From assembly GCF_001194135.2 (NCBI RefSeq), contig NC_068994.1, positions 44,950,260 to 45,014,259 of the forward strand: a stretch of DNA of 64,000 nt. Direction: 5' to 3'. The translations under genes were made by a program, and so were the position numbers. The notes under the pieces are model-generated. The model was not told the DNA's origin and ran no database searches. It saw only the letters and a list, made by a program, of their open reading frames with translations. Source of the stretch: Octopus bimaculoides. Taxonomy: Eukaryota. This document shows, in pieces, positions 1 through 64,000 of the stretch (position 1 is its first letter; the number at the start of each line of letters is the position of its first letter).

Positions 1-369
1 CTGCAACTGTCTCACTAGAAATAAGGCATCAGTAGTGCTTTTACCTGGCACGAACCCAAACTGCATCTCATCTAAATTGATTCGCTCCCTAATTAGTTGG
101 GCTATGACCCTCTCTGTAACTTTCATAACCTGATCTAACAGCTTGATGCCTCTGTAATTATTTCTATCTAAAGCGTCCCCTTTACCTTTGTAGCAGTTGA
201 CTATGATGCTGCTACACCAGTCATTGGGTATGACTCCTTCGTGTATCACCTGGTTCGTAATACGGGTGACTAGGCTATAGCCAACACTGCCAGATATTTT
301 GAGCATCTCTGCAGTGATTCCTGATGGGCCGGGGGCTTTCCCGGTCTTCATACTCTTAATTGCTTTTGA
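1..369 (-). mobile_element. RTE-clade LINE reverse transcriptase fragment (runs off the window edge)
   Basis: Hand translation of the minus strand is open: KAIKSMKTGKAPGPSGITAEMLK...IPNDWCSSIIVNCYKGKGDALDRNNYRGIKLLDQVMKVTERVIAQLIRERINLDEMQFGFVPGKSTTDALFLVRQLQ. This has non-LTR RT N-terminal motifs (KAPG, W...I..KGKGD...NYRGI.L, QFGF..G.STTDA). Confidence 0.93.
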
Positions 370-1530
370 AACCATAATCTTGCAATATAGTGTGTCACAC
401 CCTAGTCATTAACCACACACATTTACATCATCCTTGAGGAGGGGATGCGAGGTTATAAAAAAAAAAGTACTAATCCAGAATGGTGGGTGGGTAGAATTGT
501 AAGAACATCAAACCTAATTGTTTGTGATATTTGTTTCAGTTCTGTACATTTTGAGTTCAAATCCTGTTGTGGCCTACTTGAGTGGTAAACTTCTATTACT
601 TGGTTTAACACCACTACTTGGCACCTTGGGTGCTTTTCGCAGAGTCCTGTCTGTTGCAAGCATTCAGGCCAGGTCTGCGATTTGAGGATACCTTCCTCCT
701 GCTCTCTCTTCTGTCAGTCTCAGAGGCCTTGTAAAAGGTCAGTGACATTGCTCTTCTCTTCTGACTATAAGAAAAATATTCTGTGATCACAGAGTACCAA
801 AAGCACAAGTTGAGGCCTAGCATTTATAGCACCTTTATGGGGACAGGAAGTAAGGTCCCTAATGTACAAAAGGAAAATGTGGGAGACATATCTAAACTCT
901 GAGAACACTAGATGTAACAGCAGATCAGAGAGTGTCCAGCATGTATAACCTGCAATACTGTGGCTTTATAAGCTTTCAGTCCAAGAAATGAGCCAGGTGC
1001 AGGCATGGGAAGGTGACTTAGCTAACTGATGACAAATGTAGCTGAAATTTTTGCTGTCTTCGCTCATGGTTAAATTGACTTCATATTTTTTCATTCCTTT
1101 TCAGTTGGTTAGATAAATTCCATCTAGGTGTATATTATACCTGGTACTTAGAGCTTATTTGATTAATTATGAGTTCTTCTTGTGTATATTTATGGTTTGT
1201 ACCAATGTGAGAATTATAATTTCTTTTTTTTCATTGTGTTTTAACTCAATTTAATAAGTGTTGACTACAGTGTGTGTATCAGTAGCCTTGTGGATAAGAA
1301 TGCAAATATCTTCAGTTTAGAAATAAATGTTACTAGTTTGAATCTTCTCTGGTGTTAAGAACACATCCTGAAATAATACACCTGATGACAATTGGTGGTC
1401 AAACTGTTCAAAATGCAGTGTAGATCTAAATATTGAAGTTTTCTTTCATATCTGCAGATGAGATTAATATTACAAAAAGTTTATAATATTTATAATTTCT
1501 CTCTTTCTTTTTACTGTTTTAAACACCGTA

Positions 1531-1759
1531 TTAGCCCCTTTGATGCCAGTCCATCTGAGACTGCTCGTTGTATGGTACAAAGTCTCTTTTTCAAAGTTAT
1601 CTAAATCAAAAATTTCCCCATGAAAATTCCACATTAGTTTATTTATCAAACATCAGCTTAATATCAACAAAATTGTCGTACTATCTTCTTCATTATCTTT
1701 TAAATTAATTGAAAGAAAAACAGTTTATTTCAGTAGAAATATGGTAACGAAAGGGTTAA
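1531..1759. mobile_element. piggyBac-type MITE, family 1, copy A
   Basis: Ends ttag-CCCCTTTGATGCCA ... TGGTAACGAAAGGG-ttaa (TTAA-type site, CCC/GGG termini). A second related copy lies at 37639-37868. Confidence 0.65.
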
Positions 1760-2832
1760 TACAGAGTTATAGTACATGTGTCAGTGGTTAAGAAAAATAA
1801 AGGTTTTGTTATTAGGTTACAAGATTGTGACTTAATTATAGGAATGGGACAATTATTCTTTTCCTTCCTCTCCAAAGACAGCCAAGTACCCAAAATGTTA
1901 GACTTTCCTTCTTCCTTATGGTATAAGACTATTTGTGTTACTCTTTGCATAAGATGTCACTAGTTTCTTTTGGTTCTACTGTTATATGATTGATGGTTTT
2001 GTACTTGTTCTTTTCCATTACTTTGCCAAGAGCTCTAAAACTAAATTCTGAAATAAAAGAAAAGCAAAGCAAAAGTACAGCTAGCTCTCACAAGTGAACA
2101 TGATCCGGTGACATGTACCATGCTTTTGTTAATTGTTTCAGTTGCCTGTGTAGTTACAAGCAGATGTAGATACTCTCATGGTCTTTGCACCTTTTGCTCG
2201 GCAGAACACCTGGACTGCACCAGCACTCAGCTTTTACTCATTTTCAGCTGAGTAGACTGGAACAACATGGAATGAAGTGCTTTGCTCAAGGAGACAGAGA
2301 AGGGGCTTGCACCAGCACTCAGCTGGTACGCATTTTCAGCTGAGTAGACTGAAGCAACCTGAAATGAAATACTTCTAATCTTGAATTCATTACCCTAACC
2401 ACCAGGCCATGCAGCTTCACTGAAATATTGCTATTGGTCACAAACGACTGACTTCAGTCATACTGGAGCACTGCTATCAAATGTATTGCCAAGTAGAGTG
2501 TAGCTGTCAGTTTCTTTTTTAAATTCCTTACTAACACTGTTGTGTTATCCACAACAATAGAGTAATGTCAGCTATTAACATTCATCTGTTTATTAATGTC
2601 TGTAGCAGTGCGATACGTCATTATTAATAAGATTATAATTTCGTGGTTTATTAATCTCCTCTTTTACTAGAGTGTATATTTACATTTTTACACTATGTTT
2701 CGATCAATTTGATTTATAATCCTCATGTGCATGCTTATTCTATGTGGTCCAAAACTGCTTTCAAACTTGGAATAAGACCTTTCTTTGATGATGGTCGGGG
2801 AAGCTAACTAACGAAATTTTAGTTAGTGTAAA

Positions 2833-3040
2833 TACTCTCTTTACTCTTTTACTTGTTTCAGTCATTTGACTGCGGCCATGCTGGAGCACTGCCTTTTAGC
2901 CGAATCAAATCGACCCCAGGACTTATTCTTTGTAAGCCTAGTACTTATTCTGTCGGTCTCTTTTGCCGAACTGCTAAGTTACGGGGACCTAAACACAGCA
3001 GCATCAATTGTCAAGTGACGTTGGAGGGACTATCATATAT

Positions 3041-3095
<55 letters not shown>

Positions 3096-3410
3096 NNNNN
3101 NNNNNNNNNNNNNNAAAGTGTAGTATATTGCCACTTAAGTGTGGCTGACCCCTAGGGGTGGATGTTACTGTTGCTTTTAGCCCCAGGAGGACATCTCCTC
3201 CAGCTGGCTTATCGACACACGACTGTGTCCTGTTTGCCAAGGGTAGTTATCCCTAACGAGCTTCTTTCAGTTTCCGTCTACCAAATCCACTCACAAGGCA
3301 TTGGTCGGCCCGAGGCTATAGTAGAAGACTCTTGCCCAAGGTGCCACGCAGTGGGACTGAACCTGAGACCATGTGGTTGGTAAGCAAGCTACTTACCACA
3401 CAGCCACTCT
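2833..3410 (-). mobile_element. tRNA-derived SINE family A (TAAAAGAG tail), interrupted by (AT)n, a gap and a nested insertion
   Basis: Matches the uninterrupted copy at 54606-55013. Fragments also at 4240-4368 and 18238-18460. Confidence 0.85.
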
Positions 3411-3592
3411 AGGAAATTATGATCTTATTCATCCAGTTGTTTATCAAGAATCAAAACATTTGCTCCTCTGCCCCAGTTACATAGACAACAATCCCTTGTC
3501 ACTCTATCATAACTAATACAATGAAACATTGATTGGCCTACTCAAAATCTGGAACCAACAACACTCTTTTCATAAAATGTGATATGAAATAG

Positions 3593-3915
3593 CGAAGGTG
3601 TGTGGCTTAGTGGTTAGGGTATTCAGCTTGCAATCATAAGGACATGAGTTCAATTTCTGGCGATGAGTTATGTCCTTGAGCAAGACACTTTATTTCACAT
3701 TGCTCCAGTCCACTCACCTGGTAAAAATGAGCTGTACCTGTATTTCAAAGGGCCAGCCTTGTCACATTCTGTGTCACACTGAATCTCCTTGAGAACTACA
3801 ATAAGGGTACACATGTCTGCGGAGAGTGCTCAACCACTTGCACATTAATTTCATGAGCAGGCTGTTTCGTTGATCAGATCAATTGGAATCCTTGTCATCA
3901 TAACCAACAGAGCAC
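3593..3915 (+). mobile_element. Older diverged copy of SINE family B
   Basis: tRNA-like head (tggcttagtggttagg...gagttcaatt) and core ccttgtcacattctgtgtcacactgaatctcc...gagtgctcaaccacttgcac, as in the copy at 6251-6598. Confidence 0.8.
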
Positions 3916-3917
3916 CA

Positions 3918-3957
<40 letters not shown>

Positions 3958-6250
3958 NNNNNNNNNNNNNNNNNNNNNNNNNNNNNNNNNNNNNNNNNNN
4001 NNNNNNNNNNNNNNNNNNNNNNNNNNNNNNNNNNNNNNNNNNNNNNNNNNNNNNNNNNNNNNNNNNNNNNNNNNNNNNNNNNNNNNNNNNNNNNNNNNNN
4101 NNNNNNNNNNNNNNNNNNNNNNNNNNNNNNNNNNNNNNNNNNNNNNNNNNNNNNNNNNNNNNNNNNNNNNNNNNNNNNNNNNNNNNNNNNNNNNNNNNNN
4201 NNNNNNNNNNNNNNNNNNNNNNNNNNNNNNNNNNNNNNNTTACTCTCTTTTACTTGTTTCAGTCATTTGACTGTGGCCATGCTGGAGCACCGCCTTTAGT
4301 CGAGCAAATCGACCCCAGGACTTATTCTTTGTAAGCCTAGTACTTATTCTATCGGTCTCCTTTTGCCATGAAATGAATAAGTTTAACCTGTATGTGCTAG
4401 GCACTGATGTGCCCTAATAAATTCTGCTGGCCAATTTCAGTACTCATTTGGAAAACCCCAATCACTTTATTCCCATTGGCATGTCAAATGTACTTTATAA
4501 TAAATATTTCATATTTCCTCCTGCTTTTCATGAGAGTAGGGTTTACTGTATACGTTATTGTAACATGAAGCAAGGGTTGATTGAAATCTATTACTCTAGT
4601 ATGAAGCAAAGGTGGTAATCTATCCTACACACACACACCGCTGTGCTGCAGTATCATTCCTTAACAAGCCCCCATCCTCTCATACACATGCTCTTTTATT
4701 AATAGTTACAAGTACAATCAAGCATGTAGAAACAGTATACACACACACAGGAGCCGACAGTCATACATACACACAGGAGCCACCAGTCATACATACACAC
4801 ATGGATGGACATAGGGACACCATACACAAAAAGCATGTACAGAACACACACACACACACACTCACTCACTCATAAGCAGCCACAGGCACACAAATATCTA
4901 AACACTTACTGAGATAGAAATACAAATGTAGATAAAAGCAGACATACAAACGTTAATTAGTCAGTTGGCATATACACATACACACACACGCACATAGCAT
5001 TCAGTTTCATGTTATCCTAGTTACGTTAATCAAAGAAAAGTTTTACTACTATTTATTGAGGCATCGAGCTATGAGGACTTCAGTTCTGTCTGTTTATATC
5101 TGTCTGTCTCTCTCTCTCTCTGTCTACCATCATAAATCAAGAAAATGACTTACTTACCAACCACTCTTCGTACTTACTACATTCTCCCTTGTACCTCATC
5201 ACCAATCATGCTGTTACTGTATTAGAGCATTTAAAAAAAATTTTCTTATAAATATCAATTGTGAGTCATTATTATTATTATTATTATTATTGTTCAGTAG
5301 TTTTATTTTTATAACGTGCTTTCACTTCACTACCGAGCGCAGCTCTGTGTGCCTTGGGTATGTGCTGTGGTTTGCTGTGATGCTCTTATGGTTACTGTAT
5401 TGAAAGTGTTTTGCGTAGGATGTGTGCAGTGCCCAGTAGTGCAATTTTCTGTATGTTATATATATTTGCCAGTCCTGGTGTTTTTGTTATGTCTTTGTCT
5501 GAATATTTTTTTAATTATACCTAAGGCACCTACTATGATAGGAATTGTTTCTGTTTTTAGATTCCACATTCGAGTTACCTCTATTTCCAGGTCTTTGTAT
5601 TTTGAAAGTTTTTCCATTTCTTTATTATTATTATTATTATTATTGCTATTGTTATAATTACATTTAAGAATTCAATATTATTACTATAATTATTGTTTCC
5701 ATCATTGTTAACACTGTTCTCATTAGGGTGCACATGCTTTCATTGTATGTTTTCAACTAATGTCATTTGTTAACCCTAGCAGTGACTGTGGATGCACTTA
5801 TCCCAATTACTGTAAACTTGTGTGTGCAGTACAGTTTTATTGTAATGACGTCACTCCACAGCCTGCCTTCGGCAGTTTAACCTCCACCTCTCGGCTACAA
5901 CAAGAGGGGCAGCATGGTGGGTAAGACGAGGAGGAGTGAGGTCCTCTCCGATGAAACCTGTGCTTACTGCTATCAACCCTCGTTGCTACCTTCAGTCCTA
6001 GATGCTGCATTGATGATGGTAAGTAAAGCCTTGCTGTTGAGTCAATTTTATGAAAAGTAAGGTTGGATAGCTGACACAGTGTGGAGAAAAGTGCAGTTTC
6101 TTAAATACTCATATATTCTTGAGTCTTTCTGAATAACCGGTCCCTTTTTTTTTTTTTTTTTTNNNNNNNNNNNNNNNNNNNNNNNNNNNNNNNNNNNNNN
6201 NNNNNNNNNNNNNNNNNNNNNNNNNNNNNNNNNNNNNNNNNNNNNNNNNN

Positions 6251-6598
6251 TCATAGGATCGCGGTTTTGATTCCCAGACAGGGCGTTGTGAGTGTTTATT
6301 GAGCGAAAACACCTAAAAGCCCCACGAGGCTCCGGCGGGGGATGGTGGCGAACCCTGCTGTACTCTTCCACCACAACTTTCTCTCACTTTTACTTCCTGT
6401 CTCTGTTGTGCCTGTAATTCAAAGGGTCAGCCTTGTCACACTGTCACGCTGAATATCCCCGAGAACTACGTTAAGGGTACACGTGTCTGTGGAGTGCTCA
6501 GCCACTTGCATGATAATTTCACAAGCAGGCTGTTCCGTTGATCGGATCAACTGGAACCCTCGACGTCGTAAGCGACGGAGTGCCAACAACAACAACAA
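6251..6598 (+). mobile_element. Young SINE family B copy (5' end hidden in gap), (CAA)n tail
   Basis: Nearly identical to the reverse complement of 45886-46259 and 29130-29518. Confidence 0.9.
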
Positions 6599-9020
6599 TA
6601 TATGGTTATATATATTCATGTGATATACATTTATATTCTTCATGATGTCTATGTGTGTGATCGTTATCATCATCAATATTTAGCTTCCACTTTTCCATGC
6701 TTGCATGGAATTTGTTGAGGTAGATTTTTCTATGACTGGATGCTCTTCTTGTCGTCAAGCCTCACCTGTTCCTAAGCAAAGGAATATTTTCCCCATGGCC
6801 ATACATCCTTTCCCTGGACGACTGGAAATGCACAACATCACTTCTATGATAGTGATGCTCATTTACAGCCATTATGAGATTATGCCTAGAGAAGGGGACA
6901 CTCACACACACACTCACACACACACTCACACACATACAAAAATACATATATGTATATAACATACAGTTGTGATGAATACTGAATTAAAATTGTGATTATC
7001 ACAGTTTTAATTTGATATTAATGGCAACTGTCTGGCGAACGGGAACGTGAAACTCTGAGTAACAATTTATGAAGATTTTGCAGCTTTAATAAAAGTACAC
7101 ACACATACAGTAGGCTTCTTTCTGTTTCCATCTACTAAATCTACTCACAAGGCTTCTGTTGGCCTGGGGTTATAGTAGAAGACATTTGCCTAAAGTGCTA
7201 CACGGTAAGACTGATCCAAAGTAGGTTTACGGGAACTGTTTGGAAACCTATTCAGAGGGCCAGAGCATTTTCACATAGATTGTCTAAACGAACCTGCCTG
7301 GAAATTACATCAAGTGTACTTGACTGTAGAATCAACAACTTACACTCTGAGATAAGTTCCATTGACCAAACAACAGACAGACTTATTTGTTCAAAACTGA
7401 TAAGAGTCCATTTATGTGTGAATGTGTGTCTTGTTATGAATTTTGCGAGTTTTCTGTCTGTCTATCTGTCCCTCTCTCTTTCTTTCTCTGTCTTTCAATG
7501 TGTTTTTATGTTGTTTGTGTTTATGTTCATATTTTGGTTGCTACTCCATTAAATTCATCATACTGCAGGGTTACATGACGTAAAAGGCATCCATGCTGGT
7601 GACACGTAACAGGCACCCGTAGCAGTGATACATGAAAGGCACCTGTGCTGGTGACACGTGTAAGAAATGCCCAGTACACTCTGTAAAGTGGTTGGTGTTG
7701 AGGAAGGGCACCCAGCCATTGAAACCAAGCCACAGCAGACAACTGGAGCCTAGTGCAGCTCTCCAGCTTACCAGCTCTGGTCAAACTGGCTAACCCATGC
7801 CAGCATGGAAACAGACATTAAATGATGATGGTGGTGGTGGTTTGATGAATTTAGTTGTACATGTTTAATGGCTTCCCTTGTCACCTCATGTCACCACTCA
7901 TCATATCACCACCCATTGCCTTGGTGCCCCTCACTTCACCACTCCTCACCTCGTCACTTGAATACCCCATCACCTCTCTGCCCACTTTTCATTGTTCCTT
8001 ATCTTGCCACCCACCCTATCACTTTCCCCACTCATCACCTTGCTACCCTTACCTCACCATGCCTCACCTCACCACTCCTCGCCTCACTACTTCTCACCCC
8101 ACTACTTCCCACCCCACTGCTCCTCACCTCGCCACCCATCACTTCCCTCTAGATAATCTTGCTACTACTTCCCCTCTCACTTCACACCCATTATCTTGTT
8201 GCTCATCACCTCTCTGCCCCTTCGCCTCATCTCACCGTCCCTAATCTCGCTGTACCTCACCTCACCATGCATCACCTTGCACACTAGTAACCCTGAAATC
8301 CACTTGAATTAGCATTCAGTTTGATACTGAAGCAAAATAATGCTATCTTATTATTGTAGCCTACTTAATAAATATAAACACCCACTCAAGCTCTCCCCAC
8401 ACACACACCTACACACGCCTATTTACATACACCTAAAACTTTTTGTTTATTAATGTTACCCATGGAGAAAATAACGGTGCTATTATTTGGCAGAATTGTA
8501 TTTTTTCTGGGGGTTTTTTTAATTAAAATTTTTTTTTTTAATTCTATGTTCTGAGTTCAAATCTTGCTATGGTCAACTTGGCATTTTATTGTCTTAGTGT
8601 CAATAAAATGAAGTAACCATCAAGTATTGAGGTTTGTTCAATTGATTTGTACCTTCTGCCAAAAGTGGAAACAAAACACACACACACATACACAAAAGGC
8701 TTCCACACAGTTTCTGTCTACCAAATTCATTCACAAGGCATTGGTTGCTGCAGAGCTGTAATAGCAGGAGAAATTTACCCAAGATGCTGCACAGTGGGAC
8801 TGAACCCAATACCATGTGGTTGCAAAGTGAACTTCTTAACCACACAACTGTGCCAGCACCCATAGTAAAATAATCATGTTTATTATATGTGCACATCTTG
8901 CTGAGGTCAACTGTACCTTTTCCTTTTTTAAGGTTCAAGTTTTGGTGTTGATATAATTAACCAGGTTCCTTCCTCAAATTTGACGGGTTTCTTTTTTTTG
9001 ATTGTATTGGAAATCATCCA

Positions 9021-9290
9021 TCATCATCATCATCATCGTTTAACGTCCGCTTTCCATGCTAACATGGGTTGGACGATTTGACTGAGGACTGGTGAACCAG
9101 GTGGCTGCACCAGGCTCCAATCTGATTTGGCAGAGTTTCTACAGCTGGATGCCCTTCCTAATGCCAACCGCTCCGAGAGTGTAGTGGGTGCTTTTACATG
9201 CCACCGGCACGAAGGCCAGTCAGGCGGTGCTGACAACAGCCACGCTCGAAATGGTGTATTTTACGTGCTACCTGCACAGGAGCCAGTCCA
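9021..9290 (-). mobile_element. Retroposon with RTE-like 3' end and (GAT)n tail (family D)
   Basis: catcatcatcgtttaacgtccgctttccatgct..catgggttggacg...ggatgcccttcctaatgccaacc. Near-identical copies at 26312-26493 and 50663-50831; diverged copies at 7575-7830, 33840-34022, 43404-43650 and 50130-50332. Confidence 0.85.
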
Positions 9291-10047
9291 GTATCTGTGG
9301 AAAATAATAATAAACAAACCAACTTTTTATTTGTCCAAAACTGTATTTTAGTATATTACAACACAATTAGGTGGCGAGCTGGCAAAATCGTTTGCATGCC
9401 AGGTAGAATGCTTAGAGGTATTTTGTTCAAGTTTATGTTCTGAGTTCAAGTTGCATCGTGGTTGATTTTGCCTTTCTTTCTTTAGGGGTCGATAAACTAA
9501 GTACCAGTTAAGCACTGGGGTTGATGTAATTGACATTGACTTAGCCCTTCCCTCGAAATTGCTGGCCTTGTGCCAAAATTTGAAACCAATAAATTACAAC
9601 ACAGTCAGTGTTAGACAACCACACATTGACTCTGCCCACCACCACCATATCATAGCATTTTGCTGTGTTCAGCAGAAATGTCTCCAGTTTTTTATGCCAT
9701 TCAAAGAATTTACCATTTTGTAGCAAAAGAGAAAAAAAAAGGAAAAAAGTTGTATTTATTTTAATTCTGAGTTTTAATGATTCTGCGAATGTGTCCTTAT
9801 ATACATTTGTGTGTCTTTATATATGCATATGTGTGTATAATCATGCGTATATCTGTCTGTCTGTATTGTTGGTTCCTTTCACTGTGTGCACGCCTGCATA
9901 TTTGGGTGCTCACACACACACACACACATATATATATATAATCTATGTATATGTCTCTGTTCATTTATTTCTTTGTTTTTGTGCCTGTAATATTATATGT
10001 GTATACACACACACACACAGACACACACACACACACACACACACACA

Positions 10048-10247
10048 AGGGGGGGTGCTGAAAAGTTCCTGGCTTTGGGTAAAAGAAAATACAGGAAGTT
10101 CTGTTAATTATGATTTTATTCAACATTCATCCCCCCACCTCTCAAATTTACACACTTATTGCAGCAGTACTTAAGTTTTCCTAAGCCCTGTAAAAGAACT
10201 CAGAAGGCTGGGTCTCTAACCAGGCCTTTCGTGATACCCACAAAGCC
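10048..10247. mobile_element. mariner-derived MITE (cut by gap)
   Basis: Starts gggggtgctgaaaagttcctggcttt. Same family as 35668-35882. Confidence 0.7.
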
Positions 10248-10668
10248 NNNNNNNNNNNNNNNNNNNNNNNNNNNNNNNNNNNNNNNNNNNNNNNNNNNNN
10301 NNNNNNNNNNNNNNNNNNNNNNNNNNNNNNNNNNNNNNNNNNNNNNNNNNNNNNNNNNNNNNNNNNNNNNNNNNNNNNNNNNNNNNNNNNNNNNNNNNNN
10401 NNNNNNNNNNNNNNNNNNNNNNNNNNNNNNNNNNNNNNNNNNNNNNNNNNNNNNNNNNNNNNNNNNNNNNNNNNNNNNNNNNNNNNNNNNNNNNNNNNNN
10501 NNNNNNNNNNNNNNNNNNNNNNNNNNNNNNNNNNNNNNNNNNNNNNNNNNNNNNNNNNNNNNNNNNNNNNNNNNNNNNNNNNNNNNNNNNNNNNNNNNNN
10601 NNNNNNNNNNNNNNNNNNNNNNNNNNNNNNNNNNNNNNNNNNNNNNNNNNNNNNNNNNNNNNNNNNNN

Positions 10669-10710
<42 letters not shown>

Positions 10711-11097
10711 CTCTTTTACTTGTTTCAACTGAGATTAATGCTATGACTCCAGTACTTATTTCAAAGCCTGGTACTATTTTATTGATATCATTTTGTTGCA
10801 CTACTAAATTATGGAACATATACACTGACACATAAAGACATCCCCCCACACAAACACATATTCTGTTTTGTAAAAGTTAGTCAACAATATATACTGTGTG
10901 AGGGGTTAATACAGAGTTTCCATCTATGAATTGCTCTCCCAAGATAGTCTTTTTTAAGGCTAAAGTAGATATTTGCCCAATATATCATGAACCCAAGGCC
11001 ATGTTGTTGCAAAGCAGACTTTTCAACCACATAACCATGCTAGCCCATCTATCTATCTATCTATCTAACTATCCACCCATCACTCATCCATCATCTA

Positions 11098-11143
<46 letters not shown>

Positions 11144-11957
11144 GGTTTAGTCAGTGGAGGAAGAGCAGTGCCCATGATCCCTTTAAGGGCCACCATCATT
11201 TGAAAAGCACATTATAAAGATATCCAAAACCAGGTGCTGGTGTTGGAATGGGTGATAGATTAAGTCTACTACAACAATAATTATAAAGTATAAAGAGAGG
11301 AGAGATGGTGTTTGTAATATTTGTAGGAGGATTTACAACAAAGGTCATGAAGGCTGCCTCTCTTCCTCTGATGAATAAAAGATAAATTATAGAAAAATAT
11401 TTTTTATATAGGGCAGTGGCTAGCAGAATTGATAGTGTAGTAGACATAAGTGAGTCCAGATCCTGTTGATTTTCAAATCCCTGGAAGAGATGACAAAGCT
11501 AAAATCCCCAGAAGGGATCGATGAACATTGATCAAGAACTGAGATTGATATAGTTTACTATAAAATCTATTGACACTCATCAAAAAAAAAAAGAAAAACT
11601 GTGGCCTTGCAACTAGGTCAGCAATTATTGTTGTTGTTTGACTTAAGTGAAAATTTGCTGAGTTTGCAGAAAGGTTTGAGAGTCTAAGAGAGATATTCCT
11701 GAGTCGATTTTAGTAAGTAAAGGTGATGAGCTGGCAGAATCGTAATAGCATCAGAGAAAATGCTTTGCAGCATTCATACCAGCTCCTTCTGAGTTCAAAT
11801 CCTACTGAGGTCACCTTCACTTTTCACCCTTTCAGGGGTCAATGAAATAAAGTACCAGTCAACTATTGGTGTTGATATAATCGGCTTCACCTCTCACTAC
11901 CACCACCACCTCAGAAATTGCTGGCCTTGTGCTAAAATTTGAAACTATTATTATTAT

Positions 11958-12530
11958 CATTGAGTGAGAGAGCAGTGTATGCCATCAAAGTGACACTGAG
12001 GTAAAATATACGAAGTCCATTATACCCATCATGACAACCCGTCCAATAAGGATACACTAGGCACATGCATCACAAACATATGTGCACAATGTGGTGATCT
12101 TATATCAAGATAAACAGCACATGATTTTGCAGGTAGGGCCCAGTTAGAATTTTTTTCAGGTTGAGTAGCTCATCCCACTGAAAAGGTCCCTGAATAAGGG
12201 TTGCTTAAGGATATTGAATGAAACACCCATGTTTCCAAAGGTGAATTATCCAAACCCCAAAGAATTCCTTTCAACACATGGCTATGATGCTCCCCTACTA
12301 CTTCTGCTCATGATCAGAGATGCACATTTCATCAGCCACTAAGGGACATGCTCAACTGGTTATGCTTAAACAACTGACAAGCAAACTGTGATATTGAGCA
12401 GAATATTTGCTGTAGCCCATCTTTTATACCAAGACAAGACAATGTACATGACGACACTTCCAATCAGTTTAGATCAGAAGCCATGAGAGCCACTACTTGG
12501 TATTGCATAAGGGTATTTAATATTATTATT
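11958..12530. repeat. Unclassified interspersed repeat, second copy at 20395-20762
   Basis: About 370 bp shared (aaaaggtccctgaat..agggttgcttaaggat...gatcagaagccatgagagccact). This copy sits between ATT tracts. Confidence 0.8.
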
Positions 12531-14295
12531 AAGGCAGCTGACTGAGTTGTTATTGTGTTGGACAAAATGGTTAGTGGCATTTTTCCAGCTCTTTACATTC
12601 TGAGTTCAAATTCTACTGATGTCAACTTTGCCTTTCAGGGCCAGTGAAATAAGTGTCAATTGAGCACTGGAGTTGATGTAATCAGCCAACCCCTCCCCCC
12701 AAATTTCAGGCCTTGTGTCTGTAGTAGAAAGGATTATTATTAACATTATTATTAGGATGGTAGAGTGATAGAATTGTTAGTGTTGGACAAAAATATCATA
12801 CAGTATTTGTCTCTTTACATTCTGGGTTCAAACCTTGCTGAGATCAACTTTGCCTTTCATCTCTCCTGAGTCAATAAAATAGATTACCAGTCAAATACTT
12901 GCATCATTGGTATCAACTAACACTCTCCCCTCCAAAAATTACTAGTTTTCTGGCCAATTTAGAAATGAGTATTAATTATTATGAATGCATTGCATTTGGC
13001 AGAGACAATAGAGTGCTGGACAATTTACCTTATAGTTTGATATTTATGTCAGTGTGTTTTGAGTTCAAATCCTGTCAAGGTTGACTTGGCCTTTCACTTT
13101 TGGGAGTCAATAAAATAAGTACTTATTTCTGTTCTTTATCCCCAGGTCAGCCCTGTCAAGTAGTTTTATGTTCAAAAGTATTCTTGTCATGATCATCTTA
13201 GCTTTTTCATATTTGATGGGGATCTGGGATCGCATTATCCAACATACCCTTTTCTAAGATGGTAGCATGTGATTTGAAGGATATTTGGTTGCTATTTCTT
13301 GTGAGCTGAGCAACCACCATGGTCAGAATTCCTCTAACTACTTAAGTTCCTGGGTTCAGATCCTGCCTAGGTGAAGTTTGCCTTTCCATCCCTTCAGGAT
13401 AGATAAAATAAAGTGCCAAATCAAGCAACAGTGTTGATTGCCTCAGTGAACTTCTCAATATTTGCTGGCTAAATTAGAATCAAATTTTTATCAGTGTTGC
13501 AACTTTGCCATCCTCCTCCTCCCCCACTGAAGTTTGACACTTGTACTTTTACATAACAAGAGAAATATATATGCCATACCCTCCTCTCTGCTACCTCCTT
13601 TTGCAGGTTGATAGAGCAGGGTGGGATGAAGGGAAGGGAGGAAGTGCTTATACTACCCATTCCTGTTCAGAATGTAGGGTGAAAGGAGTTGTTGATATTG
13701 TGAAAGCTTTCTTTCTTCTCATGTGGAATTTAGACAATTTTAATAAGTACCAAATGTTGTTTATCTCCAGTGTCCCACTGCCTTTGTTTCCAACTGTTGT
13801 CTGTTCTCACCAGGACATCACCTGGATGGCTGCAGAGATGTGGGGAGTAGTCAGCACTTGACTACTGAAAGTAGTCAAGTGTGTTGTTGTTGTTGTTTCC
13901 TCCACAACCCTCTTGCATCTACCCTTCCTTCTTCCTTGCTGGCTTGTTATTCCTGCTTACAGTTTAAACTGGAATCATAACATTTAATCTGCTGCCGACC
14001 TTTTAACCTATATTAAAAACCCTGTTTGTGGTGTGTATGCACAAAGACAGAGAGAGAGAGAGAGAGAGAGAATGTGTGTGTGTGTGTAGGAGCAAGGCGA
14101 AATGTGAACTTTTGAAAATGAAAAATGGTTATACACTCTGAACCAACCATCACCTTTTCCCTTTCCGCCTCTGACTGATCAAGTCATGTACACGTGTGTG
14201 TGTGTATGTCTGTATGCATGCGAGTATATAAAGACATTCAATAAATATATACATTATTCACATATATTTTATACACTCACACACACACACATATG

Positions 14296-15143
14296 CAGGG
14301 TGCGGTGAATAAACTGTCCTCTAAATTGCACAAAAATGAAAATAACACTGACATCTCATTTTAACAGATATACTTACCAAAATTACATAACAAAATCTTG
14401 AAATACTAATCAGTAAATTTATTCAATGAAATTGCCATTGGCTTCAACCACTGGCACCAGATGACTTCGGAATCTCCTGCAACTCTTTTGGACAGTCTCC
14501 TTGTTTAAGTTGGTGAATGCTGCCATAATTCTTGACTTCATTTCATCTTTGGTGTTACAAGGAGTTCTGTTGGTCTCTCGCTCAACTGCGCCCCACACAT
14601 AATAATCAAGGAGGTTGCAGTCTGGGGAGTTAGGTGGCCAGATGTTAGGGGTGATGTGGTCGCAGAAATTGTCTGGCAGCCATGACTGGGTTTTCCTGCC
14701 TGTGTGGCATGGTGTAGAGTCCTGTTTCCAGATATAGGGTCTTGATCCAAGGCAGCACTAGCTCCCCCAGGTACTTGATGTAGGCCTTCATGTTGAGTCT
14801 GAAGCTGTGTGGGAAGATGAATGGAGGCATAACGTTGCCATCACTAGTGATCACTCCAAACACCATGATATTGACTGGATGTTTGATTTTTATCACTCTC
14901 AGTACATGTCCTCAGATTGACAAGCAAACACTCTGAAATGTTTGTATTGGAGCTTCCGGCACGAATGCCAAGCAGTACAGCANNNNNNNNNNGGCAGAGT
15001 GAATTGTGTCATAGTGCTGTTTTTCTCACAGACAGCGCCCAGCTGACCCTACTATACTGTGTAGTCGATAAAATCAAAAACAAACAATGTGCATGTGCAA
15101 AATTAAAAATATAAAATGGTGACAGTTTACCCATCACACTCTG
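14296..15143 (-). mobile_element. Internally deleted Tc1/mariner element, DD37D (maT-type) transposase pseudogene
   Basis: Imperfect TIRs cagggtgcggtgaataaactgtc (14296) and gacagtttacccatcacactctg (15121-15143). Minus strand reads IKIKHPVNIMVFGVITSDG... then, after a frameshift, PYIWKQDSTPCHTGRKTQSWLPDNFCDHITPNIWPPNSPDCNLLDYYVWGAVER. There are 37 residues between the 2nd and 3rd catalytic D. Confidence 0.9.
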
Positions 15144-15386
15144 TTTAGTGGAAAATAAAGATGGACACAAGCATATGTTTTACCATTGCAATGGTGAAAC
15201 GTATGTAGTAACTAATAATTAATCTTTGTGTTTGTCTTAATTTTCCCACACATATACTCTGTATATCATATTAGTAACACTACTAAGTACAGTGTCCAAC
15301 CAACCACTATATGGGAAGCTGATAGGATAATGACAATCTACATGGAGTTCTAACTCCTACAGAAGTACTTAGTTGTACATCTAACT

Positions 15387-15655
15387 CAGTAGTTCTCAAC
15401 CAGGGTCCATGTGGCCCTTGGCGGGGGGTGGGCATGTAAGATTTTGTTGTTAAGATTTATCAGCAGTAAATTGCTTTTACTTCTACAATATTCAAAATAT
15501 TTCAATATTTTTTTTTTTTATAATTCCTAGTAATATTCAATTATAAAAATGTAATATAAGTCTTTGAAACTTCGAATGGTTTTGAGGGTCCATCTGATTA
15601 AAATGGGAATGTAAGGGGTCCATAGTTAAAAAAAAAAAAATGTTGAGAAACACTG
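15387..15655. mobile_element. hAT (Charlie-like) MITE
   Basis: TIRs cagtagttctcaac / gttgagaaacactg with a perfect 8-bp TSD atctaact (15379-15386 and 15656-15663). Confidence 0.88.
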
Positions 15656-17197
15656 ATCTAACTGCACACACACACACACGCAATTCCAGTCGATCAGTCA
15701 CTGGAACTAGCTCGTTGCTGACGTTGCAGTCTAAGTGGCTGATTATTCTACAGACGTGTGTAGGCTTGAAGTAATCCTTTGGATGAATCAGGGTAATAAG
15801 GCTTGGATGCTTGAAATTACAGTCACAAAGTTTCTGTCTATCCAATTTCATTCACAAGTTTTGGGTCAACTTGAGATTATATTGAAAAAAACACTTGTTC
15901 AGTGTGTTGTGCTGAAGGATTGAACCTGAAACTTCATGAAGGTCTTGTGAATATTTCGGCCATGTCTGCAACAAGATATTTACAAGTATGCATGTATGCA
16001 CACATTCATTCATACATATGTATTATGTGAGGGTGCATAGCCTAATGGTTGGTGTGTTGCAAGACGAGACATACACACATACACATGGCAACTTTGGTTG
16101 GCCTGGGGCTATAGTAGAAGATAATTACTCAAGGTACCATACAGTGGGACTGAACCCCAAACCATTTGGTCCAGAAGTGAATTTCTTAATCACACAGCCA
16201 TGCCTACACTTATACATTAAATACACATTTACATTCCTGATTCCCATAATACTTCTGCATCAGGCCAAACTGAATATTAATAAATATTAATCTCATTAGC
16301 GTCACCACAATATATTATACTAAAATCAGACATGGGTAACAGTGTATGTAGCAGAGACAACATTGATTTTATACTAAATAAATTATAAGAATATATTAGT
16401 TGAACCTAACAAAAATCTTTCAAAATCCTAGTAAAAAGGTATGTTTATATAAGCATGATTTTGCATAAGCTATAAATAAAAAGAATTAAAAGTCGTAAAG
16501 ACCTACATATAGTTAGAATGTTGTCAATTGCCCATACCTGTTATAAAAGGTATTGATGTTATTGTATCTGTTGATATCTAAACGCTTCTACTCCCTGTCT
16601 GTATACCTTTAAAAATTATATTGTGCATCCTAAGAGTTAAGGTCAGTGAGGAATAAATCTGTTCTGCCACCCTGTTGCAGGTTACAACTTCTTCATAATC
16701 TCTTAATTATGCAGCTGACAGCTGAGAGTGAACTAGAGCAATGGTGAGTTAAGAGTGTTTGCTCTCTACACTGATTCATTGATAGTTGATATTTTCCTGA
16801 AATGATGCCAGTCGTCTCATCTTTTAAAGGTAGCACCCATTCTAGTATGTCCACATTCCGATGGTGTTTTAATTTTTGCCTTTCATCTTTCCAGAGTGGA
16901 TAAAATGTATATCAGTCAATTACTGTGATTGATATAATCAACTGTAAAACACCCCCCTCTCTTTCTCTCTCTCTCTCTCTCTCTCACCCTTCTCTGTATC
17001 TGATTGTTATAATAAACTGTAGGGTTAGGGTACTCTGTTTGTCTCTCTCTTCCCCTCCCTCTCTCTCTTCCCATCTCTCCCCTGCTCCCCCTCCCCCCTC
17101 TCTCTCAATTTGAGCCAGTGTTAGAAATCAATATGTTCTTAATAAATGGCAATGCTGCTACAGCAGCAAAAATAGTACTATGTAAGACTAAATAACT

Positions 17198-17230
<33 letters not shown>

Positions 17231-18447
17231 AAAACAATATATGAGTATATGCATATATATGTACATGTATGTACATACCTTCATCTACATGTACATATAG
17301 GTACATATCTGGGTACATGACGTTGCAAAAGAACATGGACAAAATGATAAACAAGGTACAACAAACAAGCAGGCCACATAGAGAACATATCCTTCATCAG
17401 CTGCCACCATTAAAACACTGGCGTTTCGAAGAGTATATATAGGAGTGGCTGTGTGGTAAGTAGCTTGAATGATTCAGTCAAACAGATTCATTCACATTAC
17501 TTTTTTTTTGTTTGTTTTTAAAGTTTGGTACTTATTCTGTCAGTCTTTTATTTTTGCCAAACCATTAAAGTTTTGGGGGTATAAACAAACCAACACCAGT
17601 TAAGTGGTGGAGACTAATGCAAAGACACACACACACACAACATATATATAGAGATGCTGCACTTTCACACAGTATCTGTACTAAATTCACTCACAAGGTA
17701 TTGATCAGCCCAAGGTTATAGTAGTAGATACTTGCCCCAGGTACTGTGCAGTGGGTTTGAACCTGCAACCATGTGGTTGCAGAGTGTGCTTCCTAACCAC
17801 ACAGCTATACTCTTTCTACTTAGCTTTGTACTGTGCTTATACTATTTCTACTTAGCTTTGTATATATTTTATCTCCTTGTGCCAATACAAAGCAGTCAGT
17901 TTTCTTAACTAAAATTTGCTTTCAATCCAAAGTTGATTTTTTTTTTTTTTTTTAAATAATTAGAATTTTTTTCAGTTTTATTTTCAAAATAATGAAATAT
18001 TATTCTCTGTGGTAAATGTTCTAAACTTGAGAGAAATGGGTTAAAATTGAACACGCCCTTGTAATATAATAAACTGCAATAAATTATTTTATTGTTAACG
18101 GTTAATCCTGCATTACAACTGATGCTGTGGAATATTAGTTTAAATAAAATGGGATAATAATATACTAAATATATATTTATGGGTTAACATCTTGGTTATG
18201 CTGATGTTTGTTCAAAAAAGTTAAACTATATTTGTCTTTATCTTTTACTTGTTTCAGCCATTTGACTGCGGCCATGCTGGGGTACCACTTCAAAGGGTTT
18301 TAGTCTAATAAATCAACCCCCCAGGACATTTTTTAAAGCCTAGTACTTATTCTATCTCTTTTGCCTAACTGCTACATTACAGGGATGTAAACACACCAAC
18401 ACTGGTGTCAAGCAGTGGTCAAGGACAAAGGCAGTCACAAAGACACA

Positions 18448-18494
<47 letters not shown>

Positions 18495-19629
18495 GGTTTG
18501 ACAAGAGCTGGTGAACCAGAGGATTGCTCCAAGCTCCACCGTCTGCTTTGGCATGGTTTCTTTGACAGGATACCCTTCCTAATGCTAATCACTTTATAGA
18601 GTGCACTAGGTGCTTTTTTTACATGGTACCAGTACCAGTGAGGTTACCAAGTAACTCACAAAACAAAACAAGACTCCCTTAACTAAGGTGTGTTGAGGGC
18701 GATTGTATTGGGGGAGTTGGTTTCATACTCGATGATAAGAGGTTAAAATATGATAGAGGGACAGAAACAGGTGTATTAGTGTAGATGAAGTACAAGGCTA
18801 CTCCAGCTGGGAAAAAAGAAATGAGAGAGAGAGAGAGAGAGAGAGAGTGAGAAAGAGAGGAAAGATGTGAGAAAAGTGCAACACTTGAACTGTACAGTCC
18901 TGAAACACACAATATCACAAGAAACATACTAACCTTGCTGACATTCATGTTGAAAGAAGTAAAGGATTCTCTAATGTTAAGAGTCCCTCATATTACAGGG
19001 AGATGTATATAAGTGAAGTGGCACAGAGAATTGGACAAGGTGAGAAGTTTACAAGAGTGCGAAAGAAGAGTGGAAGATGAGGAGAGTGAATATGAGTGGA
19101 GGAGGAGTTGTTTGGAAGAAGAGTTGTGGCAGGGGTGATGTTAGGAAGAATAACATATAGATGTAACAATAATATACTCTTCGGCCCCAACTCCCAAACA
19201 TTGATTCTTTGTGATCGGTGCAAAGAAATCAGTTTTAATAATATTTCAAAAGATGTATAAACCTTATATGAATATAATCACTATGGGAATGTATGTGTAT
19301 ACAGCTGTATCTGCATACACTTAGGCATACATCCATATATATATATATATATGTATGGCATATACCTAAGTGTATATAATTATGTGATTGTGCGGCTGTA
19401 TTTGTGTGTGTGTGTATTGATGTGATTCTATGTGTATTTGTGTGCAGATGTATATGTGTGTTGTGCATGTGTAGCTATGTATACTGTGTTTGTTTTTGGG
19501 TGTATTTATTTATTTGAGACTATGTATGATACATGTATGAGAAAATGTAGTAGACATGTGGGTGTTTATTCCAAGTCATTCAAGATTGATTAGCTTAGCT
19601 TCCTCTTGTCGACTGTGTTTTAGCACTCT

Positions 19630-19665
19630 GTTTCCATGGTAACAGAAGCAAAGACTACAATTTCG
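19630..19665. promoter_or_regulatory. Candidate promoter: RFX X-box plus GACTACAA motif
   Basis: GTTTCCATGGTAAC (19630-19643) fits the X-box consensus GTHNYYATRRNAAC. gactacaa at 19653-19660 resembles the ZNF143/THAP11-type ACTACA motif. It is in unique sequence about 3 kb upstream of the first coding exon, with a possible donor aaaa|gtaaga near 19755. Confidence 0.5.
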
Positions 19666-21111
19666 CTTCTCACTCACTCCCAGCCCTCCTTAACCCATTA
19701 TATTGAAATTTCTTTCTGTTCAAGGAGATTGATTGGAGGGCAAACAAAATTAAAAGTAAGACACTAGGATCTGAGGAAACTAGTAATGATATGTGTCTAC
19801 AAATAGTAATACAAATAGGTCACACAACACAATAGGTTTTTTATGTTGTGAGGAAGAAGAGAAAGAAGTTTAATGTTTCCAGCAGAGCCCTTTGTCCAAG
19901 AGAAATGGACTTTAATTAAGTACAACAATGTGAGCATTATGATTATTTAAAGGTAGCAGAGAGGGGAAATCGGTAGAGAAATTGTACAGTTGTGTTCTAG
20001 ATATTAAATCTTACCTGAGTTGCCATTGCCTTTCATCTTTTCGGAGTCGATAAACTCAAGTACAGGTAGGTATAGGATTGATAAAAGCAAGTACAATTCA
20101 AGTACTGAGTAAATTAAGGCACCAGTCAAGTACTGGGGAGGTGTGGATCCAATAAAATAAAGTACCTATCAAGTACTGGACTTGATAATAAAAAAAAAAG
20201 TCCCAGTTAGTTATTGGGTAAAATAAAGTAAAATAAAATACCAATGGTTGATGAAATGAAGTAACAGTCAAGCATTGGGGTTGATTTAATCGAATGTACC
20301 TTCTGCCAAATGTGTGGTCTTAGGCCAGTGTTACAAATTTTTATTAAATATTCCTGACTAAACTGGTGCATGTGCTTGTCTAATTGCTATTGGTCGAGTA
20401 GCCCATCCCACTCAAAAGGTCCCTGAATTAGGGTTGCTTAAGGATGTTGAACGAAACACCCATGTTTCCAGAGGTGAATTATCCAAACCCCAAAGAATTC
20501 CACTCCACACATGACTATGATGCTCCCCCACTACTTCTGCTCATGATCAGAGATGCATATATCGTCAGCCACTAAGGGACATGCTCAACTGGTTAAGGTC
20601 AAACAACTGACAAGAAAATCTGTGGTATTGAGCAGAATATTTGCTATAACGATATTTTATACGAAGACAAAACAATGTACATGATAACACTTCCAATCAA
20701 TTAAGATCAGAAGCCATGAGAGCCACTGCCTGGTACAGCATCAGGGCATTTATTTTTATTATTAATATGGTGATGGATTGGTAAAATCATTAGAGCATCG
20801 AGAAAATGCATTGTGGCATTTGTTCTATCTCTATGGTCTGTGTTCAATTCCCACCAAGGTCAACTTTGCCTGCTTTTCATCCCTCAGGTCGTACATAGTT
20901 CAGTAGTGGGGGTTGGGTTTGATATAATCATCTAAATCCCTCCTCCAACGTTTGAGGAACATCATTATTTAATGGTCGAGTAATAGAAAATGATAGATTT
21001 GCAGATATAAATGTCTCATAGTACTTTGTCCTTCTCTTCTGATTTTGATCAAAATATGTACCAATCATGTGACCATACATCTTAACTAAAATTTGTCACT
21101 CATTGCTAGGT

Positions 21112-21161
<50 letters not shown>

Positions 21162-21414
21162 GATTATTAGTATTTGTGTTTGTTATTATTATTCTTTTTT
21201 TAAACTGATGTATGCTATGTATACGTCATTTCTTTCATTTATACTATATACTGTGTATACTTTCTACATTTTATTTCATCATTCCATACCATGTAAATCA
21301 CCACGTTTTATGTCTGTCTTTGTATTGTCGCCCCTCATCCTTTGCCCTGATGCTAAATAAAAGAAATTATTATTATCATCATCATCATCATCATCATTAT
21401 TATTAAGAAGATAA

Positions 21415-22329
21415 TGAGCTGGCAGAATTGTTAGCATGTTGGATGAAATGCTTAGAGGCATTTCTTCCGGCTCTTTACTTTCTAGGTTCAAATTCTGCTA
21501 AGCTTGAGTTTTCCTTTTCATCCTTTCGGGGTTGATGAAATAAGTACCATTTGAACACCAAGGTTGATGTAATTGACTAGCTCCACCCCCACCCAAACTT
21601 TTAGCCACATGCCTATAAAAGAAAGAATTATTATTATTATTATTATTATTAAGGTGACAAGCTGGCAGAATCGTTAGCATGTCATAAGGTGGCATGCTGG
21701 CAGAAACGTTAGCGCGCCGGACGAAATGCTTAGCGATATTTCGTCTGCCGTTATGTTCTGAGTTCAAATTTCACCGAGGTCGACTTTGCCTTTCATCCTT
21801 TCAGAATCAATGAAATTAAGTACCAGTTACGCACTGGAGTCGATGTAATCGACTTGATCCCTTTGTCTGTCCTTGTTTGTCCCCTCTGTGTTTAGCCCCT
21901 TGTGGGCAATAAAGAAATAAGAATCGTTAGCATGTCAGGCAAAATGCTTAGCGGCATTTCGTCGATCTTTATGTTCTGAGTTCAAATTCTGTTGAGTTCG
22001 ACTTTACCTTTCATCCTTTTGAGGTTAGGACCAGTTGAGTATTGGGGTCAATGTAATCGACTTACCCCTCCCCCAAAATTTCAGGCCTTGTACCTTTAGT
22101 GGAAAGGATTATTATTATTATTATGGTGAGTTGGCAGAATCATTAGCGAGTTGGACAAAATGCTTAGTGGCATTTCTTCCTACTCTTCGCTTTCTAGGTT
22201 CAAATTCTGCCAAGGTCAGCTCTGCCTTTCAGGGTAGATAAAACGAGTACTAGTCAAGTACTGGAGCGGATGAAATTAACTAGCTCCATCTCCCAAAATT
22301 TCAGACCCTCAGCTAGAATGAAAAGAGGG

Positions 22330-22369
<40 letters not shown>

Positions 22370-23194
22370 GGGCAGTGAGCTAGCAGAGTCATTAGCATGC
22401 CAGGCAAAATGCTTTGCAGCATTTCGTCCATCTTTACATTCTGAGTTCAAATTCCACCAAGGCTGACTTTATCTGTCAACCACCTTTTGAGGTTGATAAA
22501 CTAAGTAAGTACCAGTTGAACTCTGGGGTAGAGGTAATCAACGTAGCCTTTCCCCAGTAATTGCTGGTCTTATACCTAAATTTGAAATTATTATTATTAT
22601 TTGCATTCTCACCAGCTTCTTTTTTTTTTTTTCTCACACTTCTCTTCTTTATAGCATCTGTGCACGCATCATGTCATCTGCGAACATACATACCCATAAT
22701 TATCTCACAGGAGATACCTGGGACAATGAATGCTTTACTTCTAAGGGCCAGAGAAAGTACTCTGACAAGCACATGAACAGAACCAACAGACAGAAATCCC
22801 AAAACAATCGCCTCTCTAACACAGATGCCAAGATCATTGAGCAAGGTAAACAACGGTGGCAGGAAAAATGCAATTCGCTCGTAACATCCCGCACGCAGAA
22901 GAAAAAAGAAACTAAACCTCAAACCGTTAATGTGAGTCCTAGCTAAATCCCACATCACCATGTTCTGTTTGTTTTTTTTATTTTAATTTTATTTATTTGT
23001 TCATTCCTTTATTTATACATGTATTTAGTAATTTATGATTATTATTATTATTATTATTTAAATTCCGCTGAGGTCAACTTTGCCTTTCATCCTTTTAGGG
23101 GTCAATAAATTAAGTACCAGTGAAACACTGGGGTCAATGTAATTGACTAGACCTCTTCCCCAAAATTTCAGGCCTTGTGCCTTTAGTAGAAAGG

Positions 23195-23246
<52 letters not shown>

Positions 23247-24148
23247 TGAGTTTAAATTCTGCTGAGGTCAACTTTGTCTTTCATCCTTTTGGAGTTGATA
23301 AAATAAGTACCAGTTGAACGCTGGGGTTTATGTAATTGACTAGTCCCCTTCCCCCAAATTTCAGGCCTTGTGCCTATAATAGAAAGGATTATATTACATT
23401 CTCCTTAGACGGCCAGCTGGCAGAAGCGTTAGCACGCCGGGCGAAATGCTTAGTGGTATTATTGTCCATCTTTATGTTCTGAGTTCAAATTGCACCAAGG
23501 TCGACTTTGCCTTTCACCCTTTCGGGGTTGATAAGTACCAGTGAAACACTGGGGTCGATGTAATCAACTCATCCCCTCCCCCCAAATGGCTGCTCTTGTG
23601 GCAAAATTTGAAACCATTATCATTATTATTATTATTATTAGCTGGCAAAATCGTTACCACCCTGTGCAAAATGCTTAGCAGCATTTTGTCTGTCTTTGCA
23701 TTCTGAGTTCAAATTCTGCCACAGTTGACTTTGCCTTTCATCCTTTCAGGGTTGATTAAATAAGTACCAGTAGAGCAATGGAGTCAATGTAATCGACTGA
23801 ACCCCCTCCCCCAAATTTCAGGCCTTGTGTCTATAGTTGAAAGGATTATTATTATAATGAGCTGGCAGAATTGTTAGCATTTTGGACAAAAATGCTTAGC
23901 AGCATTTCTACTGGTTTTACAGTCTTAGTTCAAAAAAGCATTAACACACTGGAAGAAATGTTTAGTGATATTTCACCCATTGCTATGTTCTGAGTTCATA
24001 TTCTCCCGAGGTCGACTTTACCTTTCTACCTTTCGGGGTCAATGACATAAGTGCCAGTTGAGGACTGGGGTCAGTGTGATTGACTAGCCTCCTCCCCACA
24101 AATTCAGGCCTTGTGCCTACAGCAGAAAGGATTATTATTATTATTATA
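21415..24148 (+). mobile_element. Head-to-tail array of about 11 SINE family C copies (MetaSINE-like core) separated by (ATT)n, interrupted by GPAT coding exon 1
   Basis: Repeated units gagctggcagaa..gttagc..aaatgcttag..ctgagttcaaatt..gactttgcctttcatcc..aagtaccagt..cccctcccc..caggccttgtg..agaaaggattatt, all on the + strand. Confidence 0.88.
22671..22931 (+). CDS. GPAM: GPAT1-like coding exon 1 (87 aa N-terminus)
   Basis: Acceptor ttctcttctttatag at 22654, ATG at 22671, open frame MSSANIH...KPQTVN, donor aat|gtgagt in phase 0 matching the next exon. No homology is recognisable in this exon itself. Confidence 0.72.
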
Positions 24149-24257
24149 AAGTTTGGTACTTATTCTGTAGGTCTCTTTTGTCAAACCACTAAGTTACGAT
24201 GACATCAATAAACCAACACTGGTTGTCAAGTAGTTGTGGTAGACAATCACTTTACAT

Positions 24258-24818
24258 CCAGTCCACACTGTAAAAGTGGTTGATATTTGGAAGGGCATAA
24301 AGCCATAAAACCCATTCCAAAGCAAACCTCACTGGTGCTGGTGCCACATAAAAAGCACCCACTCTGTAAAGTGGTTAGTATTAGGAAGGGCATCCAGCTG
24401 TAAAAATCATGCCAAAAGAGACCTCGCTGGTGCTGGTACCACATGCAAATCACCCAGTCCACTCTGTAAAGTGGTTGACATTAGGAAGGGCATCCAGCAA
24501 ATGAACCATACCTCACCAGTGCTGGTACCATGTAAAAAGCATCCAGTCCACTCTGCAAAGAGGTTGGCGTTAGGAAGGGCATCCAGCCATAAAAAGTATG
24601 CCAAACAGACTTTGCTGGTGCTGCTGTCATGTAATAAGCATTCAGTTTATTCTGTAAAGTGTTTGGCATAAGGAAAGGCTTCCAGCTGTAAAAACCATGA
24701 CAAAACAGACATTGGAGCTTGGTGCAGTCCTCTGGCTTGCCAGCTCCTGTCAAACCATCCAACTCATGCCAGCATGGAAGATGGACATTAAATGATGATG
24801 ATGATGATGATGATGATG
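24258..24818 (+). repeat. Family D retroposon with about 5 tandem ~95-100 bp internal units
   Basis: Repeated cactctgtaaagtggttgg..ttaggaagggcatccagc..ctcactggtgctgg units, then a normal 3' end and (GAT)n. Confidence 0.8.
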
Positions 24819-25473
24819 TACACGGATTCCTCACAGTTTCTGTCTAGCAAATTCACTCACAAGGCATTGGTTAGCCTGAAGCTGTTGTAACTATTACCCA
24901 AGGTGCCACACAGTAGGATTGAACTTGAAGTCATGTGGTCGCAACCCATGCTTTAACCTACAGCCATGTCTGAAAGGGAAAATGACAAGTTGGTCATAAT
25001 TGGAGTGTCTTTGATCATAACCTGAGATGGAGCAAAACATCACCACTGGAGACTACTTGGTTCCAACTTGGAACTTTCAGTTTCTTTACCTTTTAACAAG
25101 TTCTAATTTTATACTGAAAAATTCAGTCTGGAATTCTTTTTATTTATTTAGTTAATTGTTTATTCTATTTCATTGTATATGTATTTGTTTCCTTTCTTTT
25201 GTAATATTTTTTCATTTCTAATCAGTAAAAGATTCAGTAGTTTTCATTTTTCTCTTCCTACGTTATACTTTTATTCATTTAATCAATTTTACTTGAGGCT
25301 CAATATAATGTCCTTTGAGAGGTTTCAACAGTTTTCTATCTTATCCTGTACATTTCTGGTACCTATTTGAAATAGAAATTTACTTGAGCAAACAAGAGGG
25401 ACTCAACACAGATGACCGGCCAGATTCCTCTCACAATGAAAGAGAAAATATATTGGACAGTTCCCCAGATAAT

Positions 25474-25913
25474 ACAGTTCTATATTTAAGAGATGAGGAA
25501 TTATGTACATTATTTACATTTGACGGATATTTGTCCTCATCTTAACCTCTACACCATATGCCCATGGGCATATGGCCTAAATAATAATAATAATAATAAT
25601 TAATTCGTTTTATTGGCTACAAGGGCTAATATAAATCAAAAACATGTAAGGACAAAGACAGGACGAAGGTTACATAGGGTTTTGTCTGAAAAGTAGAAAA
25701 AAATGTTTGTGTAAACAGAGGAAAAAACGGAGAAAGATATAACAATTAAAACTCCCAATAGGGGGAAACAACATTGAAAAATACCTTAGGAATGAGAACC
25801 TAGGTTCGAAATTTCCCCAAAACACCTGATGAAGGCTGGAGGGTATATCATCCGAAACATTGTGGTAACAACGAACAAAACGAGGATAAATATCTGTCAA
25901 ATGTAAATAATGT
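25474..25913. mobile_element. Penelope-like element remnants in inverted arrangement, containing a degenerate hammerhead motif
   Basis: 25507-25540 is the reverse complement of 25880-25913. CTGATGA-stem-GAAA at 25826-25857 is typical of PLE terminal repeats. Confidence 0.55.
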
Positions 25914-26278
25914 GGTTCCCCGGATATATGAAAAAATCGGATGACCATAACTGGATTGTTTTTGACCATTGATCCACTCATCTTGGAATGACCTTGGATT
26001 CAACAACAACAACAACACTAAATGCATACAGGAACGTAATGAAATTGGAAAAGCGACAAGGTGTATAAGTAATCATATAATGGAAAGAACATTGGTCTTA
26101 TGGAACTGTCTTAATTCTTGTAAACCAGTTTTGTGTTGATTCGTGATTCTTAGAGCAGCTCCTCATAAGATTTATTTTCCTTACTTTCCTTTCTTTTGTA
26201 ACTAGCAACGTATTAAAATGGTTGCTTGGGGCTTGTTTTATTGTTGATGTCTTACTGCCTTATTGAGAGTGACTTATG

Positions 26279-26310
<32 letters not shown>

Positions 26311-26928
26311 CATCTTCATCTTCATTGTTTAACGTCTGCTTTCCATGCTAGCATGGGTTGGACGATTTGACTGAGGACTGGCGAACCAGATGGCTGCACC
26401 AGGCACCAATCTGATCTGGCAGAGTTTCTACAGCTGAATGCCCTTCCTAACGCCAACCACTCCGAGATTTTAGTGGGTGCTTTTACGTGCCAACCCTTCT
26501 TACTATAGGCACAAGATCTGAAATTCGGGGAATGGGGCTAGTTGATTATATTGACTCCAGTGTTTCACTGGTACTTAATTTATCGACCCCCAAAAGGATG
26601 AAAGGCAAAGTCAACCTCGGTAGCATTTGAACTCAGAACATAAAGACAGGTGAGACGCCACTAAGTTGATCACTGGTATTGATGTAATTGACTTAACCCT
26701 CCCCCCTAAATTGCTGGCCTTGTGTCAAAATTTGAAAGCAATATATAATATTTACATCATGTATGTTGCCTCATGCACTCATACTCCTTGTGTTTGTTTG
26801 TGTGTGTGTGTGAAAATTCACTCATGAAATATATGTGCCAATAGCATAATCATTTATAATTGCCATCACTACCATTAGATGTATTCTGATGCGATGCACT
26901 ATAATGTAATTTATTATTTCCTTTACAG

Positions 26929-27042
26929 TTGAATGTTGACTTCTTAGCAAACTTCAAGATAGCCCCTGTCGTAAAAGCTGACCAGCTTGTGTCATACCGA
27001 ACCTTTATGGGGTTTACTTGTCCTTGCTTCCCAGAAAGTCGG
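26929..27042 (+). CDS. GPAM: GPAT1-like coding exon 2
   Basis: ttacag|TTG...CGG|gtgtgt. LNVDF...YRTFMGFTCPCFPESR resembles the GPAT1 segment KRPFVGRCCYSCTPQSW. Confidence 0.85.
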
Positions 27043-27520
27043 GTGTGTATTCCTTTACCATATATTGTGGCAGTAGCATTCATACCGCTTATATATGTGT
27101 GTGTGTGTGTATGTATATGTGTGTATGTATGTATATATGTATGTATAATATGTATGTATGTATAATATGTGTATATATATAAATGTATATATATATGTAT
27201 GTATGTGTGTGTGGATATATATATANNNNNNNNNNNNNNNNNNNNNNNNNNNNNNNNNNNNNNNNNNNNNNNNNNNNNNNNNNNNNNNNNNNNNNNNNNN
27301 NNNNNNNNNNNNNNNNNNNNNNNNNNNNNNNNNNNNNNNNNNNNNNNNNNNNNNNNNNNNNNNNNNNNNNNNNNNNNNNNNNNNNNNNNNNNNNNNNNNN
27401 NNNNNNNNNNNNNNNNNNNNNNNNNNNNNNNNNNNNNNNNNNNNNNNNNNNNNNNNNNNNNNNNNNNNNNNNNNNNNNNNNNNNNNNNNNNNNNNNNNNN
27501 NNNNNNNNNNNNNNNNNNNN

Positions 27521-27565
<45 letters not shown>

Positions 27566-27939
27566 GAGTTTATTGTTCCGTTAAGGTATGGCCAACAAAA
27601 AAAGTATTCCATCCATTGAGAGATAAATATCTTTAATGTACAGGGTATAAAGATATGAGCTACTAATAGTTTCTTGCTTGGAGACATGGGGGGCCTAGGC
27701 AAGTTTTTATAATACACATGTCTACAAGCAATCTCCAAGCTCTGAGTACATATTCTATTAAATTTACAATAGAGATCATTTGCACAGAGCCTGAAGATTG
27801 CTTGGAGACACAAGGTATGTTATAAAAACCTGCCTAGACTCACGTCTCCTAGCAAGGAACTATTAGTAGCTTGTATGTTTATAGTGTGTACATTAAATGA
27901 TAGATATATATATATATATATATATATATATCCTGATGG

Positions 27940-28060
27940 GTAAAGGCTATTTGCCAACATAATGTGGCTGTCCTGGAAGGGACAATGTTATTGCTGTTTT
28001 AGCCCCAAGAAATATTGTCCCTTCCAGGACAGCCACATTACGTAGGCGAATAGCCTTTAC
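27940..28060. repeat. Foldback element: 50-bp inverted repeat with a 21-nt loop
   Basis: Arms 27940-27989 and 28011-28060 differ at only 4 of 50 positions. Confidence 0.9.
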
Positions 28061-28806
28061 TTTAAAGAACTGTTACTGAATGTCTCTCTTTGAGAGATTT
28101 AGAAATAATAATATTTCTATATCCTGATATTTATAACTCTAAGACAATACATCCTATTTTTACCAGTATGTTTGTTGGAAACTTTGGGAATCTACCATAG
28201 TAACTTTAAGAAGAAACGTTGTGGGTTAATTGTTCCATTAATTAACTGATTACTTATACATACAAACCATTCTATAGTGGAGAAACAGCTCCTGTAATGA
28301 TTTGAAATTATCATACCATTGAATATGTATGTAAAAACATAATGTTTGTCTTTTTGTCTGATTAATACATATATGTGTGTATGCATAAGAACTTGATAAC
28401 AAGGTCGTGGGTTGGATTTTTCAACTGGGCAATGTATTGTGTCCTTGAGCAAGGCACTCCATTTCACATTGTTCTAGTCTTCTCATCTGAAATGAATACT
28501 GGCTGAAATAAATACTAGCCAAGTGCTTATTTCACATATGTACACTTGTAGATTCTGCTGGTGTCTACAGCAGAGTAGAGTGAGGGGAAAATCGATCAGA
28601 GTACCCCTGTATGAGAGTATATGTCTGGTGAGGAAACACAATGGAGGGCATTTAATTATCCAGCAAAGTTTGATGCGTTGTTAGCTGTTCAGCTTTTGTT
28701 ACAACTAAAGAAAGGTGTGTGAGGGAGAGAGAGAGAGAGAGAAAGTACAAAAAAAGAGAAATGAATTGAGTTCTCTCAGTAACTTAGAATTTTCTGTCTT
28801 CTTTAG

Positions 28807-28877
28807 AAAAATATTACCTCAGAAAATATTTTACAAGACTCTCTGCAGAATGTCCTCAATATTCGATCTGAGCTGAG
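28807..28877 (+). CDS. GPAM: GPAT1-like coding exon 3
   Basis: ctttag|AAA...AG|gtaagt; KNITSENILQDSLQNVLNIRSEL aligns with GPAT1 LRNVIYINE. Confidence 0.88.
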
Positions 28878-29129
28878 GTAAGTAGTTCAGTTTCCTTTAC
28901 ATTCTTGTTTTTCATTTGTGAAAAGGTAAGATTGTCTTTTATATTGACACTTGGGCAGCAGTGACATTAGTTGTGTCCCATGTAAACAATATTTCTGGTA
29001 CCTCAGTAATTTTCAAATGTCAAGCCTAGTGGAATGAAGTACCTTACTTTAAAAAAAGAAAAAAAAAGTTAGCATCAGGAAAAGTGTCTGTCTATAGAAT
29101 TCTGTCTTCAGAAGACTCATCTAACTCAT

Positions 29130-29518
29130 GGTTGGTTGGCACTCCGTTGGTTACGACGACGAGGGTTCCAGTTGATCCAATCAACGGAACAGCCTGCTCA
29201 TGAAATTAACGTGCAAGTGGCTGAGCACTCCACAGACACGTGTACCCTTAACGTAGTTCTCGGGGATATTCAGCATGACACAGAATGTGACAAGGCTGGT
29301 CCCTTAGAAATACAGGTACAACAGAAACAGGAAGAAAGAGTGAGAGAAAGTTGTGGTGAAAGAGTACAGCAGGGGTGGCCACCATCTTCTGCCGGAGCCT
29401 TGTGGAACTTTAGGTGTTTTCGCTCAATAAACACTCACAAGGCCCGGTCTGGGAATCGAAACCGCGATCCTACGACCGCGGGTCCACTGCCCTAACCACT
29501 GGGCCATTGCGCCTCCAC
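29130..29518 (-). mobile_element. Full-length SINE family B with 10-bp TSD
   Basis: tRNA-like head with A/B boxes. TSD tctaactcat at 29120-29129 and 29519-29528. Confidence 0.92.
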
Positions 29519-29725
29519 TCTAACTCATAGCAGCACAGAAAAAGCAGACACAAAAATAATGATGATGTTGACAATGATGTTATTTAATTTATATTCTAAA
29601 TCTTATTAAACTTACCTGATTGATTATTTGTCCACATATGATGATGATGATGATGATGATGATATTCTGGTTTACATTATTTCTCTCTGGCTGTGTCTCA
29701 TGGATATTCCTTATTTCTCTTTCAG

Positions 29726-29833
29726 ACACCCAAACAGATTTGAATTGCTATTCCCATACCTGGCATATAGCTTGCAAAGGAAAAGCCCTTATGTCTACCC
29801 AGATTTGTCTCTGTCGGTACTCATATCCAGCAG
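29726..29833 (+). CDS. GPAM: GPAT1-like coding exon 4
   Basis: ttcag|A...AG|gtgagt; HPNRFELLFPYLAYSLQRKSPYVYPDLSLSVLISS; phases fit. Confidence 0.9.
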
Positions 29834-30113
29834 GTGAGTTCTTCTTATTTTACAGACACACACACACACACACACACACAAAGGAGTAAATGATACCTGT
29901 TTTTAAAAACTAGTTATCTTGTGTCTATTTTTTTGGGAAAAAAAAATGCTTATTGTTTCTCATCCTTTTTATATGCTTATTTAAATCTCTGAGTTTGATA
30001 TATTTCATCAGTATTATATACAGCTTCACTGTGAGACCTTGGGCAAACTACACCTTATAATATTCTCATTATAATTGAAAGATATTTATTTTACACCCAC
30101 ATGCCCATGTTTG

Positions 30114-30165
<52 letters not shown>

Positions 30166-30277
30166 AACACGTGTGCATATATGAATATTTGTGTCTGTGT
30201 ATGTATAAATACATATATATATATATATTTTTTTTTTATGTATGTAAATATGTAATTATTGCAAATATTTTCTCCAG

Positions 30278-30321
30278 AGTACAAGATGCCGTCCAGCAAA
30301 ATGTGCAAAAGACAATTGAAA
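30278..30321 (+). CDS. GPAM: GPAT1-like coding exon 5
   Basis: ctccag|A...A|gtaagt; (R)VQDAVQQNVQKTIE matches GPAT1 RVQEAI. Confidence 0.9.
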
Positions 30322-30864
30322 GTAAGTCTTATTTTTGTTGTTTTTAATTTTTTAATACTTCTCTTCTGTTTTTTTCTCTTGTTCATGATGTCCAGCAAAA
30401 ATGCTTTTCCTTCACTTGCATAAATTAGTGTGTTTGTAAGAGAAGAGAGTAGTTGATAAATATTAAATGAATGTTGAATAAGGAAGGTAGTTGATTCTGC
30501 TTGTTTTGCAGTCCTTTTGGCAGGATTTGTGTCCTTATTTTATTCTTTCTTGTAATAAGATTGTGATGCAAGGGTCCAAAGAAACATCATCATCATCATT
30601 TTAACATCCACTTTTCCATGCTTGCATGGGTTGGACAGAGTTCATTGAAACAGACTTTTCTCCGGTTGGATGCTCTTGTTGTTGCCAACATGACCTGTTT
30701 CCAAAAAGGTAATATTTTCCCGTGGCAAGATATGTTTTCACAGAATATTGAAAATGAATGTCATTCATTTACAACAATCAGTGTCAAGATAAGGTGATAC
30801 AAATGGGCATGTGTGCGTTCGCACACACACACACACACACATGCATATATATATATATATCACT

Positions 30865-31232
30865 TTTTCGACTCCGTCAGTCACGAATAACCATGGGCGC
30901 ACCTAAGAGGTTCCTCTCCGGCATACAAGTCTGGACGGAAAATCGCCTCACCGGTGAACACGCAACCTAGGGCTGTTTTTATGGAAGACCAGCAGTCACC
31001 CATGCATACCAGCCTCCTCTCCACGCCACCAATGTTATCCAAGGCAAAGGCAAAGGCTGATACAGCTTGGCACCAGTGACATTGCAACTCATTTCTAATG
31101 CTGAGTGAACTGGAGCAACATGAAAATAAAGTGTCTTGCTCAAGAACACAACATGCAGTCTGGTTCGGGAATTGAACTCACAACCTTACGATCGTAAGCT
31201 CAACACTCTAACCACTGAGCCATGTGACTTCA
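30865..31232 (-). mobile_element. tRNA-derived SINE family E; inverted partner at 35161-35490 (+)
   Basis: Its reverse complement aligns along the length with 35161-35490 (ggctcagtggttag...ggtgccaagctg.atcagcctttgccttt...ccatggt.attcgtgac). Confidence 0.8.
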
Positions 31233-31459
31233 CTATATATATAACCAGCTTTTTTCAGTTTCTGTCTACTAAATCTATTCACAAGGCTTTAGTTGACCTG
31301 GCACTATTGTAGAAGTCACTTGCCCAAGATACCACACAGTGTGACTGAACCTGAAACCATGTGGTTGAGAAATTAACTTCTTGACCACACAGCCCCACCT
31401 GCACTAAAGCTATGCTTGCCTGGAATTGGCAAAAATCAGTGTGTGCATGAGTGATTATG

Positions 31460-31490
<31 letters not shown>

Positions 31491-31642
31491 GTAAATTAGT
31501 ATTGAATAAAGATTGAGGCACAAGTGTGTACTTGTTAGTTCATTATGGTAAAAAGGAATGTTTTGCAAGGTTTGGTGGAGAGAATTTGATAATTGAATAA
31601 AAATTAAATTGAATATGGACTGCTTTGGATATGGTTTTGTAG

Positions 31643-31745
31643 GTGAACCAAATGCTAAAATGGAAAAAGTCCTGAAGATTGAAAAGCAACGTTCCAAAAA
31701 GATCATTGATCGAATGAAAGCCTGTATATCGTACTGGTCAGTGAG
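31643..31745 (+). CDS. GPAM: GPAT1-like coding exon 6
   Basis: ttgtag|GT...AG|gtgagt; EPNAKMEKVLKIEKQRSKKIIDRMKACISYWSV matches KAKRILQEMVATVS. Confidence 0.92.
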
Positions 31746-32546
31746 GTGAGTATTTAGTTGGCTTCTTTCCCTCTAGCACTCAATCATTGCCATAAATTAC
31801 TTCAGTATGAGCTGCATTATTATACTGCTTATGTATATGAGACGGTGTTGCTGCTACAGCCAAATATCATACATCTAATTTCAAAAATGAAGCTTTCTCT
31901 TCAAGTCCAGAAAATACTATATTTAACCCATTAGCATTTAAACCAGCCATATCCAGCCCAAATATGCTATCTGTTTTTATATTCTAACCAACCGGATCAA
32001 GCTTTATGTTCTAACCAACCAGATCAAGCCTATCACACATACCCTTCAGTGCAAGGGTACGTGAAGGAGATTTGGCTGTTATTTCTAGTAGGTCGATCGA
32101 CCACATAGAAGTTTCCTCTTTGGCTTGAGGAGAGCTGAGTGTATTAAATGGATTATGAAAAGAGAGGGACACAGCAAGACAATTCAGAGGAACATAAGTC
32201 ACTACAGTAGCTGTAGAAGAGACAGTGAGAGGAAGCAACATGCCTGTGAACCAATAGCCAGGATTGCCCTTGGCTAAACAACAACAATAATCTCTCCTCC
32301 TTTCAGTGTCCCTAGATCACCTAATCCTCACGCTCAGTAATTTCTTCAATCCTATGTGTTTACATGAGTACAACAGACTTCAAGAATATCTTTCCTGGCT
32401 ATATTCTTCTGACAAATATTACTCCACAGAAATTCAAACTGGATCTGTCCAGTCTGAGAGGATGTTGCATATGTCATGTCTGCTGTTGCTTTACTTTACA
32501 CTGTGTAACTGGAAACAATCTGTATCTTAGTAATCCAGTCTAACTT

Positions 32547-33095
32547 CTGGTTAACCATCAGTCGATATCCTAGAAACCTGATTAATCATCAGTCACTGTA
32601 CCAGAAAGGTTTTTAACCATCAGTCAATATTTTAGCAACCTGGTTAACCATCAATCAGTTTTCTGGTGACCTCTGGTTAACCATCAATCAATATTCTAGA
32701 GACCTCTGGTTAACCATCAATCAATATTCTAGTGACCTCTGGTTAACCATCAATCAATATTCTAGTGACCTCTGGTTAACCATCAATCAGTATTCTAGTG
32801 ATCTGGTTAACCATCAATCAGTATTCTAGTGATCTGGTTAGCCATTAATTAGTATTCTAGTGACCTCTGATTAACCATAAATCGGTATTCTAGTGACCTG
32901 GTTAACCATCAATCAGTATTCTAGTGACCTGGTTAACCATCAATCAGTATTTTAGTGACCTGTTTAACCATCAATCAGTATTCTAGTGACCTGGTTAACC
33001 ATCAGTCAATATTCTGGTTAACCAGCCATCAATAAGCTGACCTTGATAATCATCACTCAATCTCCTAGCAACCTGGTTAATCATCAGTCAGTAAT
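32547..33095. repeat. Minisatellite, about 17 units of 30-32 bp
   Basis: Consensus ctggttaaccatcaatcagtattctagtgac(ct); homogeneous in the centre and degenerate at the edges. Confidence 0.92.
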
Positions 33096-33159
33096 CCTTG
33101 TAATCTTAATCTTCAGATTACTGTTGTCTAAAATTGCTTCCCCGCTTTTTCTCTTGCAG

Positions 33160-33256
33160 CCTCTTTGGTTACTCATTGTTCAAGTTCCTTGGGTTAATAT
33201 TACGGAGCCTCCAGGTTCATCGGTCACAGTTGAATATAATTAAAGATTTAGAAAAG
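33160..33256 (+). CDS. GPAM: GPAT1-like coding exon 7
   Basis: ttgcag|C...AAG|gtaagt; LFGYSLFKFLGLILRSLQVHRSQLNIIKDLEK matches LTGWVLLKLF...IQIHKGQLEMVK. Confidence 0.93.
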
Positions 33257-34690
33257 GTAAGTGAAACATTGCCACCGATGCTTAACTGAAAAAACGTGTG
33301 TGTGTACCTTTGTCTTGACATTATATGATGGTAAATAAATGAGCATCACTGTCATGGCAGCAATGTTCTTTGTTTCCAGTCTTTGTAAAACATGTCTGAC
33401 CATGGGAAATATCACCTTGCTTGGTAACAGGAAAGGTAACCGGCTGTAGAAAATCTACCTTGTGGACATTAAATGATAATAATGATATGTGTATGATATG
33501 CTTCCATATGGTTTCTGTTTACCAAATTTTACTCAAGGCATTAATCGACTTCAGGCTATAGTAGAAGACTGTTGCCCATCCAAGGTGCAACACAGGTACT
33601 GAACCAGGGAACATATGGTTATAAAATGAACTTTCTAAACATGGTTTTTTGAGAAGCCAGGCTCTGTTTGACAGCTACTATATTTTGTTCAATAAAACTG
33701 TGGGTTCAAGTCTAGCCATATGAATTTTCTCTGAAATGAATGTAAGGTTACAATACAGCTTATTAAAATTTATTAAACCTTTACCAACATTGTTGTTCAG
33801 TAGCAGAATAATATTACAGATAGATTAGGTGCTTGTACCACGTAGAGAGCACCTGTACTGGTGCTACATAAAAAGCACCCAATATACTCTGTAAAGTGGT
33901 TGGCATTAGGAAGGGGATCCAACCATACCAAAACAGACAAATGGAACCTCCAACTTACCAGCTCTTGTCAAACTGTCCAACCCATGCCAGCATGGAAAAC
34001 AGACATTAAATGATGATGATGAGATTATATCTTCCACTTAGCTGCTTAGTTAACATCCTTTTTGACATAAAGTGAAAAATAATTGACAACTCTCAAAGTA
34101 GAAGAGGTGACAAGTGTAAAACAAGGACTATAGCTTTCAGAGTTGTCTTCTAAGACTGCACATTCGATACTACTTGTGTGGACTTTTACTCTGTCTAAAG
34201 ACTCAGATATTTGAAACAAAATATAATTTTAAGAGAAAGTATATATTTCATAGTTACAACCACAAATTGAACAATCATCTTATAGTTTTCAAAATGATGG
34301 TGGAATTTCTATAGGTACTGCTTGTTGTTATTGTTATTGTTGTTATTATTTAACTTGCCTCAGGTTTGGTCTCATTCCTGATAGAATTTATGTGGTAGCA
34401 GGTTACTACCTGTTTATTATTATTATTATTTATTTATTTTTTTTTTCGAGGTGGCAAGCTACTAGAATCATTAGCATGCCAAGCAAAATGCTTAGAGGCA
34501 TTTCATTTGCTTTTATGTCCTGGGTTAAAACTGCTGAGGTTGACTTTGAGTATTGATGAAATAAGTCCCAGTTGAGTACCAGGGATGCTGTAATTTACTA
34601 GACCCCCTCCCACCAAATTTCAGGCCTTGTGCTTATAGTAAAAAGGATTATTATCATTATTAATTATCATTATTATTATTTCTCTTGCAG

Positions 34691-34827
34691 AAAGGTCATC
34701 CCATAATCTTCTGCCCTTTACATAAAAGCCATCTTGATTACATTATTGTCACTTGGATATTGTGGATTCACGACATGCGAGTGCCTTATGTAGCAGCTGG
34801 GGACAATCTGAACATCCCTATTATTGG
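34691..34827 (+). CDS. GPAM: GPAT1-like coding exon 8 (catalytic motif I)
   Basis: ttgcag|AAA...GG|gtttgt; KGHPIIFCPLHKSHLDYIIVTW...PYVAAGDNLNIPII contains the HxxxxD motif. Confidence 0.97.
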
Positions 34828-35667
34828 GTTTGTACTATTTTCCTTTGTATTCTCTATTATATAACATGTTTTTTTCTATGATGCATCATGTAATTCCTTA
34901 ATGACACAACAGATAATAACAGCTTGTTCTCTAATGACACATCAAGATCTAACAACAGGGGTCTCAAACTCAGGGACACTGATTGGGCCATTACGTTTTG
35001 GCGCAGGGCACAGTGAGGCAAAAATGAGATGAGTTGGGGAGTGATTTCTACCAGCTATGATACGGATCTACAATGCAGCTGATAGACTACTATTTATTTA
35101 TCTTTTTCTCAACAATGTTTGCACCTTCCTCTACATTAGTAAATGATACACATATACTTAGGAAGTGCATGGCTCAGTGGTTAGAACATCAGGCTTAAAA
35201 TCTCGGGGTTGTGAGTTCAATTTCCAGACCAGGCTGTGTGTTGTGTTCTTTGAGCAAGACACCCTTATTTTACATTACTCCTCTTCACTCAGCTGTAGAA
35301 ATGAGTTGTGACATCATTGGTGCCAAGCTGCATCAGCCTTTGCCTTTCCCTTGGACAACGTCAGTGGCGTGGAGAAGGAAGAACAGTATGCATGGGTAAC
35401 TGCCAGTCTTCTCCAAACTTGTCTGGACTTGTGCCTCGGAGGGTAACTTTCTAGGTGCAATTCCATGGTCATTCGTGACCAAAGGGGTTCTTCACACTTT
35501 TACACATATACTTATGTGATGGGCTTCCACATGATTTCTGTCTACTAAATTCTACTTGTGAGGCTACAATATAAAGCATTTTGCAAAGGTGCTGCATTGC
35601 AGAATCAACTCCAAACCATGTGGTTACTGTGTGAACTTCTAAATCGTACACCCATACCTATGTCTGT

Positions 35668-35882
35668 GAAGGGGTGCTGCAAAGTTCATGGCTTTGGGTA
35701 AAAGAAAATACAAGAGGATCAGTTAATTATGATTTTATTCAACATGTTCCCCTCTCAGATTCACACTTATTGCAACAGTCCTTCAGTTTTATTGAGCCAT
35801 ATAAAAGAACTTGGAATGTCGGGCCTCCAACCAGGCCTTTCGTGATACTCTTAAAGCCAGGAACTTTTCGGTACCTCTGTGT
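35668..35882. mobile_element. mariner-derived MITE
   Basis: TIRs ggggtgctgcaaagttcatggcttt / aaagccaggaacttttcggtacc. The interior retains a mariner-like C-terminal remnant on the minus strand. Confidence 0.72.
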
Positions 35883-36254
35883 ATACTGAAACAGTAATTT
35901 TTTATTTGTTACCTGATGTATGAAACATTCTGGCACAGCCATTTTGGCTCCACCTATTTGGCATTGCAGTCAATGCTGACTTACTTGACATCACATGTTA
36001 TAATGTTTTATATCTTTGTATGTTGGATATATAATATAACAAAGCAGGGGTGGGGAGAAAGTATTTACACAACACACTATTATAACACGAGACTCCGTGC
36101 TCTCAACCACGGCTCACAGTGAACTGCTTACCAACCCAAACTGCCAATTGCTTACAGTTCTTTATTTTACAACAATGAGTCAGTCCACTTTGTAGTCACT
36201 TGAGGGGTGGCCGGAATCCTTTCACAACATAATGTTTTCCTTGTTTTCCCTACC

Positions 36255-36298
<44 letters not shown>

Positions 36299-36872
36299 NN
36301 NNNNNNNNNNNNNNNNNNNNNNNNNNNNNNNNNNNNNNNNNNNNNNNNNNNNNNNNNNNNNNNNNNNNNNNNNNNNNNNNNNNNNNNNNNNNNNNNNNNN
36401 NNNNNNNNNNNNNNNNNNNNNNNNNNNNNNNNNNNNNNNNNNNNNNNNNNNNNNNNNNNNNNNNNNNNNNNNNNNNNNNNNNNNNNNNNNNNNNNNNNNN
36501 NNATATATATATATATATATATATACATATATATATTTCTGTGCATGAGTATCTATGTTTGCTTCCAGTGCCAAAAGGTACTGTCACCAAAACAGGTTCA
36601 GTGTCCTGTCAACCAAGCGAAATTACCTGCATCCATCTCCCTCTCCACCGCCACCCCCGTCTCTCCATATGTGTATATTTCTGTGCACATGTGTGTGTGT
36701 GTGTGTGTGTGCGTGCGTGCATGTGTGCTTTCAATACCAAAAGGTACAGTCAGCAAAACAGGTTCAGTATCCAGTCAGCCATGCCAAACCACCAAGCATC
36801 CAAACAGCTGCACCCAGTCATCTCATTCTTTGTTACCGGCCTGTTTAAACTGTTCCTTACTTTGCATTTCAG

Positions 36873-36966
36873 GCCAATATTAAGGGCTGTGGGAGGATTC
36901 TACATCCGAAGGCGGTTAGACACAAATGGCAAAAGAGATCTCATCTACCGATCAGTGTTACAGTCA
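36873..36966 (+). CDS. GPAM: GPAT1-like coding exon 9 (motif II)
   Basis: tttcag|G...TCA|gtaagt; PILRAVGGFYIRRRLDTNGKRDLIYRSVLQS. Confidence 0.97.
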
Positions 36967-37201
36967 GTAAGTAAAAGTTTCCTTGCCTCTGGTTTGAAAG
37001 CCTAACTTTGAACTTGGGCCCTTGATAATTTCAGCTACTAGTACATAAAAGTCCTTGGTTTCAAATGCTGGTAATGTTTGAACAAACTGTCATGCAGTGC
37101 AGTCAAACCTGAAACTATATGAAGGGTGTGTGAGTGTGCGTGTGCATATAATTTCCCTTTTTGCCTTTTGGACTTCAATTTTCTATTTCATCTATATTTA
37201 G

Positions 37202-37331
37202 TACATGCAAGAACTTCTCCAGGAAGGCCAATCTTTGGAATTCTTTATAGAAGGTGGAAGGAGTCGAAGTGGCAAAGCTCTCTATCCGAAAGGTGGTCTA
37301 TTGTCAGTCATTGTAGATACATTTCTTCAAA
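37202..37331 (+). CDS. GPAM: GPAT1-like coding exon 10 (motif III)
   Basis: atttag|TAC...A|gtgagt; YMQELLQEGQSLEFFIEGGRSRSGKALYPKGGLLSVIVDTFLQ. Confidence 0.97.
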
Positions 37332-37638
37332 GTGAGTATACATTGCTTTATGAAGGTTATTTTTTTTTTTTTTTTTACATTTTGGTCAAACATTCTTATC
37401 TCTTGCTCACAGTTCTTCTGGCTTCTCCCTATACTACTACGACTACTACTACTTTTGTCCACTCAGATGCTCTTTACTCACTCATCTAGCTTCCTCTCAC
37501 CACCACTATTGTGTCCAAACCCCTGGATCCACACCAATCACTATACCCAGTTCTTTCTGTACAAGATGTTAGCCCTTTGGACTTTCTTCTATGCATATGT
37601 CTTTCTTGTAGCCAACTTCCAACAATTCAAGCAAAACA

Positions 37639-37868
37639 TTAGCCCTTTTAATGCCAACCTGCTTGATGCAGCCCCTGGTTCTGTGATACAAATTTCCTGT
37701 TTAAAGCCATCTAAATTAGAACCTCTCGTTGAAAGGTGATGTTCATTTGTATTCCAAACACCAGCTGAATAATGACAAAGTTATTTCATTAAATTCATCA
37801 TTATTTTCAAAACTATTTGATACAAAAGCAGTGTAATTTGATAGAAATATGGTAACAAAAGGGGTTAA
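37639..37868. mobile_element. piggyBac-type MITE, family 1, copy B
   Basis: ttag-CCCTTTTAATGCC...TGGTAACAAAAGGGG-ttaa; similar to 1531-1759. Confidence 0.65.
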
Positions 37869-38348
37869 TAGCAACAAATCTTAGCAACCTTGGAGGGTCT
37901 TCAAAGCCATGGGTACAGTCTTTTCACTCATACCAAAATAATATGAACTTGATCTGGTGTTGTTTTGGCAACTGTGCATGTACACACATGCACACACACA
38001 CTATTATCATGCTTGATAATTGTTGTTTTCCTTATTAAAGGTATCAAGTAATCACTGTAAATTTAAGTGGCAATATTACAGCCTAATCTTTTTTTCCTTT
38101 AGTTGAATTGTAACTGATGTCAAAGTAGATATATAAGGTAGCTCATATTTTTTTTTGACATGGATGGTTAATACAGGTGGTGGAGAAAGAGCAGCATATG
38201 AAAACATCTGAGATGAGAGCCAGTGGTATTTTGTTATGGCCTTTTACAATTTGATTACAAATTCCCCTGAAGTTGACTTACGTTCTGATTTTCCCATGAT
38301 CAAACTTTCTAATGTCAGATTTTCTTTATCACACACACACAAGCACAC

Positions 38349-38381
<33 letters not shown>

Positions 38382-38409
38382 TTAAATCTATTTCCCCCCC
38401 TGTTTTCAG

Positions 38410-38492
38410 GTTGCATACAAGATGCCTATATTGTACCCATCAGTATCAGTTATGAAAAGTTGGTGGAGGGTCATTTTATTGATGAACAAATG
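38410..38492 (+). CDS. GPAM: GPAT1-like coding exon 11 (motif IV)
   Basis: tttcag|GT...ATG|gtaagg; CIQDAYIVPISISYEKLVEGHFIDEQM. Confidence 0.97.
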
Positions 38493-38610
38493 GTAAGGTC
38501 ATATTTTGATTTTAACTATGAGTGATTTTGATAATCTTTTTTGTTGATTAGCATTGGGTCAGTCTTGATCTAGCTAACCTGTTTCTGTTCTTCACAACAC
38601 TGTGAAACCT

Positions 38611-39166
38611 TTAACTCTTTAGCATTTAATCTGTCCACATCCAGCCCAAATACTGGTTTCTCTGGAAAATCAGAGGACATTGTGCTATATGCAGCCACCA
38701 TGTTGGACACAAATGATGACTCTTGAATAACTAAGTGACAGCTGTTGTTATTGTTATTGTTATTGTTGTTACATTTGCCATAACCCTTTCCCACTTGCTC
38801 GACTGAACTCGCTGAGATGCTTACTACCAGCACCAGTATTTTGTGGCTTTATTATATTCCATCTCAATCCCTGCTCTTACCATTAGTTCCTTCCTCTCAT
38901 CTCATAACATCATCCCTCTAGAATTCCCTTCCCAACCGTCCAACCCATGCCAATATGGAAAACAGACATTAAGTGATTATGATGATATTCAACCTGTTTT
39001 TTTTTTTTATATTCAAACTGACGAAATCCAGTCTCTCAGACATCCCCTTAATGTCATACTAAAAATAAACAATCTTAGAGGCACAAGGTAATACAGGATT
39101 AATTCAAACCAATGTGAATAAATAAGGATTACATTTGACAGAGTAATCTGAGTGCCAAAGGATTAA
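38611..39166. mobile_element. piggyBac-type MITE (family 2) split by a ~330-bp insertion carrying a GPAT exon/intron copy
   Basis: Left part 38611-38652 and right part 38985-39166 together match the reverse complement of the intact MITE 57010-57238. TTAA at both ends. Confidence 0.8.
38650..38834 (+). pseudogene. Intronic duplicate of the 3' half of GPAT exon 15 plus downstream intron (source 42817-43019)
   Basis: tggtttctctggaaaatcagaggacattgtgctata is identical to the exon. Similarity continues through aaatgatgactcttgaat..ctaag...actgaact.gctgagatgc.tacta into intron sequence. Confidence 0.92.
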
Positions 39167-39898
39167 GTGCTCACGACACATTTCATGTTTCCAGTTGTTA
39201 CAAGATAGCTTGGGAATAGAAATCAGACTCAGAAGGTTTTCAAAGAAAATAACTAACAATCATTTTTATTCTAGTATACTGGCATAAAATATTGAATAAA
39301 ATGGAAATTTAGAAAAAGAAGGAAATATTTTTTTTTAAATGTTTCTAATTTTTCATATTTGATATATTTTTAGAGCATACTTGATTCAACATTTTTTTTT
39401 CTGTTCATGCTGTGTACAGCAATGGGTTAAAATGACTGCTTCTGATTTGCTTAGCTTAGATATTTGTGTGTATTATTTTCAGTAGCAGACCTTACTTGGT
39501 TACCAGGCTTAACACTATTACCTAACTCTGAGGTACTTGTTAGCTAAGTCCACTCTGCAGGTATTCAGACCAGGGCTACAGATAGTTAACTCTTCTATTT
39601 CCTTCTTTTTTTTTTATCAGTCTAAAGAGGAGGGTGCTGTGCTTGTAGCTTTTAATTTGTGTGTGTGCGTGTGTCCATGTATACATATATATATATATAT
39701 ATGAATATGAGTGTCTGAGCCTACATCAAAAACAAAATATCAAACTGCCAAAGCCATACACACCATTCATATTTATAAAGTAAAAACAAGCATAGCTTAA
39801 TAATTAAAAATTATTTATTTTTTTTTTCATTTACTGTATTAATTATGTATTTTTGTTGTTATTCACTATGTTGCTGAATTTGTATTTTATTTACACAG

Positions 39899-40012
39899 GG
39901 CTTACCAAAGCAGAAAGAAAGTGTGTGGGGCACACTCAGGGCACTACTTCATGTATTCTGTGGTGATTATGGCAACATAAGGGTTGAATTCCCACAACCA
40001 TTCTCTTTAAAG
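39899..40012 (+). CDS. GPAM: GPAT1-like coding exon 12
   Basis: acacag|GGC...AAG|gtaacc; GLPKQKESVWG...DYGNIRVEFPQPFSLK matches GKPKKNESLW...NYGCVRVDFAQPFSLK. Confidence 0.97.
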
Positions 40013-40323
40013 GTAACCATTTCGTTTGATTATGAAGAAGAACAGTATCTGTCTTGTTATTGTATTGGATTACTAACTTTGTTTCCATGTGTGTTTATGC
40101 TCCACTTACTCCATTCCAAAATGTAAAATGGCAAACTGTAATTTCAGTTGTTCACGATATAAATCGTTTTGGAGGCCTACAAAATAAAGTACCAGTTTAG
40201 AACTGGTGTCAATGAAATCAACTTTCCCCTCTCCTCCAAATTGCTGGCCTTGTGCCAAAATTAGAAAGAATTGCTATTGTTTCTGTGTGAGAAATCTAAA
40301 GTTTTTTACTCTGTTTACTTCAG

Positions 40324-40519
40324 GAATTCATCGAGTCTTACAACATTGATAACAACATAGCGATGCCGAACCTGTTGCCAGCTTTAACACCTCCAGTCAA
40401 CGGAGTGTCTCCATCATCTATGTCTAGCAGTCTCTCAAGTAGCACCTCACTTTGCATGTTCAACGTGAGCAAAGAAGCCAGAGATTTAGTGCAGAGTTTG
40501 GCAGAGCATATAGTTTACA
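40324..40519 (+). CDS. GPAM: GPAT1-like coding exon 13
   Basis: cttcag|GAA...A|gtgagt; EFIESY...RDLVQSLAEHIVY matches RRLIANLAEHILF. Confidence 0.95.
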
Positions 40520-40579
40520 GTGAGTATTACACTTTATCTATCTTCAGTCTGCCTGGATCTCAGCAATACATGCGCACGT

Positions 40580-40612
<33 letters not shown>

Positions 40613-41577
40613 GAAAAAGGGAGAACACAATTATTACATTGGGATACAACATTGAGGGGAATAAGCTAGGAATGATTGACAGAAACTCACAAAATTGCTA
40701 CAGTACACTGTCCTTTGTATATGTGTGTGTGTGTGTGTGTGTTATATGTGTATGCAATTTTGATGTGCAAATGCATTCACTCACACAAATTTGAAAGATT
40801 AGCAACGTTAATTCTTTGAGAAAATTCAAAGTGAAAATGCGAAAGAGTTCACTTCTGCATATATGCTGTACAACAGGATGAAAGTCAGACAGTTTTTTAC
40901 TGTCCTTGCTGCATATAAAGATGATGCTTTCTTGTTTGTGTCTGAAAGCTTCTTAAAGTATTACACTGAATGAAAGGATGAGTGCTAAAATACATTGCAG
41001 TTTCACTCCAGAAGAGATGCAGAAATCAGCACTCAGGTACACACTGAAATAGTACAAGATGTCCTAGACTGATTGGGAATAAATGGCAAAAGTTTGCATT
41101 GGCTGGTACTCAACAGTAGTCAACGGTGTAAAAAGCATATGAGCAGACTGAATACAGGAAATAAACAAAAGAAAACTGGTCCACACTGCTAAAAGAAAAT
41201 CAGCAACAACTATCTAGCAACCTTTCTTCTATAATGTGTTTCAATTGAAGATGGTTACTTGCATGGATGTGCACATCTTTTGCAATGAATGATAAAATTT
41301 GCCCTCGTGCAAAAACAATTAGAGGGAACTTTGCTGTCAGCCGTTATGACCAGTGTATATGCGTGCTGACTACCAGATGATATTAAGAAGGCCATCATTG
41401 ACAACAATGGACTGCCAAGAAGATGTATATACCGTGTGTGTATATATACAGTTATGTATTAATGTAAAAAGCAATCCATTATTTTTTTTTATATATTCTG
41501 TAGTGATAAAGCTTTTCGTTGACAGTACTTTATTAATGCCTACTACAAGTATTTTTATGACAACACTTGTCTCATGT

Positions 41578-41628
<51 letters not shown>

Positions 41629-41817
41629 TCTATGTATGCACATACATAGTGGAAGTCGACTTGTGACCAAATAAGATCACTTCTTAAATTCTAAAAAAAC
41701 ATCTCACATTTGGTCTCCCCATTGATGAATATGTCTCATGGCTCTTAAGGCCTACAAGGGACCTACAAGTCATTCCATACCAACTACGTACATACATGCA
41801 TATGTGTCTGTGGTGTG

Positions 41818-41848
<31 letters not shown>

Positions 41849-41907
41849 ATAAAAAATGCATAAATGTGTGCATAAATAAGTTGTTTTTTTTCCTTGTCTT
41901 TCCACAG

Positions 41908-41978
41908 GTTCTGTATGTAGTACAGTACTGATGAGTACCAACATCTTGGCATTTTTGCTCTTGACAAAATACCGTCAG
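41908..41978 (+). CDS. GPAM: GPAT1-like coding exon 14
   Basis: ccacag|GT...CAG|gtaagc; SVCSTVLMSTNILAFLLLTKYRQ matches IMSTHIVACLLLYRHRQ. Confidence 0.96.
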
Positions 41979-42746
41979 GTAAGCAACTTATCACTTCTTA
42001 TAATCAAGGGAACTGCTACAAGGTTACTTCAGCTGATAGAAATAGCAGCTAAATATTCCTCAACTCAAACTTCACTGTCTTTAACAAAGAAGGACACATT
42101 AGATTTTGTAGTCTAGTTACCTATAAAAAGTCAATGCTTTTGATTTTAGATTTGCTAAATCAGAGCTAACTTTAAAGTCAATGCTAAATCAGAGGTAATT
42201 TTAAGTTAAAGATCCACTATTATTTATAATACTGTCATTGTTGACTTCTTTTGATCTTACAATTCAACGTTTTTTTTACTGTTTTGTATGTTCGCAGACA
42301 TACATTTTAATCTTGCTCTGAAAATTGTTTGAAGGTCAATCAGAACAGCGGCTTAAGAACAATACTATTGAAATTACAAGTTTTCTTAGATGTTTATTGA
42401 AGGAGAGTTGAATGTTATTTCTAGCAGGTCAACCAATCAATTAAAGGCATTCTATTGTTGCTTTGTTGCTGTGAAAGCAGCAAGCGGGCAGAATTATTAG
42501 TGCATCCGACAAAATGCTTAGTTTTATTTCTTGTAGCTCTTTATGTTCTGTGTCCAAATTCTGCTGAAGTCAGTTTTGTCTTTCTTTCTTTTGAAGTTAA
42601 TAAAATAAGGTACTAGTGAAATACCGTTGTCAATGTAATCAACTTGCCCCACTTTCCCTAAAATTGCTAGCCTTGTGCCAAAATTTTAAACCATTATTGC
42701 TTTATTGCTGTTCCTGCTACTGATTTGTCTGTGTGTCTTACTACAG

Positions 42747-42892
42747 GGTGCCACTTTGAAAGAGCTTGCAGACAGCTTCAAAGAGCTGACTGACCTTGTG
42801 AAGAGCCGGAACCGAGATATTGGTTTCTCTGGAAAATCAGAGGACATTGTGCTATACGCAGCCGCTATGCTGGGCACCAATGTCCTGAAAAG
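42747..42892 (+). CDS. GPAM: GPAT1-like coding exon 15
   Basis: ctacag|GGT...AG|gtaaat; GATLKELADSF...RDIGFSGKSEDIVLYAAAMLG matches DLGFSGNSEDVVMHA. Confidence 0.96.
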
Positions 42893-43909
42893 GTAAATGA
42901 TGACTCTTGAATGACTAAGCCGCATCTGTAGTTCTTGCTGCTGTTGTTATATTTACCATTGCTTTGACCCTTTTCTACTTAATCCACTGAACTAGCTGAG
43001 ATGCCTACTATCAGACACCCCGACAGTTCCGTGCATGACAATTCAGGGAAACGACAATTCTGTGCAAAGACAGTTCAATGCATCGTCTTTATGCATATTT
43101 GAAATTTAATTTAATTTATTTTGTTTTCAAAATTTCTGAATCATGTTCCTTGTTATTCACCACACCACACTCCAACACACTTACACCTTACTGCATGTTG
43201 GTATAGGATGGTAAAAGTTGCAATACAGCTCACTGGAAGATTTAGTTCACATCATTATCAGTAATGTGAACTAGATTTTCTGAAAATGTCACCTACAACA
43301 TACACAAACATCCTGTCTTGGTGCCAAGAGCTAAATAGTAGCTCTGAAGAGTTTCTGATGGGAGGATGGTCATGGAAAATGTGATGAATTCTTTGAGATA
43401 TATCATCATCATCATCATTGTTTAATGTCCGTTTTCCATGCTGGCTTGGGACAGACTGTATGACTGGGTCTGGTAAGCTGCACCAGGTTCCAGTTTTCTG
43501 TTTTGGCTTGGTTTCTACAGCTGGATGCCCTTCCTAATACCAACCACTTTACGGAGTCCACGAGGTGTTTTTTACATGTCACTGACATGGGTGCATTTCA
43601 TGTGTCACCAGCATGGGTGCCTTTTACGTGTCACTGGCACTGACAGTGACCACAATTCACTCAGCTTGGCATATCCTCTCAAGCACTTCAAATTGCCAGA
43701 AGTCTCAGTTACTTATCATTGCCACCACGAGGCCCAACAAGGAAAGATCGTATTTCACTGTCTTGTCCTATGTCTCCCTGGGTATACCCCTTCCACAGGT
43801 TATCACCACATTTACAATATTTTTTTTTTTAATGTCATGAACTTGTGTGTTTTCTATGATTGAAAAAAAAATTTCGTTTTCTTTTCTAAATTTTCTTGGA
43901 CACTGGCAG

Positions 43910-44028
43910 GAATTTTACCGAGATTGGAGATGTGTATTTTAAACCCGCTATCAGTCTACCTTCAGTGTTTTCCCTCAGTTACAGCAGTGCACCTGTAACA
44001 AATGTGTTTGCTATGGAGAGTGTTATTA
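43910..44028 (+). CDS. GPAM: GPAT1-like coding exon 16
   Basis: tggcag|G...A|gtaagt; NFTEIGDVYFKPAISLPSVFSLSYSSAPVTNVFAMESVI matches TVPSVFELNFYSN...VFIMEAII. Confidence 0.95.
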
Positions 44029-44668
44029 GTAAGTTTTTATTATACTACTTCATTGCTGTTTCTCATTTTCAAATGTTGTTGTGTTCATCATTTCATCCTT
44101 CCATTATTCTTATTGTCTTCAGAGGAAAGAAAAAGCAACATTGACCTCATTGAAATCTGAATTTAGAATGTAAAGGAGCATAAAGAAATATCACAATACA
44201 TTTTCTCTGCTCTTCTACTGATACTGCCAATATGTGTTTGTGTATATTGAGAGAGAGAGAGTCACAGACAGACAGAGATGGCCAGGCTTCTTGGTGGGCA
44301 TACCTCACTTTGCCTGAAGAGTTTTGTTATTGGTGAAACTAACAATCAGCTATTGATAAAAAATATGTTGTATTCTGCATATTAGCATTGAGTTCTTTAT
44401 ATATATTATCATCATCATCATTTAATGTCTGTTGTCCATGCTGGCATTGATCACAGCAGTTGTTCTTGCTTTACCCTATCATCATTCAAACATGTTGAAA
44501 TTGTTGCCCCTATTGGGGGTGAGTGTAATGTAAGCATTGTAAGTATGTTATGAATGCTGTAAATATAAGCATTTCTGCTGCAAATATAAATATGTCAATG
44601 TTTAAATTAAGTAAATGAGTGCTACATATATCTATCTATCTATCTATATATATATATANNNNNNNNNN

Positions 44669-44699
<31 letters not shown>

Positions 44700-45308
44700 T
44701 TAATCAATATTGATTTGGTATGCCTCCACCTGAACCTAGTATGTTGTAAGAAGACAAAACTAAAAGAGTTGGCGTTTAAAAGGACATCCAATAATAAAAC
44801 ATAGCCTCACACTGTCCCATTTGGTCTATGCCAGTGTGGAAAAGCAAACATAAAAAACAGTGATGATGAATCATACAATACAGATGTCTAGTATTTTACA
44901 AGGAGATTACATTTAGGTAACTTATTTTAATGTGTTTATAATGTACAGTGTATTCTAGTTCTCTATTCACAATATACCACTGATACAGCAAGAGAATATT
45001 TAGGAGTTGAGAGATTGATAAAATGGGAGACATATAAGGGCATTTTATTATGACTATGCTTAGGATTTTCTCTTTCTAATATTCCCATACATATTTTAGG
45101 GCTGCAAGCTGGCAGAATTGTTAGCCGGCAAAATGCTTAGTGGTATTTTGTCTGTTTTTATGTACTGAGTTCAAATTCCACCATGGTTGACTTTGCCTGT
45201 CATCCTTTCAGGGTCGATCAAATTGACTTTCCCCCCTTCCCTTAAACTACTAGCCTTGTACCAGAATCTGAAACCTATATTCCCATACTTTACTCTTTGT
45301 CTATGCAG

Positions 45309-45457
45309 TTGGTGCTTGTTTCTATGCCGGAAACTTCGGCCTTTCTGATGTCGGTAACTCAATGCAGAGGACGGATATGTCTGTAAAGAGAGAGGAGCTT
45401 TTTGCAGCAGCACAGGTTCTTTGTCAGCTCTTCAAGTATGAGTACATCCTGTCTCTG
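45309..45457 (+). CDS. GPAM: GPAT1-like coding exon 17
   Basis: atgcag|TT...CTG|gtaagt; GACFYAG...REELFAAAQVLCQLFKYEYILSL. Confidence 0.93.
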
Positions 45458-45885
45458 GTAAGTTCACCTTTAATTGTTTACTGGGTTAGTCGTGTGGTTG
45501 GTGTTCATAGTTTGCTTCATACAACTTCTAAATTGGTTGACAAACATATTGAGGTCTTTCTAGTCTCGTCTTTTCAATGACATGACAATCTTTCTAATGC
45601 TGAAGCCATGGTAAAATGCACCTGGTACTCTCTGTAAAGTGGTTGGTGTTAGGTAGAGCATCCGGTTGTAGGAACTATGCTGAAAGTAGAGTGTACAAGC
45701 AAGATGTAGTCCCTCAGCCTGTCTAGAAAACTAGTTACTCCTAATATGAATTAACTCAGTTCAATCTGTGTAGGAGAGTAGTTATTCCAAAATAAGAATT
45801 AATTCAGACTGATAACCCATCCAATCCATGTAGTATACAGAAAGTAAATATAAATCCATCCAATTCATGTAGTATGTATGTCGAT

Positions 45886-46259
45886 ACTCCGTCGCTTACG
45901 ACGTCGAGGGTTCCAGTTGATCCGATCAACGGAACAGCCTGCTCGTGAAATTAACGTGCAAGTGGCTGAGCACTCCACAGACACGTGTACCCTTAACGTA
46001 GTTCTCGAGGATATTCAGTGTGACACAGTGTGACAAGGCTGACCCTTTGAATTACAGGCACAACAGAAACAGGAAGTAAGAGTGAGAGAAAGTTGTGGTG
46101 AAAGAGTACAGCAGGGTTCGCCACCATCCCCTGCCGGAGCTTCGTGGAGCCTTAGGTGTTTTCGCTCAATAAACACTCACAACGCCCGGTCTGGGAATCG
46201 AAACCGCGATCCTATGACCGCGAGTCCGCTGCCCTAACCACTGGGCCATTGCACCTCCA
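45886..46259 (-). mobile_element. Full-length young SINE family B
   Basis: Near-identical to the copies at 6251 and 29130; intact A/B-box head; CpGs retained. Confidence 0.92.
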
Positions 46260-47137
46260 CTAATCCATGTAGTATACAGAAAGTAAATATAAATGATGAT
46301 GCTGCTACTGCTGTTGTTGTTTAGCCCCAGACCAGTTATACTTTGAAAAACCATTTAGAGCCTTACACACTTTCACATTTTCATGTTTGATTATCTATAT
46401 GGCCTCATTGAAACATGCGAAATGACCATTTAGTTGTTGTTCAGCCCTTGGTTTGTCTTGATCCAGCAGACTTCTGGACAAAATTCTAGCCATTTGCTTT
46501 TTTTTTTTGTTTGTTTTTTTTTATAAAGATTTGGGGTTATATTTTTCTGATTTGTCCTCATTTTCTTAGAGTGTAGAATGTGACTGCAGAAAGACTTGGA
46601 TGCTATTTCTAGCTGCTTATGTGGCCACATAGAGGCTCCTTCCATTTTGTGTTTGTTACTTGGTAGATGTGGCATGACTGACAGCTTGTGAGTCAGAGGC
46701 TCTAATGCATTGCTGACATTTATTCTATATTTGTTGCATTTCATTTTGCTTTGCCTCTGCTTAAATAGCTGTATCATTGAATCGGAGGACAATTGTAGGC
46801 TGATGGCCTATCCCAGAGTATATTTGTCTCTCACCTGCTTCTTGTTGTGAAATAAAGAGTTACACACCAGCTGTCAGACCAAACCTCTCAAGAAAACGGA
46901 CTTCTGTTTATCATTATTTGTAACCTCTTCGGAAAGAGATTTACCAGCTCATCCAGCTTTTTGCCAATTTGAGTACCAGCTGTAATGAACCCCCATAGTA
47001 GTTTTGTAGATAATTACCTTTTCATTTACCAGCTCGTGACTCAAGAATTCAATTCTTCCAAAGATACTTAATTGGTCAGTGGAATTCTTATTACTTCTAT
47101 CCTTTCCCAAAATTTTGTCTTCTGTTTTATTCTACAG

Positions 47138-47221
47138 GGCTGTATGCAGATTGATGACATTATCACTGATGCCCTGGATCTTTTGGTGATGGATGAAGTG
47201 TTACGGATACCAGCTTTAGAG
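47138..47221 (+). CDS. GPAM: GPAT1-like coding exon 18
   Basis: ctacag|GGC...GAG|gtgaga; GCMQIDDIITDALDLLVMDEVLRIPALE; phase 0/0. Confidence 0.9.
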
Positions 47222-47599
47222 GTGAGACAAGCATTTTCTTGTGTCTCAATTGTATATTGCATTTTTGTGTGTGTGTGTGTGTGTGTGTGTCTCTCAGATC
47301 TGGTTGGTTTTGAAATGTCTTTAATGCTTGTAACTTTGCTTTTTCCTATGTAAACCTATTTTTACTTCTGGAAAGAGGTGGCCCATATTACTCTGGCATC
47401 TGTCCTTTGACCTGTCCAGCATGGGAGGCCCTACCAAGTGCTCATGCTCTACTGGCATAGCTCTCAGGGTCATTAAGAAACACAAGCCACTACACTGCAG
47501 CACAGACTGGACTTTGTGGTGGAGTATGGATAAAGTGAATGTAGAAATGAAATGAAACAAATGGCGAAAGGATTAAACTCTTCTATTCTTCTACTTTAG

Positions 47600-47686
47600 G
47601 TAACCAACCGGTCTTCCAAGAAAGGTATTGATATATTCTCTCTTGGAGATGAAGACGATTTCCTACAAACCAATAACACCCTAATG
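47600..47686 (+). CDS. GPAM: GPAT1-like coding exon 19
   Basis: ctttag|GTA...ATG|gtacgt; VTNRSSKKGIDIFSLGDEDDFLQTNNTLM corresponds to the acidic DEEDEDSDF patch. Confidence 0.85.
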
Positions 47687-48165
47687 GTACGTATCTAACT
47701 TGTGTGTAAGTTGTGCTTACACATACACCGATACCACTCTGTACATGCTTAATCCATATTTTACTTTGTGTGTATGTGTGTGCATATACAATAATACATG
47801 GAGGGTATGTATCTACCTCTGTGTGTAATTGTGCTCACTCATACACCAATATCACTCTGTATAAGCTTAATACATTTTTTTCTTTGTGTGTATGTACACA
47901 TATACCAATAACACCCATGTGGTATATTCTCATGTTTATTTCCTCTATCTTTTACCAATTCTATTTTCTTTTCTTTTTCAACACATTATTGTCTTATTTA
48001 TTGTGTGTGTGCCTGTAACCATCTCTTGGTCAAGAAGACAACATCCCCCCCCTCTACATCTGCAAATGTTCCCTCATTGAAGATGTCGATACTTATCCAT
48101 CACCACCACCCCCACCACTATTTCCTATATCTATCTATCTATCTATCTGTCTGTTTGTCCTGCAG

Positions 48166-48292
48166 GTGAACACTTCCCAGGATGAATGTATAGAAAAATT
48201 AAAGTTTTACCAGCAAGTACTAATGCCCGTATGCGAAGCCTATCTGGTCACAGCAAATCATGTTAAAACACTCATGGATTCTGATATGGAAG
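48166..48292 (+). CDS. GPAM: GPAT1-like coding exon 20
   Basis: ctgcag|GTG...G|gtatgt; VNTSQDECIEKLKFYQQVLMPVCEAY matches FLQRLLGPLLEAY. Confidence 0.93.
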
Positions 48293-48627
48293 GTATGTTA
48301 TATTTTGCCTTTTTATTTTCTGTACATTATATACAAACATTGTAGACCACATCCAAAGTAAGTTCACCTGACTAACTGGTATCATGTTGTTCACCAACAC
48401 ACTCCAACTTTTGATTCACTGTTGTGCTGTCTCCTGTTACTCCTTGTTCTATTGCTTCTACAGTGACTTCTATTCCTTAGTGTTAGGTGTTCTTTTATCA
48501 CTCTCATTCAAGCACTCCAGGCTTACTCATCTTTTTCTCTCTCTTTCCTGTGCCCAATCCAAGCACCTTTACTTACCCTTAAAGTTGGTCCCTAATCCTA
48601 GAACATATATAAAATATATTATACATA

Positions 48628-49389
48628 GGATGAATTTGATCAGATGAAATGCTTAAATTGTCTTGACTATTAATTTTGCCATGAAGGGAAACCATTGGGC
48701 CGGCAGATTTCCAAGATATAGCCCCCAGATCATCACAGATCCTCCTCCATGTTTAACAGATGCAAGAAAGCAGTCTGGATCAAATGCTTCTTTTGGCTGT
48801 CTCCACACGTATACTCGTCTGAGAAAATAACATTCTTCCACTGCTCTAGGAACCAATTCTGTAGGTTTTTACTCCACTCTAAATGCTTTTTAATGTTTGT
48901 TTTTGAAAGCAGTGGCTTTCTGATTGCAGCCCTCCTTTGAAATCCGGCTTTGTGCAGCTCCTGGCGAACAGATTCTGTGGAAACTGGGTTCTCGAGGTGG
49001 TCATTAAGCTCAGTTTTGGTTTTCTTCTGGAGTTTTGCTTCGACAAGGAGGTTTTTCCCTCTTTCTCAAAGGCTGTCATTACTTTTGAGACAGTACTTCT
49101 TGATACACCAAACATTTCGGCTGTTTTCATTACGCTAGCACCTGCCATACGAGCACCAACAATTTGACCTCTTTAAAAGTCCGATAGATCTGTCATCGTA
49201 ATGAATTTTAATTACCTTTTTCTGATGATATCTGAAAAGAAACAGCAATTTTAGCAAAACATATTAAGCAACACTAATAATAAATAAAAAAAAAACATGA
49301 AAAATAAACAAGCTTTTGACGGTTTTATAGATATTTCAAAATAATGATGCTATGATGCTTGGTGTTTCCATTATTTTATCCCACCCCTG
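48628..49389 (-). mobile_element. Truncated, internally deleted Tc1 copy (same family as 61184-62438)
   Basis: TIR ggtgtttccattattttatcccacccctg + TA at 49361-49391; MAGASVMKTAEMFGVSRSTVSKV...; about 78 bp deleted relative to the longer copy. Confidence 0.9.
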
Positions 49390-49571
49390 TATGTTTTGCC
49401 CATCTAGCAACAAGGGTGACATAATTTACAACAATGCAAGGAAACACATTGTAACCAGTGGTGTACAACATTCAATAACACAGTGAGGTTTATGTATAGG
49501 TATATTTAAATTCAATGCAAAATTGCAACCATCTCCAATACTAATGTTTGTTGTTGCTGTTGTTGTTTCAG

Positions 49572-49640
49572 AAGAGAAGTTTATGACCAGTCTCCACAAT
49601 AACACCAAAGAGAGAGCACAACGTAATCTCACAAAATGTA
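49572..49640 (+). CDS. GPAM: GPAT1-like coding exon 21 (last exon found; the gene continues)
   Basis: tttcag|AA...A|gtaagt; EKFMTSLHNNTKERAQRNLTKC matches EYLQKLHKYLITRTERNV. Ends in phase 1 with no stop. Confidence 0.88.
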
Positions 49641-51591
49641 GTAAGTACATTCTCTGCAAATTACCAAACAAAATCACATAATTGTGTATGTCTTCATAAT
49701 ATATGTTGCTTTCATCTGGCTGTCAAAAATCTGCCTTGATAAACTCTACCCTACCTATGCAAGTATAGAAAAGTGAGTGTTAAAATAATATACACACATG
49801 TATATATGTGTGTATGTCTACGTGCATCTATATGTACATACAAGCTAAAATTCTAGAGAGTGTTACATATTTTTACCGTTCCATTGATGGTTTGTACTTT
49901 TAGTTACTTACTTAGTTATATCCTGTCTAGTGCTGTGAAGCCCAGCTTATCAAGATTTGCTGAGTTTAAGTTAGTTTACATACTGAAGGACTCACAGATG
50001 TAAATTTAAAGTTACAGTTTAGCTTTAGTATATACAAATTCTTCATTACTTGGCCATTGATATTTTCTTATATTTTTAACATCATGTCTGCATGGCAACT
50101 GATTTCTGTTATTGTGTACCCATGCAGCAACACATATAAGTGTCAGTGCAGCATCACATAAAAGCACCCATGTGGCATCGGATAAAGCGCCCATGTGGTG
50201 TCAGCTGTAGAAACGATGCCAAATCAGGTTGAAGTCTGGTGCAGCCCTCCAGCTTGCCAGCACTGGTCGCACCATCCAACCCATGCCAGCATGGACAACA
50301 GACATTAAAGGATGATGATGATGATGATGATGTATAGTCTGTCTCTCTTTTGTGTCTCAGATCATTGTCTGGTCTGTTTGTGCCTACGTTTCAGAGGGTG
50401 TTTTACAATGGATATATAAGCTCATTTTCCATCTCTGTGTGCAGTACCTCGAGCAAGTATCTTCTACTATACCCCTGGATTGACCAATGCCTTGTGAGTG
50501 AATTTGGTAGATAGGGACTGTATGGAAGCCAGTCGTGTGTGTGTGTGTGTCCCTGTAACTTAGAAATTTGGTAAAAGTGACTGATGGGGTCAATTTCTTT
50601 GACTAAACCCTTCAAGGTGGTGCCTCAACATGACTGGCGTCCTGTGATTGAAACAAGTAAATCATCATCATCATCATCATCGTCGTTTAACGTCCGCTTT
50701 CCATGCTAGCATGGGTTGGACGATTTGACTGAGGACTGGTGAAACCAGATGGCTACACCAGGCTCCAATCTGATTTGGCAGAGTTTCTACAGCTGGATGC
50801 CCTTCCTAATGCCAACCACTCAGAGAGTGTAAATGATAAAAAATTTATATTTTTATGTATACTGTTGCTTTTTATATTACTGTTAATAATAGATGTATTT
50901 TGATGTAGCCATTATTCTTATATTGTTGTTATCNNNNNNNNNNNNNNNNNNNNNNNNNNNNNNNNNNNNNNNNNNNNNNNNNNNNNNNNNNNNNNNNNNN
51001 NNNNNNNNNNNNNNNNNNNNNNNNNNNNNNNNNNNNNNNNNNNNNNNNNNNNNNNNNNNNNNNNNNNNNNNNNNNNNNNNNNNNNNNNNNNNNNNNNNNN
51101 NNNNNNNNNNNNNNNNNNNNNNNNNNNNNNNNNNNNNNNNNNNNNNNNNNNNNNNNNNNNNNNNNNNNNNNNNNNNNNNNNNNNNNNNNNNNNNNNNNNN
51201 NNNNNNNNNNNNNNNNNNNNNNNNNNNNNNNNNNNNNNNNNNNNNNNNNNNNNNNNNNNNNNNNNNNNNNNNNNNNNNNNNNNNNNNNNNNNNNNNNNNN
51301 NNNNNNNNNNNNNNNNNNNNNNNNNNNNNNNNNNNNNNNNNNNNNNNNNNNNNNNNNNNNNNNNNNNNNNNNNNNNNNNNNNNNNNNNNNNNNNNNNNNN
51401 NNNNNNNNNNNNNNNNNNNNNNNNNNNNNNNNNNNNNNNNNNNNNNNNNNNNNNNNNNNNNNNNNNNNNNNNNNNNNNNNNNNNNNNNNNNNNNNNNNNN
51501 NNNNNNNNNNNNNNNNNNNNNNNNNNNNNNNNNNNNNNNNNNNNNNNNNNNNNNNNNNNNNNNNNNNNNNNNNNNNNNNNNNNNNNNNNNN

Positions 51592-51628
<37 letters not shown>

Positions 51629-52477
51629 ATAACGTCGACCACTAACGTGGACATAAATGCACACACATGTATATAAACGCATACACACACACACATGATT
51701 GTGGTTTTAATGCATATGTTAACATGTATTAACATGTGTCATTGAGAGTATGTGAATGTGTATACATCTATGAGTATGCATACATGTTCTGTGTGTGTGT
51801 GTGTATAAATAATAACTTGAATGTGTTGCATATGTATATGTTGATATAATATATGTATACACACACATACACACTTTGTATATTATCTTAATTGTCTCAG
51901 CATATACACCGTACGCTGTCTCTGTATATATCTAATCTTACATGTATATCTCTGTACTATTTCTGTGTACGTAGACATGTGTACGATCTGTATCTATATG
52001 TATGTGCCGTGCCTCAGACATAAAGACAAGGAATTTGGTTTGAATCCAGTAAAGACACAACAGCCGACAAAGCATGTCATATTAAAGTAAGGGTGAACAG
52101 TTTTGGGGATGAGAGAGAGAGAGAGAGAAAGAGCAATAAAATATTGTTGTATGATTATATATAAAGGTGTATAGCTGTATGCAGTGTGTGTGTGAAGGTG
52201 CATGGCCTTCTGGTTTGGGGTGTTGCATCACAATCATGAGATTGTTGTTTCAATTCCCAGACCAGCTCTGCATTGTGTTCTTGAGCAAAATGTTTCATTT
52301 CATGTTGCTCCAGTCCACTGAGCTGTTAATGAGTAACCCTGCAACAGAATGATGATTCAGGGGGAACATTCGTCTGCCTGCCTAGCTAGTTGGGTGGCAT
52401 CATTCAAAAGCTAAAAGAATGCAAAGTGCATTGTGACCAGTGGGGTATCACAGCATCCAATAGCCTGGTTGTTACCA

Positions 52478-52571
<94 letters not shown>

Positions 52572-53039
52572 ACACATACATATATACATATGTATATTCA
52601 TGCATATATACATATGTATATATACACACATATATATACTGGCACACATTATGTGCTTTTTGTATGAACAAGGCAGGTTTGTCAAACATCATTTTGGTGG
52701 GGGGGTTTCTTCTCTTTTTTTGGTGTCTTGATACACATCATCAAAGTGCAACACTAAACTGAATCTGACCCGGTCTCTGTTCTTATGTGTAACAACATTA
52801 ACACTGCAACTTCATGTTTCCTTTCTGTGAAAAACATATATCCATGTTCAACCCAAGAAGTCACCATCAGTTATTCTTAACTGTTTAGCAATCCTAATCC
52901 ATAGTTTGTAATCCTGGTTTCAACTCTTACTTGAGACGTACTGTTCTACATTCACGACCATTAGTGCTCCACAGGTAAAGCGTGAATATTACATGTTACC
53001 TATTTTGTGGTCTTGTGTCTAATAAGTAAGAAATTATTA

Positions 53040-54345
53040 TTAATATTAGCACGCCAGTGAATTCAAATGCTGTCAGGGTTGACTTTACCTTTAGTTCTTT
53101 CAGGGTTGATAAAATAAGTACCAGTTGATCACTGGGGTCAGTGTAATTGACATTACTGGCCTCGTGCCAAAATTTGAAACCAATATTGATTATGCTAGGC
53201 AAAATGCTTAGCAGCAGTCCACTTGCCTTCTCATTCTGAGTTCAAGTTCTGTCGAAGGCAACTCTGCCTGTCATCCTTTTCGGGGTTGATAAAAATAAGT
53301 ACCAGTTGAACACTGGAGTGTAATTGACTTACCCCCCCCTCCCTTGAAATTACTGGTCTCGTGCTAAAATTTGAAACCAATATTGATTATGCTAGGCAAA
53401 ATGCTTAGCAGCAGTCCACTTGCCTTCTNNNNNNNNNNNNNNNNNNNNNNNNNNNNNNNNNNNNNNNNNNNNNNNNNNNNNNNNNNNNNNNNNNNNNNNN
53501 NNNNNNNNNNNNNNNCAAAATTTGAAACCAATATTGATTATGCTAGGCAAAATGCTTAGCAGCAGTCCACTTGCCTTCTCATTCTGAGTTCAAGTTCTGT
53601 CGAAGGCAACTCTGCCTGTCATCCTTTTCGGGGTTGATAAAAATAAGTACCAGTTGAACACTGGAGTGTAATTGACTTACCCCCCCTCCCTTGAAATTAC
53701 TGGTCTCGTGCTAAAATTTGAAACCAATATTCTTTTCTACTCTAGGCACAAGGCCCGAATTTTGAGGGGGCGGCAGTCAGATCGACCTCAGTACGCAACT
53801 GGTACTTAATCTATCAATCCCGAAAAGATGAAAGGCAAAGTCGACCTCGGCGGAATTTGCTAACGATTCTGCCAGCTTGCCACCCTAAATTTGAAGCCAA
53901 ATATTACCACAACTGTCAAAAATGCTTAGAAGCATTTCACTGTCTTCCTATTCTAAGTTCACATTCGACTTAACCCACTCCTTTGAAATTGCTGGCCTTG
54001 TGCTAAATTTTAAAACCATTATGTTCGTTTTCACATTCTGAGGTCAATTTTGCCTGTCCTCCCTTTTGGCGTTGATAAAATAAGTACCAGTTGAACAAGT
54101 GGGGTCAATGTAATCGACTCGCCATCCCCTGAAATCGCTGGCTTTGTGTCAAAATTTGAGGCCAATATTTGTGGTGATGGAATGATAGAGACATTTGGGG
54201 TGCTGGGTTAGCTGCTTTGAGTTCAGCTTTGCTTAGTCTTTATTGTTACAGAATAAGTCAGTAAAAGAAGTCTTGTCAAAAGTCAATTCAGTTGCTTATG
54301 TTCCTAAAAACTGATAGCTGTGTACCAAAATTTAGAAATATTTGA

Positions 54346-54381
<36 letters not shown>

Positions 54382-55251
54382 TACTACTATTGTCAGCGCA
54401 GTGGGTTAACAGGGTCAGCTGTGTCAAACAAAATGCTTTGAGTAATTTATTCTGGCTCTTTACACTCTGAATTCAAATCTTGTCATGGTCAAAATTGTTT
54501 TTCATTCTTCTAAGGTCAATAAAATTAGAACCAGTTAAGTACTGGGCTATACCAGTCTTCCAAAATTTGTGGCTTTGTGCCTGTGTTAGAAATTATTATT
54601 ATTATTCTCTTTTACTCTTTTACTTGTTTCAGTCTTTTGACTGTGGCCATGCTGGAGCACCACCTTTAGTCGAGCAAATCGACCCCAGGACTTATTCTTT
54701 GGAAGCCTAGTACTTATTCTATCGGTCTCTTTTTGCCAAACTGTTAAGTTACAGGGATGTAAACACACCAGCATCGGTTGTCAAGCAATGTTGGGGGGAC
54801 AAACACAGACACACACACACACACACACACACATATAAATACATATATACAACGGGCTTCTTTTCAGTTTCTGTCTACCAAATCCACTCACAAGGTTTTG
54901 GTCGGCCCGAGGCTATAGTAGAAGACACTTGCCCAAGATGCCACGCAGTGGGACTGAACCCAGAACCATGTGGTTGGTAAGCAAGCTACTTACCACACAG
55001 CCACTCCTACGCCTATATTTAATATTATTATTATTATTAATATTATTATTACTTAGGCAGCAAGCTGGCAGAATCGTTAGCTCAAAATGCTTAGCAGCAT
55101 TTTCTCCGTCTTTGCATTCTGAGTTCAAATGCTGCCATGGTTGACTTTGCCTTTCATCCTTTCAGAGTCAATAAATTAAGTACCAGTAAAACACTGGGGT
55201 CAATGTAATCGACCAGTCCCCTCCCATCAAATTTCAGGCTTAGTGCCTTTA

Positions 55252-55306
<55 letters not shown>

Positions 55307-56110
55307 GGCAGTGAGCTGGCTGAAACATTAGCACATCAAGTGAAATGCTTAGCGGTATTTCATCTGTCTTTATGTTCTGAGTTCAAATTCTGCTGAGGTT
55401 GCCTTTGCCTTTAATCCTTGCAAGGTCAATAAATTAAGTACCAGTTGCCCCCTCCCCAAAATTTTGGGCCTTGTGCCCAGAGTAGAAAAGAATTGTTAGC
55501 ATGCTGGGCAAAATGCTTAGAGGCATTTCGTCTGTCCTTACATTCTGAGGTCAACTTTGCCTTTCATCCTTTCAGATTTGATGAAATAAGTACCAGTTAC
55601 GTACTGGAGTCGATGTAATCAACTAGCCTCCTCTCACGAAGTTTCAGGCCTTGTGTCTATAGTAGAAAGAGTTATTATTATTATTGGCGAGCTGGCAGAC
55701 TCATTAGCACTCCAGACAAAATACTTAGCAGCATTCTGGTCCTCTTTACATTCTGAGTTCAAATTCCCCCAAGGTCGACTTTACCTTTCATCCTTTTGGG
55801 ATCAATAAAATAAGTACCAGTTTAGCACTGGGGGTCAATGTAATTGACTAACCTCCTTCCCCTAAAATTTCAAGTCTTGTGCCTTTAGTAGAAAGGATTA
55901 TTATTATTATTATTTATAAAGATAGTAGATTAGCATAAAAGTTAGAGCATCAAATATAATACCTTTTAGCATTTAGTTATGGCTCATTTTACACTTTGAA
56001 TTCAAATCCCGCTGAGATCAGATTTGCCTTTCATCTTCCTAAACTCCCACCGATTGACAAAATAAAGTACCAGTCAATGATATCGATTCAACTGCTCAGT
56101 TCAAAATTGC
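53040..56110 (+). mobile_element. Second dense cluster of SINE family C copies, mostly + strand, with (ATT)n spacers
   Basis: More than 10 repeated cores. Includes one minus-strand family C copy at 53730-53885 and a nested family A SINE. Confidence 0.85.
54606..55013 (-). mobile_element. Full-length SINE family A
   Basis: tRNA-like head (gtggctgtgtggtaag...gggttcagtccc), internal (CA)n and a TAAAAGAG tail. Confidence 0.9.
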
Positions 56111-57013
56111 TGGGTTTGTGTCTAAATCAAAACAAAATTATTATTGCTATTGTTGTCGCTTATGACTATGATTATTTGCGATTTGAGCAATACATCAAAA
56201 ATTTCCTTTTCTGTGTTAATGAATTAGTTGTATCTTGAAAATGTACAAATAATTGAGATTAGCAAAACGTTTTCAAAGAACATTATTTATTAGTGACAGA
56301 AATGTGTTGATAGAGACAATGGAATGCCTAAATCCTTTATTATATTCTATTGTGTGTGTGTGTGTGTGTGTTTTTTTTGTTTTTTTTTACTGTTTGGTTT
56401 CAAATTTCCCCAAAGTCAACCTTGTTTTTTTTTCGCAAACTAACAATCAGTCTTGAAATGTTAGATTTGCCTTTTCACTGCTTATGTACTTCTTATCCAA
56501 AACTTCTGAACTTAGTTGTATTATTTTTAATGGCTCAGACCACCACGAGGATTTTTTTTGAGCATGTGGCTTTTTTTTTTTAAAACCCGTATTCTGTTTT
56601 AATGAGCCACAATGGTTGTTAGATCAAGGTGTATGAGTTCAAATCTTAATGTACAGCTATTGTACTGTGACATAAAGTAAGAGATGTAACNNNNNNNNNN
56701 NNNNNNNNNNNNNNNNNNNNNNNNNNNNNNNNNNNNNNNNNNNNNNNNNNNNNNNNNNNNNNNNNNNNNNNNNNNNNNNNNNNNNNNNNNNNNNNNNNNN
56801 NNNNNNNNNNNNNNNNNNNNNNNNNNNNNNNNNNNNNNNNNNNNNNNNNNNNNNNNNNNNNNNNNNNNNNNNNNNNNNNNNNNNNNNNNNNNNNNNNNNN
56901 NNNNNNNNNNNNNNNNNNNNNNNNNNNNNNNNNNNNNAGCAAATATTGTAAAAAAATAATGTATAAAACAATAAAATTGTATCAGAATTGTTTTTCTCTA
57001 AAGTTTACATTAA

Positions 57014-57234
57014 CCCTTTAGTGTTCACATTATTCTGCCATAATTAATGCTTTTTTATCCACATTGTTTTGAACTAATCATGCATTATCTCGTAGCTATG
57101 AGATTTTGATGAGGTAGCTGTTAATTTTTAAAACGATATTGTATGGTTGGTGTGAGAGACCAGATCTGGCCAGTTTGAACATAGAATAGGCAGAATACTT
57201 TTGGCCGGATATGGCCGGTTTAAATGCTAAAGGG
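57014..57234. mobile_element. Intact piggyBac-type MITE (family 2)
   Basis: TTAA (57010-57013) CCCTTTAG ... CTAAAGGG TTAA (57235-57238). Related copies at about 60078-60295 and 31924-32035. Confidence 0.85.
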
Positions 57235-57603
57235 TTAAACAATTTGTATCACATATATGAGACACATCTTGAACCAACAAGGAACTATCCATGTGGTGGT
57301 TCATCAAACTAGAAATAGCTGCCTAATTTCACTTAAATAACTCTTCCATGTTAAATAAGGAAGAACACTCTTAAAAAGATGGGATGGTCAAGGATGGAAT
57401 GTCTCCAATCATAGTGCTCCTTAATCAAGCTTGATCTGGAGATAAAAAAAAATCAAATCATCACATTTACAGATCTATTAAATTCTCTCACAAATTCACT
57501 CTTTCACAATAACAAACTTGTTTAAGTCATTTACATCTCCCTGCAAACCTACTGAATCACATTACACATCTATAGAATCACCATGTTACTTTTAGCCCCA
57601 GCA

Positions 57604-57826
57604 ATGGTTCCAATGCAGAGAGGAAGTGCTTCTTGTGGTGTAAAGCGTAAACACCGTACATTGTCCATAAAAGAAAAAGTCAAGCTGTTGAAAAAAATTT
57701 GACAGCGATGTGTCTGTGAAAAGATTACGCGAATTATACAACATTGGATCTTTGACAGTTTACGACACAAAAAAAGCAGAAAGACTAGTTACTCTGTTTC
57801 TTTGCTAACAGTGAGTCAAAGAAACA
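57604..57826 (+). mobile_element. pogo/Tigger (CENP-B-like HTH) transposase N-terminal remnant
   Basis: With 2 frameshifts it reads KRKHRTLSIKEKVKLLKK/FDSDVSVKRLRELYNIGSLTVYDTKK/QKD*LLCFFANSESKK, the psq-type HTH pattern of pogo/Tigger. Confidence 0.8.
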
Positions 57827-60800
57827 ATCGATAATCAATAATCTGGTAAAATCACTAATCCAGCACTCTCCAGGTCCTACCAATGCTGGATAATTGGCAG
57901 TTAATAAATGAAAAAAAAACAAACTGGAAAGGCCTGCCTTTGTTCACAAATGATGCAAGTGTGTTTATGCAGCAAGTACCGCAACCCAGGAAATTTGAAA
58001 TTATTTGAAATTTTTCTAGCTGTAATTAATGCCAGATTACTGATTTGTCAGATTAGTGGCAGTCTACTGTAATAGTTAGGGTAGTGAAGGCATGCGGCTT
58101 AATGGTTAGGGTGTTCAGCTCACAGTTGTAGTGTCATGAGTTTGATTCCCGATGATGCATTGGGTCCTTGAGCAAGACACTTTATTTCAAGTTGCTCCAG
58201 TCTATTCAGCTGTAAAAAATGAGTAGTACCTGTATTTCAAAGGGCCAATCTTGTCACGCTGAATCTCCTGAAAATTACATTAAGGGTACACATGTCTGTG
58301 GAGTGCTCTACCACTTGCACATTCTACCTTTAATAATAATGATTTGTAAAAAAAATGAGGATTATGGTTGATTGATATTTTATAATTGGCTGTGAGGAAG
58401 AAAGCAACTCAAGTATTAAGGGACTCCAGGAACATTGATATAAGGTTAGAAATTTGGTTAGGAGGGGTTAGTCTAGTACATCAGCTCCCAGTACTTGACT
58501 GATATTTTATTTTATCATCCTTTGAAACATAAAGATAATCTTAGCATTTGAATTCAGAATATAAAGAGCTAGAACAAATATCACTTGGCATTTTTTCTAA
58601 TGCCACAACCAGTCTACCAAACCAGCATTCTCAGTCGTCGTCATTGTCTTTATTATTCAACATCTGTTTACCATGCTGGCACATATTGAACAGTTCACAG
58701 GTTCCAGCAAGTTGCAGGGCTGCCCTGAGTTCCAGTGTCAGTTCTAATGTGGTTTCTACCGCTAGATGCTCTTCCTAATGCCAACTACTTTACATTGTGT
58801 ATTGGAAACTTTTTTTTTGTTTGTGCCACCAGCTAGTGAGGTTGCCAAATAACTGTCAAGACAAAAAAAGAAAAAGAAAAAGCACACCCCTATTAAGTGA
58901 TGGTGGGGCTTTATGCCAAGGGTTGAACGGCAAAGGTATGATAGAGAACATAGGTGTCTCACTATTAAAGGGAATGCACAGCTACCATACATTATACGAG
59001 CATGGATTGTATAAAATGATAGAAGGCAAGGTTGACCCTGGCAGAATAATAATACTGATTTCAAATGTTGGCACAAGGCCAGCAATTTTGGGGAGAGGGT
59101 AAGGTTGATTATGTCGACTCCAGTGCTCGACTAGTACTTATTTTATTGACCCCGAAGGTTTGAAAGACAAAGTCAGCCTTGGAATAATAATATTGATGAT
59201 TAATTGGATCATCAGTTAAAAATAACTATAATCAAAACCTAAGCTGAAATCTTGTCTTTGATACAGTGTACGTTGCATGGAAATCCACTTCAGTGTGTTA
59301 ACATAAAGAAATCCTGGAATTGTTTGGAGTTCAGACTCCCCGTTAAACTTTTAACAACACGAGAAAAACTAGAATTAAAGAAAAAAACTCCTGATCATAT
59401 CCAGCTCCTCTCTCATTCTCTACAACTGTCATTTCTCACCATCTAACATATCCAGCCACCAAGAAGTTAGGTACTACTGTTTGTGTTTCTGTTCGACTGA
59501 TTGAATTTTTGAATATTCCCTCTGGTATGTCAAACTGCTGAAGATTGAGAAGTTTTACTGCTTGTAGGTGCAGCAAGTATGGCAATATGTTTGAGAAGTT
59601 CATTCTGAAATCACATAAGTCTTCATTCAGTTCAGTACCACTATGTGAGGTGAGATGACTCAGCTTGATCCGAGCCTTGTGAGAGTGAAACAGAAATTTT
59701 GCTGAATCCTGCTGGAGGGACTGTACCTGTTCTTGGGTGGTAGATTTAATTCATCATCTAGCACTACCAATTGGCCTTTCAGTGCCTTTAATTGTGTCCA
59801 TTCTGTTGCATGCTATTTGAGCCAGGTTCTCAATCTGTGGATAACTTGATATTCTTAGGTGCTGTTTCCTTCTGCACCAACTTGGAAGTCAGGTAGTTAT
59901 TCCTTCCTTTATCCATAATGTCATAGGATCTTACCTCCTCTGACTAAGCTATATAAAAAAACAAAGGATATATATCTAATATTATATCTGACTGTATTTT
60001 ATTTATTTAAGCTGTATAACTGATGCATAAATGTTAAATTCTATATTCTCTGTGTATATATGTATATATCCCCTATAATTGAACCCTTCAGCATTCAGAT
60101 TACTCTATCAAATGTAACATTAAACACTTTAAATTAATCATGCATTATTTCATAGCTTTGAGGTATTGATGACATTTGTTTTATTTTTAGAATTATATTG
60201 TAGAGTAGGTGTGAGAGGCTGGATCTAGCCAGTTTGAACATAAAACAGGTAGAATCTTTGGGTGTGATACAACTGGTTTAAATGCTAAGAGATTAAAGGT
60301 CACACCTTGATATTCTAATTCCACCTCAAAAATAAGTTAAGTTTGTGGAGTATTCATTGAATTAGCTGCCAATTCAATGAATAGGTGATTCGGTTAATTA
60401 AACAACTAAATAGTCAAAATTTAGGTTAATTAAACAACTGAATAGTCATTGTCGCAATTAATAATTCCATTCACTTATGTACATATATATCTACTTTAAT
60501 TAACTTATTAATTAGTTTGAGGAAGATGGATCAATGCCCATAGCCTTTTTTGGTTCCAATATATGGCTAATGAGCAGTTTGAAATTTGTGTGGGTGGGTG
60601 AAGTTTCATGAAGAAGGATTGAGAAATTTGCCACAAAACCACAAATTCTTGAGGGAAAGACACAGTTGGATAAGTCTGTTTCATATCCCTAGATTTATTT
60701 ACTTGACATCCAACCCCCATATACCTCCAAAAGTTAAAATGCATGCTTGGCTTCAGCAGAAATCGAACTTTAAATCTAAAAGTTACAAATACTCTGAGCT

Positions 60801-61183
60801 TTATTATTTTTTATTTTATCTTGGTGTTAGATAATGAAGATTTCTTACATAGACACTAAGTCACATATTCTGGAGTTTGTTATTAAATTTAGTTGCTCAA
60901 ACTCTTTGTTATTTGACCAGTACATTTTATCACCCCTTCCTCCAACAGTCCCTGAAAAATAAAACAATCGACAATCTTAGTTGGTCTTGAATTCAGGGTC
61001 CAAAGACCAAAAAAAAGGTTCTCCTTATTAATTATTTGGATAATGATGATGTTGATAATAGTAATGTTTTTTTAAGTGACACTGTAACAAGATTTTGAAG
61101 TCGTTGGTATGTAATGGAGAAAATGTAGATTCTGACTTATTGCTGTAATTTTCATTTCTATTGTATATATATATATATATATA

Positions 61184-62438
61184 CAGAGGATGGACAAAAT
61201 AATGGAAACACCTTAAAATTTCAAACAAATTTATTTCAATATGGGACTGCCTTTGGCAGTAAGTACAGCTTGAATTCTACGAGGTATGGACTTGTACAAA
61301 GTTTGAATTGTTTCCAAAGGAATTTTTGTCCATTCTTCAGCTAAAACAGTCTCCAGTTCTTGTAGTGATGATGGTGGAGGATATCGACTCCTTACTTGTT
61401 TTTCTAAAATGCACCATAAATGTTCAATAATATTGAGATCTGGGTATTATGGTTGCCAGATAAGATGTTCAACGTTACTAGAATGTTCCTCACGCCATTC
61501 AGTAACAACTTTAGTTGTGTGAATTGGTGCATTATCATCCTGAAAGATAGTGTTTCCCTCCGGAAACAGTTCCGCAACCATTGGATGAATTTGATCAGAT
61601 AAAATGCTTAAATAGTCTTGACTATTAATTCTGCCATGAAGGGAAACCATTGGGCCGGTGGATTTCCAAGATATAGCCTCCCAGATCACAGATCTTCCTC
61701 CATGTTTAACAGTTGGAAGAAGGCAGTCTGGGTCAAATACTTCTTTTGGCTGTCTCTACACATATACTCAGCCGGTGGTCGGAAATAAGGTAACGGATGA
61801 CTCATCTGAGAAAATAACATTCTTCCACTGCTCTATGGACCAATTATGAAGGGTTTTACTCCACTCTAAATGCTTTGCAATGTTTGTTTTTGAAAGTAGT
61901 GGTTTTCTGATTGCAGCCCTCTCATGAAATCCAGCCTTGTGCAGCTCCTGGCAAACAGTTTTTGTGGAAACTGGGTTCTTGAGGTAGGCATTAAGCTCTG
62001 CAGTAATTTTGGGAGCTGTACTTTTGTGATCCTTTCTAACAATTAGTATAAGAATCCAACGGTCCCTATCTGAAAGTTTTGGTTTTCTTCCAGAGTTTTG
62101 TTTTGATGAGGAGGATTTCCCCTCTTTCTCAAAGGCTGTCATTACTTTTGTGACAGTACTTCTTGATACACCAAACATTTTGGCTGTTTCCATTATGCTA
62201 GTGCCTGCCATATGAGCACCAACAATTCAACCTCTTGAAAGTCTGACAGATTTGTCATTTTAATAATTTTAATTAACTTTTTCTGATGATATCTGAAAGG
62301 AAACAGCAATTTTAGCAAAACATATTAAGCAACACTAATAATAAATCAAAAAACATAAAAATAAACAAGCTTTTGACAGTTTTATAGATATTTCAAAATT
62401 ATGATGTTAGGTGTTTCCATTATTTTGTCCAACCCTTG
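61184..62438 (-). mobile_element. Near full-length Tc1 element with decayed DD36E transposase
   Basis: 29-bp TIRs (61184-61212; 62410-62438) with TA on the left. HTH, RKP, FSDES, QDDNAPIH and PDLNIIE motifs are present. Stops and a frameshift disable it. Confidence 0.95.
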
Positions 62439-63254
62439 AGTATGGCATCAATGTGATGAGGACTGAAGCTTCCATTTGAATGAATGCCAAGACATGGCTG
62501 TGGAAATGCGAGTGTTTTGTGTGTTTCGTTTGAGTGAGATGAAGATCTTTGTACAATACAACACATCAACAAAGGCCAAACTCTTGGCCAGACGAGTTGC
62601 TGCAGAAGATACCGAGTGGTTAAATTTGGACGAATTGGGATTAAACTGTGAGCTATATTTTGTGTGTAGTAGTGAAGCAGCAAAGCTCACTGCACACCCC
62701 TATAACAGTAATAATAATAATAATGAATTTTTCTCATGTTTGTCGTTATTTAATAAACTAATATAGAAATCATCAGTTGGTTCATTGGATGGCTGTTTGT
62801 TTGTTTGTCTCTAACAAACAATAAATATGCCATCTTCACACAAAGAAATAGCTATATATTGTAATAATAATAATAATAACAATGGTGATAAAATATTTCT
62901 AAACAAATTGTCTTATTTTTGTTTTTTCTTTTTTTTTTATATTGATTATTGATTTCTAACATATGCAGAAAGATCACAGATCTCAGGTTACAACAATACA
63001 CACACAAACATGAATACTTATTTTTATCAATGGCTCATGTAATATTTTAATATGTTAATTGTTGCTTAACCTATATAAGCTTTGATTCAGCAGACATAAG
63101 ATGAACAGTATTCTAATTGTGACCATCCTGTAGTTTATTCAGATAGTGAATAGTTGTAGCTATGGCTGTATAGTCAAACAGTACACTTTGCAACCACGTG
63201 GTTTAAAGTTTAATCTTACTATGTAGCATCTTATGTAAGTCATCTGTAGTTTCT

Positions 63255-63485
63255 TATTTCTTTACTGCCCACAAGGGGCTACCCACAGAGGGGACAAACA
63301 AGGACAGAGAAATGGATTAAGTCGATTATATCAACCCCAGTGTGTAACTGGTACTTATTTAATCGACCCCGAAAGGATGAAAGGCAAAGTCGACCTCGGC
63401 ATAATTTGAATTCAGAATGTAGCGGCAGACGAAATACCGCTAAGCATTTCATCCGGCGTGCTAATGTTGCTGCTAGCTCGCCACC
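63255..63485 (-). mobile_element. SINE family C, subtype with the ccttgtgggcagtaaagaaataag tail
   Basis: Reverse complement matches the copy at about 21690-21920. Confidence 0.85.
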
Positions 63486-64000
63486 TTTCTATAGTTTCTA
63501 TTTGACCAATTCCTTGTGAATGAAACTTGGTAGTTGGAAACCATAAAGAAACCCATTGTCTAAACACACATATAAATATATAATGTGTGTGTGTGCACAT
63601 AGTTGTCTTTTTGGGCTGCAGTGGTTATGTCCCTCATAAACAAAACATATGGCATTGGTTTTGAAAACAAGAGTTGGTATCAGTGAGGGCATCCAGTCTC
63701 TCAAGAAATTTCATCCGACCCCTGTCAGCATCGAAAAAGCAGATTTTAAAATGATGATGATAAGTATATTTGGCACTACATTCTTTTTTTAACTGCAGAA
63801 GTGGATTGCACAAGTAATTCGAAAGGTGTAGCCTTGTTACACAGATTGCGTCACACTGGTTCTGCCTGACAGTTATGTTAAAGGTCCACATGTCTGTGGA
63901 ATGTTCAGTCACTTACACATTAACATGTTTACTGCCACATGTACCATCACTGGTGGTTCATCACAAACGTCACTCAACTGTCATCTACACCACCGGTAGT

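Follow-up and report, generated by a model that had tools for sequence, protein, structure and literature searches.

The stretch of Octopus bimaculoides DNA analysed here (64 kb, hereafter the window) includes exons of a gene for a GPAT1/GPAM-type acyltransferase, that is, a mitochondrial-type glycerol-3-phosphate acyltransferase. The exons were mapped by tblastn with a human GPAM probe. When concatenated, they match the Pfam domains Acyltransferase (PF01553, E=1e-20) and then GPAT_C (PF19277, E=5e-16). The top protein-database match is Mytilus GPAT1_2 (55%), with no cephalopod protein among the matches. One intron of this gene carries a miniature transposon (MITE) that is interrupted by a composite insert, and part of the insert is a copy of sequence from the same gene. 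The features of the locus, with related copies elsewhere in the window, are as follows.

33895 to 34026, plus strand: the nearest and best-matching copy of the SINE-like repeat "family D" (blastn).
38410 to 38492, plus strand: the GPAT1-type exon next upstream of the MITE (…GCIQDAYIVPISISYEKLVEGHFIDEQM), identified by sequence, tblastn and Pfam.
38611 to 38653, plus strand: left MITE arm with its TTAA (38611-38614), matching the MITE profile over positions 1-43 at E=2.8e-7.
38650 to 38654, plus strand: left junction, J1, reading ATACT, where the MITE target has AAATATTC and the donor exon GATATTGG.
38654 to 38838, plus strand: copy of a GPAT exon/intron boundary (blastn, alignment to the donor).
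38832 to 38848, minus strand: inverted copy of J1 (inverted-repeat search).
38849 to 38933, plus strand: segment of 85 nt for which the window holds no source (blastn-short, nhmmer).
38934 to 38986, plus strand: 3' module of family D and its LINE partner (AACCGTCCAACCCATGCCAATATGGAAAACAGACATTAAGT), then a degenerate (GAT)4 tail (blastn).
38985 to 38989, plus strand: ATATT at the right junction (from the sequence; the right-arm profile match starts at 38985, model position 40).
38987 to 39166, plus strand: right MITE arm with its TTAA at 39163-39166 (profile; blastn to 57186-57010 and 60245-60082).
42747 to 42892, plus strand: donor exon (…GATLKELADSFKELTDLVKSRNRDIGFSGKSEDIVLYAAAMLGTNVLK), with its donor GT at 42893-42894.
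42817 to 43019, plus strand: donor segment, from nt 71 of that exon through the first ~125 nt of the next intron (blastn, alignment).
57010 to 57238, minus strand: intact reference copy of the MITE, with ends TTAACCCTTTAG … CTAAAGGGTTAA that are complementary at 12/12 positions.

The MITE begins 119 nt into the intron whose donor GT lies at 38493-38494, and the donor exon is the fourth exon downstream of exon 38410-38492. The original prediction placed the MITE in intron 11 and the donor in exon 15. Relative numbering is what can be checked here, and it is compatible with those labels. The donor segment, which is intact, is situated on the same strand as the GPAT copy, 4.17 kb downstream of it. 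There are 11 N runs in the 64-kb window, and copy and donor fall together within a single gap-free assembly stretch (36503-44658).

The reference MITE bears the hallmarks of the piggyBac superfamily. Its terminal inverted repeats begin CCC and end GGG, and it is flanked by a TTAA target-site duplication. The family is short (~225 bp), non-coding and multi-copy, with four copies found in the window by a profile search; the profile was built from the window's own MITE copies. We saw no autonomous partner encoding a piggyBac transposase in the window, and piggyBac elements have been reported in Octopus vulgaris (PMC13282606). The interrupted element spans 38611-39166 and retains TTAA at both ends, although its terminal triplets are degenerate (CTC on the left for the family's CCC, GGA on the right for GGG). 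The left arm also gives blastn matches to 57239-57199 and 31922-31964, and the right-arm profile match (38985-39165) covers model positions 40-226 with E=3.7e-46. Since the two arms occupy profile positions 1-43 and 40-226, they are collinear halves of one element that overlap by 4-5 nt, in agreement with alignment to the intact copies at 57010-57238 and 60081-60295 (both minus strand). Both the alignment and the profile indicate that no MITE sequence was lost at the break. The claim that an insert splits a single TTAA-bounded MITE therefore holds, and the insert amounts to ~332 nt.

The left part of the insert was expected to be about 185 nt copied from 42817-43019 across the exon-intron boundary on the same strand, and blastn within the window bears this out: 38650-38834 aligns with that segment at 74.9% identity over 203 columns (E=2.7e-36). 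The copy consists of 56 exon nt (donor 42822-42877) followed by ~125 intron nt (donor 42895-43016 or slightly beyond). A 17-nt deletion between 38710 and 38711, corresponding to source positions 42878-42894 with AATG repeats on either side, has removed the end of the exon and the splice donor. With no acceptor, no donor and an in-frame stop, the copy is non-functional. Exact look-ups of four ORFs (two running across the insert, an internal-ATG version, and an antisense ORF over the donor) returned no match. In the exon part 5/56 positions are mismatched (9%, JC 0.095), and in the intron part 27/120 (22%, JC 0.27). The exon figure reflects change in the copy, which alone was free to vary, and the intron figure reflects drift on both sides. 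Copying ran from the constrained exon to the insert.

The sequence ATATT is common to the MITE consensus at the break and to the donor exon, as anticipated from the proposed 5' microhomology, although the junction now reads ATACT. J1 may thus reflect microhomology, or it may be where a target-site duplication (no longer than 5 bp) has its left copy. The C at 38653 matches neither parent. The corresponding donor codon, ATT (Ile), is occupied by I, L or V in other animals, and C38653 therefore arose in the copy; the same conservation led us to reject the idea that the donor read ACT when it was copied.

At the other end of the GPAT piece, placed exactly at its boundary, lies a second version of J1 in inverted orientation, a feature absent from the original prediction. 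The reverse complement of 38832-38848 reads AGCC[A]C[A]AAATACTGGT, which compares with AGCCCAAATACTGGT at 38643-38657. Within this pair, a core of 10 nt (AAATACTGGT/ACCAGTATTT) matches without a fault, and the inverted copy also carries the junction-specific C38653. The left-arm side is the original, because the left arm matches other MITE copies. Such an inverted pair at both boundaries arose in 38 of 200,000 shuffles (a frequency of 2e-4), a value that applies to one inverted repeat of 10-17 nt, picked post hoc, whose match can be carried past 10 nt only by allowing two 1-nt indels. In the DNA fold of the insert this pair makes up the closing stem. We also considered unusual single-stranded folding of the insert as a whole and rejected it, since only the junction stem is notable and overall the insert folds no more stably than its shuffles (z=0).

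We read the inverted copy as a putative footprint of snap-back (fold-back) synthesis. It could be templated only once J1 existed, so synthesis would have run rightwards from the left end of the break. Rightward synthesis of the GPAT sense strand would in turn call for an antisense template, i.e., DNA. Thus the GPAT piece was probably synthesised from left to right on a DNA template.

Beyond the GPAT copy, the prediction had ~95 nt of unknown origin. That description survives in part: searches of 38835-38933 against the window (blastn-short, nhmmer) recovered only the self match, but the first bases, within 38832-38848, are the inverted left junction, leaving the 85 nt of 38849-38933. Local alignments of this middle segment to the flanks, the GPAT copy and the donor region scored at chance level. 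Two apparent likenesses were discarded. The donor site of the upstream exon, taken as its reverse complement, matches at 13/14 positions, which is chance level (p=0.2), and a collinear likeness to the MITE interior (p ~0.07) was not recovered by the MITE profile. A metagenome scan for the junction between this segment and the tail gave no match. The segment may be filler or derive from a third template, or it may represent a retroposon body that was truncated at its 5' end.

The third part of the insert had been assigned to the 3' end of family D, and this assignment proved correct, with 38934-38986 matching the 3' ends of at least 9 family-D copies in the window at 78-89% identity (blastn). 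A hand count against the subfamily consensus finds 4/49 positions different. The tail is in sense orientation and adjoins the right arm, with GATGAT running to 38986 and MITE sequence taking over from 38987. The module is of LINE nature, corresponding to the last codons of a 1090-aa APE+RT (endonuclease/reverse-transcriptase) ORF in a metagenome contig, L003; the scan with the tail module returned 3 contigs and bears on the module, not on the composite. The family-D copy at 33895-34026 sits within the same gene, 4.9 kb upstream, on the same strand as the tail, and its identity to the tail reaches 89% over 56 nt (33971-34026), with an equal number of tail triplets followed by ATT. Other subfamily members match the 53-nt tail at 86-88% and are not distinguishable from the 33971 copy as sources. 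Rfam and ARAGORN searches of the window gave no matches, which offers no support for a tRNA-derived head in family D. The 5' ends of other family-D copies are blurred by tandemly repeated head units, so that their target-site duplications provide no yardstick for this insert.

At the right junction, ATATT could be the right copy of a target-site duplication, with its AT equally attributable to the last GAT of the tail. Any such duplication would measure 0-5 bp (ATACT / ATATT), and the donor ATATT and tail AT explain the same letters equally well.

Our preferred reading, held tentatively and at somewhat less than an even chance, is that the insert is the scar of a single old break-repair event in a piggyBac-like MITE, a chimeric repair-mediated duplication. 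The following history would account for the observed parts, in an order that we infer. The MITE would have been broken at …CCCAAATA(TT)/CAACC…. The left 3' end (top strand) would then have annealed to the antisense DNA strand of the same gene 4.2 kb downstream, by means of a 3-5 nt microhomology (ATA/ATATT), and an error-prone polymerase would have extended it by ~185 nt over the exon/intron boundary, slipping across 17 nt between the two AATG repeats as it did so. After dissociation the strand would have snapped back, so that its …ACC-3' paired with GGT at 38655-57 and 12-15 nt of the left arm were copied in reverse, before this nascent strand dissociated a second time. The right 3' end (bottom strand) would have used its AT to pair with a SINE/LINE RNA at the (GAT)n tail, and from this RNA the 3' module, and perhaps also the 85-nt middle segment, was reverse-transcribed. 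Joining of the two nascent strands would have completed the repair. This history requires that C38653 be a priming error made at the event itself.

DNA rather than RNA as the template for the GPAT piece is the probable choice given the direction of synthesis, and reverse transcription appears to be the simplest origin of the tail, because priming from the right end predicts a natural (GAT)n end lying against the target, sense orientation and a module from an APE+RT element. That all parts entered in one event is suggested by the divergences (exon JC 0.095, intron 0.27, tail 4/49), which agree with a single age; at ~9% divergence the insert is old. The outcome is a non-functional and probably non-mobile intronic fragment, lacking splice sites and containing an in-frame stop. 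The model first proposed, in which reverse transcription primed on the retroposon tail switched to the unspliced GPAT transcript, is thus retained for the tail, for which reverse transcription is simplest, but not for the GPAT part, where the inverted J1 copy and rightward synthesis point the other way. Templated DNA repair, offered originally as the alternative, gives the better reading of that part in view of the inverted J1 copy and the donor 4.2 kb away in cis.

An insert made wholly by retroposition is unlikely. It would be a tripartite chimera in which target-primed reverse transcription began on the tail, switched to another RNA and then to the GPAT pre-mRNA, with the end of the cDNA joined to the left arm via microhomology. 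The position of the tail at the 3' end, adjoining the target, is what such a process would leave, as are the shared sense orientation of the GPAT and retroposon pieces and the derivation of the tail module from an APE+RT element. Bi- and tripartite LINE template-switch chimeras are documented (PMC2104539; bioRxiv 10.1101/2025.02.02.635956), the ATATT on both sides could be a 5-bp target-site duplication, and tethering of nascent pre-mRNA at the locus could explain the cis relation. Against this, the inverted copy at 38832-38848 would have to be made before J1 exists, and the insert lacks a clear target-site duplication. The 5' partners in the published chimeras are abundant small or non-coding RNAs, retrotransposon copies and spliced exons; neither of these two sources contains an unspliced exon-intron piece of the hosting gene. 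Features of retroposition were also found in 0/39 proximal (<5 kb) primate duplicons whose breakpoints were examined (PMC2671141).

The opposite simplification, a double-strand break mended purely from DNA without reverse transcription, we consider rather unlikely as well. All patches would then come from nearby DNA by microhomology-primed switching (SDSA or MMBIR-like), with the tail taken from a genomic family-D copy such as 33971-34026, the best match and a candidate template under this scheme by virtue of its local position, strand and triplet count. All identified templates would be local, as they are in chimeric repair-mediated duplications (PMC2671141), and the snap-back footprint points to synthesis of this kind. 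It would be a coincidence, however, for a patch to end at the natural 3' tail of a retroposon; the 33971 copy is not separable from subfamily members that match the 53 nt at 86-88%; and the 85-nt piece has no template in the window, which includes 11 assembly gaps.

A succession of independent events is improbable. Here a 5'-truncated retroposon would have entered the MITE and a break would have been repaired separately with GPAT sequence, in either order. Nested insertions are common in this repeat-rich window, and by hand comparison 38854-38865 (ATATTCCATCTC) resembles the start of the right arm (ATATTCAACCTG) at 9/12 positions, which could be a decayed 12-bp target-site duplication around a retroposon at 38866-38984. 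The 9/12 likeness is not significant, though, with local alignments to the flanks at chance level. All parts are ~8-10% diverged from their constrained or consensus sources, and two hits within the same few nucleotides of one 225-bp element are not to be expected. That the gap-rich draft, with its N runs, produced the structure artefactually by joining unrelated sequence or collapsing a repeat is scarcely credible, since copy and donor differ by 9-22% and several indels where an artefactual copy would be identical, both lie in gap-free sequence, and the junctions look biological, with microhomology, a tail and the inverted copy of J1.

Among systems described previously, the nearest counterpart is repair-mediated duplication, in which a broken transposon acquires a copy of proximal DNA (Pace et al. 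2009, PMC2671141). In that survey the donors of duplicons interrupting transposable elements lay within 5 kb in 824 of 1,136 cases, with a mean length of 162 bp. All proximal duplicons examined bore signatures of double-strand-break repair; a donor nearby in cis is the hallmark of the process. The survey also described chimeric acceptors with two donors, and a gene in which an exon had been duplicated into one of the introns. These duplicons were recognised by transposon segments of the same name and orientation that abut on the consensus within +/-30 bp. The split octopus MITE abuts within that distance (profile 1-43 / 40-226), and its donor is intact, on the same chromosome and strand, and within 5 kb (4.17 kb). 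The octopus insert thus resembles these duplications in its two collinear transposon halves, its proximal intact donor and the 185-nt length of its copy, and its breakpoints show both microhomology (ATA(T)T) and filler. Yet its right end has a retroposon 3' module with a (GAT)n microsatellite tail, which none of the 39 proximal primate cases displays, and it carries a snap-back copy of its own junction. The host is moreover a mollusc rather than a vertebrate, and genome uniqueness and an empty orthologous site belong to the criteria of Pace et al.

The insert also recalls the LINE template-switch chimeras (Buzdin and colleagues; Gogvadze et al. 2007, PMC2104539; the LINE-1 chimera census, bioRxiv 10.1101/2025.02.02.635956). 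It has a 5' cellular part, a middle piece and a LINE/SINE 3' end with its tail; cellular and retroposon parts share the same sense, and the retroposon is 5'-truncated. A tail-bearing LINE/SINE 3' end adjoins the target (38934-38986, with 9 copies), but the arrangement expected of leftward cDNA, with all parts in sense, is broken by the inverted J1 copy at 38832-38848, an inverted target-junction copy between parts that leftward cDNA does not predict. Unlike those chimeras, the octopus insert takes its cellular part, unspliced, from its own host gene, and it shows no clear target-site duplication, whereas a fungal tripartite element has one of 14 bp.

Templated sequence insertions (Onozawa and Aplan, PMC5110952) are similar in being a few hundred nucleotides long, templated elsewhere, and drawn in part from introns. 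Two classes are distinguished, class 1 being LINE-mediated and class 2 arising by patch repair of double-strand breaks with microhomology and filler (PMC5110952). The patches in that study come from distant loci and are argued to have passed through RNA, whereas the octopus insert has a cis donor at a distance of 4 kb and a direction of synthesis that favours DNA. Repair by SD-MMEJ and Pol theta has been described as leaving snap-back synthesis as a signature (Yu and McVey 2010, PMC2943611; Kent et al. 2016, PMC4912351). With that repair the octopus insert would share a break-adjacent inverted repeat, priming by 3-5 nt of microhomology, and dissociation followed by re-annealing. The usual inserts are tens of nucleotides long and templated within tens of nucleotides of the break, while here the snap-back would come after 185 nt had been copied from a site at 4 kb distance.

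Finally, the composite had been likened to a Pack-type element able to move the gene fragment. The structural half of that comparison stands. A GPAT fragment lies between terminal inverted repeats with TTAA on both sides, and Pack-MULEs and other Pack-type transposons (reviewed for plants in PMC13317346) likewise hold a host fragment inside a non-autonomous element that is still flanked by its target-site duplication. Mobility is not supported. blastn found no second copy of the composite in the 64-kb window, and the mutated terminal triplets CTC and GGA are probably not intact enough for a transposase. Unlike Pack-type elements, the composite gives no evidence of mobilisation after capture, and its cargo came with a retroposon tail and not via capture during transposon gap repair. 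It is very improbable that the composite is or was mobilised by a piggyBac transposase as an animal "Pack-piggyBac"; if it were, such an element would spread a host exon/intron fragment, and more copies would lie at other TTAA sites.

The practical value of the locus is modest, the fragment having neither splice sites nor an open frame and showing no sign of movement or expression after ~9% divergence. The structure is real and old and, on the preferred reading, an ordinary repair scar. Its interest then lies in letting one read off how a mollusc germ line mended a broken chromosome, with a short-range copy of the host gene, a growing strand folded back on its own junction, and, at the opposite end, a retroposon tail. 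Repair-mediated duplication has to date been catalogued mostly in vertebrates; this case suggests that it occurs in cephalopods too, and that one and the same break can also attract retroposon reverse transcription. A census of such scars across the repeat-rich genomes of cephalopods would be of more interest than this single case.

On its + strand the window contains a portion of a GPAT1/GPAM-type gene. Its exon positions are approximate and serve as a lead only, since they were obtained by tblastn with a human GPAM probe.

GPAT exons located by tblastn with the human GPAM probe
~34700-34837, + strand, exon
~36868-36960, + strand, exon
~37202-37321, + strand, exon
~38410-38492, + strand, exon; the MITE lies in the intron after it
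~39899-40012, + strand, exon
~40480-40548, + strand, exon
~41919-42002, + strand, exon
~42747-42892, + strand, donor exon
~43917-44030, + strand, exon
~45272-45457, + strand, exon

The joined exons matched the Pfam domains Acyltransferase (E=1e-20) and GPAT_C (E=5e-16). Their top match in the protein database was Mytilus GPAT1_2 at 55% identity, and nothing above that identity was returned by this search. Upstream of these GPAT exons, in intron sequence at 32547-33015, is a tandem array in which a 31-nt unit, its core the palindromic TGGTTAACCA, is repeated about 15 times; the array is also scored as a 95-nt period.

The intron following exon 38410-38492 contains an element, 38611-39166, with TTAA at both ends. 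When compared with a MITE profile built from the window's own family copies, the left arm (38611-38653) matched profile positions 1-43 (E=2.8e-7) and the right arm (38985-39165) positions 40-226 (E=3.7e-46); the same collinearity was seen by alignment to the intact copies 57010-57238(-) and 60081-60295(-). The MITE sequence is complete across the break, with 4-5 nt (ATAC[T] / ATAT[T]) on either side. Family members carry TTAA duplications and CCC…GGG termini, the signature of piggyBac, and the ends of 57010-57238, TTAACCCTTTAG and CTAAAGGGTTAA, are complementary at 12 of 12 positions. A further copy at 31923-32051 has an intact left part, an internal 27-nt tandem duplication (31976-32029) and unrelated sequence in place of its right part, and could itself be another MITE that was interrupted or truncated.

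The insert that splits the MITE is about 332 nt long. The original prediction, that a host gene fragment had been captured in cis, stands: 38654-38834/8 is a same-strand copy of 42821-43019, which lies 4.17 kb further downstream (E=2.7e-36 by blastn), and this match is far above chance. The observation was real and well described, and the GPAT copy, the source-less stretch and the retroposon tail it listed are all present. The copied stretch runs from 75 nt inside the donor exon across the exon/intron boundary, but is without 17 nt (donor 42878-42894, flanked by two AATG repeats) that include the donor GT. Having neither acceptor nor donor, and an early stop, it is a dead fragment. Copy and donor differ at 5 of 56 positions in the exon part, all transitions (JC 0.095), and at 27 of 120 in the intron part (JC 0.27). 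A constrained exon acting as donor predicts such a gap: in the exon the copy alone drifts, in the intron both sides do. A (TTG/TTA)n microsatellite in the copied intron piece (38743-38779) is longer and purer than in the donor (42927-42952), so that part of the intron divergence is microsatellite drift. The donor exon can be aligned to GPAT proteins of other animals, and because the junction codon is I/L/V in all of them, the odd C at 38653 arose in the copy. The donor's intron also carries an antisense family-D copy, 43402-43548 (-), some 400 nt further downstream than the copied segment.

The most informative feature for the mechanism is one that the original prediction missed. Positions 38832-38848 are an inverted copy, with a perfect 10-nt core, of the left junction, where MITE arm and GPAT piece meet (ATACT, 38650-38654). 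Its reverse complement reads AGCC[A]C[A]AAATACTGGT, where positions 38643-38657 have AGCCCAAATACTGGT. When the sequence around the right boundary was shuffled with the left junction fixed, a perfect inverted pair of 10 nt spanned the two boundaries in only 38 of 200,000 trials; across the whole window, 0.08% of positions have such a partner at some point 150-250 nt downstream. Of the two, the left-arm sequence agrees with other copies of the MITE and is therefore the original; the inverted copy includes the GPAT piece's first bases and the junction-specific C. As it holds junction bases, its template would have been a left junction that already existed. With that junction formed first, the GPAT piece would have been made from the left end rightwards on an antisense template, hence from chromosomal DNA and not from sense pre-mRNA.

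For the next 85 nt (38849-38933) a source was not found in the window; a missing local template could be hidden in the N-run gaps. This piece faintly resembles the MITE interior (p ~0.07), which the MITE profile did not confirm. Within it, ATATTCCATCTC (38854-38865) is like the right-arm start ATATTCAACCTG (38985-38996) at 9 of 12 positions, which is not significant but could be what decay has left of a nested retroposon's target-site duplication.

The last part, 38934-38986, is a 3' module with a (GAT)n tail, common to at least nine copies of family D, a SINE-like retroposon family, and to other families in the window. Searched for as an exact pattern, the module turned up in three metagenome contigs. 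In one of these, Ga0164306_10019889, it forms the last 15 codons (…NRPTHASMESGRKTD*), followed by a microsatellite tail, of a complete 1090-aa non-LTR retrotransposon ORF (163-3435, minus strand), which indicates that the 3' end of family D is borrowed from such an element. This ORF matched Pfam RVT_1 (E=2e-31) and, more weakly, Exo_endo_phos (E=1.3e-4, 22.3 bits, slightly short of the curated 24.5-bit Pfam cutoff), together with a weak PHD-like match; its C-terminal motifs appear RTE-like. The module is coding sequence in the LINE, and this may account for its conservation across hosts. The 5' half of family D contains tandem head units of ~40-100 nt (…GGTGACACGTAAAAGGCACCC…), seen at 24360-24821 and 7640-7858, with the result that its copies have blurred 5' ends and target-site duplications; ARAGORN and Rfam detected no tRNA-like head. 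By hand count against family-D copies, 4 of 49 tail positions depart from the subfamily consensus, suggesting an age similar to that of the GPAT copy. Under the octopus calibration quoted in PMC13282606 (JC 0.09 at ~25 My), we infer an event roughly 25-40 My old.

We tentatively favor a single break with both ends active. The left end would first copy GPAT rightwards, as a sense strand on the antisense template. It would then snap back: its end …ACC-3' can pair with GGT at 38655-57, and extension yields AGTATTT(G)GGCT, as in the snap-back step of synthesis-dependent MMEJ and polymerase theta repair (PMC2943611, PMC4912351). The right end would reverse-transcribe the retroposon tail, perhaps also the 85 nt, before the two products were joined; a 53-nt sense piece whose natural tail abuts the target is what reverse transcription primed at that end would be expected to leave. 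In a primate survey of TE-interrupting duplications (mean length 162 bp), the donor was within 5 kb for 824 of 1,136; of 39 proximal cases examined, all bore signatures of break repair and none a retroposition tail (PMC2671141). The same survey describes chimeric acceptors, formed by annealing of two 3' ends that have each copied a different template, and the duplication of an exon into an intron of the gene it belongs to. The cis distance of the donor here also points to DNA repair.

The original prediction offered, as one model, a template switch of reverse transcription to GPAT pre-mRNA, with templated DNA repair as its alternative. Taken as a double template switch, this model fits the orientations and the tail and has precedents (PMC2104539; bioRxiv 10.1101/2025.02.02.635956), but the inverted junction copy would then precede the junction, and an unusual unspliced, local RNA partner is required; we regard it as unlikely, and prefer a repair-mediated duplication of DNA, made chimeric by the retroposon tail. 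Slightly less likely again is repair from DNA throughout, in which a family-D copy in the genome would be the template for the tail: the one that matches best, 33971-34026, lies 4.9 kb upstream with the same strand and tail length and 89% identity, but the patch must end by chance in the natural tail. Successive independent events are improbable. Misassembly is scarcely credible, since divergence this large excludes a chimeric-read artefact and both copy and donor lie in one gap-free stretch (36503-44658) of a window with eleven N runs (2,321 nt in total; nearest to the insert, 36299-36502 and 44659-44668).

The suggestion of a Pack-type element holds insofar as a host fragment lies between two TTAA-bounded ends; its mobility is unsupported, the composite having termini CTC…GGA against the family's CCC…GGG. 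No second copy of the composite occurs in the window, and a metagenome scan for it, at the junction of the 85-nt piece and the tail, gave no match. The cargo is old and appears to have arrived with the retroposon tail, not via transposon gap repair, and continued or past mobilization of the composite is highly improbable. The GPAT/MITE scar belongs instead with known repair-mediated duplications, in this case chimeric with a retroposon tail.
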